A stretch of 64,000 nt of DNA from a virus. The notes under the pieces were generated by a model. That model was not told where the DNA came from and did not search any database. It was given only the letters and a program-made list of their open reading frames with translations. The stretch lies in the UHGV virus genome UHGV-0026213; one strand, written 5' to 3'. This document shows positions 1-64,000 of this stretch, one piece after another (positions within the stretch are counted from its first letter, which is position 1; every line of letters starts with the position of its first letter). The position numbers and the translations under genes were made by a program.

Positions 1-1589
1 TCTTTTGCGAACAACCACCCTTGACGCGACGTGACAGCTTTGTCGTTCGTGGCATCAATCGCATCCCACAGCTGTAAGATACCATCCACGGTCGCACTAC
101 CAATCGGGACATTATCCAAATCGGCGGTAGTGTGCGTGTGCTCCTTCACACTTTTATTTTTCAGCACATTCGCTAACGCTTTTGTTACCGGTTTAGCGAT
201 CGGCATGGTGTTATCCATCTTATCGATACCGAAATCGGTTTTCGTTAAGGTTAACACCATTTTATCGCCCGTCTTAACAAACCCTTTACCGTTAACCGTG
301 TAGTCATCGTCAACGTACAGGTCCAAGCGGTCTTTTAATTCGGTCACCGCCTTTTGGGAAATAGCAGTGCCTAGTGCTACGGAGGTTGCGATATTCGTAA
401 TCGAAAACACCCCATAAACCGACTCAGTTGCTGTGGGAATATTCGCGTTCAACGTTAGCGGATTAGACTGCTTCGCTGTACCGTATGGTTTTACGGTGTC
501 TGATGGTTTGAAATAGGCATTTGCTTCAAGTAACGTTACAGACGTCAGGTACATGTTCACCATTTCTGGTGTAACCAAATACACAGAGTTGTAAACCGGC
601 GCTAATACATCCTGTTCTGTCCCAGAGTGTACCCAAAGCGTATTCAGTCCCGCACTAAATTCAACCGCCAAACCCGATTCGTTGTTGTCCTGGTCTGCTT
701 TAATCACCAACGGTTGTGGTGAGGTAATTAACCACTTATCACCACGGATGCTGATAATGTGTCCGCCTGCTGTTTTAAACGTCAGTTCGTTACCGTTCGT
801 GCTACCCCAACGACCGTAAACGGTACCAAGGGCTTCACCCATTAACTGATCAACGTCTGATTGCTCAATACCCGCCGAACCCATCAGCGTAGCCAATTCG
901 TCAATCGTCAGTCCAAACGCTTTTGTAGCGTCGACAGCACGTCCCAAAACCGGAAGGGCACCAACATCAGTGGTCGTATACTGGTGTGCGTTAGGATTAA
1001 GGTGGTGTTGGTATAACTCCTCGTCGAAAACCTTTTTACCGTTCTCGTAAATCAGGTTAGTGACTTCGGTAAACGCTGCATCTAACTCTGTTGAACGTTG
1101 AATGATTTTCTTACGGATGTCGTTTAACGCTTTAACAACCTCATCCCTCAGAATAGCTTCTTCTAAGTTAGCAGGAGGATCGATGGGTTGAATAACTGGC
1201 GCATACGCCATTAACTCTGACCAGTCCACGTTACGTGGGTCTTTCAGGTCAGTACGAACTAAGAACTTTCCGATTTCAGATTGTGGTACACGATACTGGC
1301 GTGCTACCCCTAAAATCTCATATTCTATTTCTGTTGCGGTCAGCAACATGAACCCGCCGTAAATCTGATCTTGCTCAGCTTCTGCGAGTTCTTTAAAGTA
1401 ATAGCCTAAATAGTAGTCCAACCCCTCAATCAGAGTACGACGTCCGTTAGGCGCGGTATCGTCGGCTACTGTGAGTTTTAATCCGATACGATAAAAAGGT
1501 CCTTCGGGCGGAATGACCACATTAAATCGGTTAGGGTACGTCGCTGTGCTTAACGTACCGTTAAACTGCGCCGCGTCTTCTCTCGGCAT
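1..1589 (-). CDS. Tail fibre protein, N-terminal part (C-terminus lies beyond the window start)
   Basis: Hand translation of the minus strand from an ATG near 1589 with AGGAG SD gives an open frame to position 1 (MPREDAAQFNGTLSTATYPNRF...). Position after two other fibre genes and a His-rich stretch (EHTHTT) support a fibre call. Not in the ORF track because there is no stop in the window. Confidence 0.45.
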   Translation of the reverse strand, partial: MPREDAAQFNGTLSTATYPNRFNVVIPPEGPFYRIGLKLTVADDTAPNGRRTLIEGLDYYLGYYFKELAEAEQDQIYGGFMLLTATEIEYEILGVARQYRVPQSEIGKFLVRTDLKDPRNVDWSELMAYAPVIQPIDPPANLEEAILRDEVVKALNDIRKKIIQRSTELDAAFTEVTNLIYENGKKVFDEELYQHHLNPNAHQYTTTDVGALPVLGRAVDATKAFGLTIDELATLMGSAGIEQSDVDQLMGEALGTVYGRWGSTNGNELTFKTAGGHIISIRGDKWLITSPQPLVIKADQDNNESGLAVEFSAGLNTLWVHSGTEQDVLAPVYNSVYLVTPEMVNMYLTSVTLLEANAYFKPSDTVKPYGTAKQSNPLTLNANIPTATESVYGVFSITNIATSVALGTAISQKAVTELKDRLDLYVDDDYTVNGKGFVKTGDKMVLTLTKTDFGIDKMDNTMPIAKPVTKALANVLKNKSVKEHTHTTADLDNVPIGSATVDGILQLWDAIDATNDKAVTSRQGWLFAK

Positions 1590-1683
1590 CGTAAAGACTC
1601 CTACTTTTAAATAAAATGGATACCCCTCCCCGTTACAGGGAGGGGTTACCTACGGACACACAACTGCCCGTAGGCAGCCTGTC

Positions 1684-4600
1684 CTAAGTACGATCCCCTA
1701 ACTGCTTCCCGTTAAGTTCTCGTTTCAGTACAGCCAAAATCCACTTCCACGCTTTACTCGTGATGTGGTACGGATTGCGTTTCTCCATTAAGAACTGACT
1801 TTCGCCGCTACGGAGTTCGAAGCTCTGCGCATTGAGTTGGTCTTGGCGAACACCGTTCTCGTCAGTGACATCTAACGAACAGGTAAAGTTAAGCTCGTAG
1901 CCTTCAGGATTATTACCCGGTGGTTCTAAGACAATATAAATATCCTGCCCTACACGTAGATCCTTTGGCGTAAGGGTAACTGCTTTACCTGTGTCGGCGC
2001 TGGTCGAAAGCGCAAACGGCACGCTATCAATAGCTGATACATACGCGTCCTTCCCAGCATCGCCGATAATCACCTTACCCGGCCAGTTACACTTCACCGT
2101 TCCTGTCACTTTTGCAATACGGTACTGCTGTTTATCAGTACCTTGTGCAAAGCGTAAAATGAGTTTATGCCGATACCGGTTTGCGGCAGCTTTGGATGTA
2201 CTCCACTCATTGTTCCAGGAGGTATGAAGTTCACCTTTCTTGGCCATCAAAGCACCACGAGACAGCTTACGTGGGAAGAATTGTGCCGGAAGTTGCCCAT
2301 CGTGGGAGATCGCTACACTCCCTTGTCCGGTTGGAAGTGCTATTGTTTCCGTAGGGCAATAATTTAACTCACTCACGTATGATGTAGGATCGATCAATTT
2401 CTGATAGTAATCACCGTCCTTACTGTCCGCTAACCAACCAACGGAAGAGTCCGTATACGATTCAAACAGTGAACGTAAATAGTGATACTTATCGATATCG
2501 ATGTTACCCGTTTTTGGATCGATCAGAGCATGGTTAATAGTGAGGAAACACTTCTCACTCAAACCATTAAACGCCAAACCCACACCGTCACCAGTAAAAT
2601 AGTCTACCAGGTCAAATGGAAGCGTCATTTCTATTTGTCGCAAGTTGATAGTCGTTGAACCAAACTGCGAAAAAGATAGCGCTAAACGAAGTACACGAGT
2701 ATTAACATTATAACGATAACGTATCATCCCACGCGGCGCGTGGTTCGCGGAGATCTTATCACCGTTTGCGCCCCACCCAATTAAATCGAGTATTTCAGCG
2801 TTTGTTACTTCACCGTTAAACAAAACGTCTTTAGTCGTGATTTCAACTGACGTTTCCCTTCCGGCATCCATTAACATCGAACCGTTATTCAACTCGAAGC
2901 TCTTGTGCCAAACTTCTGAAGTCGAGCCAGCACCTACACCCACCTTACAAGTTTTACTAGTAAGGTTAATACGCACATAACGGCGTCCCACTGTACCGCC
3001 CTGCGAGCTTGCACACAAAATAAGATCAGGTGCCGCAGACAGTGCCTTGGTCCCTGCAATGTCATCAACATCGAAAACGAATGAGCCTTCGAACGTTGGT
3101 GCGTTATTTTCCTTCGGGTTAAATGGTGTAAACCAACAATAAGGCATCGCGCCCTCGGTTGAGAAAATCAACTCTAAGTCAGATTTAACATTTAATCCGT
3201 GGGAATAAGAAAAAAGACCGCGACTTAAGGTACAAAGCGTACCACCACTTCCAGCACCTAACAATTTTCGATATATTAAGGCACGGGGTTCTGGGATAGC
3301 ACGGTTTAATAACGGCAACCGTGGGTTATCCGTTAACGTCCAATCTACAGAACTGAGTCCGTGTGCCTTACGAGTGCTAATGTGCTCACTAACCTCGGCA
3401 CTTTTCCCGAAATCAAATGTGGTTTCAAAACTCACGGTTTTATTCGAGTAGGATTCACCACCTGCAACAATATCAACGTAACCGATATAACCGCGCTCAG
3501 GATCGACTGCAATACTCTGAATTGGCTCAGTACGCGAATACAGAGAGCCTGTGAGCATGTTAACGTACAGATAATGACGAATCCCTACGTGTGTTGTAAC
3601 AAACTCTTGGAGAAGCTCTACGTGCGTTTCAGGCCCACTGAAATAAACGGGGTAGTCACCGTCGTAAATTTCGAATTGCACCGCTGCGGATTTAGCCGTG
3701 TCGCTACACTCAGCTTTAACCGCTACGGTGTAGTTTTCAACGTCCGCTGATGTTTCGTACACTGCAACGAGCGGAGACTGGCCTGTGGCTGCCTGGATAC
3801 CGTTAATGTAAACTGTAACCGGGCCACCCCCTGCGGCATAAACCCAAAGCTTCGGCTGGCGTGCCCTTACCCGCGTTTTTGCCAACACAGTAACAACTGA
3901 CTGGTCGCCCATCTGTGAGGCGGTTTTACCTACCGGAACAGATTGGAAACCCATTAGTGGTGGTTCTTCAATACCTGTCCAGTTAATGCCCTTACCAGCG
4001 CTCACTTTCCCCGTAGGCCAGGTCGTCTCAATTTGGTTGTTCGGTGAGAACCAGTTAAACATCGGCGTAGTTTGCAGGTCAATCGAACCTGTAACGGCGC
4101 TATCAGCTTTCGCGCCGTTCAGCAAATAGAAATACTTCAAATCTTGGACGGAGATTGCCGTACCCTGACTATTAAAGCGCCAGTCTGCGCCTTTTACCGC
4201 AGCGAAATCCGTTACCGACCCTTCTTTCGCGTTTGCAATCGCCGCAGCAACCACATCTAAACGCGCCGAAAGTTCTTTTAAGACGTTCGGCACCACTGCA
4301 CGGTTTTCAACCAAACCGTTCTGGTTAGTTGCGTAACGACCGATACCGTAAACGGTTTGCGAGGCTTTATAAATGCCTAGTTCCGACCAATCGTGGTGGT
4401 GACCTGCATCCGCTAAACCACTAAGCGCCGTATTTAACTCGGTAGACAACGGCTTGTCAACGTCTGCGGTGTTATCCGCTTGCCCTAACCCCAGATCAGC
4501 TTTCGTGATTGTCCTGGAGCCGTCATTCATCGGCTTACCGTTAATCATGGTCGTTTTAGCCACATACCCCGATAGGTCAGTTGAGTATGGTGCTAACGAA

Positions 4601-5892
4601 GCCGGTGTTGCAGCAACCCCAGTCGTTTCTGTACCTTTACCTGTTTTAAGTTTAGCGACGCCTTTTTCGGCGGTTGTCGCTTTTGTTGGGTCGATAGTCC
4701 CCACGATAGGGTCGGCGCGAGAACCTTTACCGGTAAAGCTAATCCCATTACGACCTTCAATGTACACCTTCGAGTCATCAGGGTCGCCACCGCCACCAGA
4801 ACCCGCATCTGGATCTTGTTGGTATTCCATCAACGCCGTGGTAGTCAGTAACGGGTTACCGTTCAGGGTGAGTTTGTTCATCCCTAAAGCATCGCCTGTT
4901 GACTCGATGCGTAATGTGTTTTTACCGGCACGCCAGTTGATATAACGTCCTGCACCCGTACCTTCCAGATGCCCTACCGCTAATACCACAGAACCGTTGG
5001 ATTTTAACGTAAAACCATCGTTGGCAAAAATGATTTCGGACTCACCGTTTTTCGAACGGAACTGTGCGCGGTTTCCTGACACCGTACAGTTAAACACGCC
5101 CCGCACTTCCGAAGAAATCCAGTGAGAGATATACGTATCGATAACCGACTGCGGTAAACGAAACGCTTTCAGCTCATCCGTCAGTGCTTTCAACTTTAAC
5201 CCGTACGCCATAAAGGTGTCGGGTGTTTTCAAGTTAACAGGATGCGCGTTAATCTGCGCGGATGTGGTTTCGTGCGGGTTCTTCGCTGCGATATGTGCTG
5301 GGTAATTAAATGCTTCGATTTCTTTACCCAACGCAGTCACTAACGCTTTAACTTCAGCTAATTTGTCTTTAATTAGCTGGTTAGCGTCGTCGGTTTTCAA
5401 TTCAATATCGTGAACTGCCGACGCTAAATATTTTTTGTTCAGCAAATCCGCCCAGGACGTTGCTGCTGGCGTCGCTGGATATAACGATGGTCTACCGTCT
5501 AATAACAGCCAGTCAGCACTGACTGGGTTATTCAAATATTTCACCAGTTCATCGAGAATATCAACAAACGGGTCGTAGAACGTACCGCCGAGCATTTGTC
5601 CTTCAAAGGTTACGATACCCTTGATGGATGGGTTGATAAGGTGTACCCCACAATACACGTTGGCTGCTACCGAGTCATCCAGTTCCGTCAGCTGATATTG
5701 CAGTTCGTAGTCCACCCCACGACTCAGTGGGGTGGTTGAACCTGGTTGTCTGACGACCAAATCTTCAAAGAACGGGCGGTGGTCTAAAATCACCACCCGA
5801 TCGTTGTTGTTCTCTGACCCGATGATACGCTCCTCTAAGAAGTGATTCTCGGCTTTCGTCCCCCGAGGATCGTAAGGATACGCTTTCATCAA
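1684..5892 (-). CDS. Large tail fibre protein (1402 aa)
   Basis: Contains the fibre-type repeat ITKADLGLGQADNTADVDKPLSTEL, a Gly-rich linker (GGGGDPDD) and an HHH motif; adjacent to another giant fibre gene. Confidence 0.6.
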   Translation of the reverse strand: MMKAYPYDPRGTKAENHFLEERIIGSENNNDRVVILDHRPFFEDLVVRQPGSTTPLSRGVDYELQYQLTELDDSVAANVYCGVHLINPSIKGIVTFEGQMLGGTFYDPFVDILDELVKYLNNPVSADWLLLDGRPSLYPATPAATSWADLLNKKYLASAVHDIELKTDDANQLIKDKLAEVKALVTALGKEIEAFNYPAHIAAKNPHETTSAQINAHPVNLKTPDTFMAYGLKLKALTDELKAFRLPQSVIDTYISHWISSEVRGVFNCTVSGNRAQFRSKNGESEIIFANDGFTLKSNGSVVLAVGHLEGTGAGRYINWRAGKNTLRIESTGDALGMNKLTLNGNPLLTTTALMEYQQDPDAGSGGGGDPDDSKVYIEGRNGISFTGKGSRADPIVGTIDPTKATTAEKGVAKLKTGKGTETTGVAATPASLAPYSTDLSGYVAKTTMINGKPMNDGSRTITKADLGLGQADNTADVDKPLSTELNTALSGLADAGHHHDWSELGIYKASQTVYGIGRYATNQNGLVENRAVVPNVLKELSARLDVVAAAIANAKEGSVTDFAAVKGADWRFNSQGTAISVQDLKYFYLLNGAKADSAVTGSIDLQTTPMFNWFSPNNQIETTWPTGKVSAGKGINWTGIEEPPLMGFQSVPVGKTASQMGDQSVVTVLAKTRVRARQPKLWVYAAGGGPVTVYINGIQAATGQSPLVAVYETSADVENYTVAVKAECSDTAKSAAVQFEIYDGDYPVYFSGPETHVELLQEFVTTHVGIRHYLYVNMLTGSLYSRTEPIQSIAVDPERGYIGYVDIVAGGESYSNKTVSFETTFDFGKSAEVSEHISTRKAHGLSSVDWTLTDNPRLPLLNRAIPEPRALIYRKLLGAGSGGTLCTLSRGLFSYSHGLNVKSDLELIFSTEGAMPYCWFTPFNPKENNAPTFEGSFVFDVDDIAGTKALSAAPDLILCASSQGGTVGRRYVRINLTSKTCKVGVGAGSTSEVWHKSFELNNGSMLMDAGRETSVEITTKDVLFNGEVTNAEILDLIGWGANGDKISANHAPRGMIRYRYNVNTRVLRLALSFSQFGSTTINLRQIEMTLPFDLVDYFTGDGVGLAFNGLSEKCFLTINHALIDPKTGNIDIDKYHYLRSLFESYTDSSVGWLADSKDGDYYQKLIDPTSYVSELNYCPTETIALPTGQGSVAISHDGQLPAQFFPRKLSRGALMAKKGELHTSWNNEWSTSKAAANRYRHKLILRFAQGTDKQQYRIAKVTGTVKCNWPGKVIIGDAGKDAYVSAIDSVPFALSTSADTGKAVTLTPKDLRVGQDIYIVLEPPGNNPEGYELNFTCSLDVTDENGVRQDQLNAQSFELRSGESQFLMEKRNPYHITSKAWKWILAVLKRELNGKQLGDRT

Positions 5893-5902
5893 AAAATTCT
5901 CC

Positions 5903-8900
5903 TTAATCGCGAATGATTACCGCCTGCACTTTATTGTTGGTGTCGATAAACGACATTACGCGCTCCTTGTTAAGATAAGGAGGTATCGGTAACGCAGCGT
6001 AATCCACCAGGTTGTTATTAAATTCAGTTGCCACTAACGCATTAAGCGTTTCGGGGTCTGAACTGACACCGGTCAATTCCATAACGCGCACACGATTTAA
6101 TGAGGAATAGTTGCTAATATAGTCTAACAACGTACCATAGACTTTATTCGCGGTTGCGCTATCTGCCGTAGAACGGATGTTGGCACGAACTTCATCCTCA
6201 TAAAGTCCCCCTAAACCGTAGTAAATAGGGGTATACGGATCGTTAACGATAGGTTCGATATTGAACCCTGTTAAACGGTCGGTTAATGGGATTTTCTGCG
6301 TAGTTCCCCCTGCCGCCGTACAACTTACATATTTGTCCGTCGCAGATAAATGCACCGCGACAGTATACGTAGTCCCCGCTAAGGTCAGTCTTGCACTAAA
6401 CGTTATTGCGTTGGTTGCACTACGGTTGTGGGTAAACGATACTTCAGGTTGTAATGAACTCCACGGTGCTGGCGTGACACGTTTCGTTGGTGTGAAACCC
6501 ACCACTACCGATTTCCCGCTACCGAAGTTCAAACCGAACCCTGCGTAACAATATTCACCGTTACTGTCGGTTAAACGATACCCGCGAGTGATAAGTAACG
6601 ACAACCGCATAAACTCGCCGTCGGTGTTTTTCCAACAACCTAAAACAGTTTCTAACACCGTGCCGGTTTTTGCGTTGCTTTCTGTTTCCCAACTGACTCG
6701 CATTCCTGCGTTCTTAAAAGCTGGGAACATGTTGTGGATAAACCCGTGTAGGTTATCGCTTACCCCTTTCGCGTCAAAAATCCACTTGGATGCGAGCTGG
6801 TCGTATTTCACCCCGTCTAAAGCTTTATACTGCCCACCGGCAACATAACGCCAATCTGCTTCACCGCGTACTACTGCCTGGAGTCCAGAAGCCCAGCAAG
6901 GCGCACCTACTGTTAAGTTAGCTAACCCAAGCGCTGCACGTGACGCGGAGCGCTGAATGTGTGCGTTGTCATCGGCTTTATGATCTTTCAGTTCACGGAA
7001 ATCGCCCAACCGTGTGACATTACGCATCTCCGTAACGAACACCTCAGAAATGTCGTTAACACCAATCAACCCTACACGCGTCATGGTATCCGTTTCAGCC
7101 TGACTGTAGCTGTCGTGGACAATATACTTCGCTTTGTTGTCAACAATATCAACAAAAATCCCTGCGTAGATTTCTGTATTCAATTTCGGAAAACGTTCAC
7201 TGACGTTAATCGTCATCAACGGAACGTCGTATGTTTCACCACCGATAAAATACGTTGAAGCTGGAAGCGTGACCAGAATTTTGTCTTTGACCGTAAGGTC
7301 TATTAAGTCGTTACCAGACTCACCAAAACGTATAATGTCAAGACGTGCCTCCGAGTCAACACCGCTGACAGCGCGCTCCAATTTTTCAATCTGGGATGTC
7401 TGCGCCATTACCACACTCCCATCGAGTGCTAAAGTCACATCATCCACATCCAGACCAAATTTAATCAGACCACGTTGCGCTGTGGTTGCGTTCCCTGTAC
7501 CAAAAGCGGTAAACGGGTGTTGGTGAACTTTAGGCGAGTATTTATCTAACTCCGCACGCTGTGCTGTAGAAATCGGTAAATCGGCATCGGGCGTATTCGC
7601 AACATTACCTAAACCAAAGGTAATCTTATCGATAGTAACCGAGCTGGTAAGTTGCATGTCGTTAATGTACGATTTAACTGCAACTAACTTACCGGTGAAC
7701 TCCGCATCGAGTTTTTCAATCAGTGCTGGCGTTGCTGCAAGGTTTTCAGCGGTACCGAACTCATCGGTCAACTGCCAAGCTGCCAGAGCTGTTGTATCGG
7801 TCGCGGTAGGAAGAATAAAGGTCGCTACGAACGGCGAGGCTTTTATCCCGCTACCGGTGATCGTAACCGTTGTTGTCGAACTTGCGTAGAATAAACCTGT
7901 GCCACCTGCGGTATTGCCTGGCAGATACGGGGCTACGGTGGTGGGGTCTAAGAGTTTTTTACCACGCCACAACAATCCTCGGTCATCGGGGTATAGCACA
8001 AGCTGGTTAGTACCTGCTTGGAACGTTACGGGGTTGTTACCCACGTTAACATCAGTTGAACCTTGGCCAATAAACTTGATGGATTTCGGATCAACAACAA
8101 ACTGGGCACCTAAACGTGTCTCGTCAACAACATCCGGTGCTTTCTTAATGGTAACCGTGTTACCTTTGTTTTGCGAACTAATGGTAACGGCGTCGGCAAC
8201 ATTATTGATCAGCGATTTAAAGTGGTGCTGATTCTCTAATGCTTCTAACGCAGCGTCCATGTTATCGAAGTTAATCCGACCGCTATACGTTTTACCGTTT
8301 ACGGTAATAACGACGTCAAACACGTTCCCTGTACGCTTCAGTTGAAAACGTAGCGTAAAATCCCCATCCGGTATTGCCGGATTAGGAGCTTGAGAAATAT
8401 AACGTACCGACGGTAACGGACTCCCGTAACCGTTCAATGTCAGACTGATAGTAAGGGTACCACCCCAGATTTGACCAGTAATCTCTACGAACTTACCGGA
8501 GTTACTACCCGGGTTTTCGTAGAAACGTAAACCAACCCTACCGACCGCTTCATTACCAGACGCTGTTTTACGTCCAGTAACAATAAAGTCAATATCTTGC
8601 AGGTTGGCAGGCACTGCATTAAAGTTAGCAATGAAACCGCTTTTCGCTCCTGTATAACGAAGCGCGCCGTGATATCTGTGACCACTACTAACATAGCTTT
8701 CGCTAAAATAAGGACTCACGTATTTCGACATCGAGACCGGATCAACTTCCGTCGTGAACGAAGTAAAACCCGGAAGTGTGGTAATCGTGCCGTTAACGTT
8801 CTTGCTCGGCGATTCACGAAGCAGTTTTTTCTGTGCGGTTAACGTTGCTTGTGTTGGGTACTTAGCATTAACATAATCCGTTAACTGCTGTTTCGTCTTC

Positions 8901-10225
8901 CCGTAAGCTAACGCGGCATCTGTCGCAATACCATTCAGCTCTAACGCACGGATCGGACCCCACGTATCGGTGTGCGGGTTGTCCTTACGTGTAACGTGTT
9001 CGTGTGCAGGCGCGTTACGATACAGCTGCTCAACTAACTGATGGTATTTGACTATTAACTGGTAAACATCGTTATCGATGTCAGGTTCTGGTGCGCCGGG
9101 TAAAGAACGAATTTGAATATAATCGTTTTCGGCCGCATACCAGTTTAAATTAATGTTCGTTTTAAACTTCAACCATTTAGCAACATCCGTTTTCGAATAC
9201 CCTGCCGAGAACTCATCAGGCGGCGTATCGACATTGAATGTGTAATCCATGGTCTGTTTATTTGTTTTTACTACGATGACGTAAACACCGTTTCCGGGTT
9301 GACGGGTTACACTAAAATCGATATCGTTTTTTAACTCATCGTCAGTTAAACCGTTGATTAACGTATAATCGTAGTTTGTTGAACCGCTACCAATAGCGAC
9401 CGTTAAGACCAGTGAGATTTTGCGCTGTTTTAGCTGCAGCCGTAGAATACTTGCACCGCCGTTAGCATAACAGAGCATCCAATCGATCTGTTCGTTTGGA
9501 TTCAATTTCGTCATGTCTGGCAGAATAGCAGGAATTATGTGTTTCACTGACAGGGCGTAGTCGTTAAAGGTTGCAGTTTTATAACTCAAGCTATAACGAT
9601 GACGGGCAGTGTTGTAGGTGAAGCCACCTTTATTGTCGTATACGGCATACTGCTCGGAAGTGATAACCTTGCTATTAGCACGGTATTCTAAATCCAGGGT
9701 ATTGCGTGCGATGGGGTTAAGCCGACTCACGACTTCCCCTAACGAATCGCCTAATCCAGCAATAGCCTGCATTAATTCCAGTTCACCTTTCCAATTCTCC
9801 CAATCGAACTGAATATCGACCGGCGGAAAGTAAACGTCCCCGATGACGGTGTCCCACTGACACGCAGACGGGTATTTATCTTTATTGAGTTCGCGTTCTG
9901 CGCTAATCTGTTGTTGGGTAGCCTGACCACAACCAACGGCGTGGTAATCTACCGTAAAATTCGATTTGTATTTGTCATTAACAATCCAAATCATCCCGTG
10001 AATGAGATAGGCTGTGCGCAACATACCGGTCTCGTACGGGTGTGTAATAACGTAATCGTCGCCTAAGGTCAGTGTTTTGCCGCCGCTCTTGACCACCAGG
10101 GATGTGGTGAAAAAAGGGGCGTGGGCAGGTACCAACATTCGGTATTTCGTACCAATGACGGCGACCGCTTCACCGGTTATTTTATTCCCCGGTTTTTTGA
10201 AGTGTGGGTCTAAGACGACAGCCAT
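5903..10225 (-). CDS. Large tail fibre protein (1440 aa)
   Basis: Contains the repeat KITFGLGNVANTPDADLPISTAQRAEL, matching the motif in the neighbouring fibre; 10-nt gap to the downstream gene suggests co-transcription. Confidence 0.6.
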   Translation of the reverse strand: MAVVLDPHFKKPGNKITGEAVAVIGTKYRMLVPAHAPFFTTSLVVKSGGKTLTLGDDYVITHPYETGMLRTAYLIHGMIWIVNDKYKSNFTVDYHAVGCGQATQQQISAERELNKDKYPSACQWDTVIGDVYFPPVDIQFDWENWKGELELMQAIAGLGDSLGEVVSRLNPIARNTLDLEYRANSKVITSEQYAVYDNKGGFTYNTARHRYSLSYKTATFNDYALSVKHIIPAILPDMTKLNPNEQIDWMLCYANGGASILRLQLKQRKISLVLTVAIGSGSTNYDYTLINGLTDDELKNDIDFSVTRQPGNGVYVIVVKTNKQTMDYTFNVDTPPDEFSAGYSKTDVAKWLKFKTNINLNWYAAENDYIQIRSLPGAPEPDIDNDVYQLIVKYHQLVEQLYRNAPAHEHVTRKDNPHTDTWGPIRALELNGIATDAALAYGKTKQQLTDYVNAKYPTQATLTAQKKLLRESPSKNVNGTITTLPGFTSFTTEVDPVSMSKYVSPYFSESYVSSGHRYHGALRYTGAKSGFIANFNAVPANLQDIDFIVTGRKTASGNEAVGRVGLRFYENPGSNSGKFVEITGQIWGGTLTISLTLNGYGSPLPSVRYISQAPNPAIPDGDFTLRFQLKRTGNVFDVVITVNGKTYSGRINFDNMDAALEALENQHHFKSLINNVADAVTISSQNKGNTVTIKKAPDVVDETRLGAQFVVDPKSIKFIGQGSTDVNVGNNPVTFQAGTNQLVLYPDDRGLLWRGKKLLDPTTVAPYLPGNTAGGTGLFYASSTTTVTITGSGIKASPFVATFILPTATDTTALAAWQLTDEFGTAENLAATPALIEKLDAEFTGKLVAVKSYINDMQLTSSVTIDKITFGLGNVANTPDADLPISTAQRAELDKYSPKVHQHPFTAFGTGNATTAQRGLIKFGLDVDDVTLALDGSVVMAQTSQIEKLERAVSGVDSEARLDIIRFGESGNDLIDLTVKDKILVTLPASTYFIGGETYDVPLMTINVSERFPKLNTEIYAGIFVDIVDNKAKYIVHDSYSQAETDTMTRVGLIGVNDISEVFVTEMRNVTRLGDFRELKDHKADDNAHIQRSASRAALGLANLTVGAPCWASGLQAVVRGEADWRYVAGGQYKALDGVKYDQLASKWIFDAKGVSDNLHGFIHNMFPAFKNAGMRVSWETESNAKTGTVLETVLGCWKNTDGEFMRLSLLITRGYRLTDSNGEYCYAGFGLNFGSGKSVVVGFTPTKRVTPAPWSSLQPEVSFTHNRSATNAITFSARLTLAGTTYTVAVHLSATDKYVSCTAAGGTTQKIPLTDRLTGFNIEPIVNDPYTPIYYGLGGLYEDEVRANIRSTADSATANKVYGTLLDYISNYSSLNRVRVMELTGVSSDPETLNALVATEFNNNLVDYAALPIPPYLNKERVMSFIDTNNKVQAVIIRD

Positions 10226-10293
10226 TCTCTACTCCTATAGTCCGTGGGCGTCGAAGTTCATACTATGACTTGAATCTATAGAGGAAAAGAGCT

Positions 10294-11556
10294 GTGACTA
10301 CTGCTTATCAAGTGCGGCCCGACAGCGCTTTTGGCTTCTCTCGAGAGTCCCGTACCTGGGGAGCCATCGATGTCACGCAACCCTTAAATACGTTGTGTTC
10401 AGACTACCACACCTTTGAGATCGGTTTAAGTGCACTTGGTAAAGACTATACGTTAGTCAGCCAATACCATCTTGCCGAGCTACAAAACCGAACAGACACT
10501 TTACAAGATTGGTTAAATGAAAAGGCCGGAAACGTCATCCCCACTCTAAAGGCCGGATTGCCGAAACTCGAATTCAGTTGGGCGCATTACCAATCGATTA
10601 ATGCTGACGTGCCCGTTGAAACGTACCTGTGTCCGCCGGGGTACCACCACAGTCAAGATTTCAGCTTAGACGATGCTGACGACGTTGTCATCGTTTGTGA
10701 GGACAAGTGGAAGGACAAATACCGTAATAGCGTTCTGTACAACATTAACGGTCAGTGGGTACCGCATCAGACGGATACCGTAGGTGTCCGATTACCCGGG
10801 GCCGGTAAAATTGTACGAAGGGCCTGTACGCCAGATATCGGCTGTATGGTTTTTGGTCAGTTAGGGAATGTTAAAACTTACCCCATCGCCAACCTTACCC
10901 TAAACAAGCTCGACACTACACGTGACTATTACTCCACGTTAATGATTTCACTGCCCGAATCTATTACGGGGAAAACGGTGGGTTTCGTCATCGGTGGTCT
11001 GTTACGTTGGTTGCCCCCAGGCGGTTATTTCTCCGACCGTGCGATCATGATTTCTTTACCGAATTTTGATCTTGCGCGGACCGTTCTGGAAACCCGTCGC
11101 TATTACGACTGGGACGCCATCGGTGTAGGGGATTTATCAACGCCTACTAATGTCCAACGTATTCGCAACCCCGAAACATTAAAGGCACTTTTACTCCACG
11201 AGTCTTCGTTTATCTTTACGGTAGATAACCCGTATTTAGAAGAAGAGGTTGTGGGTGTATCGCATAACGCAGTTTGGGGACGTTGTTATCTCAAGGACCC
11301 TAGCGATCCTGATTCTGAAAAACCATTAGGGTACTTAAATAATCGTTTCGGAAAGACGGTGGGCTATTGGCCTACATGGGAGGAGGGTGAGTGGGTATTT
11401 AACACCACGGAGTTCGACAGTCAAAACTACGTCTTTCGTGAAGCCCGGTGGTATAATCAGAAGAAGATTAACGACGCGCAAGCAATCGTCGGTCCATTCG
11501 GTCCCTGGGAAAAAGTGTATTTAGAAATGCATCGCTTTAGAGCACGAAAAAAATAA
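10294..11556 (+). CDS. Hypothetical protein (420 aa), rightward gene inside the leftward fibre cluster
   Basis: Long ORF with GTG start, followed by a hairpin plus T-run terminator; no recognisable motif. Confidence 0.5.
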   Translation: MTTAYQVRPDSAFGFSRESRTWGAIDVTQPLNTLCSDYHTFEIGLSALGKDYTLVSQYHLAELQNRTDTLQDWLNEKAGNVIPTLKAGLPKLEFSWAHYQSINADVPVETYLCPPGYHHSQDFSLDDADDVVIVCEDKWKDKYRNSVLYNINGQWVPHQTDTVGVRLPGAGKIVRRACTPDIGCMVFGQLGNVKTYPIANLTLNKLDTTRDYYSTLMISLPESITGKTVGFVIGGLLRWLPPGGYFSDRAIMISLPNFDLARTVLETRRYYDWDAIGVGDLSTPTNVQRIRNPETLKALLLHESSFIFTVDNPYLEEEVVGVSHNAVWGRCYLKDPSDPDSEKPLGYLNNRFGKTVGYWPTWEEGEWVFNTTEFDSQNYVFREARWYNQKKINDAQAIVGPFGPWEKVYLEMHRFRARKK

Positions 11557-11559
11557 AGT

Positions 11560-11606
11560 AACCTCCTACCCTCTAAGAGGGTAGGAGTAGCACGTTTTTT
11601 TTTTCG
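11560..11606. terminator. Bidirectional intrinsic terminator between convergent genes
   Basis: Inverted repeat CCTACCCTC..GAGGGTAGG followed by a T10 run, between a plus-strand stop and a minus-strand stop. Confidence 0.6.
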
Positions 11607-11607
11607 C

Positions 11608-11817
11608 TTAGTCTTTTTTGTAGACAATTGCGTTACCGTGCAGTTTGTTGTTGCCGGAAATACCGATAACTTTGAATGCGTCGCCGCCAATTTTTTCAGC
11701 TTCAGCAGCCAGCTTACCCGTTACATGATCAACGGTGTCGCCGAAAGCGCTAACGTTACCGATTTTCTTAAACTCTTCTGGAATATGCTCAGCAGAAGAG
11801 AACTCTTTAATAGACAT
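11608..11817 (-). CDS. DUF1471 (YdgH/BhsA/McbA-like) domain protein without signal peptide
   Basis: C-terminus VIGISGNNKLHGNAIVYKKD and upstream GDTVDHVTGKLAAEAEKIGGDAF match the enterobacterial DUF1471 signature. Likely start is the internal ATG (MSIKEF, GGAGAG SD); the ORF-track start at 11835 is TTG. Confidence 0.55.
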   Translation of the reverse strand: MSIKEFSSAEHIPEEFKKIGNVSAFGDTVDHVTGKLAAEAEKIGGDAFKVIGISGNNKLHGNAIVYKKD

Positions 11818-12023
11818 AACAGCTCTCCATTTCAAAAGGAAGGTGGTCTAAGACCGACGTGTGTTACAACCGAAGCATAAGATAGCTCCTCCCCGTAGGG
11901 AGGAGTAGAGTGCGCGAAAAAAGTGGCCTGCTTAACTAAACGATGGGTTTAAGAAAAGTGTTGATAAAAAGCTTTACCAACGTCAGGTCACAATATATAA
12001 ACACAACGTAAGAAAAAGGGGAA

Positions 12024-12989
12024 TTATTGCGGAGGTGATGTCGGACCATGTTTACCTTGGTGAATGTGAACGCTAAAGGTAATACCGGAAATAATGGCAT
12101 CTTTAACCGTAAAGACACCCACACCTTCACCCGTACCACCGTATTTGAAGTTCTTAGCAACTTCCAAATTACCGGTGAACATCGCTTCCTTCCCTTCTTG
12201 TTTAAAGTTCGGCGTTTTAAACGTTGTCGAACTGCCCGCTTCTGTTAACCAGGTTTGTGTTTTAAACGTAACGGAACTCGCTGCTTCCGTATTGCGGACT
12301 TCGCATTTTTCATTAATCGTTTTCGTTTCCAGGTTAATAGAACGCTTTGAATAAATGAACGCATCTTCTTTGTTGATGTTCACTTTTGAAAGCATCGCAT
12401 TCTCAAACCCGAGATCATCTTCAACCGAGTTAATGTAATACTTGTTTCCTTTATGGTCAACGCACTGCCACGTACCGTTTGCATTATCAAACTGAAACAA
12501 CCACGCCGCTTTCTCGCCATTCACCATACTCGTTCTTAGCGTGATATGTTTGTCAATCGTCGAAACGTTCAACACATACGCATTGGACAAGTCATCCGCC
12601 ATTTGGTTTTCAGGGTCAGCCGACCACGCATAAACCGCATCTTCTAATCGCTTAACGTTAGCGAAGTTCAGATCAATCCAAAAATAAATATCGGTTTTCC
12701 CCAAACGTAACAAGATAACGTAATCTTCTCGTTTAACGTCAGGGGAATTAATTCGGTTGGAGTTAAACTTCCACCACTTTGCTGTTATCGTGTTACCCGT
12801 CTTAATGGTTAGGTTATCTGTTGCACCAGATGTTTCGTGCGTCTTTTCAGTTGCTGAAGAAACAGATTGCACCACGGTAGGGTTAGCAAAGTTGGTTTCA
12901 ATTGGTATCACTTTTACCCGATCTGTACCACGGGGTTTGTCTTCCGCGACGATACCAATTGAGAAAAAATCAACACTGGATTTCTCCAT
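12024..12989 (-). CDS. Putative tail or baseplate protein (321 aa)
   Basis: Long minus-strand ORF heading the leftward cluster; beta-rich Ser/Thr/Asn composition and C-terminal VHIHQGKHG His motif. Function is inferred from context only. Confidence 0.4.
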   Translation of the reverse strand: MEKSSVDFFSIGIVAEDKPRGTDRVKVIPIETNFANPTVVQSVSSATEKTHETSGATDNLTIKTGNTITAKWWKFNSNRINSPDVKREDYVILLRLGKTDIYFWIDLNFANVKRLEDAVYAWSADPENQMADDLSNAYVLNVSTIDKHITLRTSMVNGEKAAWLFQFDNANGTWQCVDHKGNKYYINSVEDDLGFENAMLSKVNINKEDAFIYSKRSINLETKTINEKCEVRNTEAASSVTFKTQTWLTEAGSSTTFKTPNFKQEGKEAMFTGNLEVAKNFKYGGTGEGVGVFTVKDAIISGITFSVHIHQGKHGPTSPPQ

Positions 12990-13017
12990 CGGGACGTTCC
13001 TTAGATCGGAATTGAAT

Positions 13018-13041
13018 TCAGATATATATTACTTAAGTGAA
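13018..13041 (+). promoter_or_regulatory. Promoter-like motif TTCAGATATATATTACTTAAGTGA (copy 1)
   Basis: Near-identical 24-mer recurs at about 17405; preceded by TTGAAT; lies in the 370-nt divergent intergenic region. Confidence 0.4.
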
Positions 13042-13410
13042 TAGGGGCTGAAGTGCCAGTTCAGCCACTACGGACACGTTTCATTCGAAACGGATTGATT
13101 AAACCATTTGGGGAGACAGATCATGTCTACTAAAAAGAAAGAAAGTCTCAATGAGCTGCTCAAACGGCTTAAAGACTACACTCCATTTAGTACCTTCCGA
13201 TAACAGGTACTAAAATTTTACAGTCTGTCCCTTTATTCTGCTACTCGGGATACCGGTAGGGGGTAGGGGGCATTATGTATACGGATATAAATAGCGGAGG
13301 TATACGGAGTATACCGACATACTCTTCCCAGAGGAACGTAGTGACTTCCTTATACCTCTTTTACAATCCATAATAATAGCCTTCCCTTCATTGGGATTAG
13401 CGAGTAAATC

Positions 13411-14148
13411 ATGAGAGAATTATTAGACGATATCTTTACCAACACCAGTTTAGAACTTTCTTCTACGGTGGTTAACGAACTAATAGGGCAAACCCAACCT
13501 GCTAAGTTAATCGATGTTGGAACAATTAAACCTGAAGATTATCCAGACAGTGACGTTATCGACTGTATGATTGACGAATACGTGATAGGAAGTTACGCCA
13601 ACCGCGTCTTCTTTGTTATTAATACCGAAACCAGTGTCATGTTAATCTATAAGTTGATCAGTGATGCCGAACTTGAAGTTGTGGCTGACCACATTCGTCT
13701 TCTTGCGAACACACCTACTAGTATCGCTGATGTGCTTATTGGGAACGGTTGGGCTTTACCACCACTATTCTCTTACTTCCCTCTGTTTAGAAATGGGATA
13801 GGGTTACTCCGAAATGCAGAAAATCTTCCCGATAACGTCGAGTTATCACTGCTTGGACCCGGCATCGATCTTTGTCCATTAGAAGACGAGGGCACGCTAT
13901 ATGGTTTGCGCATCTATGTTTCTGTGTTAAACGGATACCGCGTTATTGAACTAATTGCATCCGACTTAGCAAAACAGATCCCAGATGTGGAAACGATTTC
14001 TAAAGCCACCCACCTGGTTGAGATTAACTCAGATGATCCCTTATTGAAATATCACGAGAAAATTGATCTTCGTAAAATCGCCACGATGAGAGGGTGGGGT
14101 TGTGCTGAGATTACGAAGGACTATCTGCTGTTAATTAAAACCGCGTAA
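13411..14148 (+). CDS. Hypothetical protein, member A of a tandem paralog array
   Basis: C-terminus MRGWGCAEITKDYLLLIKTA weakly resembles the GW..QLLF tail of the next three genes. Confidence 0.5.
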   Translation: MRELLDDIFTNTSLELSSTVVNELIGQTQPAKLIDVGTIKPEDYPDSDVIDCMIDEYVIGSYANRVFFVINTETSVMLIYKLISDAELEVVADHIRLLANTPTSIADVLIGNGWALPPLFSYFPLFRNGIGLLRNAENLPDNVELSLLGPGIDLCPLEDEGTLYGLRIYVSVLNGYRVIELIASDLAKQIPDVETISKATHLVEINSDDPLLKYHEKIDLRKIATMRGWGCAEITKDYLLLIKTA

Positions 14149-14177
14149 TTAAGAAAACCGAAAAAGGAGAATATACC

Positions 14178-14732
14178 ATGTTTCAAACTGAACTGAAAAA
14201 TGAAATTATCCAAACCCTTGAAAAGGGCGTAGGCGAACATTTCTTTGTCCGTCCTTATACCGTACTGACCAATACCATTATTCAGCCTGGTGCGATGATA
14301 GTAGGGGTAAGTGTACAAGCTGTAGAGGAAACCCCGCTGCGTCGTAACATCACACGTAAAACCCATATCCCATTTAAAACAGGTTTTACAGATTACCTTC
14401 AGAGCTTACTGGGGGATAGCGCTTGGAAAACAGGCAGCTTCTTCCACGAAGGGAAGACTTCCACGCTGGTTTATAAAGAGAGCACCAAGTATCTGGTTGA
14501 TTTTCTCTTAGCGCGTCAGTATACTTTCTTTCCAACCCCTACTGACTGCACCCCAGACAACCCAGGTAAGTTATTAAACCAAAGCGAAGCCGAGGCACTC
14601 TTTACAAGACTTCGGAATGAACAGTGCGATGTTGACGACTGGGAAACGTTGATCGCGGTCGCTAAAGCCCACGGTTGGTATACCGTACGTAAAATCGGCC
14701 AGCAGCTGTTGTTCTTAGCTTACCCTGCTTAA
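14178..14732 (+). CDS. Hypothetical protein, paralog family member B
   Basis: SD AAGGAG upstream; C-terminal HGWYTVRKIGQQLLFLAYPA. Confidence 0.6.
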   Translation: MFQTELKNEIIQTLEKGVGEHFFVRPYTVLTNTIIQPGAMIVGVSVQAVEETPLRRNITRKTHIPFKTGFTDYLQSLLGDSAWKTGSFFHEGKTSTLVYKESTKYLVDFLLARQYTFFPTPTDCTPDNPGKLLNQSEAEALFTRLRNEQCDVDDWETLIAVAKAHGWYTVRKIGQQLLFLAYPA

Positions 14733-14761
14733 GTAACGAAAAAACCTAAAGGAGAGTAAAA

Positions 14762-15913
14762 ATGCGAAATATTATTTCTAAACCAGGACATGCCAAGATC
14801 CTAAAAGAACTGATGGACAGATGCTATAATCGGACTTGGTCACTACCAAGCTTAACCATCGAATCTTCATTACAACGTGAGTTGTTTGGTTATAACTTGG
14901 GCTGCTGTGTACTTACTGAATACAATGAGATTATCGCACCTGTCGATGTCTGTACTTACGATGAAGAAATTGAAGGTTACAAGTTCGCGGTTTACACAAA
15001 TTGTGGACTAAATTACCGTAAACTCGTTGTTAGGGAAAAGAGTAGCAACCGGAAGATTATGTTTAAGGTCTTCCCAAGTGGTAAAGTCAGTAATTTATGT
15101 CTTCAGCTTGAGAAAGTGCCCTTTCACGGTGCAGCCATTTTAACTAAACCAGAACTCCTGTTATTAAGCGGGTTAATTGGCTTTGAAGTAAAAACCATCA
15201 AAGTTGAGCAGGAACTTACACGAAACGATTTCGGCTCAACTTGGTACGAAAGTTTCTTCCGCTACGAAATGTTAAGTGATAAAGCTATCAAACTCACTTA
15301 CCGTTCTACCGACGATATCGTTTACCACATTTTAATTAGCGGCGAACCCCACCAGATTATTGAAGACGAAGGAGAAAAATCAGTGTGCACCTTAAAAGAT
15401 GAATTAACTGATTTTGTTAACAAAATTGATAACGTGGGTATCAGTGAATTATTGTTCCCGATACAGCATCCAGAGTTGCTTGACGAGAAATCTGAAAACG
15501 TGGTTATGGGTGTGCATTTACTTCCTGACCATCTTGCTATCTACCGTACACTTTCTAAAAATCAACTTAAAGTGTGGTGCCTGTTAAAAGACCTTTTAAC
15601 AGAGGCGGGGTGGTCGTGTAGTGTAGATGTTAACTGTGAAGGAGTTGCGTTCTTCATCACAATAGGCAATCGTAGTTTTTCTGTCGATTTACCTACTCGC
15701 AGCTATTACAATTTCTTCCCGACCGCAGAAGGACGTACTGAAAAAGAACCCGCATTACTGCTCAGTGCTGAGGAGTCCAATGCGTTAATGACGAAACTAA
15801 AAGCGAAAGACGAGAAGCTGGATGCTTTACATCTACCTATAATCGGGAAAGACTACGGTTGGGCTGACGTGCAAAAATACGGCAGCCAACTGTTGTTTGT
15901 TGCCAACATTTAA
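14762..15913 (+). CDS. Hypothetical protein, paralog family member C
   Basis: SD AAAGGAG upstream; C-terminal YGWADVQKYGSQLLFVANI. Confidence 0.6.
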   Translation: MRNIISKPGHAKILKELMDRCYNRTWSLPSLTIESSLQRELFGYNLGCCVLTEYNEIIAPVDVCTYDEEIEGYKFAVYTNCGLNYRKLVVREKSSNRKIMFKVFPSGKVSNLCLQLEKVPFHGAAILTKPELLLLSGLIGFEVKTIKVEQELTRNDFGSTWYESFFRYEMLSDKAIKLTYRSTDDIVYHILISGEPHQIIEDEGEKSVCTLKDELTDFVNKIDNVGISELLFPIQHPELLDEKSENVVMGVHLLPDHLAIYRTLSKNQLKVWCLLKDLLTEAGWSCSVDVNCEGVAFFITIGNRSFSVDLPTRSYYNFFPTAEGRTEKEPALLLSAEESNALMTKLKAKDEKLDALHLPIIGKDYGWADVQKYGSQLLFVANI

Positions 15914-15980
15914 TAAGTGAAACTACACTTTCTCTAACTGCCGCGCTTTAGTCGCGGCTTTTGTTAAGAAGGAAATAGAA

Positions 15981-16754
15981 ATGAAAGTCCATTTAGACGA
16001 TATCTTTAAAACCGAACCGTATATGATCGAAGGCCCGCTATCATCACTACTATTTGCCGATAGATTAGATCGTACGCTGCAATTACAATCGGTCGAATCT
16101 GCACCCGTTGATGATGTAGAGCGTTACGAGCGCATCAACCATACGCGGGGTGAGTATCGTCGCTATAAGCCAAATTCACTAAGCATCAAGCTCTGGCAAG
16201 TGAGCACAGGTAAAGTATTAACTTATCGCGCTGTTGGTAGTTATTACATTCAACAAGCCAAGGAATGGCTAGAGAAAGTTAAAGAACTGAACTTCGATCT
16301 ACTGAGCAAAAAACTGCGCGATCATAACGCCAGTTTGCCGATACGTAATTATTTCTCCACGATTGAAAATAGTCGTTGTTTCGTTTCTCGTGAATCCACG
16401 ATATTACCTGGGGATGATGTTCAGACGACACTAAAAGATGTGGTTGTGAAGAAAATCTTTCATGAATCTGAACACGTTGGGTTCCGTATCTACTTAACAC
16501 ACAAGAGACCATTTACCGTTATTCACGTTGATACCGCACCCGAAGGCTCAGCGGTTATTCGAGAACTTCCTGATGCTCGAGACCGTTGCCCTAATGAGCC
16601 GCTTTATTTAATGTCAGGAACAAAATCAACCGCGTTGATGTCCCGTTACAGCATGTTAGATGTTGTTGACGCTGCTATGAAACTAGGTTGGAAAGAAGTG
16701 CAGCAACATGGTAAACAATTGCTGTTTATTGCCGATGTAAAACTTAATCAATAG
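15981..16754 (+). CDS. Hypothetical protein, paralog family member D
   Basis: C-terminal LGWKEVQQHGKQLLFIADV. Confidence 0.6.
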   Translation: MKVHLDDIFKTEPYMIEGPLSSLLFADRLDRTLQLQSVESAPVDDVERYERINHTRGEYRRYKPNSLSIKLWQVSTGKVLTYRAVGSYYIQQAKEWLEKVKELNFDLLSKKLRDHNASLPIRNYFSTIENSRCFVSRESTILPGDDVQTTLKDVVVKKIFHESEHVGFRIYLTHKRPFTVIHVDTAPEGSAVIRELPDARDRCPNEPLYLMSGTKSTALMSRYSMLDVVDAAMKLGWKEVQQHGKQLLFIADVKLNQ

Positions 16755-16766
16755 TGAGGTGGTACC

Positions 16767-17345
16767 GTGTACCGATTAATAGAAATGCGAAAAGACGTTT
16801 GGTTGGAAAACCTCGTCGATGGGGAGCTTGAGGGAATAGAGCTTTCCTTACCAGAAAGAGCGGACACGGTATTGGTCTTTCTGATAAAACAGGCAGCGAA
16901 TGAACCGGTAGGAATCTTCAGCGTGGACTATAAAGACCCACGAGGGATTCATTTACGGAACATTTGCAGTGGTTTAGAAAGCTTACCGGCTAATCCGTTC
17001 TTAAACTACGCAAAACGTAAACTCCAGCCTGGACAACATCTCTGGGTAGTTCTAGCGCCTGATACACGCATTATACGTGACGACCTGACTGCGTTTGTCC
17101 AAGCAACGAAAGTCAGTTTGTACAATCCTAATGCGGATCGTACCGATATGCCGTTTACAATCACCTTAGAAGACGATGGAACGCAAGAGGGTATTGAGGC
17201 AATTACGGAATTAGTAAACTCTTATCCGGTAGCGTCTATTGAGTTAGAAAACCCAAACCGATTACCGTTGGGTGATTTACTCGAATGGATTGAGCTGAAT
17301 ACCGAGTTCCTCATTAACTCCCGGCAGTACCGGTTCGATGTATAA
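16767..17345 (+). CDS. Hypothetical protein (192 aa)
   Basis: GTG start with GAGGTGG SD; followed by terminator hairpin GGTGGGGG..CCCCCCACC plus T-run. Confidence 0.5.
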   Translation: MYRLIEMRKDVWLENLVDGELEGIELSLPERADTVLVFLIKQAANEPVGIFSVDYKDPRGIHLRNICSGLESLPANPFLNYAKRKLQPGQHLWVVLAPDTRIIRDDLTAFVQATKVSLYNPNADRTDMPFTITLEDDGTQEGIEAITELVNSYPVASIELENPNRLPLGDLLEWIELNTEFLINSRQYRFDV

Positions 17346-17348
17346 CAT

Positions 17349-17385
17349 CGGTGGGGGTTTACCCCCCACCTTTTATTTTTTTGTT
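17349..17385 (+). terminator. Intrinsic terminator
   Basis: GGTGGGGGTTTACCCCCCACC hairpin followed by TTTTATTTTTTT. Confidence 0.6.
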
Positions 17386-17404
17386 CGTTAATATTAAAAA
17401 TAAT

Positions 17405-17428
17405 TTCAGATATATATTACTTAGGTGA
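17405..17428 (+). promoter_or_regulatory. Promoter-like motif TTCAGATATATATTACTTAGGTGA (copy 2)
   Basis: Second copy of the 13018 motif, preceded by an AT-rich tract and about 50 nt upstream of the 17477 gene. Confidence 0.45.
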
Positions 17429-17476
17429 GAGTTACGATTAACTCTTTATACATTAACGCCATGAAGGAGCAAAACA

Positions 17477-17938
17477 ATGAAAATCTTCACTTCCTTTTTA
17501 ATCGCCCTTTTCGTAATCGGTTTCAATACTGCACACGCCGCTATCAATAACTGGGAACAAATACAAAACCCTGGCCAGGCAGTTTACGAAATTGAAGACA
17601 CCGCCGGAAACGGACTGTCTATCAACTGTGACACAGAAACTGCGAATCGCAAATTTTACGGTCGCATGGTTTGGTATTACGGTGAACCCGTAGGTGCAAC
17701 TAACGCGGAAGATAACACGTTGGATATTGTCGTAAACGGCAAGACCTATAACATCCCTACCGTGGACGGTAGTGACAAAGCAGAACACGCTTGGGTTGCT
17801 TTCGTTAATGCTATCGGTAATGCCAAAACTTTCAGTGTGAGTATCAATGGTAACGACACCGCTAACTTTACCGTAGAAGGCGAACGTCTGTCTGAAACTT
17901 TCTTCCAGAACTGTGGACACACCCGTCCTAACAAATAA
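17477..17938 (+). CDS. Small secreted protein (153 aa)
   Basis: N-terminal signal peptide MKIFTSFLIALFVIGFNTAHA; SD GAAGGAG. Confidence 0.55.
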   Translation: MKIFTSFLIALFVIGFNTAHAAINNWEQIQNPGQAVYEIEDTAGNGLSINCDTETANRKFYGRMVWYYGEPVGATNAEDNTLDIVVNGKTYNIPTVDGSDKAEHAWVAFVNAIGNAKTFSVSINGNDTANFTVEGERLSETFFQNCGHTRPNK

Positions 17939-17960
17939 CTATTAGTCTTTTTTAGAGTGC

Positions 17961-18353
17961 GTGAAAATGAATATCAGAACTATACTTTATATCATCATTA
18001 TTTTCTGTGCGGTCGGAATTACTGGCACTTATGCTTTCGGTGATTCGGATGTCCGCTATTACGAACCGGCTCCTGACTCACCGATTATCAACCCGGATGA
18101 GACGCCTGCGTTAATGCGCAGTTTCGGTAAACTGCAAGTTTATCGTTTAGTGCGTGGTGAAACCTGTACGGGTTTACTCATTGCTGACACCCGTGCACAA
18201 GTCTACCAACGTCTAACCGATATCGCCTGCGAACAACCAAAAGTCATGTCGGTTAGTATCCATCCGCTATCAGTTGGTAACTATACCGCTGTGGACTTCT
18301 TTCACAACGCCGAATTAATCGGGCGCGTTACCTTAAATCGTCCTGCCGAATAA
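17961..18353 (+). CDS. Small secreted or membrane-anchored protein (130 aa)
   Basis: Hydrophobic N-terminus ILYIIIIFCAVGITGTYA. Confidence 0.5.
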   Translation: MKMNIRTILYIIIIFCAVGITGTYAFGDSDVRYYEPAPDSPIINPDETPALMRSFGKLQVYRLVRGETCTGLLIADTRAQVYQRLTDIACEQPKVMSVSIHPLSVGNYTAVDFFHNAELIGRVTLNRPAE

Positions 18354-18371
18354 TCTAAAGGAGTAGTTATA

Positions 18372-18857
18372 ATGAAACGTTTACACACATTGATGTTCTT
18401 TCTGGTTTTCTTGTTTATCGGTACCACGCCAACTGTAGATGCGGCCTCCGTAGACGAATTGCTTACCTGCGATGGAAACGCTTGGGAAGGTCAGCCAAAT
18501 GCGTGCCCAAACATCAACGACTTGTACGATACCGATAAGTCGTTTAAAGCCGTTGTTGATAAAACATTAGACCCTGTGGGGCTGGATGGTATGTTCGGCT
18601 CTAAAGGTTACATGGATGGTCCTGGCGGTAACATGTATCCGGTAAACATCAACAACAAAATCTGGATTGAAAGTGGCGGTTGTAAAGCTAACGCTTGTGG
18701 TTGGGAATACATCGTAACGCTATACAACCCACACACCAAGAAACTCGTCGGCTATTACTACAACATCGACCCCGGTTATCTGATTTGGTTCGGTGATATC
18801 GGTGTTGCTGAATTCGCTTACCTGGTTAAGAAGTACGTAGAACAATCTAAATACTAA
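18372..18857 (+). CDS. Small secreted Cys-containing protein (161 aa)
   Basis: Signal peptide MKRLHTLMFFLVFLFIGTTPTVDA; SD AAAGGAG. Confidence 0.55.
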   Translation: MKRLHTLMFFLVFLFIGTTPTVDAASVDELLTCDGNAWEGQPNACPNINDLYDTDKSFKAVVDKTLDPVGLDGMFGSKGYMDGPGGNMYPVNINNKIWIESGGCKANACGWEYIVTLYNPHTKKLVGYYYNIDPGYLIWFGDIGVAEFAYLVKKYVEQSKY

Positions 18858-18868
18858 GGACTTTTATC

Positions 18869-19279
18869 ATGAAAACTATCATTAATACTCTTCTCATTGC
18901 AATTGCTGTTCTGTTCTCTGTCAACGCTACAGCAAAGACAATACAGTTGCCAGACAATATTAAGTACGTCAATAGCACCGATGATTTCTATTGTACGGAA
19001 ATTGACGGCTTGTACTGTCAGGCAAAGAGCCTGTTTAAATACAAAGGTAGCAGATACGTATTCATCGTTGAGCAAGGTGGTGCCTGGTGCTACGACAGCC
19101 CAATGTCCGTACTCAACCTCGAAACGTGGAAGGCTCAGCGTCTCGAATACAACGACAAACGTCTGTGCTCTGGTAATAACAAACCATTCTTCAAAGTCGT
19201 AGATGGTGTGCCAATGGTAGGGATATTAGACACTTCGGAAAAACCTATCGTTGTAGCTATGGATAAACTTAAAATTTAA
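18869..19279 (+). CDS. Small secreted Cys-containing protein (136 aa)
   Basis: Signal peptide MKTIINTLLIAIAVLFSVNATA. Confidence 0.55.
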   Translation: MKTIINTLLIAIAVLFSVNATAKTIQLPDNIKYVNSTDDFYCTEIDGLYCQAKSLFKYKGSRYVFIVEQGGAWCYDSPMSVLNLETWKAQRLEYNDKRLCSGNNKPFFKVVDGVPMVGILDTSEKPIVVAMDKLKI

Positions 19280-19289
19280 GGAGTAACTC

Positions 19290-19679
19290 ATGCGTCTCGT
19301 CTGCGTTTTAGCATTCTTCTTCTCCCTGAGTGTAGCAGCATCTACTCAAGTTAACGATTTACTGCTAACCCCAAACAACAATACCGATTACCAGTACAAT
19401 CCTCCTGGGTTTGAAGTTTGTGAAGTCGGTGAAACAATCTGCCAAGAAGTCGGCGCAGACGGGCGCTATATTCTGGTAAAAGCTGATGGTGGCACAATGT
19501 GTCCCGCAGGTTATTACTTTCTGCTCGATTCCGTCGCAAGAGAGGTTCTTCCTATCACCACAAAAACGTGCGACCCTACTGTTGTCTTAACTCTCGCTAA
19601 AAGCAAATCTCGCGACCGTTATCTGATTGTTATCGAAGAACGGGGCAAGATGGCTGGTGCTATCGAATTAGATCATTGA
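19290..19679 (+). CDS. Small secreted Cys-containing protein (129 aa)
   Basis: Signal peptide MRLVCVLAFFFSLSVAAS; followed by terminator hairpin. Confidence 0.55.
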   Translation: MRLVCVLAFFFSLSVAASTQVNDLLLTPNNNTDYQYNPPGFEVCEVGETICQEVGADGRYILVKADGGTMCPAGYYFLLDSVAREVLPITTKTCDPTVVLTLAKSKSRDRYLIVIEERGKMAGAIELDH

Positions 19680-19745
19680 GTGTAGTCTTGGCCCCGATAC
19701 GTTCGGGGTCCTTTTTACGACATGTTTACCTAAAGGAGTATTAAA

Positions 19746-20222
19746 ATGCAATTATCTAACGTTTACCAAGCTGCGCAATTTCATCATGACCTGTCGGCTA
19801 AACCTGAACAAATTCGCCACAACTTAACGGTGGCCTGGAAACTGCTGCGTATCGCCGAAGCCTCCCGCCTTAACGATCAGTCGACGATTATCGAGACGGT
19901 GCGCACACTACATCCAGTCGACCTGGAAACAATCTGGACCTTTGATTTAACCCGAATTTATCACCGTCGTTTTAATGCGGCAGTTGATGCAATCCGTCCT
20001 TACTTTCATCACCTGCGAACAACACGCGAAAATGACACCGCACTTGAGTGGGTATTGGTACAAAGCGTATGGAGCGACTACATTTATCTCCTTTCTTTAG
20101 AGACGGGTGAATGTATCGTTGCTAACGAAGTTTTTTCAAGTAACGCAGAAATGTATCGTTCCTTCGCGACGATTAAAGGTGAAACACAACCTATTTTATC
20201 ACTCACGCACTTAGGGCTGTAA
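19746..20222 (+). CDS. Hypothetical protein (158 aa)
   Basis: SD cassette TAAAGGAGTATTAAAATG; terminator downstream. Confidence 0.5.
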   Translation: MQLSNVYQAAQFHHDLSAKPEQIRHNLTVAWKLLRIAEASRLNDQSTIIETVRTLHPVDLETIWTFDLTRIYHRRFNAAVDAIRPYFHHLRTTRENDTALEWVLVQSVWSDYIYLLSLETGECIVANEVFSSNAEMYRSFATIKGETQPILSLTHLGL

Positions 20223-20278
20223 TTAGCCCGGCCCCGTTTACTCGGGGCTTCTTTTTTTGATCTAAAAGGAAAGACCAG

Positions 20279-20887
20279 ATGAACGAAATTACATTAGTTC
20301 GTTTTCTTGAAGCGATGCAAAATGCAGAGCGCTTTTCACATACGCCTTTATTCATTGACTTAATGGAAGAAGAAGTAGAGGGCTTCCTGGCGTACCCTCG
20401 CTTACGGGAATATTTTAAACGCAAAACACCGACTGCTTACGAAAAGTTGGTTTACGCGCTTGAGAACAGTACAACATTGTTAACGTCACCTTTTAAGGCG
20501 TTGGAGGCTTTAGACCCGGCTGGTACCACAAGTATCCCACAACGTGTTGTGTTCTACTATATCGACCACGATCGAATTAAAGCCGATGTTGTTAACTGGA
20601 TCTCTGAAAACGCAGTTCCTGAAACACGCACTTTTAATCTCTGTCCTGTAGAAGAAGGGTGGAAGGTCGGTAGCCACTATTCTTACCCGTACCAATCCAT
20701 TAAATCGCCGTTTTTATATCCGGTTTATCTGGATGATGTTACACCTGGAAATTGTATCCCGGTAACAAATCTGATCTGTACATTGACAATGGAAGTCTTA
20801 GCCACAAAGGCGGGACAGGTTTGGGTAGAAAACACGAAGAACGTCGATTATTGGACTTCAATGGGTTATCACCTGTACACCAAATAA
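20279..20887 (+). CDS. Hypothetical protein (202 aa)
   Basis: ORF bounded by terminator hairpins; no recognisable motif. Confidence 0.5.
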   Translation: MNEITLVRFLEAMQNAERFSHTPLFIDLMEEEVEGFLAYPRLREYFKRKTPTAYEKLVYALENSTTLLTSPFKALEALDPAGTTSIPQRVVFYYIDHDRIKADVVNWISENAVPETRTFNLCPVEEGWKVGSHYSYPYQSIKSPFLYPVYLDDVTPGNCIPVTNLICTLTMEVLATKAGQVWVENTKNVDYWTSMGYHLYTK

Positions 20888-20965
20888 CGTTTGGGAGAAC
20901 CTTCGGGTTCTCCCTTTCTTTATTTTTTTCTTTTTACACCACACTCCGTCTTTATGGAGGTGGGT

Positions 20966-23470
20966 ATGCTAAAAGTTGAACGCATTATACTCAAAGGTTT
21001 TACGGGGATGGGGTTACATGAAATTGAAACCTTCGATTTCACTATCCAGTCTCCGACAACAATTATCCTGGGTGGGAACGGCTGCGGGAAAACCAGTCTA
21101 CTGTCTGTGTTCTTACCCTTAGCACCGGCTAAAACAGAATTTAGGGACGGCGGTTCTTACACAAACTACTGTTTAGTTGGCGATCAACGCTATCGTTTCA
21201 AAGTTGCTCGTAAAGGCAACTCATTGGTTTGCGATATTGAGAACTTGACTACGGGGGCAAAGATCGTCGAGCAAGGTAATGCGAAAGTCTACAACTCCCG
21301 TGTTGAAGAAATCACAGGTATTACGAAAGAGATTAAAGAATTATTAAATGGTGAGGTGTTGTTAACCGATGCGGGAACTGAATTACGCCGCAAATGGTTT
21401 TACCGTTTAAGTACCTCTGACCTCACTTACGCGTTAGGGTTTTATCAACGTTTACGTAAAAACCTTACTGCCTTAAATGGGGGTATTGAAATCACCAGCC
21501 GTAAAATCGCCGAATTGCGGACGCGTGTTATTGAGAACGAGGAAGAACGGCAGCAGTTGGCGACGAGATTAAAAGGTTTGGAATCGGATTTACGTGAACT
21601 GAACCGAGAAATCGAACAGTTGCCAGGATTAAATCGTGCCGTCACCATCGAAACAATCCAAGCGTTATTAAACAGCTTGGGCCCAACCATCGACGCAATA
21701 TTACAACATCGTGGTGGACTGCCTACTGATGAACAGATACTGGCCGCGCGACAAAACGAAGCGACGGCCCGCGAAGCTGTCGTGTCTACTGAAACAGAGG
21801 TATCGATGTTGAATAAAGACTTGTCGTTATTGATGGATGAGTCGACACGACAGGACTACCTGATGCGGAATCACGAAGGTCTCAAGAATACGCTGGCACG
21901 TTTACGTGAGTTACTTACCAAATGGGACACTGAACATCTCTTTCCGGGTCTATTTAACGATAACGTCAATTTAGACCAACTTCGTGCGGCTACCGACGCG
22001 CGTGTTTGGGGACAACGGTTAGGAACAACGCTGGACGCAATTCATTCGACCGAAAAACTCAATGTTTTGGAAGAACGGCTTCTGGTGATGGATCAAAAAA
22101 CCGCCGGGTTGCGGGATAGACTCCAGCGAGTGGAGAACGTTTTACAGAATTTAAATCACGAACGTAACCACTACTTAGAAACAGCGGAAGTGGATTGTCC
22201 GCAGTGTCGGTTTAAGTTTCGACCAGGCGTTACGCGTTCTTTGCCTGAACTTGAGTCTTCGATTCGTGGACAGCAACAGCAGCGCACGGAACTGCAAACG
22301 CAGTTAGAGACCTTATTACGCGATCGTGTTGAATTAGAATCTGATGTAACTTATATGCGGCAGGTTCGTGAGATTGTACTGACGTATTCAAAGGACCCGG
22401 TATTGAGCATGTTCTTTAAGCGTTTGCAAGAACGTAACGTTTTCACAGAATCACGCGAACAGTTCGGGAGTCTATGCGCAGCGTTTGACAGCGAGTTGTA
22501 CTCTGCTATTGAGTACCATGAAACCCGTCAACGGTTAGTGAAGGCGGAAAAAGAATGGCAGGATGCCGTGGCGACCGTTGGTAACGTCGATGGTGCTTTA
22601 CAACAGAAAATCGCCTTCCAACAGTCACGATTAGGTAAAGCCACAGAAATGCTCTCAATGCGTCGTAGAGAGCACGAACTGGCTAACACGACACTTACCT
22701 ATCTGGTGAATGTTAAACGTGCTGTAGATGATTTCAGTGCGTTATTCGAACGGTTAGAGAGTGATGTTAAGGTTACGTTGACAAATACGGTCGTCGAGGA
22801 ACTCTTACGTGCACGAGAAGGGAAGCTGGATGCTTTTACAACCGCACGCGAACGTTATCGTCAGATGGAAAATGAATTGAATCAGCTCAACAGTTTGGAA
22901 CGCGAACTTGCTGACTTACAAGCCCAGCAGTTCAATAACAAACTGATGATTCAAGCCTTCTCTCCAGAAAAGGGTGTACTTAGAAAGTATTTTTACAACG
23001 CTATCGTTAGAATCACAGAGTTAATGACGCGTTATATCGAACAAGTCTGGACGTACCCCATGCGCGTTATGCCTTGTGACCTCACTGACGGTGATTTGGA
23101 TTATACTTTTCCTGTCCAGCTAAAAACGCATCCTGAGCCTGTTCCTGACGTGCGTAAAGGGTCTAAGGCGCAGCGTGCGATATTTAATCTGATGTTCAGG
23201 CTGACTGCGTACAAAGCGCTGATGTTGCATCAGTTTCCATTGCTTTTGGATGAGCCTTCGGAAGGCATGGATGAGGAGCACCGTAACAACCTGGTCGGCT
23301 TTATTAAAACGTTAGCAAACTCGGGAGAATTTTCTCAACTGTTGGTAGTCTCCCACGAAGCCGAGGTTCATTCTAAACTTAATGAAGCATCGTACTGTGT
23401 CATCGAACCGGAAGGGGTGACATTGCCTGCGGTGTATAACGAAGGAGTAAAAATTGTTTATGCAAACTGA
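20966..23470 (+). CDS. SbcC/Rad50/SMC-family ATPase
   Basis: N-terminal Walker A ILGGNGCGKTSLL, long central coiled-coil region, C-terminal Walker B-like PLLLDEPSEGMD then VVSHE. Start refined to an internal ATG with GGAGG SD; the ORF-track start at 20891 overlaps the upstream terminator. Confidence 0.6.
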   Translation: MLKVERIILKGFTGMGLHEIETFDFTIQSPTTIILGGNGCGKTSLLSVFLPLAPAKTEFRDGGSYTNYCLVGDQRYRFKVARKGNSLVCDIENLTTGAKIVEQGNAKVYNSRVEEITGITKEIKELLNGEVLLTDAGTELRRKWFYRLSTSDLTYALGFYQRLRKNLTALNGGIEITSRKIAELRTRVIENEEERQQLATRLKGLESDLRELNREIEQLPGLNRAVTIETIQALLNSLGPTIDAILQHRGGLPTDEQILAARQNEATAREAVVSTETEVSMLNKDLSLLMDESTRQDYLMRNHEGLKNTLARLRELLTKWDTEHLFPGLFNDNVNLDQLRAATDARVWGQRLGTTLDAIHSTEKLNVLEERLLVMDQKTAGLRDRLQRVENVLQNLNHERNHYLETAEVDCPQCRFKFRPGVTRSLPELESSIRGQQQQRTELQTQLETLLRDRVELESDVTYMRQVREIVLTYSKDPVLSMFFKRLQERNVFTESREQFGSLCAAFDSELYSAIEYHETRQRLVKAEKEWQDAVATVGNVDGALQQKIAFQQSRLGKATEMLSMRRREHELANTTLTYLVNVKRAVDDFSALFERLESDVKVTLTNTVVEELLRAREGKLDAFTTARERYRQMENELNQLNSLERELADLQAQQFNNKLMIQAFSPEKGVLRKYFYNAIVRITELMTRYIEQVWTYPMRVMPCDLTDGDLDYTFPVQLKTHPEPVPDVRKGSKAQRAIFNLMFRLTAYKALMLHQFPLLLDEPSEGMDEEHRNNLVGFIKTLANSGEFSQLLVVSHEAEVHSKLNEASYCVIEPEGVTLPAVYNEGVKIVYAN

Positions 23471-23639
23471 TTGGTTCCGTCGTATTGTGGATGCGGCAGG
23501 GTTTGGCTTCATGTCCATTCTAGCGGTTCTTTATGTCATGTTTTGTGTGGTGATGATTTTATGGGTAGTTTCATCTTATCTGATTAAACTATCGTGGGGT
23601 TCAATTTGGCGTCAACGCGAATGCGAATGGCGGAATTAG
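23460..23639 (+). CDS. Small hydrophobic membrane peptide
   Basis: One predicted transmembrane helix (FGFMSILAVLYVMFCVVMILWVV); overlaps the 3' end of the ATPase gene. Confidence 0.35.
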   Translation: MQTDWFRRIVDAAGFGFMSILAVLYVMFCVVMILWVVSSYLIKLSWGSIWRQRECEWRN

Positions 23640-23959
23640 GAGAGGGAATATGGTTGTAGGGGTTCTGTTAACACTTGGCTCGTTGTGGTTAATTGGTAAA
23701 GGTTTAAACTTGCTGATTAAACGTCACCGTTGGGCGTTTGAAGATTAACCACCCAAATAATCCAGAAGATACCCTCCGGTGTGAGGGTATTGACAGGAGC
23801 AGAAAATGACCACGATAAACGCTACGAATGTAGCGATATCCGCACTATACGACGCGGAACTTTCATGGGGTGGATTGATAATCACCACAGCCATATTAGC
23901 CGCTGCGGCTTTCGTCATCGCGCGTTGGTTTTAATTTTACTTTTTTGCGTCTCTAAGGT

Positions 23960-24439
23960 TTGCAAATGGAAATTTATTTGTTGAACGCATCTTCTAAAGT
24001 CGGTGAGCGTCAAGCTGCCGATTTACTCAAACTACACTACCGTTACTTAGACCACCAGGCCACGTTACTGAAAATCAAAATGTCGGTGCCGAAGTTAAAT
24101 GCGCGACAGCTGATCGAAGGTAACTGCATAGTTCTGGTGTATCAGGATGATGTCGCGGTAGGATACTGTAGTTATCGGAATCGTAACGGTTCACTTAAGA
24201 TACGTTCGGTATACGTGCTCCCAGACTATCGTCAACGGGGTGTAATGAAAGAGATTTTCAAAGCAATTGCAGCTATGCGAAATGTAAAGAAGCAAAAGAG
24301 TATTTCATCCGACGCGGCTATCAGGCGGTTTACTCACGCGATCGTGAGTGGGTCGATTTTAGCAAAACATTCTAAAAACAATAAAGCTCTCTTGGCGTAC
24401 CTCACTATGAGTGTGAGAAATTTACGTCAGGAGAGCTAA
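23960..24439 (+). CDS. GNAT-like acetyltransferase fold protein (tentative)
   Basis: VGYCSY...VYVLPDYRQRGVMKEIF resembles GNAT motif A; weak. Confidence 0.35.
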   Translation: MQMEIYLLNASSKVGERQAADLLKLHYRYLDHQATLLKIKMSVPKLNARQLIEGNCIVLVYQDDVAVGYCSYRNRNGSLKIRSVYVLPDYRQRGVMKEIFKAIAAMRNVKKQKSISSDAAIRRFTHAIVSGSILAKHSKNNKALLAYLTMSVRNLRQES

Positions 24440-24441
24440 TT

Positions 24442-24687
24442 ATGTTAAAATCGTGCGGAGTGGGTGGTTTGGATACGAGTATTTGTTGGAAGGAATACGA
24501 ACGTGCGAAAGCGTTCTTACAACATCCCAATGTGGGGACAATAGGTAAGGTCTGTTTCGGCAAACCTTCACTGACGGCCTGTATCCAAGGGGCTTTAGGG
24601 ACGTTGCCACCCGAATCACATTTCGAGCCTGAGGAGAATATGAATGTTCACAGAGAACCCATCAATTTACGGCATACCGTTGAATGA
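24442..24687 (+). CDS. Hypothetical protein (81 aa)
   Basis: SD CAGGAGAG upstream of ATG. Confidence 0.35.
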   Translation: MLKSCGVGGLDTSICWKEYERAKAFLQHPNVGTIGKVCFGKPSLTACIQGALGTLPPESHFEPEENMNVHREPINLRHTVE

Positions 24688-25012
24688 AATTGATATTCTG
24701 CAAATTTGTTATCAGTGTGGCGACTTCGGTAAGACGCAGGTAACGCCGTTAGTTAATCTTTTAGGTTACTTGCCTGAAATCGAGCTACCTTTTGTTAAAC
24801 CTAGCTTAGTTCGTCGCGCATCGTGTCGTGAAGCTTATTTGCTCTGGAAACACAATATTTCAGTAGAGAAGGTCTGGGACCGTATGAACGATCATCAGTT
24901 CCGTGAGCAGGTCGTGCACACGCTTAACTTGGCACTGACTATGCAACGCCTGGGCTTACAACACGAGGGTTTAGAAGCGGCGGTCAAGCAATGGATTACG
25001 AAAAATCGATAA
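24644..25012 (+). CDS. Hypothetical protein (122 aa)
   Basis: SD GAGGAG 7 nt upstream; overlaps the previous ORF in another frame. Confidence 0.4.
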   Translation: MFTENPSIYGIPLNEIDILQICYQCGDFGKTQVTPLVNLLGYLPEIELPFVKPSLVRRASCREAYLLWKHNISVEKVWDRMNDHQFREQVVHTLNLALTMQRLGLQHEGLEAAVKQWITKNR

Positions 25013-25036
25013 TGGGTAAAACATATATCGCTATAC

Positions 25037-25597
25037 TTGTCGAGCTATCAATCGGCGGTACACGTTTTAATACTACACATCAACTCCGGGCGTTTCGTTA
25101 TGTTAACGGTACGTAAAGAATCTGAAATTGGTAACGATCTTTTTAATGCGCCCGAAGACTATAAAGTCGTTACCATTAACTGCGTAGGAGCGATGGGACG
25201 TGGCATTGCACTCGCGTGTCGTGAACGCTACCCCAACCTTTATCAAGATTACCGTAAGCGGTGTCGTGAAGACGAAATTAAGATTGGAAGCGTTTACGTT
25301 TACTCTGACGAAAAGTGTATCTTGCTCCCCACGAAAACACATTGGCGTTTAAAATCCCAGGTTTCTTATGTTACTGCGGGCATTACCGCACTAGCGGATT
25401 GTGCTGAGGATCTGGATACCAGCGTTGCTATCCCTCCATTGGGAATGGCAAACGGGTGGTTAGATTCCTGGGAAAGACAAGAAATCTTTTTGTGGCTTTA
25501 CAAAAAACTTGAACCGAGGAGGCAACGCTACACGTTATACTTACCTGTTAAGTTGTATCAAGAAGCAGAGTCATTAATTCCAAACTCTTTTAAATAG
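25037..25597 (+). CDS. Macro-domain protein, TARG1/DarG/Poa1p-like (predicted ADP-ribose hydrolase)
   Basis: VVTINCVGAMGRGIALACRERYP and AIPPLGMANGWLDSWE resemble the two signature segments of TARG1-type macro domains. Confidence 0.5.
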   Translation: MSSYQSAVHVLILHINSGRFVMLTVRKESEIGNDLFNAPEDYKVVTINCVGAMGRGIALACRERYPNLYQDYRKRCREDEIKIGSVYVYSDEKCILLPTKTHWRLKSQVSYVTAGITALADCAEDLDTSVAIPPLGMANGWLDSWERQEIFLWLYKKLEPRRQRYTLYLPVKLYQEAESLIPNSFK

Positions 25598-25606
25598 ATA
25601 TTATCA
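25590..25606 (+). promoter_or_regulatory. Promoter-like motif AAATAGATATTATCA
   Basis: One of three copies of AGATATTATC, each 35-70 nt upstream of a gene start (see also 35085 and 44203). Confidence 0.35.
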
Positions 25607-25670
25607 TTAGGGCACACAACAAAGGAGTATTAGCTGTCCGCGCCGTCATTTCGTCTTACGGAATACGGAA

Positions 25671-26396
25671 ATGTATAAATCCAACTGGAGAAACAAAATG
25701 TTTCGTATCTTCTTTCTTTTACTGGTAACACTTTTCGCGTTTAACGCACAGGCGTCAACGTCAACGCCACATTCTAAGCATCAGCGTGAGTTTGCACAAA
25801 TCCAACATCGGTTCGAAAAAGTCAGCCCGTTAATTGTGGAAATCTCACGAAAGCAGGGCGTTGATCCCAAGCTGATGATTACGCTGATTTATCGTGAATC
25901 GCGTTTTGATCCCAAGGCTTACAACAAAAGCTCACGAGCACATAGCCTGGTACAGATGCTTCCAAGTACCAAGCGTAATCTGCTAAAGCTTTATGGAAAA
26001 GAATTAGGTCTTAGTCAGAACGCTGATTTGTATAATCCGCGTAATGCTGTTTTGCTGGCTACCGCGTATGTTAAACATCTTGAGAAGGGGTTAACCAAAC
26101 GACTCAAACGCAAGCCCACCATGGCTGAAATTGCGTTAGCTTACCACTGGGGTGAAAGTGGCGCTCACACGCGAATCAAAAGCAAATCTCGAGCAGCACA
26201 ACGAGAAATGGCAGGCTTTATGAAAGACGCCGCGTTCTATAGCGCGAAAATCGATGTGCCTGTTGTTGTGGGCTCGGCCCCACGTCAGCTTGCGTTTGCG
26301 AAGAAAACACCACGTCAGATTCAACTGGCGGAAGTTAGTAGAATTTGGGATACGATAAACACGAGTTTTCCAATCAATAGAGGAGTTACCCTTTGA
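25671..26396 (+). CDS. Secreted lytic transglycosylase (SLT domain)
   Basis: Signal peptide MFRIFFLLLVTLFAFNAQA (probable true start at the internal ATG near 25698) and catalytic-region motif IYRESRFDPKAYNKSSRAHSLVQMLPST. Confidence 0.6.
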   Translation: MYKSNWRNKMFRIFFLLLVTLFAFNAQASTSTPHSKHQREFAQIQHRFEKVSPLIVEISRKQGVDPKLMITLIYRESRFDPKAYNKSSRAHSLVQMLPSTKRNLLKLYGKELGLSQNADLYNPRNAVLLATAYVKHLEKGLTKRLKRKPTMAEIALAYHWGESGAHTRIKSKSRAAQREMAGFMKDAAFYSAKIDVPVVVGSAPRQLAFAKKTPRQIQLAEVSRIWDTINTSFPINRGVTL

Positions 26397-26902
26397 GCAT
26401 CGTAGTAACCGATTGGTATAAAGGCATTACAAAAGCCGCACAATTGACCGCGAAAGACGTTTACAGTATCGTCCGAAGCAGTATCGAAGACGAGATTAAG
26501 TCGGATGAAGAATTCGCTGAGAAACACGAATTTTACGATGCTTTACCCACAGCATTCGGTGATGACGAAGAAGAAGGTTTAGAGTTTGACTGGAACGTCA
26601 ACCTTGCCTTGTTGTGGATTTGTGGTTTACGACCAACGGTAAAAGAAACCGAAGAAGGGAAAGTCTTGCTTTGGAATTTTACCGGGCAGTATAACCGTAA
26701 TTTAGTCTTTAAACAGGCGTATATGGACGCTACTGTAGAACTTCAAAATCTACTGCTTGGTGAAAACACATACTGCCAGCGTAGTTTTCTAACGATTCTG
26801 GAAAAACTTGTGTCGACACACAAGGTCTGGCGTAAAGAAGACGCCCCAGAACACATGTTCATTTTAGAGTACGCTGTCATTCCAAATCAGCCGTTCTTCT
26901 AA
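26393..26902 (+). CDS. Hypothetical acidic protein (169 aa)
   Basis: ORF followed by a terminator hairpin. Confidence 0.45.
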   Translation: MSIVVTDWYKGITKAAQLTAKDVYSIVRSSIEDEIKSDEEFAEKHEFYDALPTAFGDDEEEGLEFDWNVNLALLWICGLRPTVKETEEGKVLLWNFTGQYNRNLVFKQAYMDATVELQNLLLGENTYCQRSFLTILEKLVSTHKVWRKEDAPEHMFILEYAVIPNQPFF

Positions 26903-26968
26903 TCCCTACCCCTTACCCTTTGTGGAGTAAGGGGTACTTTTATTTTCATTCCCTAAAGGAGCAGAGTT

Positions 26969-27448
26969 ATGATAAAGTTCATTTGGCGTTATCCAACGCG
27001 TTTTTGGTTTGTGGTACTTGAATTGTTTATGGTCCTTGTGGCGATTACTTTTGTCGAAGCGCCCGCCTCGCAGTTGGCTATTTTCTGCCTTTTCGTGACT
27101 GTCCCTGTATGGGTGATTGCGAAGGCTATTAAGTTCGTCATGGTGTGTTGGGCGAATTATACCTGTCCGTATAAACCTAAACAAATCATGAACTGGCTGA
27201 TGTATATTGAAGAACGTTTACCGGCGCAGCATAAATTACTGGGCTGGTCGTCAATGTTGGATATTGCGCTAGAAACCAATGCAAAGTTTCCCGGTGCGAA
27301 AAACCCTTATTTGTTGATGGCAGTAATTGTTGCACAACAAAAACTGGTAGGTGACCGTTGGTTGCCAGAAGAAGCGAAAGCGTATATCCGTAAACATCCA
27401 AAAGCTTTTTACTCGGTAGGACAATGGCGTAACTTGCCATTATTTTAA
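26969..27448 (+). CDS. Membrane protein (about 3 TM helices)
   Basis: SD AAAGGAG; hydrophobic segments FWFVVLELFMVLVAITFV and AIFCLFVTVPVWVIA. Confidence 0.5.
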   Translation: MIKFIWRYPTRFWFVVLELFMVLVAITFVEAPASQLAIFCLFVTVPVWVIAKAIKFVMVCWANYTCPYKPKQIMNWLMYIEERLPAQHKLLGWSSMLDIALETNAKFPGAKNPYLLMAVIVAQQKLVGDRWLPEEAKAYIRKHPKAFYSVGQWRNLPLF

Positions 27449-27501
27449 CTTTTTACATAACCCTTAGTTGATTTGAACAAACCTAAAAGAGGACTATTAA
27501 A

Positions 27502-28434
27502 ATGACTTTTCCATCAGAAGTAATTTACGAACTGGCTAACACACTGCGTCGTCGTTATAACCACCATATACTGCAAACCAGCGTAGACCAAACCGCTGCT
27601 TTTCTGCGTAATCACTTCCTAGGCAGTAATCAGCCTTCAATTACGCAGAAAGAGATTTTCTCTATTGATCGTACCACCAAAATTCTTCCGATTGACGGTG
27701 CAATTGCGGTTCTAAATGGGGATACGTTCAACTTCTCCATGGGAATGCGCCATACATCCGTTACTGTTGACCCAGGCGTAGGGAACGAACTTTCTTTCAT
27801 GCGCAACCCGTATCCTCTCCCGGATAACTGGTTCGTTGTTGTAGAACAAGGGGTGAATCAGTACGAAGTTGTTGCGGCACGCGACGAGTCTTTCTTTGAC
27901 TTGGGGCAGATTTCACGCCGCCTGGAAATTGCTCTCGAACTTCGCCAGGGCAATATCGGATTAAATGGGGGTGTTGTCTACTTCATCCTGAGCAATTGGT
28001 CGCATGTGAGCTACGTCCTGAGAAAAGCTGACGCAACATTCCACGCAACAGAAGTAAGTTACCTCTCCGCTGAGAATGAAGATCAAGACGAAGAAGAAAC
28101 GGTACCTGGCACAGAAGTCGCCGTTTGTGAAAACTACGATGATCTGAAATCTGTGCTCGTTAAGCGTGATGTTTTCGAATCGTTAAACCTGGATTTCCCT
28201 GGTGACGAAAATGAAATATCCGTAGCTGACCTGGTAGAAGCATTGTGTCAGAAAGACCAAGCTAATGAAATCAGTGACGAAGAAGCAGAACTCTTCCAAG
28301 TTCAACAACTCGTCAGCAAGGTTATCGGTGGGCAGGGAATCGTTGACACCCTTATGGCTTTACCGCCGAAGAAACGTACTCAGAAGTACATTCGTGAACT
28401 GGTTCTTGAAAACCTGGGTCAAACCAAAAAGTAA
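27502..28434 (+). CDS. Hypothetical acidic protein (310 aa)
   Basis: SD cassette AGAGGACTATTAAAATG; terminator downstream. Confidence 0.5.
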   Translation: MTFPSEVIYELANTLRRRYNHHILQTSVDQTAAFLRNHFLGSNQPSITQKEIFSIDRTTKILPIDGAIAVLNGDTFNFSMGMRHTSVTVDPGVGNELSFMRNPYPLPDNWFVVVEQGVNQYEVVAARDESFFDLGQISRRLEIALELRQGNIGLNGGVVYFILSNWSHVSYVLRKADATFHATEVSYLSAENEDQDEEETVPGTEVAVCENYDDLKSVLVKRDVFESLNLDFPGDENEISVADLVEALCQKDQANEISDEEAELFQVQQLVSKVIGGQGIVDTLMALPPKKRTQKYIRELVLENLGQTKK

Positions 28435-28439
28435 TTTAA

Positions 28440-28470
28440 ATCCCCTACTCCTCCGGGAGTAGGGTTAATT
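28440..28470 (+). terminator. Intrinsic terminator (CCCTACTCC/GGAGTAGGG family)
   Basis: CCCCTACTCCTCCGGGAGTAGGG hairpin followed by a T-run. Confidence 0.6.
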
Positions 28471-28495
28471 CTTTTTCCATCTTAGGAGTATTAAA

Positions 28496-29047
28496 ATGTT
28501 TCCATCGTCTGAATATTTAACTCATCTGGCTTACGGTATTCGTCGTGGTTCTGTTTTCCGCACACGTTTAAAGGATATAAATTTCCTGGCTAATTTCTTA
28601 TTTGATCGTTTGTGGGATGGCGATAGTGTTTACAAAAAGATCACCGTAACGCAACTTTATTCCCTTATAGCAGCATCTGAAATTGTGCCTACAGATATTC
28701 ATCGATTCAAACGACAACATAACGGGGAGGTTACAATCAGCTTTCTTGATCGTTCTCCTATTACCGTTGAAATCGACGATCGTATTGACGCTAATAGTGA
28801 AATGTCTGGTTGGAAGATTCTTTTTGATTGTGGCAATCGTTATGCGGTACTTGGTTCCTCTGATGAGCGCGACTTCCCTTTCGACAAACCCTACTACTAC
28901 CTCAGCGAAGACGATTTCCCGGATAAAGAATCTAACATCTTTTTAAACGGAGACACAGTTTACTTCATTTTTCGTACCTGGAACGATGTTGCTGCTATGA
29001 TTGCTCAAGGCGTCATCGATTACCGTAAACTAGAAGTCGACATTTAA
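28496..29047 (+). CDS. Hypothetical protein (183 aa)
   Basis: SD cassette TTAGGAGTATTAAAATG. Confidence 0.5.
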   Translation: MFPSSEYLTHLAYGIRRGSVFRTRLKDINFLANFLFDRLWDGDSVYKKITVTQLYSLIAASEIVPTDIHRFKRQHNGEVTISFLDRSPITVEIDDRIDANSEMSGWKILFDCGNRYAVLGSSDERDFPFDKPYYYLSEDDFPDKESNIFLNGDTVYFIFRTWNDVAAMIAQGVIDYRKLEVDI

Positions 29048-29048
29048 A

Positions 29049-29090
29049 ATAAAAGCTACCCTACTCCCGAAGGAGTAGGGTAATCTTTTT
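29049..29090. terminator. Bidirectional terminator between convergent genes
   Basis: CCCTACTCCCGAAGGAGTAGGG hairpin flanked by A-run and T-run. Confidence 0.6.
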
Positions 29091-29712
29091 AGTTAACTAA
29101 CCCGTTAGCTTTAAGAATCTCTAACATTTGGTTGTTTAACTCTTTTAATTTTTTGTTTTCTTCTGTCAACGCAGCAACTTTCTCACCTAATGGAATAGAT
29201 TCACGAATTTTATTTTTTCGTGCCGCTTCCATCTGCAAGTGTTGTTCCTCCGTTACCTTCCCCTCATACTCGAGCGTTGTAATTTCAACTTTCGGCTCAA
29301 TCCCCAGTGTATGCGTGAGAATATCTGAAACGTCTTTTGTTATAGACGACACTTTCACGTAATCCGGTACCAGTGCCAAATCTACCACTAACACATTTCG
29401 TTGATACGTGATCCCGGATAAACCTGGGTATGATTCCAGGTAGGTGTCAGGTATATATACAACTTGACCGTCCCGAGATTTAAATGTCAGAATCGACGCA
29501 CTAACATTCGCATCTGCTAAATATTCTTCACGTCCTAGCCCTACTGGCTGGTAATACGAGTTATAAACGTCAATATTCTGACGTACTAAATCTGGGAAGG
29601 TACGTGACGCTTCTACCGTATAAATGACGGTCTCGGCTAAAGTAAATGGTGTTTTTACTTTAAACAGTCCCGTGGTGTTGACCGGTACCTGGAGTGGTAA
29701 ACGCGTAGCCAT
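29089..29712 (-). CDS. Hypothetical protein with C-terminal coiled coil (207 aa)
   Basis: Minus-strand ORF; 4-nt gap to the upstream minus gene; C-terminal heptad-like EKVAALTEENKKLKELNNQMLEIL. Confidence 0.5.
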   Translation of the reverse strand: MATRLPLQVPVNTTGLFKVKTPFTLAETVIYTVEASRTFPDLVRQNIDVYNSYYQPVGLGREEYLADANVSASILTFKSRDGQVVYIPDTYLESYPGLSGITYQRNVLVVDLALVPDYVKVSSITKDVSDILTHTLGIEPKVEITTLEYEGKVTEEQHLQMEAARKNKIRESIPLGEKVAALTEENKKLKELNNQMLEILKANGLVN

Positions 29713-29715
29713 TCA

Positions 29716-31089
29716 TTACTCCTCGTCTAACTCGGTGTACCATTTCGCTTTCCGAGACAGGATACGATATTCTACGTTGTCGTATTCAAACACCCAGAAG
29801 TAGTTATCAGGGTCGGCCTCATCGACCAGTTTTACAACATCTAAGCTGGTTTGATACGGGTGGTATTCTTCCGCAGCAATAAGTGCCTGGAAGAATAACG
29901 CCAACCATTCGGTCGTTGTTTTCGACATACGCGCAATATCAGGGTTAGTCGTCGCAATTAACGCATAATCCGGGATAGTTTCGTGTAAGGTCGCTTTCCG
30001 TGTATCGTTTTCCGGCCCACTGATTACAACGCAGTTTAATGATTTATAAACTGTTGGTAAGTCAGTTACGTCTGTTGTAGGTTTACTGATCGTTTTAGTA
30101 TTTCTTTCTGCTACCGTCTGGTCTGCCCATTCTCCAAACCGACTGATAGCTTTGACCCAGAAATCATATGGAAGGATGGGGGAATAAAGCGCCGCCACAT
30201 CTTCCTCATTGGGTATCCCACGAATTTTCCATCCAGGGACAATTGTAAATTTCGTGGTAGTGAAAATTTCGGGAAATACTTTTACCCCGATAGGGACAGT
30301 AAAGCTAGAATTAGCGAGAATATGTTCTCGCAACGCTTGCTTTATTTTCGTTGGGTTTTTTCCCGCACGTCCGTAGATAATAACCGACATTGGGACAACT
30401 AGGGTAGACTCGTAGTTTTCTTGATCGTGCCAAGTATAGTAGTTGGTTTGGATAGCGGTATAAGGAAACCCTGCCATTAACTCATTGATTTTCTTATGGT
30501 GTTCGGTAAGGTTAAACCCTTCCATCGCCTTTTCAACGACTGACTTGGTCGACAAAAATGTGTCGATTGGCGAAATCGGCATCTGTACTTCGATTTCGAA
30601 CCCTGTGTAATCTTGATCGAAGTCTTCATCCGAGAACCAAACAATGATCTGATTATCTACATCAGTGTCATCTTGTACTTGATCTGCCGTTACTTCATAT
30701 TTCCAGCTCACCCAACGTGGGAACCAGTTACTGTTCGTCTGTATCATCGCACCAGACTGAACACCAGAAATGGTTGATTGGAATTGGCCTAATAACAGGC
30801 GCTGGAATTCGAGTTCGTCATTTCTCAGATTCCCCAAGATGGCTTGCTGGTAAATCCATTGAGAAACGGTTAGAATATGATCAGAAAATTCGGCTGGTAC
30901 AACAACCGTCTGTTTTTCTCGTTTAGACGTAAAAGTCACCAATTGAACTTGCAGATTGGTTTTAGTAAACGTCTGTTTACTCTTCGCGTACGAGAGTGTC
31001 AAATCCGACAGCTCGCCCACCGGAGCGGTGACGCCGTCCTGATTGTCAAACAGTGCCGGTATCTGAATAAAACCTTGTAAGTCTAACAT
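29716..31089 (-). CDS. Hypothetical protein (457 aa), first gene of a leftward two-gene island
   Basis: Long minus-strand ORF diverging from the 31115 plus gene. Confidence 0.5.
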   Translation of the reverse strand: MLDLQGFIQIPALFDNQDGVTAPVGELSDLTLSYAKSKQTFTKTNLQVQLVTFTSKREKQTVVVPAEFSDHILTVSQWIYQQAILGNLRNDELEFQRLLLGQFQSTISGVQSGAMIQTNSNWFPRWVSWKYEVTADQVQDDTDVDNQIIVWFSDEDFDQDYTGFEIEVQMPISPIDTFLSTKSVVEKAMEGFNLTEHHKKINELMAGFPYTAIQTNYYTWHDQENYESTLVVPMSVIIYGRAGKNPTKIKQALREHILANSSFTVPIGVKVFPEIFTTTKFTIVPGWKIRGIPNEEDVAALYSPILPYDFWVKAISRFGEWADQTVAERNTKTISKPTTDVTDLPTVYKSLNCVVISGPENDTRKATLHETIPDYALIATTNPDIARMSKTTTEWLALFFQALIAAEEYHPYQTSLDVVKLVDEADPDNYFWVFEYDNVEYRILSRKAKWYTELDEE

Positions 31090-31114
31090 AATTAAAAATA
31101 CTCCGAGGTGAGCA

Positions 31115-31618
31115 ATGGGTTCATTTTTTAAAGTGCTTCCGTTCTTCCTTCAGATGTTAATGGAAGCATTTAAACCAGGAGAAGGAGAAAACGTATCAAG
31201 AGCAAGCAAGATAATGACTTTAATCATCACGATCTTGTTGTCGTATTCTGGCTTCGTCTCCTACGCCTATGTACAACAGTTTCACGCGCTCGTTGCAGTG
31301 CAGTCTCATGACACGTATATGTCGCAGTCTTACCAAGAGATGAAACAAGATCGAGATAAACTAAAAGAAGATAATGGGAAGTTATACGACAGGCTCTTCG
31401 TTTGCCTCGGCCAGAAACCGCCATATGAAAGCACGTTTAATTCATCGAAAGCGAGCGGTACGGCGAAGGATCTGTCTTCGACAAAACCAGAAACTCCTGT
31501 TAATCCAGCTTCAACACCAGAACAACGTAAAGAGGCTTCGGCGAGACCTGTTGGCAATTTAAATGCGAACAGCTTTCGACAGGAGATCATAAAGACGCTA
31601 ACGTCTTCTAAGGAGTGA
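31115..31618 (+). CDS. Membrane-anchored coiled-coil protein (i-spanin-like architecture, tentative)
   Basis: One TM segment IMTLIITILLSYSGFVSYAYV followed by a charged helical region. Confidence 0.35.
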   Translation: MGSFFKVLPFFLQMLMEAFKPGEGENVSRASKIMTLIITILLSYSGFVSYAYVQQFHALVAVQSHDTYMSQSYQEMKQDRDKLKEDNGKLYDRLFVCLGQKPPYESTFNSSKASGTAKDLSSTKPETPVNPASTPEQRKEASARPVGNLNANSFRQEIIKTLTSSKE

Positions 31619-32077
31619 TTGATGAAAATGCTGTTATTCATCATGATGGTGTTCGTGGGGTTGGTGAGTAATAGCTACGGCGACGAAGTTAAACGTCCAG
31701 CTTATAGGCCACTGGAACTTCCTCCTACACCGCCAATAATGGTGAATTGGAAAATTGACAATAATGCAATGCGTGAGTATGTTGCGGATGTCAACACCTA
31801 TGCTTACTACGTTTATGTCTACACCCGAAATTTAAACCAACAAGCCGTTAAACGTGGCTGGAGCCCACCAATGCTGGCTCCACTTTGTGAACGTTATGAG
31901 TTACCGAAGTTACATGTTGTACCTGAACGCTTATCTCTTGATGAAAGTTCTTTAACGCCCCAAGAGATTAGCCGTGATTTATCGCGTAAACTCAATAATT
32001 TGTTGTGGAATTACCGTTCCGACCGTCAGACACTGCTCGATTCGTATAACCAATACTTGACATCGTGTTTGTACTGA
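31619..32077 (+). CDS. Secreted Pro-rich protein (152 aa)
   Basis: Signal peptide MMKMLLFIMMVFVGLVSNSYG with no lipobox Cys; PAYRPLELPPTPP. Confidence 0.4.
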   Translation: MMKMLLFIMMVFVGLVSNSYGDEVKRPAYRPLELPPTPPIMVNWKIDNNAMREYVADVNTYAYYVYVYTRNLNQQAVKRGWSPPMLAPLCERYELPKLHVVPERLSLDESSLTPQEISRDLSRKLNNLLWNYRSDRQTLLDSYNQYLTSCLY

Positions 32078-32167
32078 CACTCCCTCCTGTACCCTTTCGT
32101 GGTACAGGAGGGTCTTTCTTTTTAACGTTTACGACTATTTTAATGTAGACTAACAGGAGAATTCAAC

Positions 32168-32902
32168 ATGACCTACCCAAAAATTGTCACCCCGTACACA
32201 CCGACGCTGGTTATTGGCGCTGATGCTGAAACCAAATCATTACGTCCCGATGCTTATCTGTTAAGTGCAGGTTTAGTGGCTTTTGACGTCCCTACATTGA
32301 AAATGGTCGGTTCCTCATACATCCGTATTGATCCTAACGATCCTAAAGCAAAAGCCATTTTCCACGAAGACCCACAAACCGTCGGTTGGTGGGAAGGTAA
32401 AGGCGAACCCGAATACGCACCGTCTCGTGAAGCCTATGCGGAAGCATGGGGTGGGACGACAGCATTGCCAGACGCGCTGTGGGCGATGCAAAAATGGCTC
32501 GGGGAGATTACCGCAAAACATGAGTTTGTGATTACCATGCGTGGTCCTGACTTTGATGCACCGATTTTCATGAACGCGTTCGCACAATGTGATATTCCGC
32601 CAGGGAAATTCCGTAAATTTAGTGCACTGGATAGCGATCGTACCGCAGAACGGTTAGCCTTTGCATTTGGTTTCGAGCCTGACTTAACCGTAGAGCAAAT
32701 TTACTGGACACGCGGCAAGCCCGCTTTTGAGCACCACGCAATGTGGGATGCAGCAAAAGAAGCCTACACCACGGCACGTATTTACCACCTCGCTTTGGTC
32801 ACACGCCAATACGGGTTTGAACGCGCCAAAGCCTGTCACGAAGAACTGAAAACAGGCGAGTATGTTGCGCCGCAGATTCGTGATCAATTAACCAGGGATT
32901 AA
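32168..32902 (+). CDS. DEDDh-type 3'-5' exonuclease (DnaQ-like), putative
   Basis: LVIGADAET (D-x-E), MRGPDFDAPIF and HHAMWDAAKEAY (H-x4-D) resemble Exo motifs I-III. Confidence 0.5.
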   Translation: MTYPKIVTPYTPTLVIGADAETKSLRPDAYLLSAGLVAFDVPTLKMVGSSYIRIDPNDPKAKAIFHEDPQTVGWWEGKGEPEYAPSREAYAEAWGGTTALPDALWAMQKWLGEITAKHEFVITMRGPDFDAPIFMNAFAQCDIPPGKFRKFSALDSDRTAERLAFAFGFEPDLTVEQIYWTRGKPAFEHHAMWDAAKEAYTTARIYHLALVTRQYGFERAKACHEELKTGEYVAPQIRDQLTRD

Positions 32903-32904
32903 GA

Positions 32905-34425
32905 ATGAAGAACGTTGATGTTGCAGTAATTTACACGGATGGTAGCCATTTGACCTCCCCGCTCGGTACAGGAGCGGGGATTCATGGATACTTATTTAAT
33001 CGTGAAACGATTGAGGATGGTCGGGTTTATCGCCATCCCTCTATTCCCGAGGGGATTACGACGTCAGGATACCGCCAGATAAACAAGGATGAAAAACTTC
33101 CGCCTTTACCAGAAACCGTGGAGTTTATTGACGGTGTTGTGCCTGTACCAAAAATGTCGCACTCCGACGTTGCAGAACTCGTGGCTTTCCTGACCGTTTT
33201 CGAACATGCACCTTTCGTTGCCAAAAACTATGTTATCTATATCGACGCATCTTACGTTGTCAACACGTATAACGATTGGATTGATGGTTGGGCTGCACGA
33301 GGATGGCGACGTGCAGACGGTACGCCCATTGCGAACTTGGAATTAATCCAACGGATGTGGGAGGTTAAACAGCGGTTAAAGAAAGAAGGGAAAGGTGTTC
33401 GTGTCCTTAAAATTAAAGGGCACTCAGGACGCTATGGAAACGAACGTGCCGACGAGTTAGCACGGAAGGGTTCAAGTATCTCGGCACGAGGCGATGGGCT
33501 AGACTATACACCGTATTGGTCAAAAGACGAGATGCCTGAGGAAGATCAGCAACCAGAAGTTGTTGGTGAGGGTGTCAATTTGTCTGCCTTTCCCGATATC
33601 TGTGTTACGAAGTTCTGTTACCCGATGGTGAACGAACCCCATCCCACGGTTACGGTTAACGGTAATAAACTTTATTACATGTTCGGTGGGAACCATGCAA
33701 AACAGAAGGACGATATCGTCTTCGTTGGTAAGTACATTCCAGACGCACAATTCTGCGTAATGTTTACCAAAGAACCGTGGGATAACGTATACGAGTTGGT
33801 AAATACCCACTCTGCGAAAGCGTGGGAAGGGGTGCCCCGTTTACGTCGATTTGATCCCATCGCCGTTGTATTTAACTTATTCGTAAAGCGTAAAAAGTTC
33901 GCAGAAGCCGCAGCTAACGGTATTCCTATCGATCGGATGCATTTTAGCGAAGACAAAAACCTGTGGATGTTTGAAGATCTTTCGATTACACGAATTCTTC
34001 GTCCCGCGTTATTGTCTTATCGCTGCATTACGATTCGTGATGAGCTTGCAGGTTGGTTACGCGATGCCATGGAGGGGAAAAACTCAGTCGTAATGAACGA
34101 CATTACTGACCTGCTTTACGATGAGAAAGGTAAGCCGAAGAAAGACTTTTATCGTAACGTAGATAAAGGTTTTGACGTAACCATCCATATCCCTGGTAGC
34201 AAAAACAAGGTTAAAACCATCCTTACTCGTGGTATCGACATACCGACGCGTACGGAAATCAACCGTATGAAAGAACCAGAAGGACGATTCTACGTGGCGG
34301 TACGCCGTCCAGAACGGCAGTATATCGAATATGCGTTGGTTTATATCGGGGAAAAATATCATGGGTTGTGGTGCGGTTATTATTCAAACAAACGAATATT
34401 GACGGATAAGGAGCTTGAATGCTGA
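32905..34425 (+). CDS. RNase H-like protein with long C-terminal extension (506 aa)
   Basis: VAVIYTDGS, VAELVAF and KIKGHSGRYGNERADELARKG resemble the RNase HI catalytic motifs in the first ~190 aa. Confidence 0.6.
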   Translation: MKNVDVAVIYTDGSHLTSPLGTGAGIHGYLFNRETIEDGRVYRHPSIPEGITTSGYRQINKDEKLPPLPETVEFIDGVVPVPKMSHSDVAELVAFLTVFEHAPFVAKNYVIYIDASYVVNTYNDWIDGWAARGWRRADGTPIANLELIQRMWEVKQRLKKEGKGVRVLKIKGHSGRYGNERADELARKGSSISARGDGLDYTPYWSKDEMPEEDQQPEVVGEGVNLSAFPDICVTKFCYPMVNEPHPTVTVNGNKLYYMFGGNHAKQKDDIVFVGKYIPDAQFCVMFTKEPWDNVYELVNTHSAKAWEGVPRLRRFDPIAVVFNLFVKRKKFAEAAANGIPIDRMHFSEDKNLWMFEDLSITRILRPALLSYRCITIRDELAGWLRDAMEGKNSVVMNDITDLLYDEKGKPKKDFYRNVDKGFDVTIHIPGSKNKVKTILTRGIDIPTRTEINRMKEPEGRFYVAVRRPERQYIEYALVYIGEKYHGLWCGYYSNKRILTDKELEC

Positions 34426-35087
34426 TCGTTTATAGTGAGGTCTTGTCAAAAGCCCCTCGGTTTTTACAAACTCACTTTATGTATAACGCACGGCAGTATT
34501 GGGGCTTTAAAGCCCCTTACTCCGAAGATTGGGAAGTGGTGGAAAAGTTAGCATTTGTATTTTCTCTTTCGTTGTTGTGGGAGATCATTGCACTATACAA
34601 CGCAGGTTGTGATATCCCGGAGAACGGCTTTTTCCAACAACACCTATTCCAAAAATTCGCAGCAACGGTAGAAAATCATGAAGTACGCAAGGAGTGTATC
34701 GGCTACGCAGAGCATTCTGAAGAATTGAGAAAGATTTCCAAATTAGTTATCACGCGGACATGGGCTGAATTCGAAACTTACCCCGAAAAAATAATTTGGT
34801 TTAATCGTGAACAGTTTATTAAAGAGGCAGTCAGTCAACATCCCGTTCGATTAATCGTATTAAAGCCGACCGATCTTGCCTTACGCCACATCTATTCGTC
34901 TCCAGAGGAAATCGTTTTTTCCGCAGGAACAACAGATTATGGTATTTTTAAACAGGGGGATTCTTGGATTCTTCCACACGATTTAGACGGGTATTTGCTC
35001 AGTAGCGATCAGATACATTCGGGTTATGACTCACAGGTGAAGGAGTTTACAGTCGATCCTTTTTTCGCTAAAAATATTCTTAGATAG
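34419..35087 (+). CDS. Hypothetical protein (222 aa)
   Basis: ORF overlapping the upstream stop by 7 nt. Confidence 0.45.
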   Translation: MLIVYSEVLSKAPRFLQTHFMYNARQYWGFKAPYSEDWEVVEKLAFVFSLSLLWEIIALYNAGCDIPENGFFQQHLFQKFAATVENHEVRKECIGYAEHSEELRKISKLVITRTWAEFETYPEKIIWFNREQFIKEAVSQHPVRLIVLKPTDLALRHIYSSPEEIVFSAGTTDYGIFKQGDSWILPHDLDGYLLSSDQIHSGYDSQVKEFTVDPFFAKNILR

Positions 35088-35100
35088 ATATTATCCAGGT
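35085..35100 (+). promoter_or_regulatory. Promoter-like motif TAGATAGATATTATCC
   Basis: Second copy of the AGATATTATC motif, about 35 nt upstream of the 35124 gene. Confidence 0.35.
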
Positions 35101-35123
35101 GTAACACCATTGGAGTTATTAAA

Positions 35124-35867
35124 ATGTTAAAAGTTTATGTCCCTCAATTACAACGTATCAATCCCTCGTTGTTCGAGGGAATCTTTTATAAAATTTGGCC
35201 ACAATACTTCAATGAACACTTGAAGGACCCGAAGTGGTCAACCGTACAAGGAGAATTCTTTTATACCGCACAGACGGCTTGCACAATCGTCTTTACTCGT
35301 CTCATCTCCGAAGTTATCGAGGCTGTCAATACCAACCGAAACTTTGACCTTCGCGGCGTAGTCGAAATAGATCTCTCAGGGATCTTCGATAACTACGATT
35401 GCGATGACGCTGTATTCGAACATTTCTCTTCTGAAGATGTCTGGGAGGCCGTTTATCAATGGCTAGAATACTACATGAATTTTCTATTCTCTCCAGAGAT
35501 GTTAGAAAGTTTCAATAAAGCACTCTTCCCCATTTATAACGACTTGCTCAACGTTAAACAAACAAAGAACCTCGTTGGTTTCTGGTTTTCGATTTACGAC
35601 GCCGAATGTACGTTGTGGGAAAAAGAATTGATTGCTTACGGGATAGAACGTGGAGACTATGTTGAGCTTCACTGTGGTTTCTGGCCATTCAGTGACTACG
35701 AGAACGCACGGCTTGGTATCTCACGATTGTGGTCGTTTTATCTCTGTGAAGCTACGGGCGTTATTTACCTTGAAGACAGCGGAGCACAAATCCCTAATGG
35801 TGCTGTTGTAACTTACTGCCAGATTCGAGAAGATCGGGGTCGGGCAATTTATCAGGAATATGCATAA
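35124..35867 (+). CDS. Hypothetical protein (247 aa)
   Basis: SD cassette TTGGAGTTATTAAAATG. Confidence 0.5.
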   Translation: MLKVYVPQLQRINPSLFEGIFYKIWPQYFNEHLKDPKWSTVQGEFFYTAQTACTIVFTRLISEVIEAVNTNRNFDLRGVVEIDLSGIFDNYDCDDAVFEHFSSEDVWEAVYQWLEYYMNFLFSPEMLESFNKALFPIYNDLLNVKQTKNLVGFWFSIYDAECTLWEKELIAYGIERGDYVELHCGFWPFSDYENARLGISRLWSFYLCEATGVIYLEDSGAQIPNGAVVTYCQIREDRGRAIYQEYA

Positions 35868-36409
35868 TGAAAATACTTATCGATTTCTCACTCAGCGAGT
35901 CACGGGGTAAATTAAACAAACTGTTAAGTGGGATGCGTAGCCGCGTTGCGTTTGAACTGCACGACGCGATAGCAGTACATGAGAACAAGATTTCTGAAGA
36001 ACACAGTGGGGTCGAAATTACTATCCTGGATTCAGAAGCGATGGTGAATAATCTCATTGAACAGTTAGAGCGAAAAATCCATTCGGCCATGACATACCCA
36101 CATTTGGTGCGGGTAACTGATCCCGATACGGATATTCACCTGATTCTTGAGAAAGCCTTTCTACATGCCGCGCATTACTTACAGAATAATGCTCCAGATA
36201 CCCTCGACGAAGTGTATGTCGCCATATTGCAGCGGCAATCTTCAACGACGGATATAATAGACACAACGTGTTGGAGCGATATTCTTACCAACGAAACAAT
36301 GTCCCGTATCCGGGATATTTTCATTGAGACACTCGGGTTAGTTGAGAAAATCTGCCATGCTGAACTCATCTACCTATCGTCAAAATACGGAAAACCTAAG
36401 GAGGTATAA
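35867..36409 (+). CDS. Hypothetical protein (180 aa)
   Basis: Start overlaps the upstream stop (TAATG coupling). Confidence 0.5.
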   Translation: MKILIDFSLSESRGKLNKLLSGMRSRVAFELHDAIAVHENKISEEHSGVEITILDSEAMVNNLIEQLERKIHSAMTYPHLVRVTDPDTDIHLILEKAFLHAAHYLQNNAPDTLDEVYVAILQRQSSTTDIIDTTCWSDILTNETMSRIRDIFIETLGLVEKICHAELIYLSSKYGKPKEV

Positions 36410-36411
36410 CC

Positions 36412-36936
36412 ATGGATATTTTAATTCAGCTTCGTAAGAAAACAACCATTGCCACACCGATAGCGCTAGAGGAGAAAATCTCTGGCGCGGTTGCACGCAA
36501 GCTCTGTGGTGCTCACGGCTTTAGCGACCATCAGGAGCGGGTCGTTACTGTCGCCACATTACACAACTTACGACACACAGTGCATTACTGTTTAGTTGAC
36601 AACGTCACCATCACTCTTGATGATAACGTAAATGTCGACCAACTGCGACGCGAAATTGTCCACAAGATCGAGGCTTACAATAGACGTTTCGATCGGGCGT
36701 GTGCACGTTTAACTGATGACGAAGCACTACGGAAACGTTTGAAACTTGAAATTGAGTATGCGGCGCAACGTTACGGGATTGGCGGTACCGAACCGTGCCT
36801 GACTGAACAAGAAATCGCGTTAGCAATCGAGGTTTATACCACTCTCTGCTGCGTCATCCTAAAAGAGACCAACCACGAAATTACAAAAGCGTTGTTAAAC
36901 ACCGCAGACAAACTCTCCCCAATTTTAGGACAATAA
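36412..36936 (+). CDS. Hypothetical protein (174 aa)
   Basis: SD GGAGGT upstream. Confidence 0.5.
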   Translation: MDILIQLRKKTTIATPIALEEKISGAVARKLCGAHGFSDHQERVVTVATLHNLRHTVHYCLVDNVTITLDDNVNVDQLRREIVHKIEAYNRRFDRACARLTDDEALRKRLKLEIEYAAQRYGIGGTEPCLTEQEIALAIEVYTTLCCVILKETNHEITKALLNTADKLSPILGQ

Positions 36937-36937
36937 A

Positions 36938-37426
36938 ATGAACGTAAATGATATTATCAATCTTAGTAAAAGTGATATTGTGCATGAATTTCTCAATCAC
37001 GGTGCGCGTGTAAGAAAAGAAATTGAAGAGAAGTTGACCCCAATGGTTGCTTCCACTCCTTGGATGGCAGGATACGCTGCTGCCTACTTCAGTTTCCAGA
37101 GCGGAAAAGCATACATAGCTAACCTGTTTGATTTCTTCAATCCATCAAACGACCACATAACAGAAACAGACGTTCGACAACGCCTTCGCGATTGCCGGTA
37201 TCAGTTCTTAAGAAATGTTACTGATGCGTACAATTTAGAGGAATTTCCTACACCGATTGTTCCCTATACAGAACCGGAATGGGAAAATTTTTATAGACGA
37301 ATTTGGATTGGTGGGTCTTACGTGGCAGATATAATGGAAATCATCGAACGTAGTGAAAACCAACTTGCTCTGCAACTATGGGAGTGGTTAAAAGCCAATT
37401 ATCCGAACTACGTCCAAATAGATTAA
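36938..37426 (+). CDS. Hypothetical protein (162 aa)
   Basis: ORF followed by terminator hairpin CCCTAGC..GCTAGGG. Confidence 0.5.
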   Translation: MNVNDIINLSKSDIVHEFLNHGARVRKEIEEKLTPMVASTPWMAGYAAAYFSFQSGKAYIANLFDFFNPSNDHITETDVRQRLRDCRYQFLRNVTDAYNLEEFPTPIVPYTEPEWENFYRRIWIGGSYVADIMEIIERSENQLALQLWEWLKANYPNYVQID

Positions 37427-37485
37427 TAGACACCCTAGCTTCGGCTAGGGTTACTTTATTTTTAACCATTTTAGGAGAATAAACC

Positions 37486-38412
37486 ATGTATTTGTACAAA
37501 AGTAAAAAAGTAAAAGGTATTAAAGACTGCCTTAGACAAATGGGGAGTCAGCATCTAGAAAATGTCATGGAAGAAAACCAAACAAAAGAAAATCCCGTCT
37601 CGAAATGGATAAAAAAGAATCGTAAGCATTTAACTAATGCCTTTATACCCTACGATGCTGAGTTAGGTCTCAAAGATCCCCGTCCCCTTCACGCACAAAC
37701 GTTGGCAATCGGGTGGCTATATGGCGGAGTTTCCTTAATATCCAACCAAGCACTTAGAGAACTTGTTTTCGAGACTGAGATGCCCAGTAAATTCCCTGAA
37801 GAATGGTTGGACTTTATACCCGCATGGACTGTGGCAATCGATGTAGGTAAAGAGGATGAGACTTTCTTTCTCGGCTATCGAAAAAATGGGAAGAGAAGGT
37901 TTATTATAATCGCTACAAATACGGATTACGGGTTAACAGAAGGCGTTACCACAATTGCCACTTGTTCGTTAGAGCTTCGTAGTGCAGGGAACGGGCTTGT
38001 GGAAATCGACTATGCCGACGGCGTGGAGAACGAACAAGAAAGGATGTTATGGTTATCTCTGGCCAAAGCCGCCACATCGATGATATTTCTGTGCACGCTA
38101 ATCCCACCTAATTACAGGGAGTCTTTTAATGATATTAAGTTCAGGGAAATCAAAAAGAACGGTAGTATTAGTTACGACGTTAAACCTCGTGAACGTGATG
38201 TTAAGGTAGATATCACACCAGGACAAGTGAATTATCTAAAAGGGTTTAACACTGACTTGAAAACCATGCAGGGTATCAAACATGCTAAGGCTGCCCACAT
38301 CCGTCGCGCACACTGGCGTAGATATTGGGTCGGCCCAAGAAATGGTGAAAGAAAGAGAAAACTTTGTTGGATTCCACCAACATTTGTCCGTGGCTACGTA
38401 CCCCACAATTAA
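37486..38412 (+). CDS. Hypothetical basic protein, paralog 1 with C-terminal AAHIRRAHWRRYW motif
   Basis: Shares LAIGWLYGGV / FIPAWTVAIDV and the C-terminal motif with the next gene. Confidence 0.55.
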   Translation: MYLYKSKKVKGIKDCLRQMGSQHLENVMEENQTKENPVSKWIKKNRKHLTNAFIPYDAELGLKDPRPLHAQTLAIGWLYGGVSLISNQALRELVFETEMPSKFPEEWLDFIPAWTVAIDVGKEDETFFLGYRKNGKRRFIIIATNTDYGLTEGVTTIATCSLELRSAGNGLVEIDYADGVENEQERMLWLSLAKAATSMIFLCTLIPPNYRESFNDIKFREIKKNGSISYDVKPRERDVKVDITPGQVNYLKGFNTDLKTMQGIKHAKAAHIRRAHWRRYWVGPRNGERKRKLCWIPPTFVRGYVPHN

Positions 38413-38436
38413 GCTAAAGTGTTTAGGAGTATTAAA

Positions 38437-39336
38437 ATGACAACGAATAATAGACTTTACGGGAAAGCGCTAAGACGCATGAGCGAACAAATAGAAAAGG
38501 CACACCAAACAATTCACGGATTAGATCAGTGTCGTTTTATTCGGTTCATTAACGAGCATAAACGTCAAATACCCGTAACGTTTATGCCAGTTAAAGATCC
38601 GACCTATCGTGAGTATGGTGTTACCGAACAGATTCCCAGACTGATTAAGCAGTCTCTGGGACTAGGATGGCAATACGCTGCTGTTGAAATCATCTCGGAT
38701 GAAGAACTGATGGCGCTCTTAGCAAAAACTGAGAGACTAAAAAATATCCCGTACTTCTGGATAGAAACCATCCCATCATTTACTTTCTCGGTTACCGTAA
38801 ATCTCGACGAAACCCCAATCACGTTATTTATCGGAAGACGTCTTTACGAAGGCGAAGAAGTTCTCTTTGTGATGTCATGCGAAGAACATGACGAGTCGGT
38901 ATACATGGAGTTTGAGATTTACACGATCGATAAAAGTAATGATGATTTCGTGGAGTTAAAGCCGATCCTTACTTCGGTTAAGGAGAATCAACGACTACTC
39001 GACGCGGTCTACATCGGGCTATATCTTTCATCACGAATTAAACGAACTGAACGTGAGAAGAAAGAATTTCGCGGAAGGTCCATTCGTTATGTTCCTGATA
39101 CAGAAATTCGCCCACGTAGTGAAGCAGTCGTTTTAGATGTAAGTCCGGTACAATGGGAAGATATAGAGCAGCAACGCAAGGAAGGACACGAGGTTTGTTT
39201 GGCGATTTATTGCGCCGCACATATCCGTCGTGCGCATTGGAAGCGTGTATGGTGTGGTAAAATGACAGAAATGCGCTGGCGCGAATGGCGATGGATAGCG
39301 CCGAGTTACATTTCTGGATTTTATCGTGGGAAATAA
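38437..39336 (+). CDS. Hypothetical basic protein, paralog 2 with C-terminal AAHIRRAHWKRVW motif
   Basis: Start refined to ATG after the SD cassette TTAGGAGTATTAAAATG (ORF-track start 38419 is GTG). Trp/Arg-rich C-terminus. Confidence 0.55.
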   Translation: MTTNNRLYGKALRRMSEQIEKAHQTIHGLDQCRFIRFINEHKRQIPVTFMPVKDPTYREYGVTEQIPRLIKQSLGLGWQYAAVEIISDEELMALLAKTERLKNIPYFWIETIPSFTFSVTVNLDETPITLFIGRRLYEGEEVLFVMSCEEHDESVYMEFEIYTIDKSNDDFVELKPILTSVKENQRLLDAVYIGLYLSSRIKRTEREKKEFRGRSIRYVPDTEIRPRSEAVVLDVSPVQWEDIEQQRKEGHEVCLAIYCAAHIRRAHWKRVWCGKMTEMRWREWRWIAPSYISGFYRGK

Positions 39337-39337
39337 A

Positions 39338-39380
39338 TAGTTTACCCCTAGACCGTGTGGTCTAGGGGTAACTTTACTTT
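39338..39380. terminator. Bidirectional terminator between convergent genes
   Basis: CCCCTAGACCGTGTGGTCTAGGGG hairpin flanked by T-runs. Confidence 0.6.
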
Positions 39381-39381
39381 T

Positions 39382-40137
39382 TTATTTTTTGTTTGCCTTA
39401 AGCGCTTTTAAGCGTTCGGCAGTAACGTTCAGGCATTCGATTAACTCGTTAACCTGTTTCATGAACAGACCAAACAGCTCCACCCAATCGGATGCAAAAT
39501 CTAACATCATCGTCAGTTCTTTTGCTACATTCGGATGAATGTTTTGTTCGGACAAGATTTCTGACGTAGTGCGAATGGACTCGATTGACTTGTCAATGTT
39601 CGTCCGTAAACGTTTCGTAATTTCAACGTTCAGGGCTTTAGCACGATTGAACGCAACGTCAATCTCAGACGCGCTGTGGTACGTCTTCTCAATTGGACGC
39701 TGGTCAATAACGTTGTTAGTGTACGATTTCGCTAATAAGTTAACCAGGTCTTTCGGGTTAACATTACGTAGCGGTAAATTAACGTTTTTGTAACGGAAAC
39801 CAATCGGTAATGACAGTACCCCCACATCATGTGTAAGGGCCGAAAGTTGTTTATCGACCGGCACCAGAATACCCGTATAGATGTTTTGTAGTGAACTCCA
39901 TACGGATTCTAAGCGGTTCAAGTGATCCATCACGTAGGTATTAAACCCAGGTGGAACGATAACCAACATTCCCGCAAAGTGTAGGAATTTTTCTTGTTGC
40001 ATCCACTTGGAAACGTCCGACATCTCGTCATAAGTGGTTAATGCAATCTCTTGTTGAGGGCCACTAAACCCTTTCGGTAAGATTGCAGACGCTTTAGCGG
40101 CGAAGCTAGATAACGCTGCAAGTGGATTTACATTCAT
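39382..40137 (-). CDS. Hypothetical protein (251 aa)
   Basis: Minus-strand ORF convergent with the upstream paralog. Confidence 0.5.
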   Translation of the reverse strand: MNVNPLAALSSFAAKASAILPKGFSGPQQEIALTTYDEMSDVSKWMQQEKFLHFAGMLVIVPPGFNTYVMDHLNRLESVWSSLQNIYTGILVPVDKQLSALTHDVGVLSLPIGFRYKNVNLPLRNVNPKDLVNLLAKSYTNNVIDQRPIEKTYHSASEIDVAFNRAKALNVEITKRLRTNIDKSIESIRTTSEILSEQNIHPNVAKELTMMLDFASDWVELFGLFMKQVNELIECLNVTAERLKALKANKK

Positions 40138-40235
40138 TCTAAAACCTCGGATTATAAGTCAGGGTTACATAGTAAAGTCTTTTTACAGTTCACCCAAACC
40201 TTATGACCGAGACTCTTCCATAAAGGTAAAGCTCG

Positions 40236-40535
40236 ATGAAAATCAAATTACTGACTCGAAACACCACACCGCGTTTAGAACCGGAAATTTATCTGACCCC
40301 TGTTAAAAAAGGTCAGAACGGTAAACCTATTCAAGTTGGAAAAGTCTTGAGCGTAACGTCGTGCCCGAGCGGTAAACGTGTTATGGAACTGGAAATTGAC
40401 GAGCGTAACAAACGCCGTTTCGAGTCTATTGAAAACCCTTATCCTGAAAATGCGGAAGAAGTTACTGAGTGGGTAGAGACCTACTTTGAATTCTGGCACA
40501 ACCGCCGTCTCCTTCTTCCGACCAAGAATCGTTAA
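40236..40535 (+). CDS. Hypothetical small protein (99 aa)
   Basis: ORF immediately upstream of the recombinase-like gene. Confidence 0.4.
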   Translation: MKIKLLTRNTTPRLEPEIYLTPVKKGQNGKPIQVGKVLSVTSCPSGKRVMELEIDERNKRRFESIENPYPENAEEVTEWVETYFEFWHNRRLLLPTKNR

Positions 40536-40550
40536 TTATCGGAGCGCTAA

Positions 40551-42047
40551 ATGGCAGGCCCAACTAAGCAAGTTATCGGTGAAGTAATTCGTCCACGTTT
40601 TAACGTTTACACCATCATGGATCATGCCTTAGGTAACTACGAAAAAGGTGAAGATGGTTTGTACTACCTTAACGGTGGTTTTGCCCACATCATGGGTTTC
40701 GCAGGTCGCGGTAACACTTTTAAATCCACCTTGTTAGATTTCTGTATCTTCCAAATCCTGCAACGTTATAAAGCAGAGTGGGGTTCTAAGTACGATACAG
40801 AAGTGTCCGCTGCCCTCGATCGTTTAGAAACTGGGTACATCTCTGCCATGAACGCCAACGGTATCGACGACGGAACATCCGTACTGGAACTTATCCACGA
40901 AGGTCGTTATAACCTGGTCGGTTCTGACGTAATGCCTGGGGAACAGTATTACAGTGATTATATTCGTGATGAAGTTGAAAAACGCTTCAAACAGTATATG
41001 TCTGGTAAAACCCGCGTAACACCGTTCCCCGATCCGGTTCGTCGTAAGTTAAAAGAAATCCTGGACCCCTGGCTTTATTCTATCGACTCCCTGTCAGAGT
41101 GGCATTCCAGTTCGCTGGAAGACAAACACGCAAAAACTGATATTGGAGATTCTGATCAGAACATCCTGAACGCCCACGACGCGCTGCAAAAATCGAATAT
41201 GATGAGCCGCTGGCCGTCTGCGTTTGCACGCGGCGGTTTTTACATGGGCTTCGTGGCACAGATGGCCGATGACTCTGGGAAAGCGATGGCAGGTGGCCGA
41301 CAGGCACAAAAAGCAAATGCGAAAATTCTCGACGACGCCAACGACGATCTAAAGTTCGCAGGTATTCCTCGCCGTCAGCTTAGCTTCTTAACAAACTCTT
41401 TTATCGTCGCGACGAAATCAGGGGAACTGAAGAAAGACCAGAGCTATAACGCACAGACCGGTGTTAACGAAGAACTTTATCCGACGTCACGTTCTAAGGC
41501 GATGAATGCGTCGGTAAACGACTTGAAGATTATCACATTTACCCAGTATCGTGCGAAGGGTGGTCACACCGGTGTGAAATTTCAGATGATCTTCTCTCAG
41601 GAAATGGGCCTGTTATATCACTTGAGCCTGTGGCACTATTTAAGTGACACGCTGAAGAAGTCAGACTTTGGTTTCACATCAAGCGGTAGTGGCGGTTCCA
41701 TCAAAGAACTGGATATTCTACCTGGTGTGAAATTCCAACGCACGACGATCCGTGATATGATTTCTGATAACGCACGCTTACGTCGCGCTTTAGAAATCAC
41801 TGCGGCAATTGCGTATATGCAAAACAACTACCATCGTCTTGAAATGAAGTATCATCTCAGCATGAGTGAGATTTACAAACTGATTGACGAGAAGTGGGAC
41901 TGGAATGAAATTCTGGATAACACGGTAGAATACTGGATGTTTAAAGACCAGGAAACCAAAGGCGGTAAACGTACACTGACTGCACGTACCATTCTGGGTA
42001 TGGCTGTCGATGGACTAGAACCGAAGTTCCTGACGAAAAAGAAATAA
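40551..42047 (+). CDS. UvsX/RecA-like recombinase (putative)
   Basis: Atypical Walker A MGFAGRGNTFKST resembling the T4 UvsX AGPSKSFKS loop, and Walker B-like LYSIDSLSEW resembling UvsX FIDSLGNL. Confidence 0.4.
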   Translation: MAGPTKQVIGEVIRPRFNVYTIMDHALGNYEKGEDGLYYLNGGFAHIMGFAGRGNTFKSTLLDFCIFQILQRYKAEWGSKYDTEVSAALDRLETGYISAMNANGIDDGTSVLELIHEGRYNLVGSDVMPGEQYYSDYIRDEVEKRFKQYMSGKTRVTPFPDPVRRKLKEILDPWLYSIDSLSEWHSSSLEDKHAKTDIGDSDQNILNAHDALQKSNMMSRWPSAFARGGFYMGFVAQMADDSGKAMAGGRQAQKANAKILDDANDDLKFAGIPRRQLSFLTNSFIVATKSGELKKDQSYNAQTGVNEELYPTSRSKAMNASVNDLKIITFTQYRAKGGHTGVKFQMIFSQEMGLLYHLSLWHYLSDTLKKSDFGFTSSGSGGSIKELDILPGVKFQRTTIRDMISDNARLRRALEITAAIAYMQNNYHRLEMKYHLSMSEIYKLIDEKWDWNEILDNTVEYWMFKDQETKGGKRTLTARTILGMAVDGLEPKFLTKKK

Positions 42048-42091
42048 ATAGGCTCGGGTAGGGTAAACCCTACCCGACCTAAGGAGTCATC

Positions 42092-42391
42092 ATGCGTTAT
42101 CAAACGGAGATTGTGGAACGCTTAAGTGAAGGATTGGCAAGTGTTAATTTAGAAACAGCGGCCGAATTTCGTGAAGCCTTCACTCACCCGTTTCCCGATC
42201 TGGAATCCTTTTGTTTAAAGGTCGCTGAGTATTACTCGAATCTATTAGTACGTTACGGGTATGCGCCAGTACATTCCGAACTTCCTGAAAACACGGAAGC
42301 TATCAGCTACTGGATTGACCTGCTTGAAGCAGAAACGTTATCCAATTTACGTAAGGCGGTAGACAATGAAACTCGAACCAGCGCGGCGTAA
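42092..42391 (+). CDS. Hypothetical protein (99 aa)
   Basis: SD CTAAGGAG upstream. Confidence 0.45.
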   Translation: MRYQTEIVERLSEGLASVNLETAAEFREAFTHPFPDLESFCLKVAEYYSNLLVRYGYAPVHSELPENTEAISYWIDLLEAETLSNLRKAVDNETRTSAA

Positions 42392-43034
42392 AAAGGCGGA
42401 AGCCTACGCCTTACAAATCTTAAAGTTGGTAGACCCATCTGGCATTAATGCCGAAGCCGCGAAGAAAGCCTTCGCTCGAATGACCGATGAACAGTTTAAT
42501 CGACTTCGTAACGGTTTACCTATTTACAACCCGGTGGGAAGTAAAGTCGAAATTGACCACCTGCGCAATATCGAGGTGTGCAAAATTCTCGGGGTAAATC
42601 TGGAGCAACGACTCTGGTTAACAGAACCAAAAACAGGTGTCTATCACCGTACTCGTTACCCTCACTTAGTCTTACGCTTGCCTGTCCGTCGTCAGACACA
42701 GATGCAAGAAAAGAAAATGGCGGTTGCGAAAAACGACAAAGTCCGCGATAAGCTCTCCGGTCAAGTCGTCGGTCCTTCTAAAGCCTCCGGGGTGTCCTTC
42801 CCAGAGGCATACATCATGTACTCCGATGGTCACGACTGGACACTGAAAGAGTTCTTGTGGGCGCGTGGTGGTAACGACGCACTACAACGTGCTTTCTATC
42901 AATCACTGCGCCAAACCGGTAAAGGGCGTATTGATTTGCCTGGAGCGGAGCGAACGAGTTCTAAAGCAACGCGTACGTGGTCAGCGTACCTGAAAGCGAT
43001 GCATATCGGTAACAACATAGGCCATCCGTCATGA
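42366..43034 (+). CDS. Hypothetical basic protein (222 aa)
   Basis: ORF overlapping neighbours at both ends. Confidence 0.45.
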   Translation: MKLEPARRKKAEAYALQILKLVDPSGINAEAAKKAFARMTDEQFNRLRNGLPIYNPVGSKVEIDHLRNIEVCKILGVNLEQRLWLTEPKTGVYHRTRYPHLVLRLPVRRQTQMQEKKMAVAKNDKVRDKLSGQVVGPSKASGVSFPEAYIMYSDGHDWTLKEFLWARGGNDALQRAFYQSLRQTGKGRIDLPGAERTSSKATRTWSAYLKAMHIGNNIGHPS

Positions 43035-43753
43035 GATTATCTCGGCGTTTCTTAATCGATATTGATACGTTATTTGATACGCGTTTAGGTTGGGTAAAAG
43101 CCGTTAAGCCTGAAAGCTTAGCATTGCTAGACTACGATGTTTATCGTCGTCGCTATACAGAAGCTTGGGCTGGCGTACTCGGATTTGAAAAATGGGATGA
43201 AGAGTGGCGGAAGCGGGATAAGCGCGCGTTGATTAATGCGCAGCCTACTGAATTATTGGCAACAATGAAAAACGAATTCGAGTGTATGTTGCTTGAAATC
43301 GAAATGCATTCGCCGATTGAAAAACCCACTCTGACCATCAATACGTGGCCTTATACGGATTTAACGGGCGAAGAACTTCAAGCCTTTTTGAATCTGTTTC
43401 GGATGTACTACAATAACGTACAAGTTGAATTGGTGTCTTGGTCGTTAGAAGATCTCACACCGGGGAGATTATCATTGGCTTGGGATTGCTGGATAATGTA
43501 CGATTGGTTCGAGTGGATTAAGCTTAACGCCTCACACTTGAAAAAACCGATTCCAAGCTTTACCATCACACACCCTGCCATGCTCACACCAGAACTGACC
43601 GGAGTGTTGGTTGAACAAATCAAACAAGACGGCGTTAACCCGTTTAAGGAACATATCCGGTTTATGGCAGAGTGGGTCGGTGTCGACCCACGAGATGCCG
43701 CTTTATTTAGTCTTGCTCGCCCTGTTCAGGACGTGCAAACGCCGCCGTCATAA
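43031..43753 (+). CDS. Hypothetical protein (240 aa)
   Basis: Start overlaps the upstream stop. Confidence 0.45.
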   Translation: MRLSRRFLIDIDTLFDTRLGWVKAVKPESLALLDYDVYRRRYTEAWAGVLGFEKWDEEWRKRDKRALINAQPTELLATMKNEFECMLLEIEMHSPIEKPTLTINTWPYTDLTGEELQAFLNLFRMYYNNVQVELVSWSLEDLTPGRLSLAWDCWIMYDWFEWIKLNASHLKKPIPSFTITHPAMLTPELTGVLVEQIKQDGVNPFKEHIRFMAEWVGVDPRDAALFSLARPVQDVQTPPS

Positions 43754-44171
43754 TGGACTTAACGTCGATTTGTTCACCTACTGGTGCCAGCTCCCCTTCT
43801 GTTACTTCAACATCAGGAATAACAGGAACGGGGGGCTGGTAGCCCTGGGTTTCTTCGATTTCCTCATCGTGACGACGTATTTTGATATTGCCACGTTGCA
43901 TGAGGATGCTATTAAGTGCATTCGCCAAATCTTGGTTAGCTTCGCTGTTTTTCTGTGCAGCAGCGACGCGACGTTTGGAAATGATTTGTTTGTCAACGTC
44001 GTTAAGCAAAGACCCCAGCCGGTCTACCGTTTTCAAGTCTTTGTGTGCTTGTGGATCGTCTAAGATGAGATTCACAATCCGTACACGGGCTTGTTGCGTT
44101 TGGCGGAGAAGCGATTCTTCGTCGTCCACATCTCCATCAAACGCCTGATATTTCACTTCTTCGTCAGCCAT
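43707..44171 (-). CDS. Hypothetical highly acidic protein (154 aa)
   Basis: Minus-strand ORF with GAGGTAG SD before the ATG; N-terminus MADEEVKYQAFDGDVDDEE. Confidence 0.5.
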   Translation of the reverse strand: MADEEVKYQAFDGDVDDEESLLRQTQQARVRIVNLILDDPQAHKDLKTVDRLGSLLNDVDKQIISKRRVAAAQKNSEANQDLANALNSILMQRGNIKIRRHDEEIEETQGYQPPVPVIPDVEVTEGELAPVGEQIDVKSIMTAAFARPEQGEQD

Positions 44172-44202
44172 TCTTACTACCTCAATTTCAAAAAGAAGTC
44201 AG

Positions 44203-44219
44203 ACAGATATTATCTACGT
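44203..44219 (+). promoter_or_regulatory. Promoter-like motif CAGACAGATATTATCTA
   Basis: Third copy of AGATATTATC, preceded by TTTCAA about 16 nt upstream; in the divergent region between the 44171 minus gene and the 44243 plus gene. Confidence 0.4.
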
Positions 44220-44242
44220 GAGACATTCTTTAGGAGTGAATT

Positions 44243-44791
44243 ATGTTAACAGGAATAATAACTCGTTTTAAACAACGGTTAGAGAATAATCGTTTAAAAG
44301 CCCTCAGAGAGTCTCTGAAGCAGGAGTTCCATAAGAACACCCACAACCCCTATGTCAGAGTCTTTACCGGCTTACAATTGCTTACGTTGCCTTTAAACAT
44401 AAATGAAGAACCTTTTCGTCCCAGCCTTCGCGGTTTCCTCGAATTGCGTATTAATAACATTGATCTCGTTTATCAACGTTTGGCATTTCTCATTAATGAA
44501 TACCAACGAGCAATTAACAGGAGTTCAATCGAATGGCTACCATTACCTGACGCTTTAAATAAACGAAACGACTTGGCGGAATACCGATGGCTAGACACTT
44601 ATTTTGGGACGTCTAGTCCTGAGGTTGCCGCTTATAAGCTGGGTAAATTACTCGCGCTAATTCAACCTTATGAATCAGCGTTCCTTAAACCGGAGTCCGA
44701 CGAAGACAAAGCGCTGGTAAATCAAACTGCGCATTTATTCCGGGAGTTGGAAACGTTGATTGAACACTACCTTTTAGAACGTCCCATTTAA
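44243..44791 (+). CDS. Hypothetical protein (182 aa)
   Basis: SD TTAGGAGTGAATTATG. Confidence 0.5.
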   Translation: MLTGIITRFKQRLENNRLKALRESLKQEFHKNTHNPYVRVFTGLQLLTLPLNINEEPFRPSLRGFLELRINNIDLVYQRLAFLINEYQRAINRSSIEWLPLPDALNKRNDLAEYRWLDTYFGTSSPEVAAYKLGKLLALIQPYESAFLKPESDEDKALVNQTAHLFRELETLIEHYLLERPI

Positions 44792-44821
44792 TAAACCAGT
44801 AACCCCTTGTAACAAGGTGAT

Positions 44822-45667
44822 GTGATGGATAGCAAAAAAGTAAGTGTGGTCGTGGACGCTGAAGACGAACGTGCAGGCGGACCACTTCAAACACTATATT
44901 GGAATTATAAAGAATTGATCGGATGGAAGCCTTCGGATTATAAACTCGCCGTCGCCAAACATATTCTGTCTCCAGAATTTAAAACACGTTCAAAAGCAAC
45001 GATGGACGATCGAATACAACGTATCTCCACGAAGCTGAGTTCAGGTAACATCCCTGCACTACCTGTCGATCTTACCTGGCGAGGTTTTACAGAAGGGTTG
45101 GTGATTACCGGAGTGGAGACACTGCGGATTTGTGTAACCACTTACCGAGGACACTTCAAAACAAAAACCGTATCTGAAATTACCACACGCGTGCGTGAAG
45201 ATCTCGCTCGGGATTTGTTCGAAGATAACGACGAACGACCTAAAGAGTCTGCAACTGCGCAATTGAACCGTTATTTCCAGAACTGTGGTGAGACCGCAAA
45301 GATGATGGTGCATCCGTTATCTCGGCTAACTTGGACTATCTTCGCAAACATGAAAATGAATGCGGATTGGTGGTATCGTCTTTCCACAAACTTCGTTAAC
45401 GATCCTGCTAACTGTGAGCAAACGCCGTCGAAACGAAATGATTTGCGGCACAACATGCAGCACAATCTAAGGTTAAAAAAGAAGTTTTCCTGGAAATGGT
45501 TTATGAGGGTACTCAAGGCAATTGATGTTCGTAGCTTCGAAATCCTTCTGACCTTAAGGCGTCAGAAAGACAATAAAATCTACGAAGTTCAGGTCACGGT
45601 AAACCTTGACGAATACCAAATTGGAGACCAGAATGAAAATCGACCAAATAACCAGTCAGATAAATAA
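44822..45667 (+). CDS. Hypothetical protein (281 aa)
   Basis: GTG/ATG start region after the upstream stop. Confidence 0.45.
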   Translation: MMDSKKVSVVVDAEDERAGGPLQTLYWNYKELIGWKPSDYKLAVAKHILSPEFKTRSKATMDDRIQRISTKLSSGNIPALPVDLTWRGFTEGLVITGVETLRICVTTYRGHFKTKTVSEITTRVREDLARDLFEDNDERPKESATAQLNRYFQNCGETAKMMVHPLSRLTWTIFANMKMNADWWYRLSTNFVNDPANCEQTPSKRNDLRHNMQHNLRLKKKFSWKWFMRVLKAIDVRSFEILLTLRRQKDNKIYEVQVTVNLDEYQIGDQNENRPNNQSDK

Positions 45668-46907
45668 AGGTCAGTCAGCAATCGATAATTCCGTTAATAC
45701 GGCAAAGAACGCCGCAAACCGCGTACAAACAACGGTGGAAAATGCGGAGCGTGGTATTAAAAACACGGTCGATAGCGTCAACCGATTATCAGAACGTGCT
45801 GGTGAAACATTCAACAAACTGATTGGCGGTGGTAACGAACTGACCAGCAAAATTGGTAACCTTTTTGGCGGTAGTGATACCGCCAGTGTTGGAGGAAGTA
45901 AGACTGCGGGGAGTTCAGCCTCGGGGGTGTCGCCAGGACAAAAGGTTCCCGGTTTTGCATCTAACACCAAAGAAACGCTTCCTGTCCTCGACCCACAAAA
46001 GCGTGACGTTTCTGAACCCTTTAAGAAAAAGGATGAAGATGGCCTAAAAGCGCTAGACTACCTAAGTCCAGGCGGGATGGGGAAACTGTTAAATAAAGGG
46101 TGGGACAGCATCGGCAGCTTAACCGACTCTGTTTTATCAGGTATCGGCACCGACTTTAACTCAGTGAAAAAACGTCTCGAAGGGACGATGAACATTGCTG
46201 GGCAACTGGCTAAACTCCCCTCGGAAGTTAGTCAAGAAGTCAACGGCTTTATGTCCGAAGTCAACAGTATGCGTTATCAAATCACCTCGATCGTTGATGA
46301 CGTACAGCATACTTTCGACAGCTACAAAGACTTAGACGACTTCTTAGCCATCGATAACCTGATTAACAGCTTTAAAGGCAGCAACAGTTTCTCCACGTTA
46401 GATATTAATACCTCTTCGGCGTTGATTTATGGCCTGTCTACCAAACTGAACAGTTATGGTTTACCGGCTAAAATCGAACCGATGCTTCAAGCGATTACCG
46501 ATGCGCAAGCGAAAGAGGTACTGTACGGCGAGCTGATGATTCAGGCAGCAGCGACAGGTAATCTGGATTCAACGGAATACTATCTGGATAAACTCCAACC
46601 GGGGCAAGGGACTCAGATCGCAACCACCGTTATCCAGAACCTTATGGCTAACCTTCGGGTTGAACCCGGTGTCAGTTTCAAAACGTATGGCACTCGTCTA
46701 TTAACGTTATTTAAAGGATTAGATGCAAAATGGGACAAAGCGAAAAACATCACGCCAGAAATGACTGAACTTAAACTTTACACCTATGCAGGCGTAAATG
46801 CGATTCAGGCGCTACTAACCACCGAGAAACGTAATTACGTGATTGCTGCAGGCAGTGTAAGTTACCAGTCTACCGATAAAATCGTGGAAGACTATTTTGC
46901 AATTTAA
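45633..46907 (+). CDS. Hypothetical Ser/Gly/Thr-rich protein (about 424 aa)
   Basis: Start refined to the internal ATG with GGAGACC SD; the ORF-track start at 45606 overlaps the upstream gene. Confidence 0.45.
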   Translation: MKIDQITSQINKGQSAIDNSVNTAKNAANRVQTTVENAERGIKNTVDSVNRLSERAGETFNKLIGGGNELTSKIGNLFGGSDTASVGGSKTAGSSASGVSPGQKVPGFASNTKETLPVLDPQKRDVSEPFKKKDEDGLKALDYLSPGGMGKLLNKGWDSIGSLTDSVLSGIGTDFNSVKKRLEGTMNIAGQLAKLPSEVSQEVNGFMSEVNSMRYQITSIVDDVQHTFDSYKDLDDFLAIDNLINSFKGSNSFSTLDINTSSALIYGLSTKLNSYGLPAKIEPMLQAITDAQAKEVLYGELMIQAAATGNLDSTEYYLDKLQPGQGTQIATTVIQNLMANLRVEPGVSFKTYGTRLLTLFKGLDAKWDKAKNITPEMTELKLYTYAGVNAIQALLTTEKRNYVIAAGSVSYQSTDKIVEDYFAI

Positions 46908-47739
46908 GAGGCCGGTTATGTCCGAACCACAATTACTGCGTTCCGTATTAAAGAAGATCAAAAGCCAGGGTGAAGACAATCAAGCTTTGGCATTAACGCT
47001 GGGTTATCAACCTGGGCGAAATAATCCTAATGGATACGTTAACGCGTCAAACATCGTGCTTACTCCTGATGAGCGCTTTGTTTATGTCCTATACCTTCGT
47101 CGTTTAGGCTACGTTTGTGCGTTACCCGAAAAACTCCCTTTTACCGATGGTATCAACCATCTTAACCTTTACTCTAACGGTCGTACTACCGTAGGGAAAA
47201 TGATCAGTAACTTCTACGCGCAACCTAACGGTGCGAAATTCGACACAATTCACGGTCAGTTTTTAACGTTAGAAGGCTACTATCATTATTTAAGGATCGT
47301 AGACTATCTGTTCTACAAAGGCTACGGAATAAACGCTTTGGGTCGTTTGGAAACTGAATATCCTGACATCCGTTTATTACGCACCCTGACTGGGGCTGAA
47401 TGTATACAACGCGGTCGGCGATTAAAGGCGAGCATTTACGGGGGCACGGATTATCGGCCTGGCGAGTTTAGCGATTACGCGAACGGTGCATTTCAAAACG
47501 CATTACTGCGTAAACTCCGACTCTTGAAGTTTGACGGAAGCTGCTTAGGTAATGTGTTATCGTACTGTCATTCGATGGGATTACCGTTCTTGCATTACTA
47601 CGTTATGAACGGCCGGGTTATTACACCACCCCATTCGGAATGGCTTCCTAATCTGGTGGTTTCTATTGTAGAAAACATCGATTTTAACGACACAACGTTC
47701 GACATTACGAGCGTCAGTGAAAGTATGGGATTAATCTAA
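46897..47739 (+). CDS. NADAR/YbiA (DUF1768)-like protein, putative N-glycosidase or ADP-ribosyl hydrolase
   Basis: KMISNFYAQPNGAKFDTIHGQFLTLEGYYHYL resembles the YbiA core FSNF..P...DG..YPT.EHYFQ. Confidence 0.4.
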   Translation: MQFKRPVMSEPQLLRSVLKKIKSQGEDNQALALTLGYQPGRNNPNGYVNASNIVLTPDERFVYVLYLRRLGYVCALPEKLPFTDGINHLNLYSNGRTTVGKMISNFYAQPNGAKFDTIHGQFLTLEGYYHYLRIVDYLFYKGYGINALGRLETEYPDIRLLRTLTGAECIQRGRRLKASIYGGTDYRPGEFSDYANGAFQNALLRKLRLLKFDGSCLGNVLSYCHSMGLPFLHYYVMNGRVITPPHSEWLPNLVVSIVENIDFNDTTFDITSVSESMGLI

Positions 47740-48398
47740 TGGGATTATTCGATACCCTTGCGCAATTGGAAAAAGCGCAGGAAGAAGAGGTTATTCGCGT
47801 TGCGGGCGAATCCATTAAACGCGAAGTGGAAAAGGAATATTGCGTCTGGGTTAAACCTACGCAAGCGGGATGGGATTGGCTGCACGCACAGTCCACTAAG
47901 ATGTTCATGGACATTCTCATGCCGATAGAAGGTGGGCGTCGCCGTATCCGTATTAAAGAAGACGGTACAGCACAGCTAACGCTTAAGCGTAAATTCCTGG
48001 ACGGAAAGGTTGAAGAGAATTCGGATATCGGGATTAGTTCTGCACTCTCTTTTTACAAGGACGGTTATTTGGCGCACCTGGTGAAACGTATTCACTTAGA
48101 ACCGGGTGAATTAGCCGATAAGGGTGCTAAGCATTGGGATATTGATATTTTCACGATCACCACCGGACACCCCGCAATTGAAGTTTCGGGTGACTTTAAC
48201 GATCTCCTCACTGAGATGCGTAGCAGTACCAGCGTCGGTGACTGGGTGAAAGTTGAACTGGAAGTCGAACGTTACGAGATTGCGGATGTTCTGTCTGTGA
48301 TTCCGTTTGAGTTTGACGGCCATATTCCGGCTACGCCAAAAGATCCTGAAGACCAAGAATATCTTCGTGATTACTGGGATTCAGTTACCCGCATGTAA
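47739..48398 (+). CDS. Hypothetical protein (219 aa)
   Basis: ORF followed by a CCCTACTCC-type terminator. Confidence 0.5.
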   Translation: MGLFDTLAQLEKAQEEEVIRVAGESIKREVEKEYCVWVKPTQAGWDWLHAQSTKMFMDILMPIEGGRRRIRIKEDGTAQLTLKRKFLDGKVEENSDIGISSALSFYKDGYLAHLVKRIHLEPGELADKGAKHWDIDIFTITTGHPAIEVSGDFNDLLTEMRSSTSVGDWVKVELEVERYEIADVLSVIPFEFDGHIPATPKDPEDQEYLRDYWDSVTRM

Positions 48399-48436
48399 CA
48401 CCTACCCTACTCCTGACTAGGAGTAGGGTATTTTCA
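48399..48436 (+). terminator. Intrinsic terminator (CCCTACTCC/GGAGTAGGG family)
   Basis: CCTACCCTACTCCTGACTAGGAGTAGGG followed by TATTTTCATTTTT. Confidence 0.6.
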
Positions 48437-48460
48437 TTTTTACCCTAAAGGAGAATTATC

Positions 48461-48829
48461 ATGCAAGCTCAGTTTTTTAGTACACCCAAAGGTTTCGGTT
48501 TTAAATTCCCTGAATTTGTTTTACCAAAACAAGTTATTGAGGTACCCTTCCCCCGTTATGTGCAATTAGGACTGCGCACTGTACTTGCCAACTTTTCGGG
48601 AAAGACTGTGGAATTTCGTGTGTGGGAAGGTTCGGGAAGTCCTGGTGGTGTTATGTTTGTTGATTACAATTGGATTAAAAGAACAGGTTTTCCGCTTGTA
48701 CGAACAGTTGAGGCTGCTCGTGGATTACCCTTCCACGCTATACTGGGAGATATAACGTTACCTGTAACTGGCGATTATTCTTCTCCTGCGGATGACGAAT
48801 ACCAAATTCATCTTGTTTTGTTGAAATGA
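48461..48829 (+). CDS. Hypothetical protein (122 aa)
   Basis: SD CTAAAGGAG. Confidence 0.45.
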   Translation: MQAQFFSTPKGFGFKFPEFVLPKQVIEVPFPRYVQLGLRTVLANFSGKTVEFRVWEGSGSPGGVMFVDYNWIKRTGFPLVRTVEAARGLPFHAILGDITLPVTGDYSSPADDEYQIHLVLLK

Positions 48830-48889
48830 TTTTTACAGTTGGGAACAGACTTATGTCTCCCAAGACTGCGTTTAAGCGGAGAAACAATT

Positions 48890-49354
48890 ATGCGTGGATA
48901 TATTCTCGATCTTGCAATTTCTGTAGAAGAACTTGTGGAAAAACTCGGCGGTACCGGTCATGGGCTTCATGGGAAGACCAAAAGCATAGCTCATCTTCTC
49001 GAACCAAAATACGAACGGAAACTCCACATGATTGCTTCCGTTCGCAACAAAGCCGCTCACAGGAGAGTTCTTCCCGATCGCATAGACGTCTATGAACAAG
49101 CTGTGGAAGAAACGAGGCTCTATTTAGAAGAACTGATTGGGGAAGAAGAACGGAAACGTCGTTGTGAAGAGGAAATAAATCCCAGCTGTCTGGAACGCGA
49201 AGCGACGTGGAGAGAACGGGCAGAAGAGGCCAAACGACGTAACGAAGAGAAAAGATGGGACGATATGAGTGTAATAGAAAAGATAGGTTGGGGTGCCGGG
49301 ATTGCAATCGTGGGAGCTGCGGTTGCGTACCTTAAAATAAAGTCTCGTGACTAA
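48890..49354 (+). CDS. HEPN-motif protein with C-terminal transmembrane helix (candidate RNase)
   Basis: IASVRNKAAHRR fits the HEPN R-x4-H motif; C-terminal IGWGAGIAIVGAAVAYL is hydrophobic. Start refined to the internal ATG (MRGYILD) with GGAG SD. Confidence 0.35.
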   Translation: MRGYILDLAISVEELVEKLGGTGHGLHGKTKSIAHLLEPKYERKLHMIASVRNKAAHRRVLPDRIDVYEQAVEETRLYLEELIGEEERKRRCEEEINPSCLEREATWRERAEEAKRRNEEKRWDDMSVIEKIGWGAGIAIVGAAVAYLKIKSRD

Positions 49355-49368
49355 ATCGGGTATCGGAA

Positions 49369-49914
49369 ATGAAACAAATACAGTTAACTGATCACGTTAA
49401 TGCGTTTAAACACTTTCTGGATAACGCGGGTATAAAACCTGGCGAACAGTCGGACGCATGGACTGCACATGTTTATGGAAGTATTGGCAAAGTCTGTGAA
49501 TCCGCGACAACACACGACGGGTTGTTTGTTGCTAAAGCGGTGGGTATCGCCTTGTGGGATATTGCTGCTCTAGTTTACGTGATGAATAACGGGGATTTAC
49601 GTCCCCTTGAAAAATCGCTACACCGACTACTAGCCATTAAGAAATGGAAAAACGAACATCCTGAGTCAATCGCGGTTACGTTGATGCCAGAAGCGGTACT
49701 TGCTATCAAAGCGGTACGAAGTTGTACCGCACGCGCACAAATGGAGCGGCGTCTACATCTCGCGACGCTCTTTTATCAATTGGCCAGAATTGTAAAGATG
49801 AACGGCCTAATCTTCGACCGGGTTCTACAGAACGGACGTATAAGTTGGACAGAAGAACTAAGTAGTTCTCCGTTCTATACAAAACTAAAACTTAAAGACA
49901 TTTTGAAGGATTAA
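49369..49914 (+). CDS. Hypothetical protein (181 aa)
   Basis: ORF in the gene-dense plus block. Confidence 0.45.
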   Translation: MKQIQLTDHVNAFKHFLDNAGIKPGEQSDAWTAHVYGSIGKVCESATTHDGLFVAKAVGIALWDIAALVYVMNNGDLRPLEKSLHRLLAIKKWKNEHPESIAVTLMPEAVLAIKAVRSCTARAQMERRLHLATLFYQLARIVKMNGLIFDRVLQNGRISWTEELSSSPFYTKLKLKDILKD

Positions 49915-49915
49915 C

Positions 49916-50224
49916 ATGGAAAACTATTCGGGTTGGGCAATTTCGCAGTGCATTGGCTATTCTTTACGTTCTTTAGTGCGTACAATTTATAACAAAAACT
50001 CGGGTGAAACCATTTCACCACAGTTACTGGGTAAATTGGAAGTCGATGTTAACCACAAATTAAAACAGTTACTCGACAGCCACGTAAGAACAATGCGTTG
50101 GGAGTTCTTACTACGTGGTAAGAAGCCTTCAATTACCGTTGTAGCAGAAGGCAGTGAAATCGTACTGCAATCCAACGCAGACCTGTTTGAAATTTTAACT
50201 GAACTCGAAAAGGACAAAATCTGA
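49916..50224 (+). CDS. Hypothetical protein (102 aa)
   Basis: ORF tightly abutting neighbours. Confidence 0.4.
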   Translation: MENYSGWAISQCIGYSLRSLVRTIYNKNSGETISPQLLGKLEVDVNHKLKQLLDSHVRTMRWEFLLRGKKPSITVVAEGSEIVLQSNADLFEILTELEKDKI

Positions 50225-50544
50225 TGACTGTGAACGACAATATAAAGAAAAAGATTGACGAAATCATAAGCGTCAGTTTAGATAGAATCGAATTAATTCC
50301 CGAAACTAAGGAGATCAAATATTACGTTCCTGCGGACGAACTATTTCCAGGTCTTCTTAGAATCTCACCAAAAAAGGTTGAAGAGGCTAAACGGCAATTC
50401 GAAGTTCGTGGCCTTAAGGTTGACATTGTTAACAAAAAACATTTCCAAGTAACGTATAGTCAGGAAAACATTATATTTAGTCCTGAACAAGCGCAACGTA
50501 ATTTAGATATTTTAACGAAACGAATGGGGAATAATAACAAATGA
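50224..50544 (+). CDS. Hypothetical protein (106 aa)
   Basis: Start overlaps the upstream stop; its stop overlaps the thyA start. Confidence 0.4.
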   Translation: MTVNDNIKKKIDEIISVSLDRIELIPETKEIKYYVPADELFPGLLRISPKKVEEAKRQFEVRGLKVDIVNKKHFQVTYSQENIIFSPEQAQRNLDILTKRMGNNNK

Positions 50545-52076
50545 AACAGTATTTAGCGTTAATGCAAGACATTCTGGATAACGGTGTTGTCAAGAAAGAC
50601 CGCACAGGTGTAGGGACACTATCTGTATTTGGTCGTCAACTACGTTTTGACCTGAAAGAAGGTTTCCCATTAGTTACTACGAAGAAGGTTCACCTGAAAA
50701 GTATCATTCATGAACTGTTGTGGTTCTTAAACGGTGACACTAACGTGAAGTACCTGCAAGAGAACGGGGTAAAAATTTGGGATTCATGGAGGCGGCCATA
50801 CGTAGGTTTTACTGGTAAAGTCATTCGCATTCCACGATTGAAAAAAGAATACGTCCCTTTTAATGGAACTTTTCCTTTGGCCATTCCTAGTTTCGATTCA
50901 ATAGAAGATAAAAAATTGGCATACGCCTGGAAACGAATGATGCATCGCTGTTATGATAAAACAGCACATAACTACCGACATTATGGTGCAAAGGGTGTAA
51001 GCGTTGCTTTACGTTGGCACGACGTAACTAATTTTGTTAACGATGTTAAAAAACTGCAAAATTGGTTTTATAAAAGTAAGAACTGGAATGACTTCGAACT
51101 CGATAAAGATTATTACGGCTCCAATCAATATTGCCCCGACGGATGTGTATGGCTCAGTAGAGGAGAAAACGTCCATCATGCGTGGGTACGCATTATTAAA
51201 GGTGACGGAACACAATACATTTGCCGAACGTATAAACATGCATCCCAATTAACTGGTTTAAGCAAAACATCCATCCACAGATTCGTTAAGGAAGGCATTA
51301 CCCCACATCTTAAAGGAAATAACAGAATCAAAGGTGTAAAAAATTGGATTATGCAAAAAGCTACTACTGAAGACTACCTCTATCGCAACGAAATTAACGA
51401 CGACGGAGATTTAGGCCCAGTCTACGGTAAACAATGGCGAGATTGGGTAGGTCCAGACGGTCGCCACCACGACCAGATCAGCAAAGTTATCCAACAACTT
51501 CGTGAAGACCCTGACTCCCGCCGTATTATCGTTAGCGCCTGGAATGTAGGTGACCTGGACGATATGGCACTTAATCCATGCCACAACTATTTCCAATTCT
51601 ACACAACAGAAATGACGTTGCTTGAACGACTGGATTGGTACGAAGCAAATGAACCGGAAAAATTTGCGAACGCGCCACTTATTAATCACGAAGATATTGA
51701 TGATGAAGAACGACTTCATGAAACTTTAGATCGTGAAGGTATCCCTCGTCGTAAGCTTTCATGTTTTTACATGATGCGGAGCAACGATTACCTACTCGGC
51801 GCGCCATTTAACGTCGCTTCGTACGCGTTGTTAACTCACATGATTGCACAGCAGTTGAACATGGTTCCAGACGAGTTGGTTTATAGTGGTGTAGATGTTC
51901 ATCTTTACTCTAACCATCTGGAGCAGGCAAAACTACAACTTACTCGCGAACCTTACCCGCTACCTAAACTGGTTATCAAACGTAAACCTGATTCCATCTT
52001 CGATTACAAATACGAAGACTTCGAATTAGTTGGTTATCAATCGCACGACACAATTAAAGCTCCCATAGCTGTCTAA
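50541..52076 (+). CDS. thyA: Thymidylate synthase with two in-frame insertions (511 aa)
   Basis: N-terminus MKQYLALMQDILDNGVVKKDRTGVGTLSVFG, and GDLGPVYGKQWR, DSRRIIVSAWNVGDLDDMALNPCH, PFNVASYALLTHMIAQQ, PLPKLVIKRKPDSIFDY all align with ThyA; catalytic Cys retained. About 205 extra aa after IWDSW and about 46 extra aa after QFYTT. Confidence 0.85.
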   Translation: MKQYLALMQDILDNGVVKKDRTGVGTLSVFGRQLRFDLKEGFPLVTTKKVHLKSIIHELLWFLNGDTNVKYLQENGVKIWDSWRRPYVGFTGKVIRIPRLKKEYVPFNGTFPLAIPSFDSIEDKKLAYAWKRMMHRCYDKTAHNYRHYGAKGVSVALRWHDVTNFVNDVKKLQNWFYKSKNWNDFELDKDYYGSNQYCPDGCVWLSRGENVHHAWVRIIKGDGTQYICRTYKHASQLTGLSKTSIHRFVKEGITPHLKGNNRIKGVKNWIMQKATTEDYLYRNEINDDGDLGPVYGKQWRDWVGPDGRHHDQISKVIQQLREDPDSRRIIVSAWNVGDLDDMALNPCHNYFQFYTTEMTLLERLDWYEANEPEKFANAPLINHEDIDDEERLHETLDREGIPRRKLSCFYMMRSNDYLLGAPFNVASYALLTHMIAQQLNMVPDELVYSGVDVHLYSNHLEQAKLQLTREPYPLPKLVIKRKPDSIFDYKYEDFELVGYQSHDTIKAPIAV

Positions 52077-52083
52077 GGGGTAC

Positions 52084-52380
52084 ATGATGATTAATGAGAA
52101 ATCGTACGTGGAGTTAACTTCTTTCGGCATTAGTCGATTAGCTGAGCTAAAAACTGTTACTGAGCGTGCTGGGATAGCATTACAGACTAAAGGTAAGTTT
52201 GATCAAGCTGATATCGAAATCTTAGAGAAGATTTCGGCAACGTTAAAAGACTTACGTGTATTGAATATTCTTGTTGGTAAATTGGGTGGCCTAAGTAACA
52301 AGAAATTGGCCGAAATACACGGAGTGACGCCAAGCAGAATATCTCAAATCATCAGCAAAGCCAAACGCGATTTTCAGTAA
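52084..52380 (+). CDS. Small HTH protein resembling sigma-70 region 4 / LuxR-type DNA-binding domain
   Basis: C-terminal LSNKKLAEIHGVTPSRISQIISKAKRDF is an HTH pattern typical of sigma region 4. Confidence 0.45.
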   Translation: MMINEKSYVELTSFGISRLAELKTVTERAGIALQTKGKFDQADIEILEKISATLKDLRVLNILVGKLGGLSNKKLAEIHGVTPSRISQIISKAKRDFQ

Positions 52381-52437
52381 AGTTGTTTCACATGCAATCT
52401 ATATCTGAACCACCTCGAAACTAAAAGGAACATTGAA

Positions 52438-52884
52438 ATGTCTAAAACTCATGTTAACTATAACATCGTAGTAGAAGAATTATCAAAAGGTTTAACTGAT
52501 CTGGATTCTAAAGATAATCCGTTTACCGATCGTTATGGTCCCAATGCCTTATCTGAATTTCGTACTATCCGCTACGGTACAGGCAGGCAGACAGGACTTA
52601 CAGACTTCGGTGTCGAGTTAGCTAAGAACCATAAAGGGAAGGTATTATTCGTTAACCCAAAAGGGTTCTTAGAGGACGATGTGCTATTCCGTTTGGGTCT
52701 CGAAGACTTACCGGAGAATATCACGCAAATCATTGGTTATCAGATGGGTACAGAAAAAGAAAAATACAGCCTTGTTATTGTAGACGACGCTGGGGTTTTC
52801 TTTAGCATTTTCCGTTACATGAAGTTTTTCCGCTTACTAGCAAACTCAGTAACTAAAGACGTTGTAATACATTTAATGGGTTAA
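52438..52884 (+). CDS. Hypothetical protein (148 aa)
   Basis: SD AAAAGGAAC upstream. Confidence 0.45.
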   Translation: MSKTHVNYNIVVEELSKGLTDLDSKDNPFTDRYGPNALSEFRTIRYGTGRQTGLTDFGVELAKNHKGKVLFVNPKGFLEDDVLFRLGLEDLPENITQIIGYQMGTEKEKYSLVIVDDAGVFFSIFRYMKFFRLLANSVTKDVVIHLMG

Positions 52885-53028
52885 TCAGTGGGGTTAGTTC
52901 TATGGAAGAATTAGAGGCGGTTCCCTGTTACATTCCTAGAAGACGTGTTATAAAAGAATGTTACATCGATCGTATTTTGATCTCTCGTATCAAGAAAGGT
53001 CCAAGAAAACATCAAAACAAGAAGGTAT

Positions 53029-53062
53029 TTATTTATAAATACTTCGAAAAGGTTATAATCCG
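53029..53062 (+). promoter_or_regulatory. Sigma-70-like promoter candidate (TTTATA-N16-TATAAT)
   Basis: GGTATTTATTTATAAATACTTCGAAAAGGTTATAATCC about 40 nt upstream of the 53101 gene; also contains TATAAATA. Confidence 0.35.
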
Positions 53063-53100
53063 ACCTTACTGATTAAATTAACTCAGGGAGTAAATTCATT

Positions 53101-53490
53101 ATGTCAATCGATATCTACGTTTATTCATACTCAAAATCCGCTGTAAAAGAATCCGTGCGTCAGGCTTGGGAGCACCAATATTACGTCGATCATGTTGACG
53201 ACATACTCGGAGAAATATTCGATCAGGGTGAATTAATGTGGACGGAAAGGCTGTCGTTTTGTTGGAACGCATTTAACAAACTTAAATCCGAATTCAATAT
53301 AACGACGGTATGCGGTAGCAGTGAATTCGCAATCAATAAAGAACAACTCACCGCTTTTAAACAATATATTGAAGAATTGGATCAGCTCATTCCACGCGAT
53401 GAATGGAAACAGCGCGCGTTGGAAGAATTGCAAAAGCTAATCGAAACTTTCGATTTTGAAAGTAATTATCTCACTTTGCACACCGATTAA
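53101..53490 (+). CDS. Hypothetical protein (129 aa)
   Basis: SD GGGAG upstream. Confidence 0.45.
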   Translation: MSIDIYVYSYSKSAVKESVRQAWEHQYYVDHVDDILGEIFDQGELMWTERLSFCWNAFNKLKSEFNITTVCGSSEFAINKEQLTAFKQYIEELDQLIPRDEWKQRALEELQKLIETFDFESNYLTLHTD

Positions 53491-53498
53491 GGTGAACT

Positions 53499-53684
53499 AT
53501 GGGGGCTAATATGTTAGACGATGTTCTTAATTTCACGATAACGTATTTCGAGCCGAAGAAGTTCCGTACCATTGTTACACGTTGGTGCAAAGGGCCACGT
53601 AAAGGACGTAAACGTTTCCAAGTAATCCAATTTGATTATTCCAAGTTCCTTGAATCTAACCCATTCGAGAAGGAGGAACAATGA
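53499..53684 (+). CDS. Hypothetical small basic protein (61 aa)
   Basis: Short ORF; weak. Confidence 0.3.
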   Translation: MGANMLDDVLNFTITYFEPKKFRTIVTRWCKGPRKGRKRFQVIQFDYSKFLESNPFEKEEQ

Positions 53685-53906
53685 AGAAGCCATATTTTCA
53701 TAACCTCAGATTCTTTACAGGTACTCTATATTTTATTGGTTACAACCGTGTACGTAAGGGACCTGGTAAATCGAAAGTACGCACTGTGCAATATAAAAAG
53801 GCAATGACCGCGTCAGTTCCATTACGGATGGGCCTGCTTCTGTCTCACATTCGCCATCGTTAAATCAAAACTGTTAACACCTTTGTAAGAAATTTGGGAA
53901 CTAAAA

Positions 53907-54050
53907 TGACTGAAGAAGTTAAAGTAGAAACCGTTAAAGAAACTGATGAATTTGCAATCCCTGGGTTAGACCCGGAAGCAACCGTAGAGAAGGGAGCCGA
54001 CCCGACCACGGAAGACGATAACTGCTCAGGCGGGGCTTGCAAAATTTAAC
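53907..54050 (+). CDS. Small acidic protein (about 47 aa), below ORF-track size cutoff
   Basis: Hand-read ATG with upstream GGGAAC..AAA; MTEEVKVETVKETDEFAIPGLDPEATVEKGADPTTEDDNCSGGACKI; followed by hairpin GGGGTGCT..AGCACCCC and T-run. Coordinates approximate. Confidence 0.3.
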
Positions 54051-54118
54051 AGTTCCTGGGGTGCTTATGTAGCACCCCTAATCCTTATTCTTTTTGTTTA
54101 AACTAATGGAGTTTTAAA

Positions 54119-54952
54119 ATGGGCGAACGTTTTGACATCAACACTATTTACAACATCGTGGTTAATCCTGGTCAGCACCTGGAAGAAGTTAACGCACAAC
54201 TGCGCGCTCTGAATGAGAATGCAGTACAGTTCGATGCTATTTACACAATTGGTGTAAACCCTGGTACCAACCGTATTCGTGTAGAAGGTAAACGCCACAC
54301 CGGTAATCAAGAACTGGACATCGAAACAATTGTAGCACCTATTAAGCTTACCGATGCTGTTTACAACGGCACGGTAATGCATACAGAATCTGTTCTAGTT
54401 TGCACGATCGCAAAATGTGTAAAACTCGTTAAAGGTTGGTCTAAAGAACGTGGGATTCTCGATAACGGTAAACTGGAAACCCAAATCACGAAGTTCTTTG
54501 AAGAGTTAGGTGAAATTGCGGCGGGTATCAGTAAAAACAAACCTGAACTGATCATGGATGGTATTGGTGATGCGTTGGTGGTTCTGGTAAACATCATCGA
54601 ATTAGGGGATGCGTATTCTGGTCACCTTACAGTGGCAGAAGACTGCATCGAGTCTGGTCTACGCTTAAACGTGGAAGACGTAGCTGAAGTTGAAGAAAAT
54701 TTAAACAACGCTGGATACCCACATCAACAATACCTTCACGCTATTGAAAGTTTTGCCACAACCTTTATGGAAGGTAAAGATCATGGTTTCGATTTCGTTA
54801 GCCTGGGTTTAGCTCATCTTGCCCGTATCGCCTTGTATTACAAACTGGATATTCGCCATTGTTTCTCTTTGGCCTGGCACGAAATCAAAGACCGTAAAGG
54901 TTATCTGAACGCCGACGGTATCTTTGTAAAAGAAGCAGACCTGGCGAAATAA
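54119..54952 (+). CDS. MazG-like nucleoside triphosphate pyrophosphohydrolase (putative)
   Basis: QITKFFEELGEIAAGISKNKPELIMDGIGDALVVLVNIIELGD resembles the MazG EExxE...DxxGD helix pair. Confidence 0.5.
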   Translation: MGERFDINTIYNIVVNPGQHLEEVNAQLRALNENAVQFDAIYTIGVNPGTNRIRVEGKRHTGNQELDIETIVAPIKLTDAVYNGTVMHTESVLVCTIAKCVKLVKGWSKERGILDNGKLETQITKFFEELGEIAAGISKNKPELIMDGIGDALVVLVNIIELGDAYSGHLTVAEDCIESGLRLNVEDVAEVEENLNNAGYPHQQYLHAIESFATTFMEGKDHGFDFVSLGLAHLARIALYYKLDIRHCFSLAWHEIKDRKGYLNADGIFVKEADLAK

Positions 54953-54956
54953 ATAA

Positions 54957-55008
54957 AAGTACCTACCTCCGAAAGGAGGTAGGTAGACTTTCTTATTTTT
55001 TTCTTTTT
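54957..55008. terminator. Bidirectional terminator between the rightward block and the right-hand leftward structural genes
   Basis: CCTACCTCCGAAAGGAGGTAGG hairpin followed by a long T-run. Confidence 0.65.
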
Positions 55009-55572
55009 TTAAGCGCCTGGAACAATCCCAGAAGAGATATACGTCAAACCGTCAAGTTCAGTGACTTTAATCAACTTCGAAATATCCTTACCGTCGGACG
55101 GCAGCTCTGTTAAGTACACTTCCAGCCGCCCTGTCCACGCCAAAGACGTCCCATTCATGATAATGATGGTTTTATCTTTGCTGTCTGGTGCAGCTGTTGG
55201 GTTCTCAACTTCGTCGTCAGTAATCTGTAAATTGTACTTATTGCGGAAAAGCTGTAGTACCTCAGATACCGTAGCCGCATTAACACCCGCAACAGAAACT
55301 ACAAAGTCACCTAAGAGGTGCTCTAAATCCAAACGACGATAAATAACGTCAATTTTACCAAACGTTTTCTGTTCAATAATTCCCTGGACGCTAAGTTGGG
55401 TATTTAATCGCGTAAATTGGGTTTCTGGTGTTTCTACCGCAGGAATATGTGACGGTGTACCAAAATTCAACTTATCGATTGTAATACCTTTCTCTACCAA
55501 ACCAGGATTCTTTTTTACTAATAACTCGTAAACCAATTGTTTTCCTGATTTACCTAATAGCGTATTAGCCAT
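55009..55572 (-). CDS. Hypothetical virion-associated protein (187 aa)
   Basis: Minus-strand ORF directly downstream of the structural genes; no motif. Confidence 0.45.
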   Translation of the reverse strand: MANTLLGKSGKQLVYELLVKKNPGLVEKGITIDKLNFGTPSHIPAVETPETQFTRLNTQLSVQGIIEQKTFGKIDVIYRRLDLEHLLGDFVVSVAGVNAATVSEVLQLFRNKYNLQITDDEVENPTAAPDSKDKTIIIMNGTSLAWTGRLEVYLTELPSDGKDISKLIKVTELDGLTYISSGIVPGA

Positions 55573-55588
55573 TATTTCCTCTCAAACA

Positions 55589-57760
55589 TTAACGTGCTTG
55601 CGGCAAGAAGATGTTCGCGATCTGGCGTGCTGGAAGCACATCAAACGCAGAGTTGATAAAGCTGCCCTGTGACCATGCAGATGCCCAGTTCTGCGCCCAA
55701 ATGCTTCCTTGGATCTTGGCACGCTCTATACCGTTCGTACGTTCGTACAACGTCGCTGCGCCCAAACACGCCATAAACTCACTGAATTTATTATCGTCGT
55801 CCCAAACACCAGTGTCCGTAACGATGGGCATATACATCACACGGGACAAATCGCGGATGGTAACATTGATATCACATGACAGTGGAACAGAATCGCCTGG
55901 ACGCCAACCTAAACCACCAACACCGAATTGTAAAGACAAAGACGTTACGATAGCATTACGGAACGAGAATCGGCCTTGTGAGTAACATTCCAAATAAAAC
56001 GGATGGGTGAAAGATTGTTTGCCTGTCGCAATTGGGCATACTGCGGCGATCCAAAAGGACAACGGCACCAGAATTTCCTGGAAGATATCCAGGTCACTTC
56101 CCGACCACGCGCGTAAAGGTATTGTCAAGTTAATATCGTCACCCGAGGCATCTGAACTGTCCCACACCTCTGGGAAGTCGATGACGGATGAGTTATATAA
56201 CGACATAATCCCCGTTAAATGTAGCGTATCTGCTAACCCACGCATTACGGACTTAAAGCCTGTAATTAATGAATCGACCGCGTTGAAGCCGGTTTGCCCG
56301 CCGGACAAGTTTACTTCAAGTTGACGCGCTTTCGCCGTCATTGAGTTAACTGTACTAGAAATCTCCGGCTCTTTTGTGGAGTTAGAGAACGAACGAGAGA
56401 CGGTGTCCTTCCCATCAATTCTCCAGGTTACCCACTGAGAACCGTTGTAGATTTCGGACAGCGCCTGTGCTTTAATCCCTTCAATCTGTTCGCCAACCAC
56501 TTTAACAAAGTCGCCGAAGAACGTCTCCATGGTCGATTCTTTACCTTTATCCGCCCAGGACTGTATCGTATTCTGTTGTCCCTCGGTGAGGTTACTCGCA
56601 TCGGCATTTTCCAAATCCTCATTCATTTTGTTTTGGATTTCTGCCGCCTGCGCCTCTAGGTCGCTTGCCGTTCCTCCAGTTTGTAACCCGGAACTAAACG
56701 CATCGAGAACCCCCTTCTCCAGTTCATCAACGCTGTTAATATCTTTACCCGACGCGTCTTTCGCCGCATAACCGCCGCGTTCGGATGCGGCTAACCGTTC
56801 CATGTCTTGCAAAGAAACTTCGTAATTTCTCACATCGTCAGAATACGAAGACGCGCCATATGTGCTATCCAAATAGAAATTTCGTATCCGCTCGGCGAGA
56901 TCGTCGTCACTTGAGGACTGCTTACGAAGTTCTTTTAAACGCTGATTCTGATAGTTCGCCAAGGTTTGATAACGGTTGATCATCTTAAAGACATCGAATT
57001 CACCGTCTTTTTTCCAAACCTCCGGCAACGCTTCAAAAGCTTCATCACGTGCTTTTTTGTTCCCTTTTCCATCGCCGTCTTGACTAACCTGGAAGGTACC
57101 TAAGATACCCGTAGGAACCAAACGACGATAAACAAGCTGCGTATTCAAGATGTTCTGTACAGCACGCAAATACAGATGCATCGTCGGTTTAACGTAATAG
57201 TAACGCGACGTTTGCTTATTCAACGCTGCCGCGAGAATTCGGGGAGTAATTAAAATTACCGCAAAAGCAACAGTGCCTACAGTTGCCCATATCGCTGCCG
57301 CGCCGATATAACTTGCTATCGTGCGGATCATTCCAGGATAATCGCCCGTACGTGCTAAATACGCTAAGTTGGAATCGTACATATTCGCAAAGAACGCGGC
57401 CATACCCAGATATTTCGGCTTGCCGAAGCGACAATGTACGTAAAACGAATTTTGGTTAATGCTTTCGTAATAATACGTCCCTAAGCGATAAGAAGCGGTT
57501 GGCATACCGTTAGCCAACGCCTTTTTCTCCGCTTCACGATTACCGGGTCGTGCAAATGCCCCTGTTGATGGGGGGTCTGCAAACCACGTAAACTGCGGAG
57601 GGCTATTAATCGCTTTGCTACCGCCCATGGTCGTATCTTCAAAAGACATCATACCGTTAGAGTAGCGTCGCAAGGCCAGAAAACGTTCATCTCGGCCTTC
57701 CAACTCTCCCTTAAATAGATTTCTGACCCAGCTTGAGTCGTTAGCTGATCTAGCGTCCAC
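55589..57760 (-). CDS. Hypothetical structural protein (723 aa) downstream of the tape-measure-like gene
   Basis: GTG start with SD; one hydrophobic segment (IGAAAIWATVGTVAFAVILI). Function inferred from position only. Confidence 0.45.
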   Translation of the reverse strand: MDARSANDSSWVRNLFKGELEGRDERFLALRRYSNGMMSFEDTTMGGSKAINSPPQFTWFADPPSTGAFARPGNREAEKKALANGMPTASYRLGTYYYESINQNSFYVHCRFGKPKYLGMAAFFANMYDSNLAYLARTGDYPGMIRTIASYIGAAAIWATVGTVAFAVILITPRILAAALNKQTSRYYYVKPTMHLYLRAVQNILNTQLVYRRLVPTGILGTFQVSQDGDGKGNKKARDEAFEALPEVWKKDGEFDVFKMINRYQTLANYQNQRLKELRKQSSSDDDLAERIRNFYLDSTYGASSYSDDVRNYEVSLQDMERLAASERGGYAAKDASGKDINSVDELEKGVLDAFSSGLQTGGTASDLEAQAAEIQNKMNEDLENADASNLTEGQQNTIQSWADKGKESTMETFFGDFVKVVGEQIEGIKAQALSEIYNGSQWVTWRIDGKDTVSRSFSNSTKEPEISSTVNSMTAKARQLEVNLSGGQTGFNAVDSLITGFKSVMRGLADTLHLTGIMSLYNSSVIDFPEVWDSSDASGDDINLTIPLRAWSGSDLDIFQEILVPLSFWIAAVCPIATGKQSFTHPFYLECYSQGRFSFRNAIVTSLSLQFGVGGLGWRPGDSVPLSCDINVTIRDLSRVMYMPIVTDTGVWDDDNKFSEFMACLGAATLYERTNGIERAKIQGSIWAQNWASAWSQGSFINSAFDVLPARQIANIFLPQAR

Positions 57761-57764
57761 GTTA

Positions 57765-57805
57765 TACCTCTAAAAAACGGGGGTAGTTTCCTACCCCCTG
57801 TTGTT
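57765..57805 (-). terminator. Intrinsic terminator/attenuator after the tape-measure-like gene
   Basis: On the minus strand, GGGGGTAGGAAACTACCCCC hairpin followed by TTTTTT. Confidence 0.5.
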
Positions 57806-57806
57806 A

Positions 57807-60800
57807 TTACGCTGATTTACGACTAACGTCGAGTTGCGGCGCGGGTTGAGTTATTGACACGTTACGTGACGCCGAACCCGGAGCGGTTGACGCCGGGTTA
57901 GCCGGTCCGTTTTGCATAGCCTGTGGCCGCTGACGAAGAATTGTTACAATCTCTTTCAGATAGCCTGCAGACTCTTTTGCAACCGCCAGCTGTTGTACGC
58001 TGATCGGATCACCGCTGTTCACTGTGGAACCGGTCTGAGCATCGGAAGTCACCGTTGGTGCAGGACGGGCTGATTTCTCCAGCTGCTGTCTAGCACCTTC
58101 TTTTACTTTAGCAACATCCTCTTCGGCCAGGCCATCAGCACGTGCATTTTGACCCACCGTTTCTACAACAACTGACGCATCACTCGGTGTAACGTCACCA
58201 CCAGGGCTCGGCACAGCCGGACCACCGCCCGTCGCAGCTTTAATGTCATCAGCCCCCATTGCACCTTTGTCTGCTAAAGCGGAGTCACGATTCGCCTCGT
58301 TCGCGGCTGGCAGGTTATCTGCCGGGCCAGAAATAGACGGATCGTTAGCAGCGCCCGCAGCGATGGCTGGGGATGACGGCATTGGCGTTACGCCTGTCGT
58401 CAAGTCTTTCAGCGATGCCTGGTTAGCCGCGATCGCGTTTGTTCCTACAGCACCAATCTTACCACCCATGATGTTGAGCACTTCATCCAAACTACGCAAT
58501 TTTCCATTCTTGTAGAAAATTGTGCTGTTTGCCGCGATTTGATCGGCCGACGCACCACGCGACGATGGCCCGTTCGGATCACGCTTCCATTCTTGCAGGA
58601 ATTTCTTACCGCCACCTTGTCCTAAGAAGTGGTAGAGGTAAACAGCTGCACCTGGAGGATCGATACCACCTAAATCCTTTCTGGCTTTCTCGATATTATC
58701 ACGAATATGACGGACGCCAAGCAGAGCATTCGCCCACGGGTCATACTGGTTGGTTTGCGGGATACCATAACGTCTCGCATAAGCTTTCATCTGCGCACCC
58801 CAGGTATCGTTGATGAACTGGAACAAGCCAGCCGCAGAACTTCCTTTAGCTTTGATACCGTATCTAAGCCCAGATTCTGCTTGTGCCATTCCCAGTGCTA
58901 ACGCTGGAGGAACACCCATCATCTTCGCTACGTCTGTAATCAGTGCTGCAACCGCATTCAAGTTAGGCTTCAATCCGTCACCCAACGTTGAAATTGGATA
59001 CTTAGCCGCTAACGTTTTATAGTCACCGTCTTGCATATCGCCAAGTTTCACGCCGAAGTTACCGGTAGTAAATGCAGCGTAATTCTTAGCTCCCATCTGA
59101 CCGTAAGCACCGGCCAAATCGTTTGGTGTGCCGTAATTCCCACCGTCGTTTGCCGCTGGTTGCAATAGGTCACGATAAGAGGAGGAGGTGTTCATCTGTG
59201 GTCGAGACGGTTGCTCCTTCTCATCGTCAGTCAAGAACATCTGAGTCGCGCGATCTTTTCGCTGCCAGTTCACACGGAAACCCGCAGAAGGCGTAGCACG
59301 CAGCGTTTTACGTACTGCCAAATCAGCTTCCTTAGACAGTTCTTTCAGGTTCTCTAACTCCGTTGCAACTGAACCGGCGTCGGTGTTAGCGTCTCCCCCT
59401 AACGGGTTAAACGGTACCTCCCACACTGACTGACGAATACCCCCTTTCAGGTTGTATGCACCACGCATCATCAGTGCGATTTCATACAAGAACCCACCCG
59501 TAACACGTAGGTCCATCGGATCGGCAGCAGGAACATAACGTTTTACCCCAACGATGTACGTCATGAAGACAGGTAAGAAGCGGTTATAGAACCAGTTCTT
59601 GTACCGATCTTCTTTTGGTCCACCAATGGCGTCGGGCGCAATCACCGCAATCGCACGTTTCCAGTCGCCTTTATACGTACAACTTTTCACATCGGTGTCT
59701 TGCAACACTTGACGTTCCAAGAGCGTATAGAGGTTACGGGTTGTTTGAGTAATACTCACCGCACCATAAGCTTTCAACCTTACGGACTCCAAATCACGGA
59801 GATCGGTTTCTTTAGGTAAACTTCTCCAGTCGACTTGAACCTGAACTTGTTCGGTGCCGTCTTCCCAACCTTCGACTTTCGCAACTTCTTTGTTGCGTTC
59901 CGCATCCGCTTGAGCCAACGCTTGGGTCGATTCTGCCACAGAAGCAACTTTGTGTCCTTCGGCCACACCGCCTGTAGCATTTACATCCTTACGTTTTTCA
60001 TCACGACGCATGTTAATCGAACGAAGCACGCGTTCTTGCGCTTCAACGACTTCTTCGCCTGACAAAAACTCGGCCGGGGTAAACGTTACGAAATCCCACG
60101 CTTTAGAGAACCAACCTTGGTTAACCTTGCGGGGATCTTCTAATGCACGGAATGCAGGCGCATCTTTCGACATCTTCATTTTGTTGAAGATGTTCAGCAT
60201 GTCCGCTTTCGACACTTTCGCTGGATTACCGACGTCTGCTAACGCGATATCGTTATCCATAGATTTCAGTGCCGTAATCCAACGTAAGTAAATGGGCACA
60301 AAACGTTGTAGCATAAACGCACTAAACGCCAGCATTTCGCCTTTGTCTTCTACGTTAGTACCAAACCCTTCGGCCAGTTTCTTCACGTCGTCACCGGACA
60401 AACCACGCAACTGTGCTTGGCCATTCTCTGTATAAGAGATGTACGGTTTCAAGTTGTCTTCTAAATAACGTGCTTTTGCGCCATCGTCGGAAGACCATTC
60501 GTCGTGATCTCTAAATCCGTACTGTGCCAATCGCATGTTATCCAGATACTGGGCATTTACACGGGTTGCCGTTTTATACGCAAACCAAGACAACGCAGCG
60601 CCTGCAGCGACCAAACCGATGATCGGCCAGCCAACCGCAGTTACCACTGCAGATGCCGCTGTCGCGACAGCACTCACCGCAGGGACAGCCAAACGGGTCA
60701 CAGCAAACTTACCAACGTTCCACAACGCTTTACCTGCAAACCCAACCGGCTTAAAGATTCCCCATTTTGCAACTTTACCTAAGATTGAACCCACTGTGCC

Positions 60801-63800
60801 TAAAATACTCACAATCGGCCCTACTAACGGTAGCCCTTTAAGGAAATCCATTACCCCGCGTTTGCCGCCTTTCTTCTCAGCCTCTTTCTTAGCCTTTTCC
60901 TCTTCCTTAGAACGACGACGGCGTCGGAAGAACTGGAAGTAATCGCGTTTTTCATCACTGGCAGGCGGCTTGTTACGTTGACCGAACTTACTGAACATGG
61001 TTCTTAACAAACCATCCGAAGCACCTGCTTTTTCCGCAGAATCACGCATGGTGTTAAACCATGACATTTCTTGAAGATTAACCATTCGGTTCAGGCGTTC
61101 CAGTAAAGCCGACCCAACGCTACGGGCTTTCTGTTTCCCTTTATTAATCACACGTCCAGCGCTATCCGTTACGGTGTCTAAGTCTTCTTTTGCCGCATCG
61201 ATGATACGTGTTTTAGACACCTTGCCTCTTGCGTAGATGTGTTGACGATAAAACTCAGCAACATCGTCATCGCGTCCTGCTAAACGACTCTCCATTCGAT
61301 AACGTGTTCCAATGTCGTAACGCGGATCACGGAAGGTATCGACCATATCGCTTGCACGGCCACGGAAACGGTCAAACCAATCACGTGCTGCACCACCCCA
61401 ACGAGAAAGACGACCACCTACCGCACTACGGTAACGGGACATTCTGTCACGCATCCGACCACGCCAATCCCGGAACCCTTGAAAATGTTCACGGAACCCA
61501 TCGCGTATGTCCTTAGCACGTTGGAATAATCCTTTAACTGAACTGGCCCCCGTATTCCGCTCCATCTGTTCTGTCCAGGTGTCATCTTCAGGTTCACCTG
61601 GCAATCTCCGGTTAAGGAGTTTGTAGATACGGATTAGGATGTGGTTAGTTTTACGGCCATTCGACCACGAGAACACACTAAACCCACCACCAGAGCCCCC
61701 TTCCTTACGGTTCTGCCACCAACGTGTCAACGGATTATCAGAAGCCAACTCTTTGAGCTTCTCAAACCCACGTTTTGCATTGTTCCACAGACGAGCTGGC
61801 ATTCCCGTTACGCGGGAAATCATGCTTTGTAAACGGGTTTTCTCTGCGCCCTCTGGAACCTCATTTAACCACTCGCGTGCTTTCTCGAACAACGAAGCCG
61901 CTTTAGGCGAAATGAAACCCAGAAGTTTCTTCGGTAAAGTCACAGCTTTGTTTACCGCCGTTCCTGCTTTCCCAGAAATGTACTGGAAAAGCGCTTGAAC
62001 TTTACCGCCTTTGTAGAAGCGCAGTTTACCTGCGGCAGCCAAATCAGCAGCCGCTAAGATTAAATTACCCGCTTCGTCGACGATGTCACGTCCCAGTTTA
62101 ATATCGTCGAGAGTTTTAAGTTGAATCAGCTTCTCAGTTTTCGGGTCAGCCTGGTAATATTCCCCAGCCTCTAAACGACTTCCTTGTAATACGACGTTAC
62201 CACGTTCATCGTAGATGTCGCGAACGCCTAAAACACCTTTACCGAAAGCTACGGCAGAATTCCAACCCGTCGATAATGTACCTGTTACTAACCCTTTCAG
62301 TCGGCTAAATACGCCGGGACCTTCGGAGGAACCGCCTGAGAATTTCCCACGAATAAAACCACCTAATGCTTGTAGGCGATCTTTCCCGCGCAGGAACAGA
62401 TTCTTACCAAACCGTCCTACACCAGAACCGGTATCCCAAAGCACCCCAGCCCAGCGACGTAACAAACCTGTCTCGCCTAGTACAACACGTTTGCGCTTAC
62501 GACGACGTTTACGGCCTGATTCACCCGAACTTTCAGGTTCGTCACCGTCATCACGACTACCGCCTAAACTGGCTAGAAGAATACCTTCCTCATCCATGTT
62601 CTTAACGTGTTTGAGGATATCTTGCACTGTGCTAGATTCGGGCTGTTTACGTACAGCATCAATCAAACGGTCGAATTGTTGCTCCAATCCGGCGTTCGTG
62701 TCTGGACGACTGCTTAAAAGTTCAACAAAGTTAGTGGATTTCTCTCCATAAAGTACCGCAGCGAGTTGGCGTGCGCTTAAACCGCGACCACGACCTCCTT
62801 TTCCACCGCCACGTACATTGGACAGTTCTTTGTCTTCAAAGCTCGGCTCTGCGCCTGCACCCATCCGACGCAAGTAATCACCCAGCGCAGAACCGTTCTG
62901 CAATTTACGCTGAATCTCTTGCTCACGGGTTAACGAACGTCCAGAGCGGGTCTTACCCATCGACAGGTCATTAAATAACGTATAGGGATCGTTAATGTCC
63001 TTATCGACCTCGAAAATGTCTTTCTTCGCATCGTATTTAAAAATACCGGAATCACGAAGTGCATTCTCGCCGTAAATCACAGACGCAGCATCAACAGTGT
63101 CCTGACGTGCGCGAATCGTTGACTGGATAGCGGCGATTTTGTTTGAAATCGCGTTGCTCAGTTCATGGTGTCCACCAACCAGTTCCGCAGAACGGGCTTC
63201 TAAAACACCCTGAATCGCTTCCACAGCGTTTGCGTTCATGTACCGATACATGTGCATCGGGTCTTTCAATAAAGACCCTACGTCGAACGCTTTCCCTTCT
63301 GAGGCACGAGATTCGATGTAGTCCGCTAATGCTTGACGTGTTTTATTATCGAGCGTTTTATCTTTATCGATAAAGTCGACAGTGTCGTTGATGTAAGTCT
63401 GTAAACGTTTACGCTGATCGTCATTAGCGACCGCTTTACGGACACGATTACCAATAACTTTACGATCCACCATACCGCGCGTGGTCAGGTCATAAACCTG
63501 ATCGTGGTGTTCACCATATCCCCGACGAATAGATTTGTTAATCTCGGACAGTAACGTCGGAATAACTTCAGTGATACTAAGGTAAGCTTTACGATCGAAT
63601 TTCGCCGCCGCAGAAAGAGATTCCGCAGAGCGATCGTCTAATGCTAACGTTTCGCGACGTAGCGGGTTAACCAATCCCACGTCGTTCAACAGGCGGAAAA
63701 AGTCGGCTAACCATCCGCTCGACTCCCCCGCAATAGCTGAGTTAGAAAGTGACGATTTATTACTAACGATGTAATTCAGCTTTTCCAACCGCTTCATTAC

Positions 63801-63983
63801 TTCTGGATTTTTCTCTAACTCGCCACGAGTCCAGTTTTGGAGACGCTCGATCTGGGGTTGTAAGAACCGTTTTGCTAACCAACCACCGGCAAACCCTGCC
63901 GCTTTATTACGCGAGTTTGTGTTACGACGGTCAGGGGACAAAGATGAGCTGTCCGACATGCCAAAGTCATCTTCCTGAGCCAT
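57807..63983 (-). CDS. Tape-measure-like giant virion protein with internal lytic transglycosylase domain (2058 aa)
   Basis: Central hydrophobic/Gly-Ala-rich segments (LPLVGPIVSILGTVGSILG..., AVPAVSAVATAASAVVTAVGWPIIGLVAAGAALSWFAY), Arg/Trp-rich repeats, and an SLT motif (GMAQAESGLRYG...AAGLFQFINDTW) in the C-terminal third. Confidence 0.6.
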   Translation of the reverse strand: MAQEDDFGMSDSSSLSPDRRNTNSRNKAAGFAGGWLAKRFLQPQIERLQNWTRGELEKNPEVMKRLEKLNYIVSNKSSLSNSAIAGESSGWLADFFRLLNDVGLVNPLRRETLALDDRSAESLSAAAKFDRKAYLSITEVIPTLLSEINKSIRRGYGEHHDQVYDLTTRGMVDRKVIGNRVRKAVANDDQRKRLQTYINDTVDFIDKDKTLDNKTRQALADYIESRASEGKAFDVGSLLKDPMHMYRYMNANAVEAIQGVLEARSAELVGGHHELSNAISNKIAAIQSTIRARQDTVDAASVIYGENALRDSGIFKYDAKKDIFEVDKDINDPYTLFNDLSMGKTRSGRSLTREQEIQRKLQNGSALGDYLRRMGAGAEPSFEDKELSNVRGGGKGGRGRGLSARQLAAVLYGEKSTNFVELLSSRPDTNAGLEQQFDRLIDAVRKQPESSTVQDILKHVKNMDEEGILLASLGGSRDDGDEPESSGESGRKRRRKRKRVVLGETGLLRRWAGVLWDTGSGVGRFGKNLFLRGKDRLQALGGFIRGKFSGGSSEGPGVFSRLKGLVTGTLSTGWNSAVAFGKGVLGVRDIYDERGNVVLQGSRLEAGEYYQADPKTEKLIQLKTLDDIKLGRDIVDEAGNLILAAADLAAAGKLRFYKGGKVQALFQYISGKAGTAVNKAVTLPKKLLGFISPKAASLFEKAREWLNEVPEGAEKTRLQSMISRVTGMPARLWNNAKRGFEKLKELASDNPLTRWWQNRKEGGSGGGFSVFSWSNGRKTNHILIRIYKLLNRRLPGEPEDDTWTEQMERNTGASSVKGLFQRAKDIRDGFREHFQGFRDWRGRMRDRMSRYRSAVGGRLSRWGGAARDWFDRFRGRASDMVDTFRDPRYDIGTRYRMESRLAGRDDDVAEFYRQHIYARGKVSKTRIIDAAKEDLDTVTDSAGRVINKGKQKARSVGSALLERLNRMVNLQEMSWFNTMRDSAEKAGASDGLLRTMFSKFGQRNKPPASDEKRDYFQFFRRRRRSKEEEKAKKEAEKKGGKRGVMDFLKGLPLVGPIVSILGTVGSILGKVAKWGIFKPVGFAGKALWNVGKFAVTRLAVPAVSAVATAASAVVTAVGWPIIGLVAAGAALSWFAYKTATRVNAQYLDNMRLAQYGFRDHDEWSSDDGAKARYLEDNLKPYISYTENGQAQLRGLSGDDVKKLAEGFGTNVEDKGEMLAFSAFMLQRFVPIYLRWITALKSMDNDIALADVGNPAKVSKADMLNIFNKMKMSKDAPAFRALEDPRKVNQGWFSKAWDFVTFTPAEFLSGEEVVEAQERVLRSINMRRDEKRKDVNATGGVAEGHKVASVAESTQALAQADAERNKEVAKVEGWEDGTEQVQVQVDWRSLPKETDLRDLESVRLKAYGAVSITQTTRNLYTLLERQVLQDTDVKSCTYKGDWKRAIAVIAPDAIGGPKEDRYKNWFYNRFLPVFMTYIVGVKRYVPAADPMDLRVTGGFLYEIALMMRGAYNLKGGIRQSVWEVPFNPLGGDANTDAGSVATELENLKELSKEADLAVRKTLRATPSAGFRVNWQRKDRATQMFLTDDEKEQPSRPQMNTSSSYRDLLQPAANDGGNYGTPNDLAGAYGQMGAKNYAAFTTGNFGVKLGDMQDGDYKTLAAKYPISTLGDGLKPNLNAVAALITDVAKMMGVPPALALGMAQAESGLRYGIKAKGSSAAGLFQFINDTWGAQMKAYARRYGIPQTNQYDPWANALLGVRHIRDNIEKARKDLGGIDPPGAAVYLYHFLGQGGGKKFLQEWKRDPNGPSSRGASADQIAANSTIFYKNGKLRSLDEVLNIMGGKIGAVGTNAIAANQASLKDLTTGVTPMPSSPAIAAGAANDPSISGPADNLPAANEANRDSALADKGAMGADDIKAATGGGPAVPSPGGDVTPSDASVVVETVGQNARADGLAEEDVAKVKEGARQQLEKSARPAPTVTSDAQTGSTVNSGDPISVQQLAVAKESAGYLKEIVTILRQRPQAMQNGPANPASTAPGSASRNVSITQPAPQLDVSRKSA

Positions 63984-64000
63984 CCCTAGAACTTGTTCTA

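Follow-up and report, generated by a model that had tools for sequence, protein, structure and literature searches.

A leaderless DUF1471 gene in the baseplate/fibre block of SPN3US-like jumbo phages

Gene organisation at the DUF1471 locus

The stretch of DNA analysed here, that is, 64,000 nucleotides of the virus genome UHGV-0026213 (hereafter designated the window), contains on its minus strand a small coding sequence (positions 11608–11817; 69 residues plus a stop codon, MSIKEF...VYKKD) for a DUF1471 protein lacking an export signal (hereafter, leaderless), which is orthologous to gp172 of phage SPN3US and belongs to phrog_8068. The open reading frame itself extends further upstream to a TTG codon (11608–11835, minus strand; 75 residues), which had been taken as the start in the original prediction. 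In all orthologues, however, translation starts at the internal Met (MSIKE...), corresponding to the ATG at 11817, and a Shine-Dalgarno box, GGAGA (11824–11828, minus strand), is located 7 nt before this ATG; the coding sequence was therefore assigned to 11608–11817, the start proposed earlier being 18 nt too far upstream. The in-frame extension to the TTG (11818–11835, minus strand) lies outside the protein and contains the ribosome-binding site, which is conserved among the relatives in the form of TGGAGA or TGAGGA. The encoded protein has a mass of 7.4 kDa, a pI of 6.3, and no cysteine residues, and no second DUF1471 copy was found in the 64-kb window.

The upstream neighbour is a gp173-like gene (12024–12989, minus strand; 321 residues), which belongs to phrog_3216 ('baseplate assembly protein'), and the downstream neighbour is a convergent gp171-like gene (10294–11556, plus strand; 420 residues; phrog_3337), followed by two genes for giant virion proteins, one gp170-like (5903–10225, minus strand; 1440 residues; phrog_7557) and the other gp169-like (1684–5892, minus strand; 1402 residues; phrog_8078). 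In SPN3US, gp171 is essential and tail-associated (PMC5105663), and gp170 is a member of paralogue family C, a phiKZ gp131-like family thought to be related to the baseplate or fibres (PMC5694885). The setting originally described, between a putative tail protein and the giant fibre genes, is thus roughly right, with a baseplate gene on the upstream side and a tail gene on the downstream side; the DUF1471 gene lies upstream of the fibre-like genes, and the convergent gene is inserted in between.

Upstream of the start codon, the tetranucleotide TATG (11876–11879, minus strand) was found as a putative late promoter of the phiKZ type. In the phiKZ late promoter, which is used by the non-virion RNA polymerase, the motif 5'-TATG-3' is required but does not suffice, and transcription begins at its G (PMC4666361). 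If transcription begins at the G at 11876, as predicted, the 5' UTR would be 59 nt long here; in all nine loci compared (the window and eight related genomes), TATG precedes the start codon, at a distance of 57–66 nt in general and 50 nt in Wellington. TATG also occurs on both strands of the divergent region between the gp170-like and gp171-like genes. Within the predicted 5' UTR, a small stem-loop (11845–11855, minus strand; GGTCTTAGACC) has counterparts of the AGAC-loop-GTCT type at a comparable position in seven of the eight relatives, among which SPN3US shows the compensatory variant GAAC/GTTC; the stem in Wellington is different. Further upstream, a GC-rich terminator-like hairpin (11886–11905, minus strand), of which five of the seven pairs are kept by compensatory changes in the relatives, may mark the end of the gp173-like transcript. 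On the downstream side, an A-run and a T-run enclose a GC-rich hairpin of 11 bp (11563–11587, both strands), a putative bidirectional terminator for the DUF1471 and gp171-like genes; the A-run and hairpin recur downstream of the gene in seven of the eight relatives, and in Wellington a second DUF1471 gene comes next. RNAalifold applied to the upstream intergenic region detected the terminator hairpin only, an Rfam search on the locus gave nothing meaningful, and neither GCCACTTTTTTC nor TATAWTGTGAC nor TTTAC-N11-16-TAWTG was enriched in the window as a repeated promoter motif. The DUF1471 gene probably constitutes a late, monocistronic unit with its own TATG promoter, as judged from a short, 4-nt motif that is weak when taken alone.

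Domain assignment, predicted fold and missing export signal

A profile search with PF07338 (YdgH_BhsA-like) matched the protein over profile positions 2–55 of 55 with E = 1.4e-9 and 38.2 bits, well clear of the Pfam gathering cutoff of 27 bits. Together with the agreement of the fold described below, this bears out the original assignment to DUF1471, and the domain call is correct well beyond chance. The C-terminal signature on which that assignment had drawn, G-N-N-K-L-H-G-x-A-x-x-Y-K, is indeed present at residues 55–67 as GNNKLHGNAIVYK, and its residues G55, N57, G61, A63, and Y66 are invariant in the orthologue alignment. An AlphaFold2 model constructed from eight sequences (mean pLDDT, 89.4) adopts a strand-strand-helix-strand-strand topology, and its best matches among the DUF1471 structures in the PDB are YdgH-C (4evu), STM1478-N (2m2j), SrfN (2ma8 and 2jna), and YahO (2noc), with TM-scores of 0.72–0.78. 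By TM-score, the top structural match is RcsF (2y1b; TM-score, 0.85; rmsd, 1.9); DUF1471 structures have been noted earlier to be most similar to RcsF (PMC4092069). Moreover, a phmmer search against PDB sequences matched Salmonella YahO (2ma4 and 2noc). The PDB matches to the model included no solved phage structure containing a DUF1471 protein. A mixed alpha+beta, RcsF-like DUF1471 fold is confidently predicted from the model.

Ranking against the NCBIfam models placed BhsA nearest (46.8 bits), followed by YbiJ, YahO, McbA, and YhcN; every match was far under the equivalog cutoff and was aligned to the mature part only. For the BhsA equivalog (NF047859), the cutoff is 90 bits and the aligned part corresponds to BhsA positions 30–85, and a BhsA-like representative shows 31% identity to the phage protein. 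Because the equivalog cutoff is failed and a signal peptide is absent, the label 'multiple stress resistance protein BhsA' found in the SPAsTU, Stratton, Kwan, and Wellington records is an over-annotation; it is misleading, and no host-fitness or virulence gene is implied in biocontrol phages. The RefSeq name for the SPN3US protein, 'DUF1471 domain-containing protein', is appropriate.

The absence of a signal peptide, likewise claimed originally, was judged by a hydropathy scan, not by SignalP, and was found to hold for all nine phage loci inspected. The N-terminus of the window protein is hydrophilic (MSIKEFSSAEHIPEEFKK), and in the 99%-identical P0001 the maximal 10-residue Kyte-Doolittle mean within the first 35 residues is 0.15; the corresponding maximum is 1.4 or less in the leaderless phage type, as opposed to 2.0 or more in typical full-length bacterial homologues. 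A word-indexed homology search returned only seven close matches, and 1.84 billion cluster representatives were instead searched exhaustively with a HMMER profile, giving 91 hits at E ≤ 0.001. The four best of these are full-length, leaderless, phage-type proteins of 68–78 residues. Typical full-length bacterial matches have 80–90 residues, are matched from about residue 30, and possess a hydrophobic N-terminus, and the few other leaderless-looking matches resemble truncated or mis-started gene calls. In the orthologues from the eight related genomes, no more than a few residues precede the first strand of the domain, and, in a pairwise alignment, residue 1 of the phage protein falls approximately at the signal-peptidase site of the BhsA-like representative. 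Read from its sequence, the phage protein is a directly encoded mature form of a periplasmic protein, to which the normal route to the periplasm would be closed for want of a Sec signal.

Distribution and origin of the gene

The protein is matched over its full length by the phrog_8068 profile (E = 4.5e-32, positions 1–69 of 70) and is encoded at a conserved position, which places it in the same group as SPN3US gp172 (SPN3US_0172; YP_009153466.1), likewise a leaderless DUF1471 protein of 69 residues encoded in the same slot. It is identical to gp172 at 45% of positions, to the SPAsTU and STsAS proteins at about 80%, and at 71–78% to those of the Erwinia phages ChrisDB, pEa_SNUABM_4, pEa_SNUABM_8, pEa_SNUABM_9, Asesino, Huxley, and Machina. 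The window protein is of the 'KKIGNV...GISGNNK' type common to SPAsTU and Asesino, and SPN3US gp172 represents a divergent type. By tblastn, the gene was found in 60 phage records, all of 197–251 kb and all from SPN3US-like jumbo phages. The related phages carry it at the same position: in each of the eight genomes inspected (Seoulvirus, Erskinevirus, Wellingtonvirus, and Derbicusvirus; nine loci with the window), the DUF1471 gene lies downstream of the gp173 homologue and ahead of the gp171 homologue, which is convergent with it. Wellington has, immediately downstream of the first copy and before the gp171 homologue, a second leaderless DUF1471 gene; this encodes 186 residues, with an N-terminal domain that passes the Pfam cutoff (29.7 bits) and a subsequent acidic low-complexity tail. 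The dN/dS ratio is 0.07–0.12 in comparison with SPAsTU and Asesino, the comparison with SPN3US being left out as saturated, and the DUF1471 gene is under purifying selection. A spurious open reading frame is ruled out by this selection and by the conservation.

The window phage is a distinct relative of the SPN3US/phiEaH2/Asesino group, with only about 74% nucleotide identity to it over the most conserved genes, and the exact 69-residue protein occurs in 876 blocks of a public assembly collection, including metagenomic contigs of 222–228 kb; the source looks like a common, apparently uncultivated jumbo phage of about 225 kb. The gene itself is not new, since its orthologues are already annotated as DUF1471 or BhsA in GenBank/RefSeq; it joins an already catalogued phage family and is less novel than had been implied at first. 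All 60 phage records have Salmonella, Erwinia, E. coli, Cronobacter, or Proteus as the host, and through these hosts the restriction to Enterobacterales extends to the phage copies. Because all these gene-bearing phages infect Enterobacterales and the DUF1471 family has been described as exclusive to Enterobacteriaceae (PMC4092069), an enterobacterial host, at which the original prediction had hinted, is likely.

Homologues of the neighbouring gp171 were found in 140 records, which come from phiKZ-like phages of Pseudomonas, Klebsiella, Vibrio, Xanthomonas, and others; compared with these, the 60 records of the DUF1471 gene point to an addition specific to the SPN3US-like clade. As the cellular family has been described as exclusive to Enterobacteriaceae, it is more economical to assume that the phage took the gene from its host than the reverse. 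Both GC and GC3 of the gene equal the phage background, which suggests that the acquisition is old. In a neighbour-joining tree of the 55-column domain, the phage sequences were monophyletic in 11 of 200 bootstraps; as the phylogeny thus yields no phage clade, a single capture rests on the conserved position and the leaderless architecture. Goslar was considered as an empty site, because its gp171 homologue runs directly into a terminator, the next gene is convergent, and a small open reading frame is missing; however, the neighbouring gene there belongs to phrog_1037, not phrog_3216, and has no BLASTP similarity to gp173, so that Goslar is not a true empty site.

Virion association and possible function

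SPN3US gp172 has been detected in CsCl-purified virions (Ali et al. 2017, PMC5694885), and virion proteomics is thus positive for an orthologue 45% identical to the window protein. The detection was based on four unique peptides and six spectra, with 81% coverage and an identification probability of 100%, and gp172, 'a protein of unknown function' in the words of the authors, was with its 7 kDa the smallest of the virion proteins (PMC5694885). In terms of the spectral count per kDa (SC/M), gp172 (0.86) is comparable to the portal protein gp81 (0.93; 12 copies per virion), the values for its gene neighbours being 1.00 (gp170), 0.74 (gp171), and 0.23 (gp173) (PMC5694885). None of gp168–gp173 was flagged 'Head', a flag denoting detection in a tailless mutant (PMC5694885); for a 7-kDa protein of low count, a missing flag is weak evidence of tail location. 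On the other hand, gp172, alone among the wild-type virion proteins, was not detected in 47(am1) particles; according to the authors, its status needs more work, the low-mass gel region having possibly been unsampled in 47(am1), and traces of the non-virion proteins gp100, gp122, and gp158 were also present in particles (PMC5694885). In the 2016 supplement on SPN3US, the only entry on gp172 is that its gene has homologues in phiEaH2 and CR5, and the later SPN3US literature searched does not mention it. The searched literature contained nothing tying gp172 or jumbo phages to DUF1471 or BhsA, and no structure of the SPN3US baseplate.

With moderate confidence, we regard the DUF1471 protein as a captured host domain that lacks an export signal and serves as a minor virion protein, probably of the tail or baseplate. 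It is likely that the domain was captured once, from an Enterobacterales host and by the common ancestor of the SPN3US-like jumbo phages, and that it was then inherited vertically without leaving its slot among the baseplate/fibre genes. Transcription is probably late and monocistronic from its own TATG promoter, and the protein, having no Sec signal, would be synthesised in the cytoplasm, the site of tail assembly. Presumably, about a dozen copies would then be present per virion as a minor component, probably associated with the tail or baseplate. Its likely job, by analogy with the cellular proteins, would be contact with a component of the envelope while the phage adsorbs or penetrates, or else bridging of baseplate subunits: SrfN binds anionic (sulfated) polysaccharides, and cellular DUF1471 proteins act at the cell envelope (PMC4092069). 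Here we infer the tail location, the late promoter, and the binding function.

Against this picture, the virion detection amounts to six spectra from one preparation of a 45%-identical orthologue, and the phage DUF1471 proteins are acidic (pI 4.8–6.3), unlike the basic polysaccharide-binding face of SrfN. As for the original suggestion that a captured host domain had been repurposed as a fibre accessory or chaperone, the accessory role is plausible, but the chaperone role is unsupported, because the gene neither directly follows a fibre gene nor seems to be transcribed together with one, and the orthologue occurs in finished particles, from which such chaperones are usually absent. Also at odds with a tail-fibre chaperone are the absence of any Tfa/gp38/gp57-type Pfam or PHROG match and the presence of an own TATG and flanking hairpins, which make the gene look monocistronic.

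We consider it rather unlikely that the protein is a non-structural cytoplasmic one that co-purified with the virions, either an assembly helper for the adjacent baseplate or fibre proteins or a host-directed factor, such as a decoy for a partner of the host DUF1471 proteins in their unprocessed or mature state. A small, acidic, soluble protein that is probably well expressed from its own promoter would suit such a reading, as would the six spectra only, the absence from 47(am1) particles, and the trace non-virion proteins in the same study, and the place of the gene among tail genes suits an assembly factor. Nevertheless, the SC/M of 0.86 is that of genuine low-copy virion proteins (portal, gp170, and gp171), and the identification probability of 100% and the coverage of 81% argue in the same direction. 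Moreover, the gene does not directly follow a fibre gene, unlike those of the classical fibre chaperones (T4 gp38/gp57A and lambda Tfa-type), and the DUF1471 fold is without any link to chaperone activity.

As an improbable alternative to the minor virion protein, the virion might deliver an effector to the periplasm: a pre-matured domain carried on the tail tip or baseplate and released when the tail breaches the outer membrane would imitate host DUF1471 proteins or RcsF, or compete with them, and thereby alter envelope permeability or Rcs envelope-stress signalling. This would explain why the Sec signal was lost and yet the family signature was kept; the protein is equivalent to a periplasmic protein after removal of the signal, RcsF is the top match by TM-score (0.85), and the orthologue is present in the virion without a 'Head' flag. 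However, the release and the periplasmic target are purely hypothetical, the window protein has no cysteines, as against the redox-sensitive ones needed by RcsF, and about a dozen copies per virion would be little for a stoichiometric decoy. Slightly more doubtful still is the further idea that the virion would replace Sec as the route to the periplasm, with stress signalling blunted or permeability changed in the first minutes of infection. Comparable doubt attaches to a head-internal or ejection protein that would be packaged in a gp47-dependent manner and injected into the cytoplasm with the DNA: although gp172 is the sole wild-type virion protein absent from the head-protein mutant 47(am1), it is not listed among the proteins of tailless heads, the authors suggest a technical cause (the low-mass gel region), and the gene is located in the tail block, away from the genes for head and ejection proteins. 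Finally, the view that the gene is a passenger without function or what is left of a decaying host gene, to which the faster divergence than that of gp171 (45% vs 76% identity to SPN3US) might point, is effectively refuted by its intactness and unchanged position in 60 records from at least four genera, a dN/dS of about 0.1, the conserved ribosome-binding site, promoter motif, and terminator, the detected orthologue protein, and the identical 69-residue sequence in 876 assembly-collection blocks.

Returning to the captured host domain in the virion, the present analysis links the smallest virion protein of SPN3US to a leaderless, host-derived DUF1471 domain that is encoded clade-wide in the baseplate/fibre block, whereby a fold and an origin are now assigned to a previously unassigned virion protein; as an example of host-domain capture, it is genuine but modest. 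In comparison with known systems, the small size and the coding position in a tail-fibre/baseplate block are shared with the T4 gp38/gp57A and lambda/Mu Tfa-type chaperones, but the phage protein has no sequence or fold similarity to them, and its orthologue is retained in the mature virion. RcsF, the outer-membrane lipoprotein sensor of the Rcs phosphorelay, is alike in fold only (about 12% sequence identity) and has a lipobox/signal and disulfide-forming cysteines, none of which the phage protein has. The bacterial PF07338 proteins (BhsA/YcfR, YbiJ, YahO, McbA, YhcN, SrfN, and YdgH) have the domain, the alpha+beta fold, the C-terminal motif, and the Enterobacterales sphere in common with it, and the nearest signal-bearing bacterial representative (P0012) is 49% identical over 53 aligned positions. 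Most cellular DUF1471 proteins carry an N-terminal Sec signal and are periplasmic (PMC4092069), whereas the phage protein lacks the signal, is phage-encoded with an orthologue in virions, and is acidic, unlike the basic face of SrfN. DUF1471 is among the most expanded Enterobacterales families of unknown biochemical function, with about a dozen paralogous subfamilies (PMC4092069), and any partner that the phage domain contacts upon arrival at the cell may indicate what the cellular proteins bind.

Two types of DUF1471 protein

Comparison of the orthologues of the leaderless 69-aa DUF1471 protein (window 11608-11817, minus strand) from SPN3US (L001), SPAsTU (L002), Asesino (L004), and SNUABM_29 (L006) revealed that those of Seoulvirus fall into two sharply distinct protein types. 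The SPAsTU protein is close to that of the Erskinevirus Asesino (pN, 0.07 for SPAsTU versus Asesino) and to that of the window, whereas SPN3US and SNUABM_29 have in common a divergent type with about 45% identity to the window protein. In contrast, the adjoining gp171 is 76-79% identical to its window counterpart (10294-11556, plus strand) in SPN3US, SPAsTU, Asesino, and SNUABM_29 alike. The presence of two DUF1471 types despite this uniform level in gp171 suggests either a module exchange or an accelerated divergence in the SPN3US sub-lineage.

Moreover, Erwinia phage Wellington encodes, immediately after the first copy, a second leaderless DUF1471 protein of 186 aa (WELLINGTON_189; L005, 4287-4847), in which an N-terminal PF07338 domain (29.7 bits) is followed by an acidic low-complexity tail of about 120 aa. 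The Wellington pair is a tandem duplication plus extension, seen in one genus.

Database records and distribution

Orthologues in GenBank records MH221129 (SPAsTU), KX397373 (Stratton), KX397369 (Kwan), and MH426724 (Wellington) are labeled 'multiple stress resistance protein BhsA'. This functional label is unjustified, because the window protein has no signal peptide and, with 46.8 bits, falls short of the 90-bit equivalog cutoff for BhsA.

Within the public assembly collection, 876 blocks contain the identical 69-aa protein, for example on contigs of 222-228 kb that belong to several metagenome assemblies from ENA and to NCBI GCA_948296085.1. From these records, the phage of the window seems to be a jumbo phage of about 225 kb that is widespread and has not been cultivated, and its nearest cultured relatives are only about 74% identical to it at the nucleotide level. 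The record of a leaderless copy with 77% identity (P0005) reads 'TPA: DUF1471 domain-containing protein [Salmonella enterica]'; this copy lies on a contig of 23 kb and is probably jumbo-phage sequence within a bacterial assembly, not a chromosomal gene.

Neighboring genes and candidate regulatory sequences

Three consecutive plus-strand ORFs of 245, 184, and 383 aa (window 13411-14148, 14178-14732, and 14762-15913), for which Pfam and PHROG gave no useful annotation, carry a similar C-terminal motif (GW...K.G.QLLF.A; GWGCAEITKDYLLLIKTA), which suggests that they may form a small family of tandem paralogues.

The 68-nt divergent intergenic region (window 10226-10293) between the gp170-like (minus strand) and gp171-like (plus strand) genes contains a near-palindrome, CATACTATG / CATAGTATG, that places the putative late promoter motif TATG on both strands, about 30-40 nt 5' of each start codon. 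This arrangement is consistent with back-to-back late promoters for the two genes.

On the minus strand, the 3' flank of the gp173-like baseplate gene (window 11906-12023), upstream of the terminator hairpin, was compared with the same region of SPN3US, SPAsTU, Asesino, Wellington, and SNUABM_29. Blocks, especially at 11916-11927 and 11987-11997, are kept across Seoulvirus, Erskinevirus, and Wellingtonvirus; they comprise TTAC by the stop codon, TA(A/T)TGTGAC, TCG(C/T)TTG, and a near-invariant GCCACTTTTTTC. A search of the flank against Rfam gave no hits, nor did a consensus fold emerge, and the motifs have no other copies within the 64-kb window. These blocks could represent a regulatory site or a middle promoter of the phiKZ type with a short transcript.

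Follow-up and report, generated by a model that had tools for sequence, protein, structure and literature searches.

Introduction

A review of jumbo phages reported that every member encoding an RNA polymerase (RNAP) carries an AT-rich motif near -10, and that this motif is an early promoter wherever transcripts have been profiled (PMC7598289). dRNA-seq of phiKZ identified 32 early promoters, in which an extended -10 box is accompanied by a T-rich motif further upstream (PMC8244752). The early promoters of this phage number 28-32 per genome and are attributed to the virion RNAP (vRNAP). The promoter tabulation in PMC7058600 gives the phiKZ consensus as TATATTAC and includes predicted early promoters of N1M2 (TTTCARRYAKATATTATYWAAGTGWA), OBP and 201phi2-1. 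In AR9, dRNA-seq and primer extension located 41 early starts, which share the consensus AAATATATATTAT-(6N)-G and were chloramphenicol-independent (PMC5312081). Virion packaging of the vRNAP has been shown for SPN3US only, and since no vRNAP has been purified, direct recognition of promoters is yet to be proven for the model phages too (PMC5312081).

Here we analysed a window of 64,000 nt, the whole stretch of phage DNA under study. Four copies of a promoter-like repeat, P1 to P4, were found in it, and these are very likely the early promoters of a phiKZ-like jumbo phage, read by its virion RNA polymerase.

Promoter-like repeats in the window

The initial annotation described two copies of a 24-nt motif, TTCAGATATATATTACTTA(A/G)GTGA, each after an AT-rich tract and upstream of rightward gene runs. 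Both copies were present with this sequence on the + strand, at 13017-13040 and 17405-17428, against a chance expectation of 0; the first starts at 13017 and not, as had been given, at 13018. When the window was searched with the 24-mer allowing up to 3 mismatches, no third match appeared, and none of 100 dinucleotide shuffles gave any. The significance was carried only by the long motif. The bare 8-mer TATATTAC alone was not significant, with 2 occurrences found in the window and 2.15 expected. The degenerate pattern TTTCARRYAKATATTAYYWARGTG, again with up to 3 mismatches, matched four times in the window against 0 expected, adding two weaker copies at 35078-35101 and 44197-44220. All four copies are intergenic, lie on the + strand and precede the next start codon by 25-87 nt.

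13017..13040, + strand: P1, exact 24-mer of sequence TTCAGATATATATTACTTAAGTGA with the class A core CAGATATATATTACTTAAGTG; predicted start G13039
17384..17428, + strand: P2, A/T-rich tract TTCGTTAATATTAAAAATAATT and core TTCAGATATATATTACTTAGGTGA, motif ending in ...TTAGGTGA; predicted start G17427
35078..35101, + strand: P3, class B, TAGATAGATATTATCCAGGTG; predicted start G35101, ATG 35124 (23 nt on)
44197..44220, + strand: P4, class B, CAGACAGATATTATCTACGTG; predicted start G44220, ATG 44243 (23 nt on)

A position weight matrix (PWM), whose core columns are ascertainment-biased because it was seeded from pattern-selected sites, scored P1 at 44 bits, P3 at 39 bits and P4 at 36 bits, against a null maximum of 2.1. 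P2, which is also an exact 24-mer, had the top score within the window (58 bits). The A/T-rich element of about 10 nt (TATATTAC / ATATATTAT in comparison with PMC7058600 Table 2 and PMC5312081) is present in all four copies, as ATATATTAC in P1 and P2 and as GATATTAT in P3 and P4. Class B copies (GATAGATATTATC) have short leaders and lack both the A/T tract and the hairpin described below.

The surroundings of the copies varied. P1 is located in a divergent intergenic region, 28 nt from a baseplate gene (ATG 12989, - strand), in sequence of about 47% G+C, with no upstream A/T tract and no terminator. The 30 nt upstream of P2 have a G+C content of 10% and come after a terminator at 17350-17370. 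The AT-rich tract of the initial annotation is thus a property of P2 but not of P1, while the rightward direction of the genes was confirmed by ORF runs after both. P3 overlaps the stop codon of ORF 34419-35087. P4 is within the divergent intergenic region 44172-44242, and the - strand ORF beside it (43707-44171) is real, as its phrog_5894 match (E 2e-55) indicates.

Comparison with known early promoters

The repeats resemble the phiKZ early promoters in the TATATTAC core of the class A copies, in the position of this element at about -10, in the dozens of copies per genome with a strong one-strand bias before early operons, and in the split beta/beta' virion and non-virion RNAPs encoded by the phages. 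They differ from them in having a much longer conserved stretch, whose core of about 24 nt grows to about 45 nt when the upstream tract is included and which is near-identical in different genera. An invariant GTGAGAG start region and a 5' hairpin also set them apart, neither being mentioned in the phiKZ papers cited here. The leaders are predicted to be 50-87 nt long in class A and 23 nt in class B, whereas 31-40 nt is typical for phiKZ.

The likeness to AR9 lies in ATATATATTA(T/C), after which exactly 6 nt precede an invariant G. As the AR9 consensus has this same spacing, the predicted starts were placed at 13039, 17427, 35101 and 44220. Unlike the phage studied here, AR9 is outside Chimalliviridae, has uracil-DNA and infects a Gram-positive host, and the CAGA and TTAGGTGAGAG flanks are not shared with it.

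P2 agrees with the N1M2 consensus over the stretch TTTCA to GTG except at one position, where ATATTAT has C instead of T. The pattern that was derived from this consensus for the window, with Y and R at two positions, matches P1 and P2 with 0-1 mismatch and P3 and P4 with 3 mismatches. In N1M2, 31 copies precede operons. The promoters of OBP, N1M2 and 201phi2-1 are bioinformatic predictions, however, and these phages form a different, EL/OBP-like subclade. The last core base is C in the strong copies here, as in phiKZ and 201phi2-1.

Conservation of the repeats across relatives

On the evidence of its genes, the window is from a new phage of the SPN3US/phiEaH2 clade of Chimalliviridae, phiKZ-like in character. 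The baseplate protein is 73% identical to that of phiEaH2 and 61% identical to that of SPN3US, and the virion, baseplate and tail proteins fall in phiKZ-type families. A megablast search of positions 12000-19000 against 50,697 phage records revealed only one similarity, a stretch of 55-65 nt centred on P2. It was 89-91% identical in 33 SPN3US-like and phiEaH2-like (Erskinevirus) records, and it is intergenic there. P1 was conserved in 5 orthologous loci. P3 has orthologous sites in relatives and a syntenic degenerate site at 107608 in phiEaH2, between gp129 and gp130; the syntenic counterpart of P4 in phiEaH2 is at 116303, and both counterparts are flanked by orthologous genes.

Recurrence upstream of genes, on which the initial annotation had made its reading depend, was observed in both genomes scanned. 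In the complete phiEaH2 genome the PWM found 21 sites above 8 bits, all 21 on the + strand, between genes, co-oriented with the next gene and 40-80 nt before its start codon. The relative IMGVR_UViG_3300029126_000001, which is 94-98% identical to the window, had 9 sites in the 79 kb scanned, 9/9 on the + strand, intergenic and co-oriented with downstream genes, and 5 of these were outside the span of the window. No shuffled genome reached 8 bits (null maxima of 2.1 for the window and 4.4 for phiEaH2). Scans of IMG/VR with the exact and the degenerate motif gave matches mostly on contigs longer than 200 kb. Together with the clade identity and the match to phiKZ, OBP, N1M2, 201phi2-1 and AR9, this recurrence supports the phiKZ-like early-promoter reading already put forward in the initial annotation, with function deduced by comparison.

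RNA polymerase genes and the probable reader of the repeats

It had been stated that the window holds no RNA polymerase subunit gene. This proved incorrect.

42366..43034, + strand: vRNAP betaC gene, 222 aa, end-to-end match to phrog_3233 'RNA polymerase beta subunit' (E 6e-93)

The C-terminal 105 aa of this protein are 89% identical to phiEaH2 gp140, its length equals that of the SPN3US vRNAP betaC gp218 (222 aa), and KTN4, RAY and DT01 have homologs with a vRNAP beta/beta' annotation. In a 94%-identical contig the large vRNAP genes start shortly after the right end of the window, where a vRNAP betaN homolog, 82% identical to phiEaH2 gp161, was located 2.6 kb past that end. We propose that the betaC protein belongs to the enzyme that would read P1-P4.

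The repeats might instead be read by a non-virion RNAP (nvRNAP), or belong to a middle or continuous class, either in all copies or only in P3 and P4. The two sequence flavours would fit this idea, since class B has fixed 23-nt leaders without the A/T tract and hairpin, and some phiKZ and AR9 genes do carry promoters of two classes. We consider it unlikely. The ATATTAY-N6-G core is common to both classes, whereas the known middle and late motifs look different: a weak AT-rich motif or TACT near -22 to -24 in phiKZ, and AACA-N6-TA/G for late promoters in AR9. Sites in phiEaH2 also precede RNAP genes, at 195757 (gp216/gp218) and at 182312 and 182403 (gp204-gp205); the nvRNAP identity of these genes is based on annotation and synteny and concerns the phiEaH2 genome, not the window. 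The copies before gp216/gp218 are of class B, and these nvRNAP genes need expression before any nvRNAP exists.

It is very unlikely that the bacterial RNA polymerase uses the repeats as strong host sigma-70 promoters, with TATATT as the -10 box and an A/T-rich UP element. TATATT does match TATAAT at 5 of 6 positions and is placed as a -10 box relative to the predicted start, and P2 has its A/T-rich tract upstream. However, a sigma-70 consensus scan of positions 10000-20000 called neither P1 nor P2, and its count in the region (15 against 16.9 expected) was at shuffle level. No -35 box was seen, as no TTGACA-like hexamer occurs at 16-18 nt. If the start is placed by the AR9 spacing, the base at -7 is either C or T (C in both P1 and P2), whereas T is strongly preferred there by sigma-70. 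Phages of Salmonella, Erwinia, Klebsiella and Pseudomonas retain the extended motif, and in Bacillus its core is retained; this distribution tracks the phage polymerase rather than a host sigma factor. Early transcription is also independent of the host RNAP in phiKZ and AR9.

Predicted transcript leaders

P1 does not lead directly into a gene but into a 370-nt leader.

13042..13070, + strand: P1 leader hairpin, 11-bp stem TAGGGGCTGAA / TTCAGCCACTA with one G-A mismatch in the window, starting at +4 of the predicted transcript
13124..13203, + strand: micro-ORF of 26 codons (MSTKKKESLNELLKRLKDYTPFSTFR) with Shine-Dalgarno GGAGA, the first ORF after P1
13228..13362, + strand: ultra-conserved non-coding block of 135 nt, with a G5-N3-G5 motif and the covarying hairpin CGGA-GGTATAC-gga-GTATACC-GACATACT
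17427..17446, + strand: P2 5'-terminal hairpin, GAGAGTTA-cgat-TAACTCTT, starting at +1 of the predicted transcript

The P1 hairpin showed 3 independent compensatory changes at 3 pairs among 5 orthologs, with 98% of cells paired, and these values were matched by 1 of 500 shuffles. A hairpin at +1 was present in most strong copies, and the stem sequences varied from copy to copy. Among 40 non-redundant class A sites, 62% had a stem of at least 6 bp that starts 0-4 nt from GTG; the rate in shuffles was 22% and never above 38%, and at downstream offsets it was 2-10%. The amino acids of the micro-ORF were kept while its DNA diverged in L083, L127 and L128, and it was deleted in L009, the closest relative.

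The non-coding block retains about 98% identity in relatives whose overall identity is only about 80%. Distant homologs occupy the syntenic spot in phiEaH2, SPN3US, Asesino, SPAsTU, SNUABM29/4/6/9 and ChrisDB, and in Seoulvirus, Erskinevirus and Machinavirus alike the block lies beside the baseplate gene. None of 500 shuffles reached the covariation observed in its hairpin, and the fold z-score was -2.5. An Rfam search with the block gave no match. We regard it as a candidate structured RNA or regulatory element.

P1 and its leader are an insertion relative to phiEaH2 and SPN3US. In the clade of the window, P1 may have been inserted before this structured element of about 135 nt, and the promoter copies may belong to a larger mobile 'early cassette' with a functional transcribed part. 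We suggest, tentatively, that the +1 hairpin is a selected feature of strong early transcripts that may stabilise the mRNA or signal to the vRNAP or the early infection vesicle, jointly with the insertion of P1 before a possible new phage RNA family or riboregulator.

Gene runs and terminators behind the repeats

13411..17345, + strand: P1 gene run, five ORFs without assigned function (13411-14148, 14178-14732, 14762-15913, 15981-16754, 16767-17345)
17350..17383, + strand: intrinsic terminator, GGTGGGGGTTTACCCCCCACC and a T-run, ending the upstream operon directly before P2
17477..19710, + strand: P2 gene run, five small ORFs without assigned function (17477-17938, 17961-18353, 18372-18857, 18869-19279, 19290-19679)

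A terminator-like site lies inside the P1 gene run at 15940-15958, and no phiEaH2 homolog was found for its first three ORFs (13411-15913). The P2 gene run, closed by a terminator at 19690-19710, showed partial synteny with phiEaH2 gp104-gp109. The order of terminator and then promoter also occurs in SPN3US and phiEaH2, and over the 40 non-redundant sites the mean folding energy had its minimum at about -78 relative to the motif.

In architecture this arrangement resembles the PeSLs of T4-like phages, cassettes composed of a terminator stem-loop and an early promoter that mediate modular gene shuffling (PMC2839356, PMC4122927); here too a repeated unit of terminator and promoter stands at boundaries between accessory genes. 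In the closest relative of the window, an indel comprising a gene cassette starts exactly where the P2 motif ends. The evidence for possible PeSL-like shuffling consists of this one indel and the clade-specific P1, and that for the architecture of P2 and the class A average. The T4 units contain sigma-70 early promoters, in contrast to the vRNAP type and the transcribed 5' hairpin proposed here.

The indel, the insertion of P1 with its leader and the hairpin adjoining the motif could also suggest another kind of cis element, such as a site bound by a protein operator-fashion, a site for processing or stabilising RNA, or a target of recombination or homing that moves from one gene boundary to another. 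Such a role is highly improbable in view of the strict polarity, as all 25 sites of the window and phiEaH2 are co-oriented with the following gene. The distances to the invariant G and to the Shine-Dalgarno/ATG are fixed, the G standing 7 nt after TTAY in 25/25 of these sites, and sites follow terminators. In phiKZ and AR9, primer extension and dRNA-seq have placed primary 5' ends at the homologous motifs. That repeated promoters recombine is a known side effect of such cassettes, as with the T4 PeSLs, and is compatible with early promoters read by the vRNAP. The N4 virion RNAP promoter is a DNA hairpin upstream of the start, read by a single-subunit vRNAP; a promoter of this type was rejected, as the hairpin here follows the predicted start and the polymerase genes are of the multisubunit kind.

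Proposed mechanism

From the comparisons above we infer a promoter role, use by the vRNAP rather than the nvRNAP or host enzyme, the exact starts and the early timing. The multisubunit vRNAP would enter the cell with the injected DNA and recognise the A/T-rich, -10-like ATATATTAY at about -16 to -7, with the conserved CAGA just upstream and, in strong copies, an extra A/T-rich tract at about -45 to -21. Initiation would occur at the invariant G seven bases after TTAY, that is at 13039, 17427, 35101 and 44220, and the enzyme would then transcribe the rightward operons of small early genes. Class A transcripts would start with GAGAG or GAGAT and fold immediately into the 5'-terminal hairpin, whose inferred function is most plausibly to shield the early mRNA from 5'-end-dependent decay. 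Because a promoter usually comes after the terminator that closes the operon before it, terminator, promoter and leader would make up a repeated cassette.

Implications

The repeats are very probably early promoters, as is expected for such a phage; the additional features are the +1 hairpin and the nearby structured element. None of these findings overturns current understanding. The PWM and the predicted +1 sites provide a usable early-promoter model for an uncharacterised genus of the SPN3US/phiEaH2 clade, and this model would mark those genes that the injected genome probably expresses first. The 45-nt cassette is near-identical across genera that share no other DNA, implying that the virion polymerase tightly constrains its promoter, and it may serve as a simple sequence signature of the clade in metagenomes. 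The hairpin and the structured element offer leads on post-transcriptional control in nucleus-forming phages.

Promoter-like motifs in the window

The long motif TTCAGATATATATTACTTA(A/G)GTGA was present at two sites in the window (P1 and P2). With up to three mismatches allowed, these remained its sole matches, and shuffled versions of the window contained none. Both copies named in the initial annotation were thus confirmed, although the first base of P1 is 13017 and not 13018. The 8-mer TATATTAC by itself occurred at chance level (2 found, 2.15 expected), so the signal resides in the long motif. A degenerate pattern derived from published jumbo-phage promoter consensus sequences, TTTCARRYAKATATTAYYWARGTG, gave four matches with up to three mismatches against none expected, adding copies at 35078 and 44197. 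The same number of matches was obtained with a weight matrix built from 85 sites, at 36-58 bits (null maximum 2.1). Two flavours could be distinguished, class A (CAGATATATATTACYTAGGTGAGAG) and class B (YAGAYAGATATTATC...G).

Promoter-like motif copies in the window
13017-13040, + strand: P1, long motif, class A
17405-17428, + strand: P2, long motif, class A
35078-35101, + strand: P3, class B
44197-44220, + strand: P4, class B

An AT-rich tract had been described ahead of both long copies. This held for P2, which had such a tract and, at 17350-17370 plus a T-run, a terminator in front of it. It did not hold for P1, where the base composition was ordinary and the start codon of a divergent baseplate gene lay 28 nt away. 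P3 and P4 were intergenic; in both, the end of the conserved GTG was 23 nt upstream of a start codon that had a Shine-Dalgarno sequence in front of it.

Recurrence of the motif across genomes

When 12000-19000 was compared by megablast with 50,697 phage records, a sole kind of match emerged, 55-65 nt long, 89-91% identical and centred on P2. This footprint occurred in 33 SPN3US-like and Erskinevirus genomes, in unannotated intergenic DNA every time. Its alignment had a common layout, in which a terminator hairpin was followed by a T-run, an A/T tract, the motif and a short inverted repeat. P3 and P4 had syntenic counterparts in phiEaH2 between orthologous genes, with flanking DNA diverged beyond megablast detection.

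On the complete phiEaH2 genome, the weight matrix gave 21 matches above the threshold of 8 bits (null maximum 4.4), all on the + strand. By the RefSeq annotation, 20 of these were intergenic, with the next + strand start 40-80 nt downstream; the genes behind the sites included those for RNA polymerase (gp216/gp218 and gp204-205) and one for an HTH protein. The exceptional site was inside gp142. This gene appears to be mis-annotated, with a 5' end that reaches too far, because the space is taken up by a conserved gene on the - strand. The latter, unannotated at 115818-116270 (-) within annotated gp142 (115984-116877), was 58% identical to window 43707-44171 (phrog_5894). Translation of gp142 probably begins around 116346-116374, a short way behind the promoter site at 116303.

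In the 79 kb examined of a close relative, all nine sites were on the + strand, each followed by a Shine-Dalgarno sequence and ATG, and five lay outside the region covered by the window. With these nine and the 21 in phiEaH2, the motif recurs upstream of genes, as expected of the promoter proposed in the initial annotation. In IMG/VR, the exact motif was found in 18 stretches and the degenerate form in 119, mostly on contigs longer than 200 kb that carried several copies each, all on one strand.

The phage and its RNA polymerase

The large genes of the window matched phiKZ-type virion, baseplate and tail families (PHROGs). Among them was a 2058-aa tail protein with a transglycosylase domain, for which an exact look-up found no identical protein on record. 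The baseplate protein had 73% identity to those of Erwinia phages phiEaH2 and Stratton, and 61% to that of Salmonella phage SPN3US. Judged by these family matches and identities, the window is from an undescribed relative in the SPN3US/phiEaH2 clade of nucleus-forming jumbo phages. In IMG/VR, two contigs (221-225 kb) had 92-98% identity to the window.

The initial annotation had seen no RNA polymerase subunit gene here, which proved incorrect. The ORF at 42366-43034 (+, 222 aa) matched phrog_3233 ('RNA polymerase beta subunit', E 6e-93) along its whole length, and its homologs elsewhere in jumbo phages are annotated as virion RNA polymerase (vRNAP) beta/beta' subunits. It has the same length as SPN3US vRNAP betaC gp218 (222 aa), a head protein by mass spectrometry (PMC5105663). 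By homology, the ORF is the vRNAP betaC subunit gene. In a 94%-identical contig, the large vRNAP betaN gene begins about 2.6 kb past the right end of the window; its product was 82% identical to phiEaH2 gp161, and the arrangement in phiEaH2 is the same.

Several other features of the gene content were noted. The phiEaH2 gp140 annotation covers only the C-terminal 105 codons of betaC and looks like a truncated gene call. In the 511-aa thymidylate synthase ORF at 50541-52076 (+), ThyA segments flank an HNH endonuclease domain located at about residues 120-270. The 342-aa phiEaH2 thyA product is without this insert, which could represent either an intein or an in-frame intron ORF. The adjacent giant virion-protein genes at 1684-5892 (-) and 5903-10225 (-), encoding 1402 and 1440 aa and syntenic with phiEaH2 gp091 and gp092, are partial paralogs, with phrog_8078, phrog_7557 and phrog_7449 segments and tail-fibre-like stretches common to both. 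Pfam searches of 10 mid-window ORFs gave nothing useful, and tRNA and Rfam searches of the window gave no match.

Comparison with known early promoters

The genome paper of N1M2 tabulates predicted early promoters for N1M2 itself (TBYAWWWWWTTTCARRYAKATATTATYWAAGTGWA, 31 copies), OBP, 201phi2-1 (...TATATTACDWHDGTG) and phiKZ (TATATTAC) (PMC7058600). From TTTCA to GTG, P2 had one mismatch to the N1M2 consensus. According to a review, all jumbo phages that encode an RNAP have such a motif, AT-rich, about 10 nt long and with its centre near -10. In each case with profiled transcripts it turned out to be the consensus of the early promoters, and the review holds that the virion RNAP has to be the enzyme that recognises it (PMC7598289). 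The 28-32 early promoters of phiKZ, confirmed by dRNA-seq and ONT-cappable-seq, combine an extended -10 box with a T-rich motif further upstream (PMC8244752, PMC10914365). In AR9, 41 mapped early starts, independent of protein synthesis, gave the consensus AAATATATATTAT-(6N)-G (PMC5312081). The spacing in our sites is identical: ATATATATTAC, six bases, then G. Each of the 25 sites in the window and phiEaH2 had this G, whereas the two bases ahead of it varied. Given the AR9-like spacing and the invariant G, transcription is predicted by homology to start at 13039, 17427, 35101 and 44220. Our literature search found no transcript mapping for the SPN3US clade, and searches on the exact motif strings returned unrelated papers only.

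A sigma-70 promoter is unlikely, as a consensus scan made no call at P1 or P2, a -35 box is missing, position -7 is C in the strong copies, and the extended motif is kept in phages of very different hosts. All the comparative evidence obtained, including the footprint, the one-strand recurrence, the match to published motifs and the AR9 spacing, supports the phiKZ-like early-promoter reading, and the motif very probably represents the vRNAP early promoter class of phiKZ-like jumbo phages. The exact start sites, the enzyme and the timing of these promoters are inferences.

A hairpin at the predicted transcript start

Class A sequences fold into a hairpin from the predicted +1 onwards. Stems of 6 bp or more, with a 5' arm starting 0-4 nt from the GTG, were present at 62% of 40 non-redundant class A sites, compared with 22% in shuffles (maximum of 200: 38%) and 2-10% when the offset was moved downstream. 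Averaged over sites, folding energy had two minima only, one near -78, where the upstream terminators lie, and one at 0. The stems include GAGAGTTA/TAACTCTT, GTGAGAG/CTCTCAC, GAGATTGC/GTAATCTT and GAGCATTGA/TCAATGCT. Because their sequences vary between copies, RNA or single-strand structure seems to fit better than a protein-binding site. The 11-bp hairpin of the P1 leader (13042-13070) showed three independent compensatory changes among five orthologs. In E. coli, a 5'-terminal stem-loop shields mRNA from 5'-end-dependent decay, and the +1 hairpin might protect mRNA similarly in this clade. Such 5' hairpins are not mentioned in the phiKZ and AR9 transcript-mapping papers examined (PMC5312081 for AR9).

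Between the 5' hairpin and the Shine-Dalgarno sequence, class A leaders of many loci carry GAC(C/T)AT, often as TCGACCAT or TGACTATCAAGGAG (for example, loci L001 3050-3085 and L002 3070-3110). Of 89 non-redundant leaders, 26 had it, where 3.5 would be expected (at most 10 in any of 300 shuffles); the window P2 leader has a weak version only.

The P1 leader and its conserved block

Downstream of P1 are 370 nt without a long ORF, which contain two features.

13124-13203, + strand: 26-codon micro-ORF with a good Shine-Dalgarno sequence, directly behind P1
about 13228-13362, + strand: conserved block, about 98% identical in relatives otherwise about 80% identical

The micro-ORF peptide pattern, M-S/F-T/A-x-K/Q-K-...-P-R/F-R*, is kept in three related loci (L083, L127, L128) despite DNA divergence. 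The locus of the closest relative (L009) is without window 13081-13182, so that the start and first 20 codons are gone.

A 'distant' blastn of the block against phages gave no match, unlike a profile search, which found homologs at the same position in phiEaH2 (83860-83988), SPN3US (L111 4225-4299) and other phages (L020, L023, L045, L107, L117, L144-L149), in a 170-290-nt divergent intergenic region beside the baseplate gene. Four of 16 gapped-pattern matches were discarded as G+C-rich chance matches. G5-N3-G5, CGGAGG and CCGAC.T.C were invariant, in the layout G5-N3-G5, CGGAGG-hairpin-CCGACATCC and a variable second hairpin. The block is near-invariant in the clade of the window and covaries across genera; the hairpin between CGGAGG and CCGAC.T.C was kept through eight different stem sequences. 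RNAalifold on the cross-genus MAFFT alignment was uninformative because the variable helices were misaligned, and covariation was therefore counted on the one in-register helix only. In this hairpin, 93.9% of cells were paired (72.7% in shuffles) and 10 were doubly changed (2.7 expected); none of 500 shuffles reached either value, and slid registers were clearly worse. Folding of the window block was better than that of shuffled sequence (z = -2.5), and neither the P1 leader nor the block matched an Rfam family. We regard the block as a candidate structured RNA or regulatory element. The sequence TTTTTTACG ahead of the block was considered as a promoter motif and dropped, as its seven + strand copies in phiEaH2 are often terminator tails.

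Indels at proposed promoter copies

In the closest relative, an extra 123-codon gene was inserted exactly after GTGAGAGT of P2 (L009 9532-9979 against window 17433-17462), with a leader similar to the one behind a different promoter copy of that genome (L003). P1 and its leader were absent from the corresponding spot of phiEaH2 and SPN3US. In T4-like phages, promoter-terminator cassettes (PeSLs) mediate gene shuffling (PMC2839356, PMC4122927). On thin evidence, the P2 indel and the P1 absence resemble these, and the P2 indel suggests cassette gain or loss by recombination at promoter repeats.

The vRNAP early promoters of phiKZ-like jumbo phages are already known, and the window adds a new instance. 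The parts that merit experiments are the +1 hairpin, the possible mobility of promoter cassettes and the conserved, putatively structured element.

Follow-up and report, generated by a model that had tools for sequence, protein, structure and literature searches.

A small conserved module shared by consecutive, variable genes of an SPN3US-like jumbo phage

Jumbo phages of the SPN3US/phiKZ group serve as models for the phage nucleus and as therapy candidates against Salmonella, E. coli and Erwinia, and to our knowledge most of their early accessory genes are without known function. The window analyzed here, 64,000 nt of an SPN3US/phiEaH2-like giant enterobacterial jumbo phage, contains a row of such genes, named A to E below, the first four of which had been described in a preliminary description as an array of paralogs, possibly fast-evolving, with a common C-terminal signature. 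The questions raised by this locus are whether these genes are really related, over what length, and what an array of this kind could do for the phage.

The genes belong to a single co-oriented block on the + strand, from 13020 to ~17370, in which a promoter-like motif at 13020 is followed by a micro-ORF, an invariant leader, genes A-E and a terminator-like hairpin at 17350 (Table 1). The four ORFs A to D were all confirmed at the coordinates first given, and the C-terminal tails read from the sequence were exact for B (...HGWYTVRKIGQQLLFLAYPA), C (...YGWADVQKYGSQLLFVANI) and D (...LGWKEVQQHGKQLLFIADVKLNQ), the tail of A being ...RGWGCAEITKDYLLLIKTA.

Table 1. Coordinates of the gene block and of its elements in the window
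Feature	Position (nt)	Strand	Remarks
AT-rich promoter-like motif AGATATATATTACTTAAGTG	13020..13039	+	Lies at the head of the intergenic region before the array; motif form AGATATATATTAC
Micro-ORF, 26 aa (MSTKKKESLNELLKRLKDYTPFSTFR)	13124..13204	+	Read from sequence
Non-coding leader element	13215..13365	+	Near-invariant; G-runs and palindrome GGTATACGGAGTATACC (13299-13315)
Gene A, 245 aa	13411..14148	+	Probably paralogous to D over the full length, though diverged; hypervariable; not in all genomes of the clade
Putative degenerate module of A, residues ~190-243	13978..14139	+	IPD...GW-x9-LLLI
Gene B, 184 aa	14178..14732	+	Family member; strongest variability hotspot
Core module of B, residues ~117-182	14526..14723	+	hmmsearch alignment coordinates
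Gene C, 383 aa	14762..15913	+	Family member; 5' half conserved, 3' part replaced
Core module of C, residues ~318-383	15713..15910	+	hmmsearch alignment coordinates
Terminator-like hairpin between C and D	15940..15958	+	Consensus scan only
Gene D, 257 aa	15981..16754	+	Conserved family member; nearest to SPN3US gp175
Core module of D, residues ~196-252	16566..16736	+	hmmsearch coordinates
Gene E, 192 aa	16767..17345	+	Final gene of the presumed unit; outside the module family
Strong terminator-like hairpin	17350..17370	+	8 bp, 7 GC, T-run; closes the unit; next promoter motif at 17408

Pairwise BLASTP aligned B with C at 30.6% identity over 108 aa (E 7e-13), C with D at 37.5% over 64 aa (E 2e-9) and B with D at 33% over 63 aa (E 2e-5), the similarity between B and C reaching upstream of the core module (B 74-181 versus C 275-381). 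A family HMM constructed from 82 diverse sequences, which included B, C and D, gave 62.8 bits for B, 62.4 for D and 54.2 for C, and beyond these three genes the 64-kb window, translated in all six frames, showed nothing above noise. By alignment as well as by HMM, the similarity is significant and longer than the 17-aa tail; the possibility considered at the outset, that nothing would be shared past this short tail, does not hold for B, C and D. On this sequence comparison, the three genes are certainly paralogs. PHROG matches were found for C and D, and D was matched to the C-terminus of SPN3US gp175 (E 1.5e-11). It is virtually impossible that the genes are unrelated and share only a short tail by chance or low complexity: nothing supports this for B, C and D (for A, the HMMER scores are at noise level), and it is opposed by pairwise E-values down to 7e-13 over 63-108 aa, by family HMM scores of 54-63 bits and by the recovery of the domain in 97 independent cluster representatives.

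The proposal of a four-paralog array, established for B, C and D by BLASTP and HMM, is only probable for A. The signature had been noted as weaker in this first gene, and A indeed scores 1.9-2.3 bits with the family HMM, with no significant similarity to B, C or D by BLAST or HMMER. When the A family was compared with the module by hhalign, only the last 23-25 columns were aligned, in register (prob 2%), and a deeper profile aligned the same tail columns with a prob of 56% (P=1.1e-4). Family against family, A and D align end to end, over 232 columns (P=1e-4, prob 58%), and in their AlphaFold2 models the secondary-structure elements follow one another in the same order over the whole chain; the beta-alpha-alpha-beta-beta succession is predicted in A at E200-204, H210-214, H220-226, E231-234 and E238-242. 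The hairpin region of A (GWGCAEITKDYLLLI) keeps GW-x9-LL[L]I in register and lacks the V, G and Q, and in its N-terminal module motif (IPDVETISKATHLVEI) IPD and the spacing are the sole parts retained. Because of the end-to-end alignment of the two families and of their common order of predicted elements, A is a probable diverged paralog of D.

What had been taken as a short tail is a folded domain of ~65 aa, with the motif [FIL]PD..DR[ST].N.P.YL[ML]S - helix - helix - GW..V...G.Q.L[FL][IV]. Its N-terminal motif, [FIL]PD..DR[ST].N[DEN]P.YL[ML]S, is full in D (LPDARDRCPNEPLYLMS) and partial in C (FPTAEGRTEKEPALLLS) and B (FPTPTDCTPDNPGKLLN), and the C-terminal hairpin GW..V...G.Q.L[FL][IV] is exact in B, C and D, at or near the protein end. 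Structure prediction of the shared C-terminal part, proposed earlier as a check, returned a beta-alpha-alpha-beta-beta domain: in the AF2 model of D, it consists of E208-211, H213-222, H225-234, E237-243 and E246-251, with pLDDT of 83-92 over residues ~190-251, and the N-terminal two-thirds of the model are of low confidence (pLDDT <50 for 134 residues).

The family counts 97 cluster representatives at E<=1e-3, and in every case where the genome or contig size was checked, the carrier was a jumbo phage. Among the 209 matching proteins, the module is C-terminal in 143, stand-alone in 55 and N-terminal in 11. Its partner regions fall into at least 24 BLAST-unrelated groups, and modules 80-95% identical to each other sit on N-termini without detectable mutual similarity. 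These sequences indicate that the module is constant across the family and that the remaining protein is exchanged or has diverged past recognition. The existence of stand-alone versions of 72-100 aa shows that the module folds, and presumably acts, alone. Its mean net charge is -0.9, and this slightly acidic, non-basic character favours protein binding over DNA binding.

Searches of Pfam, NCBIfam and PDB provided no relative or model for the module, and scans of Pfam, NCBIfam and PHROGs with the four proteins, the stand-alone versions, 51 full-length and 49 module-only sequences turned up neither a curated family nor a known fused domain, and none of the weak matches recurred. The fold matches in BFVD are all uncharacterised proteins, the named ones coming from Erwinia, Klebsiella and Pantoea phages. 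Neither megablast with the region nor tblastn with full-length C gave a match among deposited phages; the module is too short and too diverged for whole-database E-values, so that profiles were needed. The domain defined here is new; no curated model covers it, and it brings together five PHROGs that had stood apart (33648, 24489, 26772, 18480 and 27793), all of "unknown function"; it had not been recorded there because PHROGs split the family by full-length similarity. A GIY-YIG nuclease was considered and rejected, as the matches to T4 EndoII (E 0.43) and to a Bacillus phage GIY-YIG protein (E 0.25, prob 0.33) were both non-significant and the GIY and YIG motifs are missing from the module alignment.

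The 420-aa tail-associated protein of the window is 76-81% identical to SPN3US gp171 and Asesino gp191, and the spike, SbcC-like, RNase H, UvsX and virion proteins follow the SPN3US order (gp168-gp239 region). By these orthologs and this gene order, the window is assigned to an SPN3US-like (Seoulvirus/Erskinevirus-related) jumbo phage of the nucleus-forming chimallivirus group; in Asesino, nucleus formation was observed experimentally (PMC11724907). The module genes occupy the same slot in the window, L003, L016, L017, SPN3US, Asesino and L004-L006, where they are the first + strand genes adjoining the divergently transcribed baseplate-spike gene. SPN3US gp175, Asesino gp195 and phiEaH2 J7KJG5 carry the C-terminal module as B-D do, beside the spike gene and with the same kind of promoter motif upstream, but they are single-copy and their N-terminal bodies are unrelated to A-D. 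Likewise, tblastn found one module per genome in 72 deposited jumbo-phage records, and gp175 was the only match when the complete SPN3US genome was scanned with the HMM. The search for copy-number variation among relatives was therefore positive, and the suggestion of an expanded family is borne out: related isolates have one copy, against 3-4 in the clade of the window (B, C, D plus A), with A present or absent (it is absent from L017). Thus, the domain marks a fixed, hypervariable slot in several genera, and one clade in which this slot is expanded was identified. In the accessible SPN3US literature, "gp175" always designates the phiKZ or PhiPA3 protein, and nothing was found on SPN3US gp174-gp179. 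The last gene of the block, E, is the ortholog of SPN3US gp177 and Asesino gp197 (phrog_20879, 1.3e-32; BLASTP, 1.5e-22 and 1.7e-21) and is not matched by the module HMM. It was rejected as a conserved partner, as beyond the group of SPN3US, Asesino and the window it is not found together with module genes.

Fast evolution, also put forward in the preliminary description, applies to A, B and the 3' part of C, and not to D. The amino acid identity to L003 is 52% for A, 43% for B and 33-57% for the 3' part of C, versus 91-95% for the flanking genes, and dN/dS is 0.16-0.48 for these three regions versus 0.03-0.11 for the flanks. D, with 93% amino acid identity to L003 and a dN/dS of 0.08-0.10, is conserved like its neighbours. 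Within C, residues 1-180 are ~87-93% identical to L003 and residues ~211-360 are 33-57% identical, the DNA identity falling to 49-65% at 15411-15860. B is only 72-82% identical at the amino acid level among genomes with 97-99% identical flanks, and its dS is raised. The DNA is a mosaic, with sharp blocks of 45-55% identity within mostly 72-98% similar sequence. Together with the raised dS in B, these sharp blocks point to a divergence that is largely due to recombinational replacement of segments and not to the speed of point mutation. As no gene-wide dN/dS above 1 was observed, positive selection is not established from dN/dS. From these comparisons, A, B and the 3' part of C appear as diversity hotspots in which segmental recombination is combined with relaxed or diversifying selection, dN/dS staying below 1 throughout, and we interpret the locus as a typical arms-race accessory locus.

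The AT-rich motif at the head of the block occurs twice in the window, at 13020 and 17408, for a chance expectation of 0.1. In SPN3US, at least 15 copies of the same motif lie on the + strand, and those compared with the annotation stand ~70-110 nt 5' of operon starts, gp175 included. The early promoters of the virion RNAP of jumbo phages are described as an AT-rich motif type, which the motif at 13020 fits (PMC7598289). A sigma-70 promoter scan did no better than on shuffled sequences. Early expression of the array is plausible on the strength of this promoter motif. The micro-ORF may encode a leader peptide or be the first cistron; in L003, L016 and L017, although the nucleotides differ strongly, there is still an ORF that begins with ATG, stays in frame and is comparable in length and pattern. 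The leader element is ~100% identical across four clade genomes, stands directly 5' of B in L017, which is without gene A, and is partly conserved 5' of SPN3US gp174, where the palindrome shows a compensatory change. Its identification with a known RNA was rejected, with no Rfam match and modest folding (z = -2.6).

How, then, could a constant module with interchangeable bodies function? From the architecture and the evolutionary pattern, which are its only sources, we infer a partner-binding or adaptor role. The module would be a small, slightly acidic protein-binding domain that engages a single conserved partner, be it a machine of the phage or a conserved hub of the host, and the variable regions would give specificity for variable host factors. 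On this view, the genes of the array would be early adaptors for host interaction or counter-defence, each paralog having a target of its own. Also, the conserved 3' ends coding for the module and the invariant leader could double as homology anchors, through which variable cassettes would be swapped between co-infecting relatives. The combination of a co-oriented block, a module family, an expansion in one clade and the module acting as an adaptor is the best overall explanation, to which we give an even chance. If the constant-module, variable-body reading is true, the adaptation of these phages in host range or counter-defence could be read from this one compact locus; if it is wrong, what remains is an accessory family of the ordinary kind, with fast turnover. 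In either case, genes A-D, the module and its partner offer a concrete, small experimental target. In a bolder and rather improbable form, nucleus-forming jumbo phages would have in the module a domain dedicated to docking or sorting, which plugs interchangeable effector bodies into one conserved machine, with the spike-adjacent slot as a plug-and-play counter-defence site and the leader and module ends as recombination anchors. Such a machine could be, for instance, the shell of the phage nucleus or its import apparatus, the early vesicle around the injected genome, or a host protease or RNAP hub.

The module itself may instead be the effector: small and made early, it would inhibit or modulate a single conserved host protein, and the variable N-terminal regions would be dispensable additions or regulators and would not confer specificity. 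The phage host-takeover proteins of 70-100 aa are a parallel, 55 of the 209 members are stand-alone proteins of <=135 aa with little beyond the module, and the module is slightly acidic and the sole part under strong conservation. This alternative is unlikely, although it deserves some credit: it leaves unexplained why one clade has three to four copies with differing bodies, and why these bodies are kept as long ORFs with dN/dS of 0.16-0.48, well under 1.

There is still less to recommend a winged-helix DNA-binding domain, which would make the proteins regulators, transcriptional or DNA-associated, whose sensor domains vary. With its predicted order (short H)-beta-alpha-alpha-beta-beta, the module is reminiscent of a winged helix, and one stand-alone member had sub-threshold matches to the Pfam models TBPIP/Hop2 (E 0.009) and Mnd1 (E 0.12), whose winged helices have a similar order of elements and a terminal beta-hairpin containing G.Q. 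However, sequence and structure matches of the module to wHTH domains are not significant, its first helix is rudimentary and it is non-basic. Judged by what defines wHTH families, a profile or structure match, a three-helix core with wing and a basic DNA-binding surface, the module does not qualify, and the lead from the single sub-threshold TBPIP/Mnd1 match was not supported.

We consider a role of the module in packaging or targeting, as a tag that sends variable cargo into the virion or another phage compartment, equally doubtful. The logic of a constant tag on a variable body is that of the T4 internal proteins (IP), whose hyperplastic locus encodes highly variable anti-restriction proteins with a conserved capsid-targeting sequence. 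The T4 tag is an N-terminal peptide of ~10 residues, cleaved by the prohead protease, and the IP proteins are packaged. A T4-like IP locus and the array have in common a constant element with rapidly exchanged bodies, a copy number and content varying among close relatives, and an arms-race reading; the array, known from its sequence, differs in that the constant part is a folded domain of ~65 aa, mostly C-terminal and also found alone. The locus lies among tail and baseplate genes, and chimalliviruses must sort proteins between compartments (PMC11724907). Yet an early-type promoter motif precedes the array, which is on the strand opposite to the structural genes, SPN3US gp175 is not named among the virion proteins in the accessible SPN3US proteomics literature, and stand-alone modules would be tags without cargo. 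Paralog families are known in giant phages from the head and ejection proteins of SPN3US and phiKZ (PMC5694885). These are, like the array, a tandem paralog expansion in a phiKZ-related giant phage, but they are virion proteins similar over their full length, whereas the proteins of the array share the small module only and appear to be non-structural.

Four neighbouring genes, named here A to D, were found on the plus strand of the window at the positions claimed in the preliminary description and with the tails quoted there, with gaps of 29-67 nt between neighbouring ORFs. Pairwise BLASTP aligned B with C (30.6% identity, 108 aa, E 7e-13), C with D (37.5%, 64 aa, E 2e-9) and B with D (33%, 63 aa, E 2e-5), and a six-frame scan of the full 64 kb with the family HMMs recovered the common domain, hereafter the module, in B, C and D only. 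Because the alignments are significant over a longer stretch than the tail, and because the HMM scan recovers the same three genes, their kinship reaches past the tail, and chance similarity is excluded for them.

Features of the array, with amino-acid identity between the window and L003, a genome of the same clade
Feature	Coordinates	Strand	Length and content	Identity to L003
Micro-ORF	13124-13204	+	26 aa, MSTKKKESLNELLKRLKDYTPFSTFR; between promoter motif and invariant element	
Leader (invariant) element	13215-13365		~150 nt, non-coding, upstream of A; contains GGTAGGGGGTAGGGGG and palindrome GGTATACGGAGTATACC	
Gene A	13411-14148	+	245 aa	52%
Gene B	14178-14732	+	184 aa	43%
Gene C	14762-15913	+	383 aa	73% overall
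C, residues 1-180				~87-93%
C, about residues 211-360				33-57%
Terminator-like hairpin	15940-15958			
Gene D	15981-16754	+	257 aa	93%
Terminator-like hairpin	17350-17370			
Gene E (after D, gp177 family)				92%
Flanking genes				91-95%

Gene A scored at noise level against the family HMM (1.9-2.3 bits, HMMER), and its last 23-25 residues alone aligned, in register, with module-only profiles (hhalign; probability 2% with a 9-sequence profile, 56% and P=1.1e-4 with an 82-sequence profile). Comparison of the A-family (24 sequences) and D-family (11 sequences) profiles aligned 232 columns at 19% identity (P=1e-4, probability 58%; hhalign), from a common M..LDDIF start to a GW...LL[FL]I end. A lacks the PD..DR..NEP.YLMS motif and retains IPD and GW-x9-LLLI. 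The AlphaFold2 models of A (pLDDT 77, pTM 0.66) and D (pLDDT 55 overall, 83-92 across the module) have an identical order of secondary-structure elements along the whole chain, the terminal beta-alpha-alpha-beta-beta included. We consider it likely that A is a diverged full-length paralog of D; thus, of the four paralogs initially proposed, B, C and D stand, and A is a probable member.

The corresponding genomic slot of the related jumbo phages SPN3US and Asesino holds gp175 (412 aa) and gp195 (223 aa), respectively, and both proteins end in this module. When 1.84 billion representatives were searched exhaustively with the profile, 97 proteins carried the module at E<=1e-3. Its core of ~65 residues presents [FIL]PD..DR[ST].N[DEN]P.YL[ML]S, then two helices with an insertion of variable kind between them, and finally GW..V...G.Q.L[FL][IV], and is slightly acidic on average (mean net charge -0.9). 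Among 209 module-matching proteins, it was C-terminal in 143, N-terminal in 11 and nearly the whole protein (135 aa or fewer) in 55. Such stand-alone forms suggest the main rival to the mechanism proposed below, namely that the module acts as effector in its own right, a reading that we regard as unlikely. Five PHROGs of unknown function (26772, 33648, 24489, 18480 and 27793) match by their C-termini only. Pfam and NCBIfam hold no model for the module, no known domain was fused to it among 51 full-length proteins, and the weak Pfam matches to 49 module sequences did not recur. A PDB profile search returned no relative (top match T4 EndoII, E 0.43), fold searches gave no significant match, and BFVD matches were uncharacterised proteins only, the named ones from Erwinia, Klebsiella and Pantoea phages. 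Readings of the module as a winged-helix DNA-binding domain or as a packaging tag are both improbable, below the effector reading. In databases the family appears solely under "hypothetical" proteins that look unrelated to one another and under PHROGs of unknown function. Hypervariable families of accessory phage paralogs are a familiar kind of phenomenon; our literature search found no description of the domain that these proteins share, of its occurrence in jumbo phages only (among the carriers checked), of its fixed slot or of its expansion in one clade.

The bodies, i.e. the rest of each protein, are interchangeable around this constant small domain: 51 module-stripped partner regions sorted into 24 or more groups, and BLAST detected no similarity from one group to another. 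One subgroup carries 80-95% identical modules on N-termini without detectable similarity; proteins P0195 and P0203, for example, have unrelated N-termini and 95% identical modules. By tblastn with two divergent modules, the module was found at one place per genome in all matching phage records (72/72 and 57/57), and all these carriers were jumbo phages of 220-305 kb. Scanned with the HMM, the complete SPN3US genome gave gp175 as sole match, whereas the window, L003 and L016 carry B, C, D plus A. The family is thus expanded, as had been supposed, and this expansion is specific to the window's clade. Within the clade A may be present or absent, since L017 has neither A nor a remnant, B directly following the invariant leader. 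Comparison of the whole window with L002 and L001 showed that orthologs of SPN3US gp174, gp176, gp178 and gp179 (Asesino gp194, 196, 198, 199) are missing from it and that the gp177 family (gene E) is the only one kept, so most of the genes in the slot differ from genus to genus.

The DNA identity between the window and L003 is a sharp-edged mosaic. Low-identity blocks cover the A body (45-55%), B from its 5' end through its middle (44-45%) and 15411-15860 (49-65%); identity is 95% in the leader, 89-96% over the B 3' end and C 5' half, and 83-95% over the C end, D and E, on to about 18260. B was 72-82% identical among three genomes with 97-99% identical flanks, and its dS was about four-fold higher in two of three comparisons. 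Flanks had a dN/dS of 0.03-0.11 and D one of 0.08-0.10; values were higher in A (0.24-0.27) and B (0.16-0.48), and no gene exceeded 1 gene-wide. The mosaic, the low identity and the dN/dS mark A, B and part of C as hotspots of allele replacement combined with relaxed or diversifying selection. Fast evolution, first suggested for the whole array, thus applies to these hotspots but not to D.

The slot is fixed, and an early-type promoter motif precedes it. This AT-rich motif, AGATATATATTACTTA[AG]GTG, occurs in the window at 13020-13039 and 17408-17427 (0.1 copies expected by chance). Related copies are found at 15 or more plus-strand sites of SPN3US (loci L011-L015), those checked against the annotation lying ~70-110 nt upstream of operon starts, gp175 among them, and also upstream of Asesino gp195 and L004 P0194. 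The early promoters that the virion RNA polymerase of jumbo phages recognises are described as phage-specific, ~10-nt and AT-rich (PMC7598289). The motif fits this description and probably represents the consensus of early promoters read by the virion RNAP in this group of phages, which makes early expression of the array plausible. In L003, L016 and L017 the micro-ORF keeps its frame and a similar pattern of residues, although the nucleotides have diverged strongly. The leader has almost 100% identity across four clade genomes amid differing adjoining sequence and is partly kept upstream of SPN3US gp174, where a compensatory change is seen in the palindrome; this element may function as an operator or as an RNA leader.

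We propose that the module would bind one conserved partner and the bodies would confer specificity for variable host factors, so that A-D may together serve as early adaptors for host interaction or counter-defence. Conserved flanks would favour cassette exchange.

Near the array lies the gene of a 420-aa protein that shares 76-81% identity with SPN3US gp171, Asesino gp191 and their phiEaH2 counterpart; gp171 is an essential tail-associated protein (PMC5105663), and Asesino is a chimallivirus with experimentally shown nucleus formation (PMC11724907). The SPN3US gene order is kept in the window (spike/baseplate, SbcC-like, RNase H, UvsX, ThyA, large virion proteins). No deposited phage record of the window's clade matched the array region at megablast level. 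Contigs of 220-227 kb from the clade are abundant both in metagenomes and in assemblies of Salmonella, Shigella and E. coli, and close relatives are deposited as circular ~222-kb "plasmids" of bacterial isolates (L016, NZ_CP173450.1, E. coli 98232; L017, NZ_CP134650.1, Enterobacter ludwigii). These records suggest that a chimallivirus-like phage may persist in a carrier state or by pseudolysogeny.

Four consecutive small proteins 3' of the array (17477-19279, +; 153, 130, 161 and 136 aa) all have signal-peptide-like hydrophobic N-termini; the 161-, 136- and 129-aa genes in this area, with 65-79% aa identity to L003, are more variable than their surroundings. A small protein resembling YdgH/BhsA (DUF1471), a bacterial periplasmic stress-protein family, is encoded amid tail and baseplate genes (11608-11835, -) and kept in every relative examined. 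The adjacent giant virion proteins (1684-5892 and 5903-10225, both -; 1402 and 1440 aa) match one another's PHROGs (8078, 7557, 7449, 2163) and appear to be partial paralogs, like SPN3US gp169 and gp170. Also, the thymidylate synthase ORF (50541-52076, +) encodes 511 aa, against 338 aa for SPN3US ThyA (gp229); its residues ~120-271 are HNH-endonuclease-like and may represent an in-frame homing-endonuclease or intein-type insertion.

Follow-up and report, generated by a model that had tools for sequence, protein, structure and literature searches.

An operon of five small genes in a jumbo phage that is a distant relative of Salmonella phage SPN3US (Seoulvirus) and Erwinia phage Asesino (Erskinevirus) appears to encode exported, periplasmic proteins that do not form part of the virion. 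We propose, as a tentative reading, that its most likely role is to neutralise wall-attacking enzymes that come from outside the cell, in the sense of superinfection exclusion or envelope protection. The operon lies in a window of 64,000 nucleotides of viral DNA (UHGV-0026213), to which all coordinates refer. The activities of nucleus-forming jumbo phages and their relatives outside the cytoplasm are poorly known, and here a conserved, probably early operon is given over wholly to proteins with predicted export signals. One of them, the Ivy-like protein o3, carries a testable prediction, namely the inhibition of a lysozyme or lytic transglycosylase.

Transcription unit and export signals

Five adjacent genes occupy positions 17477-19679 of the + strand, and an ORF check returned the same coordinates as a preliminary description of this DNA: o1 (17477-17938, 153 aa), o2 (17961-18353, 130 aa), o3 (18372-18857, 161 aa), o4 (18869-19279, 136 aa) and o5 (19290-19679, 129 aa). 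GGAG-type ribosome-binding sites are found at four of the five. The gene o2 was called from a GTG, and its true start is likely the ATG at 17967, as used by close relatives. A promoter motif, the five genes and a terminator make the block one transcription unit. Two intrinsic terminators on the + strand were detected by a terminator scan. The first, at 17350-17380, has the hairpin GGTGGGGGTTTACCCCCCACC (17350-17370; 8 pairs, 7 of them G-C) followed by a T-run and closes the transcription unit upstream of the block; the second, at 19690-19720 (hairpin 19690-19710; 8 pairs, 6 G-C, then CTTTTT), closes the five-gene unit.

A phage promoter-like motif of repeat family D1 is located at 17398-17428 on the + strand; its core, TCAGATATATATTACTTA (17406-17423), precedes the first ATG by 54 nt. 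That the block starts directly after the second copy of such a motif had been noticed before and holds true, since this 18-mer has two exact copies in the whole window (13018 and 17406), where chance would give 0.07. The motif is also given in a shorter form as TCAGATATATATTAC. The identical 18-mer lies 5' of the cassette in the related phage L010 and takes the same relative position in SPN3US, 5' of gp180, and in Asesino, 5' of gp200-204; intergenic DNA of SPN3US and phiEaH2 matches the motif region at ~90% identity. For jumbo phages with RNA polymerase genes of their own, a review (PMC7598289) states that the conserved AT-rich motifs found by bioinformatics are early promoters of the virion RNA polymerase, and that middle and late promoters escape such prediction. 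By analogy with these, the motif at 17406 would be an early promoter read by the virion RNA polymerase, and on the strength of motif and review the operon is probably early in timing.

Signal peptides were called by an in-house heuristic for n-h-c architecture plus inspection. By this heuristic all five proteins show an n-region with basic residues, a hydrophobic h-region free of charges and a cleavage site of the small-x-small type, so that the back-to-back signal-peptide genes of the preliminary description are borne out. Cleavage is predicted after residues 1-21 in o1 (NTAHA↓A), 1-24 in o3 (TVDA↓A), 1-22 in o4 (NATA↓K) and 1-17 in o5 (SVAA↓S). The N-terminus of o2 is either a signal peptide (GTYA↓F) or a signal anchor; because its h-region is 17-19 residues long, o2 may remain uncleaved and anchored in the membrane. 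A lipoprotein nature of o2 was rejected, as a lipobox-like LAAC is present in SPN3US gp180 only and missing in the orthologues. Despite diverged signal sequences, the n-h-c architecture is retained in the orthologues of the operon proteins. The mature or periplasmic parts contain cysteines, also in line with the preliminary description, and their numbers in o1 to o5 are all even (2, 2, 4, 4 and 4), which fits the expectation for disulfide-bonded periplasmic proteins. Among ~71 greedy gene calls in the whole window, the heuristic found one further convincing signal peptide (31619-32077), and the probability that five of six signal-peptide genes among 71 fall into one run by chance is ~3e-5. Inspection added an SLT enzyme at 25671 to the signal-peptide genes. 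By computation, all five proteins are probably exported to the periplasm via Sec.

The Ivy-like protein and its companions

Homology via intermediate profiles indicates that o3 is a divergent, predicted periplasmic protein of the Ivy family. Searched on its own against Pfam, o3 gave nothing at E≤0.1, PF08816 included, and its match to NCBIfam NF007443 (18.6 bits, E 0.0013) lies below the curated threshold of 180 bits. An HMM of the o3 family retrieved 53 proteins at E≤1e-3 among 1.84 billion, for example with E-values of 5.7e-20 and 1e-14 over ~130 of 160 positions. PF08816 is matched by 25 of 30 aligned family members (best E 7.6e-12), and a comparison of the family with E. coli Ivy by hhalign gave an E-value of 4e-4. 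Identity of o3 to solved Ivy structures amounts to 13-17%, and Ivy was not retrieved when the o3 profile was searched against PDB sequences. The AF2 model of o3, which is of low confidence (pLDDT 56), displays the antiparallel sheet flanked by helices of the Ivy fold, with Foldseek E-values of 0.05-0.3. The Sec signal peptide called by the heuristic (MKRLHTLMFFLVFLFIGTTPTVDA↓AS) agrees with the periplasmic location of the Ivy family.

Ivy proteins act through a beta-hairpin loop, closed by a disulfide, that enters the active-site cleft of lysozymes and lytic transglycosylases. A predicted loop of this kind in o3, C104-K-A-N-A-C109 (18681-18698, + strand), aligns together with the following glycine with C57-KPHD-C62-G of Ivy. 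Its cysteines are nearly invariant among 30 relatives, and in the AF2 model it is placed between predicted strands 96-101 and 114-119. At the position of the loop histidine, H60 of E. coli Ivy, o3 has Asn107; histidine is present in 23 of 28 relatives, among them the E. coli island homologue P0014 (CKAHAC). Because Asn replaces the loop histidine, inhibitor activity or specificity of o3 may differ from that of Ivy. Inhibition of a lytic transglycosylase by Ivy is reported (Clarke 2010, cited in PMC11390936). Judged by its family, at least one protein of the operon, o3, likely inhibits a cell-wall hydrolase. We infer this activity and its putative target from sequence, and likewise infer any function of o1, o2, o4 and o5.

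The five genes represent four families with one paralogous pair, o4 and o5. A mutual similarity check, as proposed in the preliminary description, was thus positive for this pair, and profile-profile comparison of the o1, o2, Ivy-like and four-cysteine families revealed nothing shared beyond signal peptides. The pair belongs to a four-cysteine family that also includes SPN3US gp181-183 and in which all four Cys columns are invariant over eight paralogues. Orthologues of o4 are SPN3US gp182 and Asesino gp203 (30-32% identity; phrog_8968, E 3.5e-33), those of o5 are SPN3US gp183 and Asesino gp204 (48-51% identity; phrog_5248, E 5e-31, and phrog_8968, E 0.004). The AF2 model of o5 is all-beta (pLDDT 64.5) and has no informative PDB neighbour. 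For o2 the orthologues are SPN3US gp180 (48% identity) and Asesino gp201 (44%); it matches phrog_9424 (E 5e-40) and was detected by tblastn in 53 phage records, and o1 and o3 had no tblastn match among 50,697 such records.

By homology o1 is a secreted protein of the YfjT family (PF27224). This assignment was made via homologues of 74-93% identity that have a precomputed PF27224:YfjT match. With YfjT of E. coli K-12 it shares 27% identity over 135 aa (E 1.4e-13, blastp in a small local database), and it also matches phrog_3429. Scans of all five proteins with Pfam, NCBIfam and PADLOC gave nothing above threshold, the weak Ivy match of o3 being the sole signal, and no known anti-phage defence protein was matched in PADLOC at E≤1. 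Only chance-level matches to PDB sequences were obtained with o1, o2, o3, the o3 profile and the four-cysteine profile, and family, PDB and structure searches returned no informative homologues or folds for o1, o2, o4 and o5. The lysozyme inhibitors MliC/PliC, PliG and PliI were discarded as identities, since neither a family model nor a fold matched.

Relatives in phages and genomic islands

The orthologues of o2, o4 and o5 keep their order in SPN3US and Asesino and lie at the same distance upstream of an SbcC-like gene, behind the shared 18-mer; gp180-gp183 and gp201-gp204 all have signal peptides. Both phages retain four of the five slots. Where the phage studied here carries the Ivy-like o3, they have a third four-cysteine paralogue (SPN3US gp181, Asesino gp202), and both lack a YfjT gene as well as an Ivy-like gene. 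Since they manage without the latter, the role of the core gp180/gp182/gp183 cannot depend on it. The objection raised in the preliminary description, that the proteins might turn out to be virion components, fails: SPN3US gp174-192 do not appear in the mass-spectrometry table of 83 virion proteins, so that gp180, gp182, gp183 and the third-slot gp181 are all missing. The absence of these orthologues from the virion proteome suggests that the operon proteins are non-virion as well.

Gene content varies among relatives. The YfjT gene, of which SPN3US has none and this phage one, is present in two copies in L010 and L012; o4 is missing from L011, which has decayed copies; and in L015 and L016 identity falls from 93-95% in o2 to 65-67% in o3, with a recombination break between the two genes. 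As far as sequence comparison goes, the cassette is modular, its families being swapped, duplicated and lost gene by gene between related phages. At the same time, the conservation of core, promoter and position with proteins 30-50% identical across genera, together with the invariant cysteines, argues for long-term purifying selection. Relatives of this phage occur in Salmonella and E. coli assemblies. Literature searches on SPN3US gp180-183, YfjT, phage Ivy homologues and superinfection exclusion by jumbo phages yielded no functional data.

CP4-57-type islands of Enterobacterales carry members of three of the four families in their cargo slot. For o3 the E. coli homologue, which is 66% identical, is located in CP4-type islands, where it fills a cargo slot equivalent to that of yfjS, and o1 is homologous to YfjT of the yfjS-yfjT pair in CP4-57 of E. 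coli K-12. A bona fide four-cysteine gene, whose product is 63-68% identical to Asesino gp202, takes the place of yfjS immediately 5' of yfjT in islands of Yersinia rohdei and Pantoea ananatis. K-12 YfjS itself compared with the four-cysteine profile gave an hhalign E-value of 0.008 at a probability of 5%. A 180-aa protein encoded upstream of the Ivy-like gene in E. coli islands was found to be unrelated by profile comparison. By these homologies the phage cassettes and the cargo slot of CP4-57-type islands draw their YfjT, Ivy-like and four-cysteine families from one common gene pool. Through this link the function of yfjT may become accessible, perhaps also that of yfjS, as well as that of an Ivy-like gene which some E. 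coli genomes carry without annotation.

A bolder version, which we consider rather improbable, is that jumbo phages and CP4-57-type islands share a mobile 'periplasmic shield', with YfjT-like, Ivy-like and YfjS/four-cysteine proteins as interchangeable inhibitors. Their targets would be peptidoglycan-cleaving enzymes used by incoming phages or other invaders, and the variant of the Ivy loop, with His or Asn, would tune which enzyme is blocked. If true, this would provide a first function for yfjS and yfjT, which are orphan genes of E. coli, and would define a class of envelope-level exclusion used by lytic phages and bacterial islands alike.

Possible functions and known systems

According to the proposal that we favour, the five small disulfide-bonded proteins would be exported via Sec, and their task in the infected cell's periplasm would be to block enzymes that attack the wall from outside. 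The best candidate target would be a lytic transglycosylase of the SLT type carried on the tail of a superinfecting phage. An SLT domain of this type is encoded in the window outside the operon at 58677-58937 on the - strand (Pfam SLT, E 3.7e-7, with a score that exceeds the gathering threshold), corresponding to aa 1683-1769 of a 2058-aa protein (57807-63983) that presumably resembles the phiKZ gp181 tail protein. The idea of exported accessory proteins acting on the envelope, put forward in the preliminary description, gains from their apparent non-virion character and from an Ivy-family o3, both consistent with exclusion or immunity; its receptor-masking variant found no support. Exclusion of this kind would explain how competing jumbo phages exclude each other, which is relevant to the design of phage cocktails.

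A second candidate target outside the operon suggests control of lysis timing instead, with o3 and perhaps its neighbours keeping the phage's own periplasmic endolysin inactive until lysis. On this view the endolysin would accumulate in the periplasm ahead of lysis, and the operon would serve as a safety or antilysis device instead of excluding other phages. The SLT lytic transglycosylase encoded at 25671-26396 on the + strand (241 aa, Pfam SLT E 9e-15) has homologues annotated as 'putative endolysin' in SPN3US-like phages, and its cleavable-looking signal peptide (FNAQA↓STS) would bring enzyme and inhibitor together in the periplasm; inhibition of such an enzyme is reported for Ivy-family proteins in the source mentioned above. 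We nevertheless regard this function as unlikely. SPN3US and Asesino own the same exported endolysin without an Ivy-like gene, so that their lysis programme can do without such an inhibitor, and the cassette is not adjacent to the endolysin gene and has an apparently early-type promoter. Spanins (Rz/Rz1) were rejected as identities of the operon proteins, given the lack of a conserved lipobox and of a coiled coil, the beta-rich prediction and a distance of 6 kb from the endolysin gene.

The attack might also come from sources other than phages. A general hardening of the envelope against animal lysozyme, type VI muramidase or amidase effectors, bacteriocins or host autolysins would let the cell survive the long latent period of a jumbo phage, which we hold to be a rather doubtful alternative. 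It would suit the canonical Ivy, which shields E. coli from C-type lysozyme once the outer membrane is permeabilised, the lack of Ivy in Salmonella, in whose assemblies, as in those of E. coli, phage relatives occur, and the homologues on CP4-type islands, which are rich in stress and defence cargo genes. Highly unlikely is receptor masking or outer-membrane remodelling, in which the proteins would bind receptors, LPS or Tol-Pal and block adsorption or DNA entry in the manner of T5 Llp or T4 Imm, the resemblance to Ivy being irrelevant to function. The predicted export of all five proteins, the possible membrane anchoring of o2 and a fast family turnover as in arms-race genes are compatible with it, but a canonical lipobox is not conserved, no similarity to Llp, Imm, Cor or the like was seen in Pfam, PHROGs or PADLOC, and the mechanism lacks specific support. 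That the genes are dispensable mobile cargo, as selfish passengers of islands and phages, or have an assembly role missed by virion proteomics, is scarcely probable at all, for island-borne families, variable gene content and decayed copies in L011 are set against a gp180/gp182/gp183 core, promoter and SbcC-like neighbour kept across genera at 30-50% protein identity, and against the invariant Cys columns.

Returning to exclusion by inhibition of wall-attacking enzymes, two known systems and the islands can serve for comparison. With the Ivy proteins of PF08816, such as E. coli YkfE and P. aeruginosa Ivyp1, o3 shares the disulfide-closed C-x4-C loop. It differs from them in the loop sequence CKANAC, with Asn instead of histidine, in a further disulfide pair near the N-terminus (C33, C45), which is absent from E. 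coli Ivy, and in being encoded by a lytic jumbo phage in an operon with other exported proteins. The island homologues have a GTPase, a WYL regulator, DUF932, antirestriction, RadC and CbtA/CbeA genes as neighbours, whereas here the surroundings are a putative early phage operon.

The working analogy for the operon is Spackle (gp61.3) of T4, an early, small and disulfide-bonded periplasmic protein with a cleaved signal peptide, which inhibits the tail lysozyme gp5 and thereby causes superinfection exclusion (PMC7677548). Small size, export and disulfide bonds, the latter two predicted here, are common to both systems, and the biochemical class of o3 is, by this analogy, the one expected of a Spackle-like exclusion or immunity factor. 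A relationship to Spackle was rejected, as none of the five proteins matches a PHROG of known function and the models of o3 and o5 are mainly beta. Spackle, with 75 residues, forms a bundle of alpha-helices and works by allostery (PMC7677548), in contrast to the predicted Ivy-type beta-sheet with insertion loop of o3, and there is no kinship in sequence or fold. The targets differ as well, being a T4-type lysozyme there and a putative SLT lytic transglycosylase here. We propose that the operon would be a functional analogue of Spackle, providing exclusion or envelope protection over a long infection cycle; if so, it would represent an Ivy-type counterpart of the T4 protein, independently evolved or acquired.

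Five adjacent genes for predicted exported proteins

The ORF listing, together with a simple signal-peptide heuristic, confirmed the preliminary description of five adjacent plus-strand genes with signal-peptide-like N-termini, namely o1 (17477-17938, 153 aa, predicted site AHA↓A), o2 (17961-18353, 130 aa, TYA↓F), o3 (18372-18857, 161 aa, VDA↓A), o4 (18869-19279, 136 aa, ATA↓K) and o5 (19290-19679, 129 aa, VAA↓S). In each N-terminus, a basic n-region leads into a hydrophobic core that lacks charged residues and ends at a small-x-small site, and Cys residues, previously noted for several mature regions, are present in all five (2, 2, 4, 4 and 4 from o1 to o5). Such even counts are as expected for disulfide-bonded periplasmic proteins, the state that the products would probably adopt after the predicted export. 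Due to its long h-region (17-19 residues) o2 could be membrane-anchored instead of cleaved. Its listed start is GTG; an ATG two codons downstream (17967) is used in close relatives. GGAG-type ribosome-binding sites were found for four of the five genes.

Among the ~71 non-overlapping gene calls of the window, the heuristic returned a single further convincing signal peptide (31619-32077), and the probability that five of six signal-peptide genes among 71 fall in one run is ~3e-5. The signal peptide of a lytic transglycosylase (SLT) gene at 25671 was added on inspection. The gene at 31619-32077 (plus strand) encodes a 152-aa protein (phrog_8165) with 2 Cys and a proline-rich N-terminus, and immediately follows a gene (31115-31618) whose 167-aa product has a single transmembrane segment; a spanin pair is not obvious here, and a lipobox is absent.

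The genes o1-o5 form a compact operon between two terminators, a strong hairpin followed by a T-run upstream of o1 (17350-17380) and a second hairpin directly after the o5 stop codon (19690-19720). The promoter-like motif already described ahead of the block does sit between the first terminator and o1. Its 18-mer core, TCAGATATATATTACTTA, occurs in exact copies at 13018 and 17406 (0.07 expected by chance) and in a degenerate third copy at 44191, the motif spanning 13010-13040, 17398-17428 and 44191-44221 on the plus strand. It also occurs in the compared loci L001 (4903-4920), L002 (3277-3294) and L010 (602-619 and 4930-4947), the last a metagenomic relative in which the 18-mer precedes the orthologous cassette with 1 mismatch. 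Salmonella phage SPN3US carries it 81 nt ahead of gp180 with 1 mismatch, and Erwinia phage Asesino carries it ahead of gp200-204 without a mismatch. The intergenic stretch with the motif, ~90% identical to SPN3US and phiEaH2, is the sole nucleotide-level similarity of the o1-o5 region to deposited phages. The motif is kept near-exactly across phage genera with proteins just 30-70% identical, and is always intergenic, with small hypothetical genes following it. It probably serves the SPN3US group as the early promoter, read by the virion RNA polymerase. For jumbo-phage RNA polymerases, detectable conserved AT-rich motifs upstream of operons are virion-polymerase early promoters, while a search for conserved motifs does not reveal the middle and late ones (PMC7598289). 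Since this review ties such motifs to early promoters, o1-o5 would be expressed early. Immediately 3' of motif copy 1, four tandem plus-strand genes (13411-16754; 245, 184, 383 and 257 aa) form a paralogous family, whose C-terminal domain is common to all four, SPN3US gp175 and Asesino gp195 (phrog_26772, phrog_33648).

Protein families and the relationship of o3 to Ivy

The SbcC/SMC-like protein encoded downstream (20891-23470) shares 69% identity with Asesino gp207 and 58% with SPN3US-group orthologues, so the phage is new and distantly related to Seoulvirus and Erskinevirus. Its sequences come solely from metagenomic contigs (~220-225 kb) and from contigs within Salmonella and E. coli assemblies. 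In a 511-aa ORF of the window (50541-52076, plus strand), thymidylate synthase segments occur together with one of HNH endonuclease type (residues ~120-271); a homing endonuclease may have inserted into thyA or become fused to it.

Sequence comparison identifies orthologues in SPN3US and Asesino for o2 (gp180, 48% identity; gp201, 44%), o4 (gp182 and gp203, 30-32%) and o5 (gp183 and gp204, 48-51%), with gene order kept and the SbcC-like gene always two genes further downstream. A check of mutual similarity placed o4 and o5 in one family with gp181-183 and gp202-204, in which four Cys columns are all invariant; profile-profile tests found no relationship among the four families of the cassette. 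No activity is predicted for the conserved core of gp180 and the four-cysteine proteins. Relative to the SPN3US/Asesino set o1 is an addition; Pfam PF27224 (YfjT) is assigned to its close homologues, and its match to E. coli K-12 YfjT (E 1.4e-13) computationally assigns it to this family, for which we found no functional work in the literature. The third slot holds o3 here, whereas SPN3US and Asesino have the four-cysteine paralogues gp181 and gp202, to which o3 showed no detectable similarity.

Single-sequence scans of o3 gave no Pfam match; the NCBIfam model of Ivy, a C-type lysozyme inhibitor, matched below threshold (18.6 bits, cutoff 180; E 0.0013). With hhalign, an alignment of 11 o3-family sequences matched E. 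coli Ivy (sequence identical to 1GPQ) at E 4e-4 over 81 columns, pairing CKANACG of o3 with CKPHDCG of Ivy. Foldseek against 350,542 chains ranked seven Ivy chains 1-7, with E only 0.05-0.3 and probabilities 0.54-0.96. An HMM from eight o3-family sequences obtained 53 matches (E<=1e-3) among 1.84 billion proteins, and 25 of 30 aligned sequences (27 longer distant HMM matches, o3 and two close homologues) matched PF08816 (best E 7.6e-12). Transitive homology and predicted fold computationally identify o3 as an Ivy-family member; the relationship is remote, since Ivy was not among the PDB sequences matched by a profile search. The loop pattern C-[KEQ]-x-H-x-C is present in 23 of 28 o3 relatives, including an E. 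coli chromosomal homologue (P0014, CKAHAC), while o3 has Asn where most have His. Because the Ivy loop histidine touches the catalytic residues of hen lysozyme, this Asn suggests a different target or affinity for o3. Canonical Ivy itself had one match alone by tblastn in 50,697 deposited phage genomes, in Escherichia phage PHB10 (MK524177.1, 14591-14950; 38% identity, annotated as hypothetical protein).

Turnover of the cassette and its link to CP4-type islands

Comparison of related loci demonstrates modular turnover at the sequence level. YfjT genes are in tandem in L010 and L012, giving six predicted exported proteins, and L011 has lost o4 and carries a truncated o3. The SPN3US clade uses a four-cysteine paralogue in the third slot, and neither o1 nor o3 had a tblastn match in the 50,697 deposited phage genomes. 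In L015 and L016 (3511-5714) identity to the window is 93-95% for o1/o2, 65-67% for o3 and 76-80% for o4/o5; the drop at o3 beside o1/o2 implies allelic replacement, and the mosaic boundary fits a recombination event at the o2/o3 junction.

Sequence comparison also links the cassette to bacterial islands. An E. coli o3 homologue (66% identity) is located in CP4-type islands, flanked on one side by dynamin-like GTPase, YjcZ and patatin genes and on the other by DUF932, antirestriction, RadC and CbeA/CbtA genes; the full 1.9-kb region is carried by ~40 of 5,426 complete E. coli genomes. In the E. coli locus L004 (5098-6483) it has the CKAHAC loop, follows a 180-aa signal-peptide protein and is only hypothetical in RefSeq; the gene calls P0021, P0023 and P0024 join it to an upstream extension that resembles a signal peptide. 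In CP4-57-type islands of Yersinia rohdei (L020, 6001-7014) and Pantoea ananatis (L022, 6001-6998), a four-cysteine gene with 63-68% identity to Asesino gp202 is flanked by a WYL regulator gene and, directly downstream, by a YfjT gene, and so takes the place that yfjS has in CP4-57. This suggests that islands and Erskinevirus-type phages have exchanged genes recently. Homology of K-12 YfjS to the four-cysteine family was not established. From these positions, three of the four phage families are common to one island cargo slot. Earlier annotation has o1-o5 as hypothetical proteins only; the predicted Ivy-family and YfjT members and the island link are new at the annotation level.

Possible functions of the operon

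The gene products that Thomas et al. 2016 found in purified SPN3US particles (83 by their own count; Table S4, PMC5105663) include none between gp173 and gp193. The orthologues gp180, gp182 and gp183, as well as the gp181 slot, are thus absent from the virion list, which removes for them the objection that such proteins are virion components. By analogy with Ivy, we infer an inhibitor activity for o3, and its target would be a wall-cleaving enzyme; Ivy is reported to inhibit lytic transglycosylase (Clarke et al. 2010, cited in PMC11390936). The window encodes two SLT-type enzymes as candidate targets. One (25671-26396, plus strand, 241 aa), whose homologues across SPN3US-like phages are annotated as putative endolysin, has a cleavable-looking Sec signal peptide, MYKSNWRNKMFRIFFLLLVTLFAFNAQA↓STS (..FNAQA↓STS), and would therefore be exported rather than cytoplasmic. 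A 159-aa protein with two transmembrane segments encoded after it (26969-27448) could be a holin. The other SLT domain (residues 1683-1769) belongs to a giant product (57807-63983), which may resemble the phiKZ gp181 tail protein.

Exclusion or envelope protection is the reading that we tentatively rank first. Control of the phage's own exported endolysin, ranked second, is unlikely, being weakened because SPN3US and Asesino have the endolysin yet lack an Ivy-like gene. Protection of the wall against attackers other than phages comes third and is more doubtful still, and receptor masking and passenger DNA rank lower than these. The preliminary interpretation as exclusion, masking or periplasmic immunity factors is partly supported by the non-virion orthologues and the Ivy-family assignment of o3, but not in its receptor-masking part. 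For exclusion or envelope protection, the nearest functional precedent of the o1-o5 operon is T4 Spackle. This early periplasmic protein has a signal peptide and is disulfide-bonded; it inhibits the tail lysozyme of the incoming phage and causes superinfection exclusion (PMC7677548).
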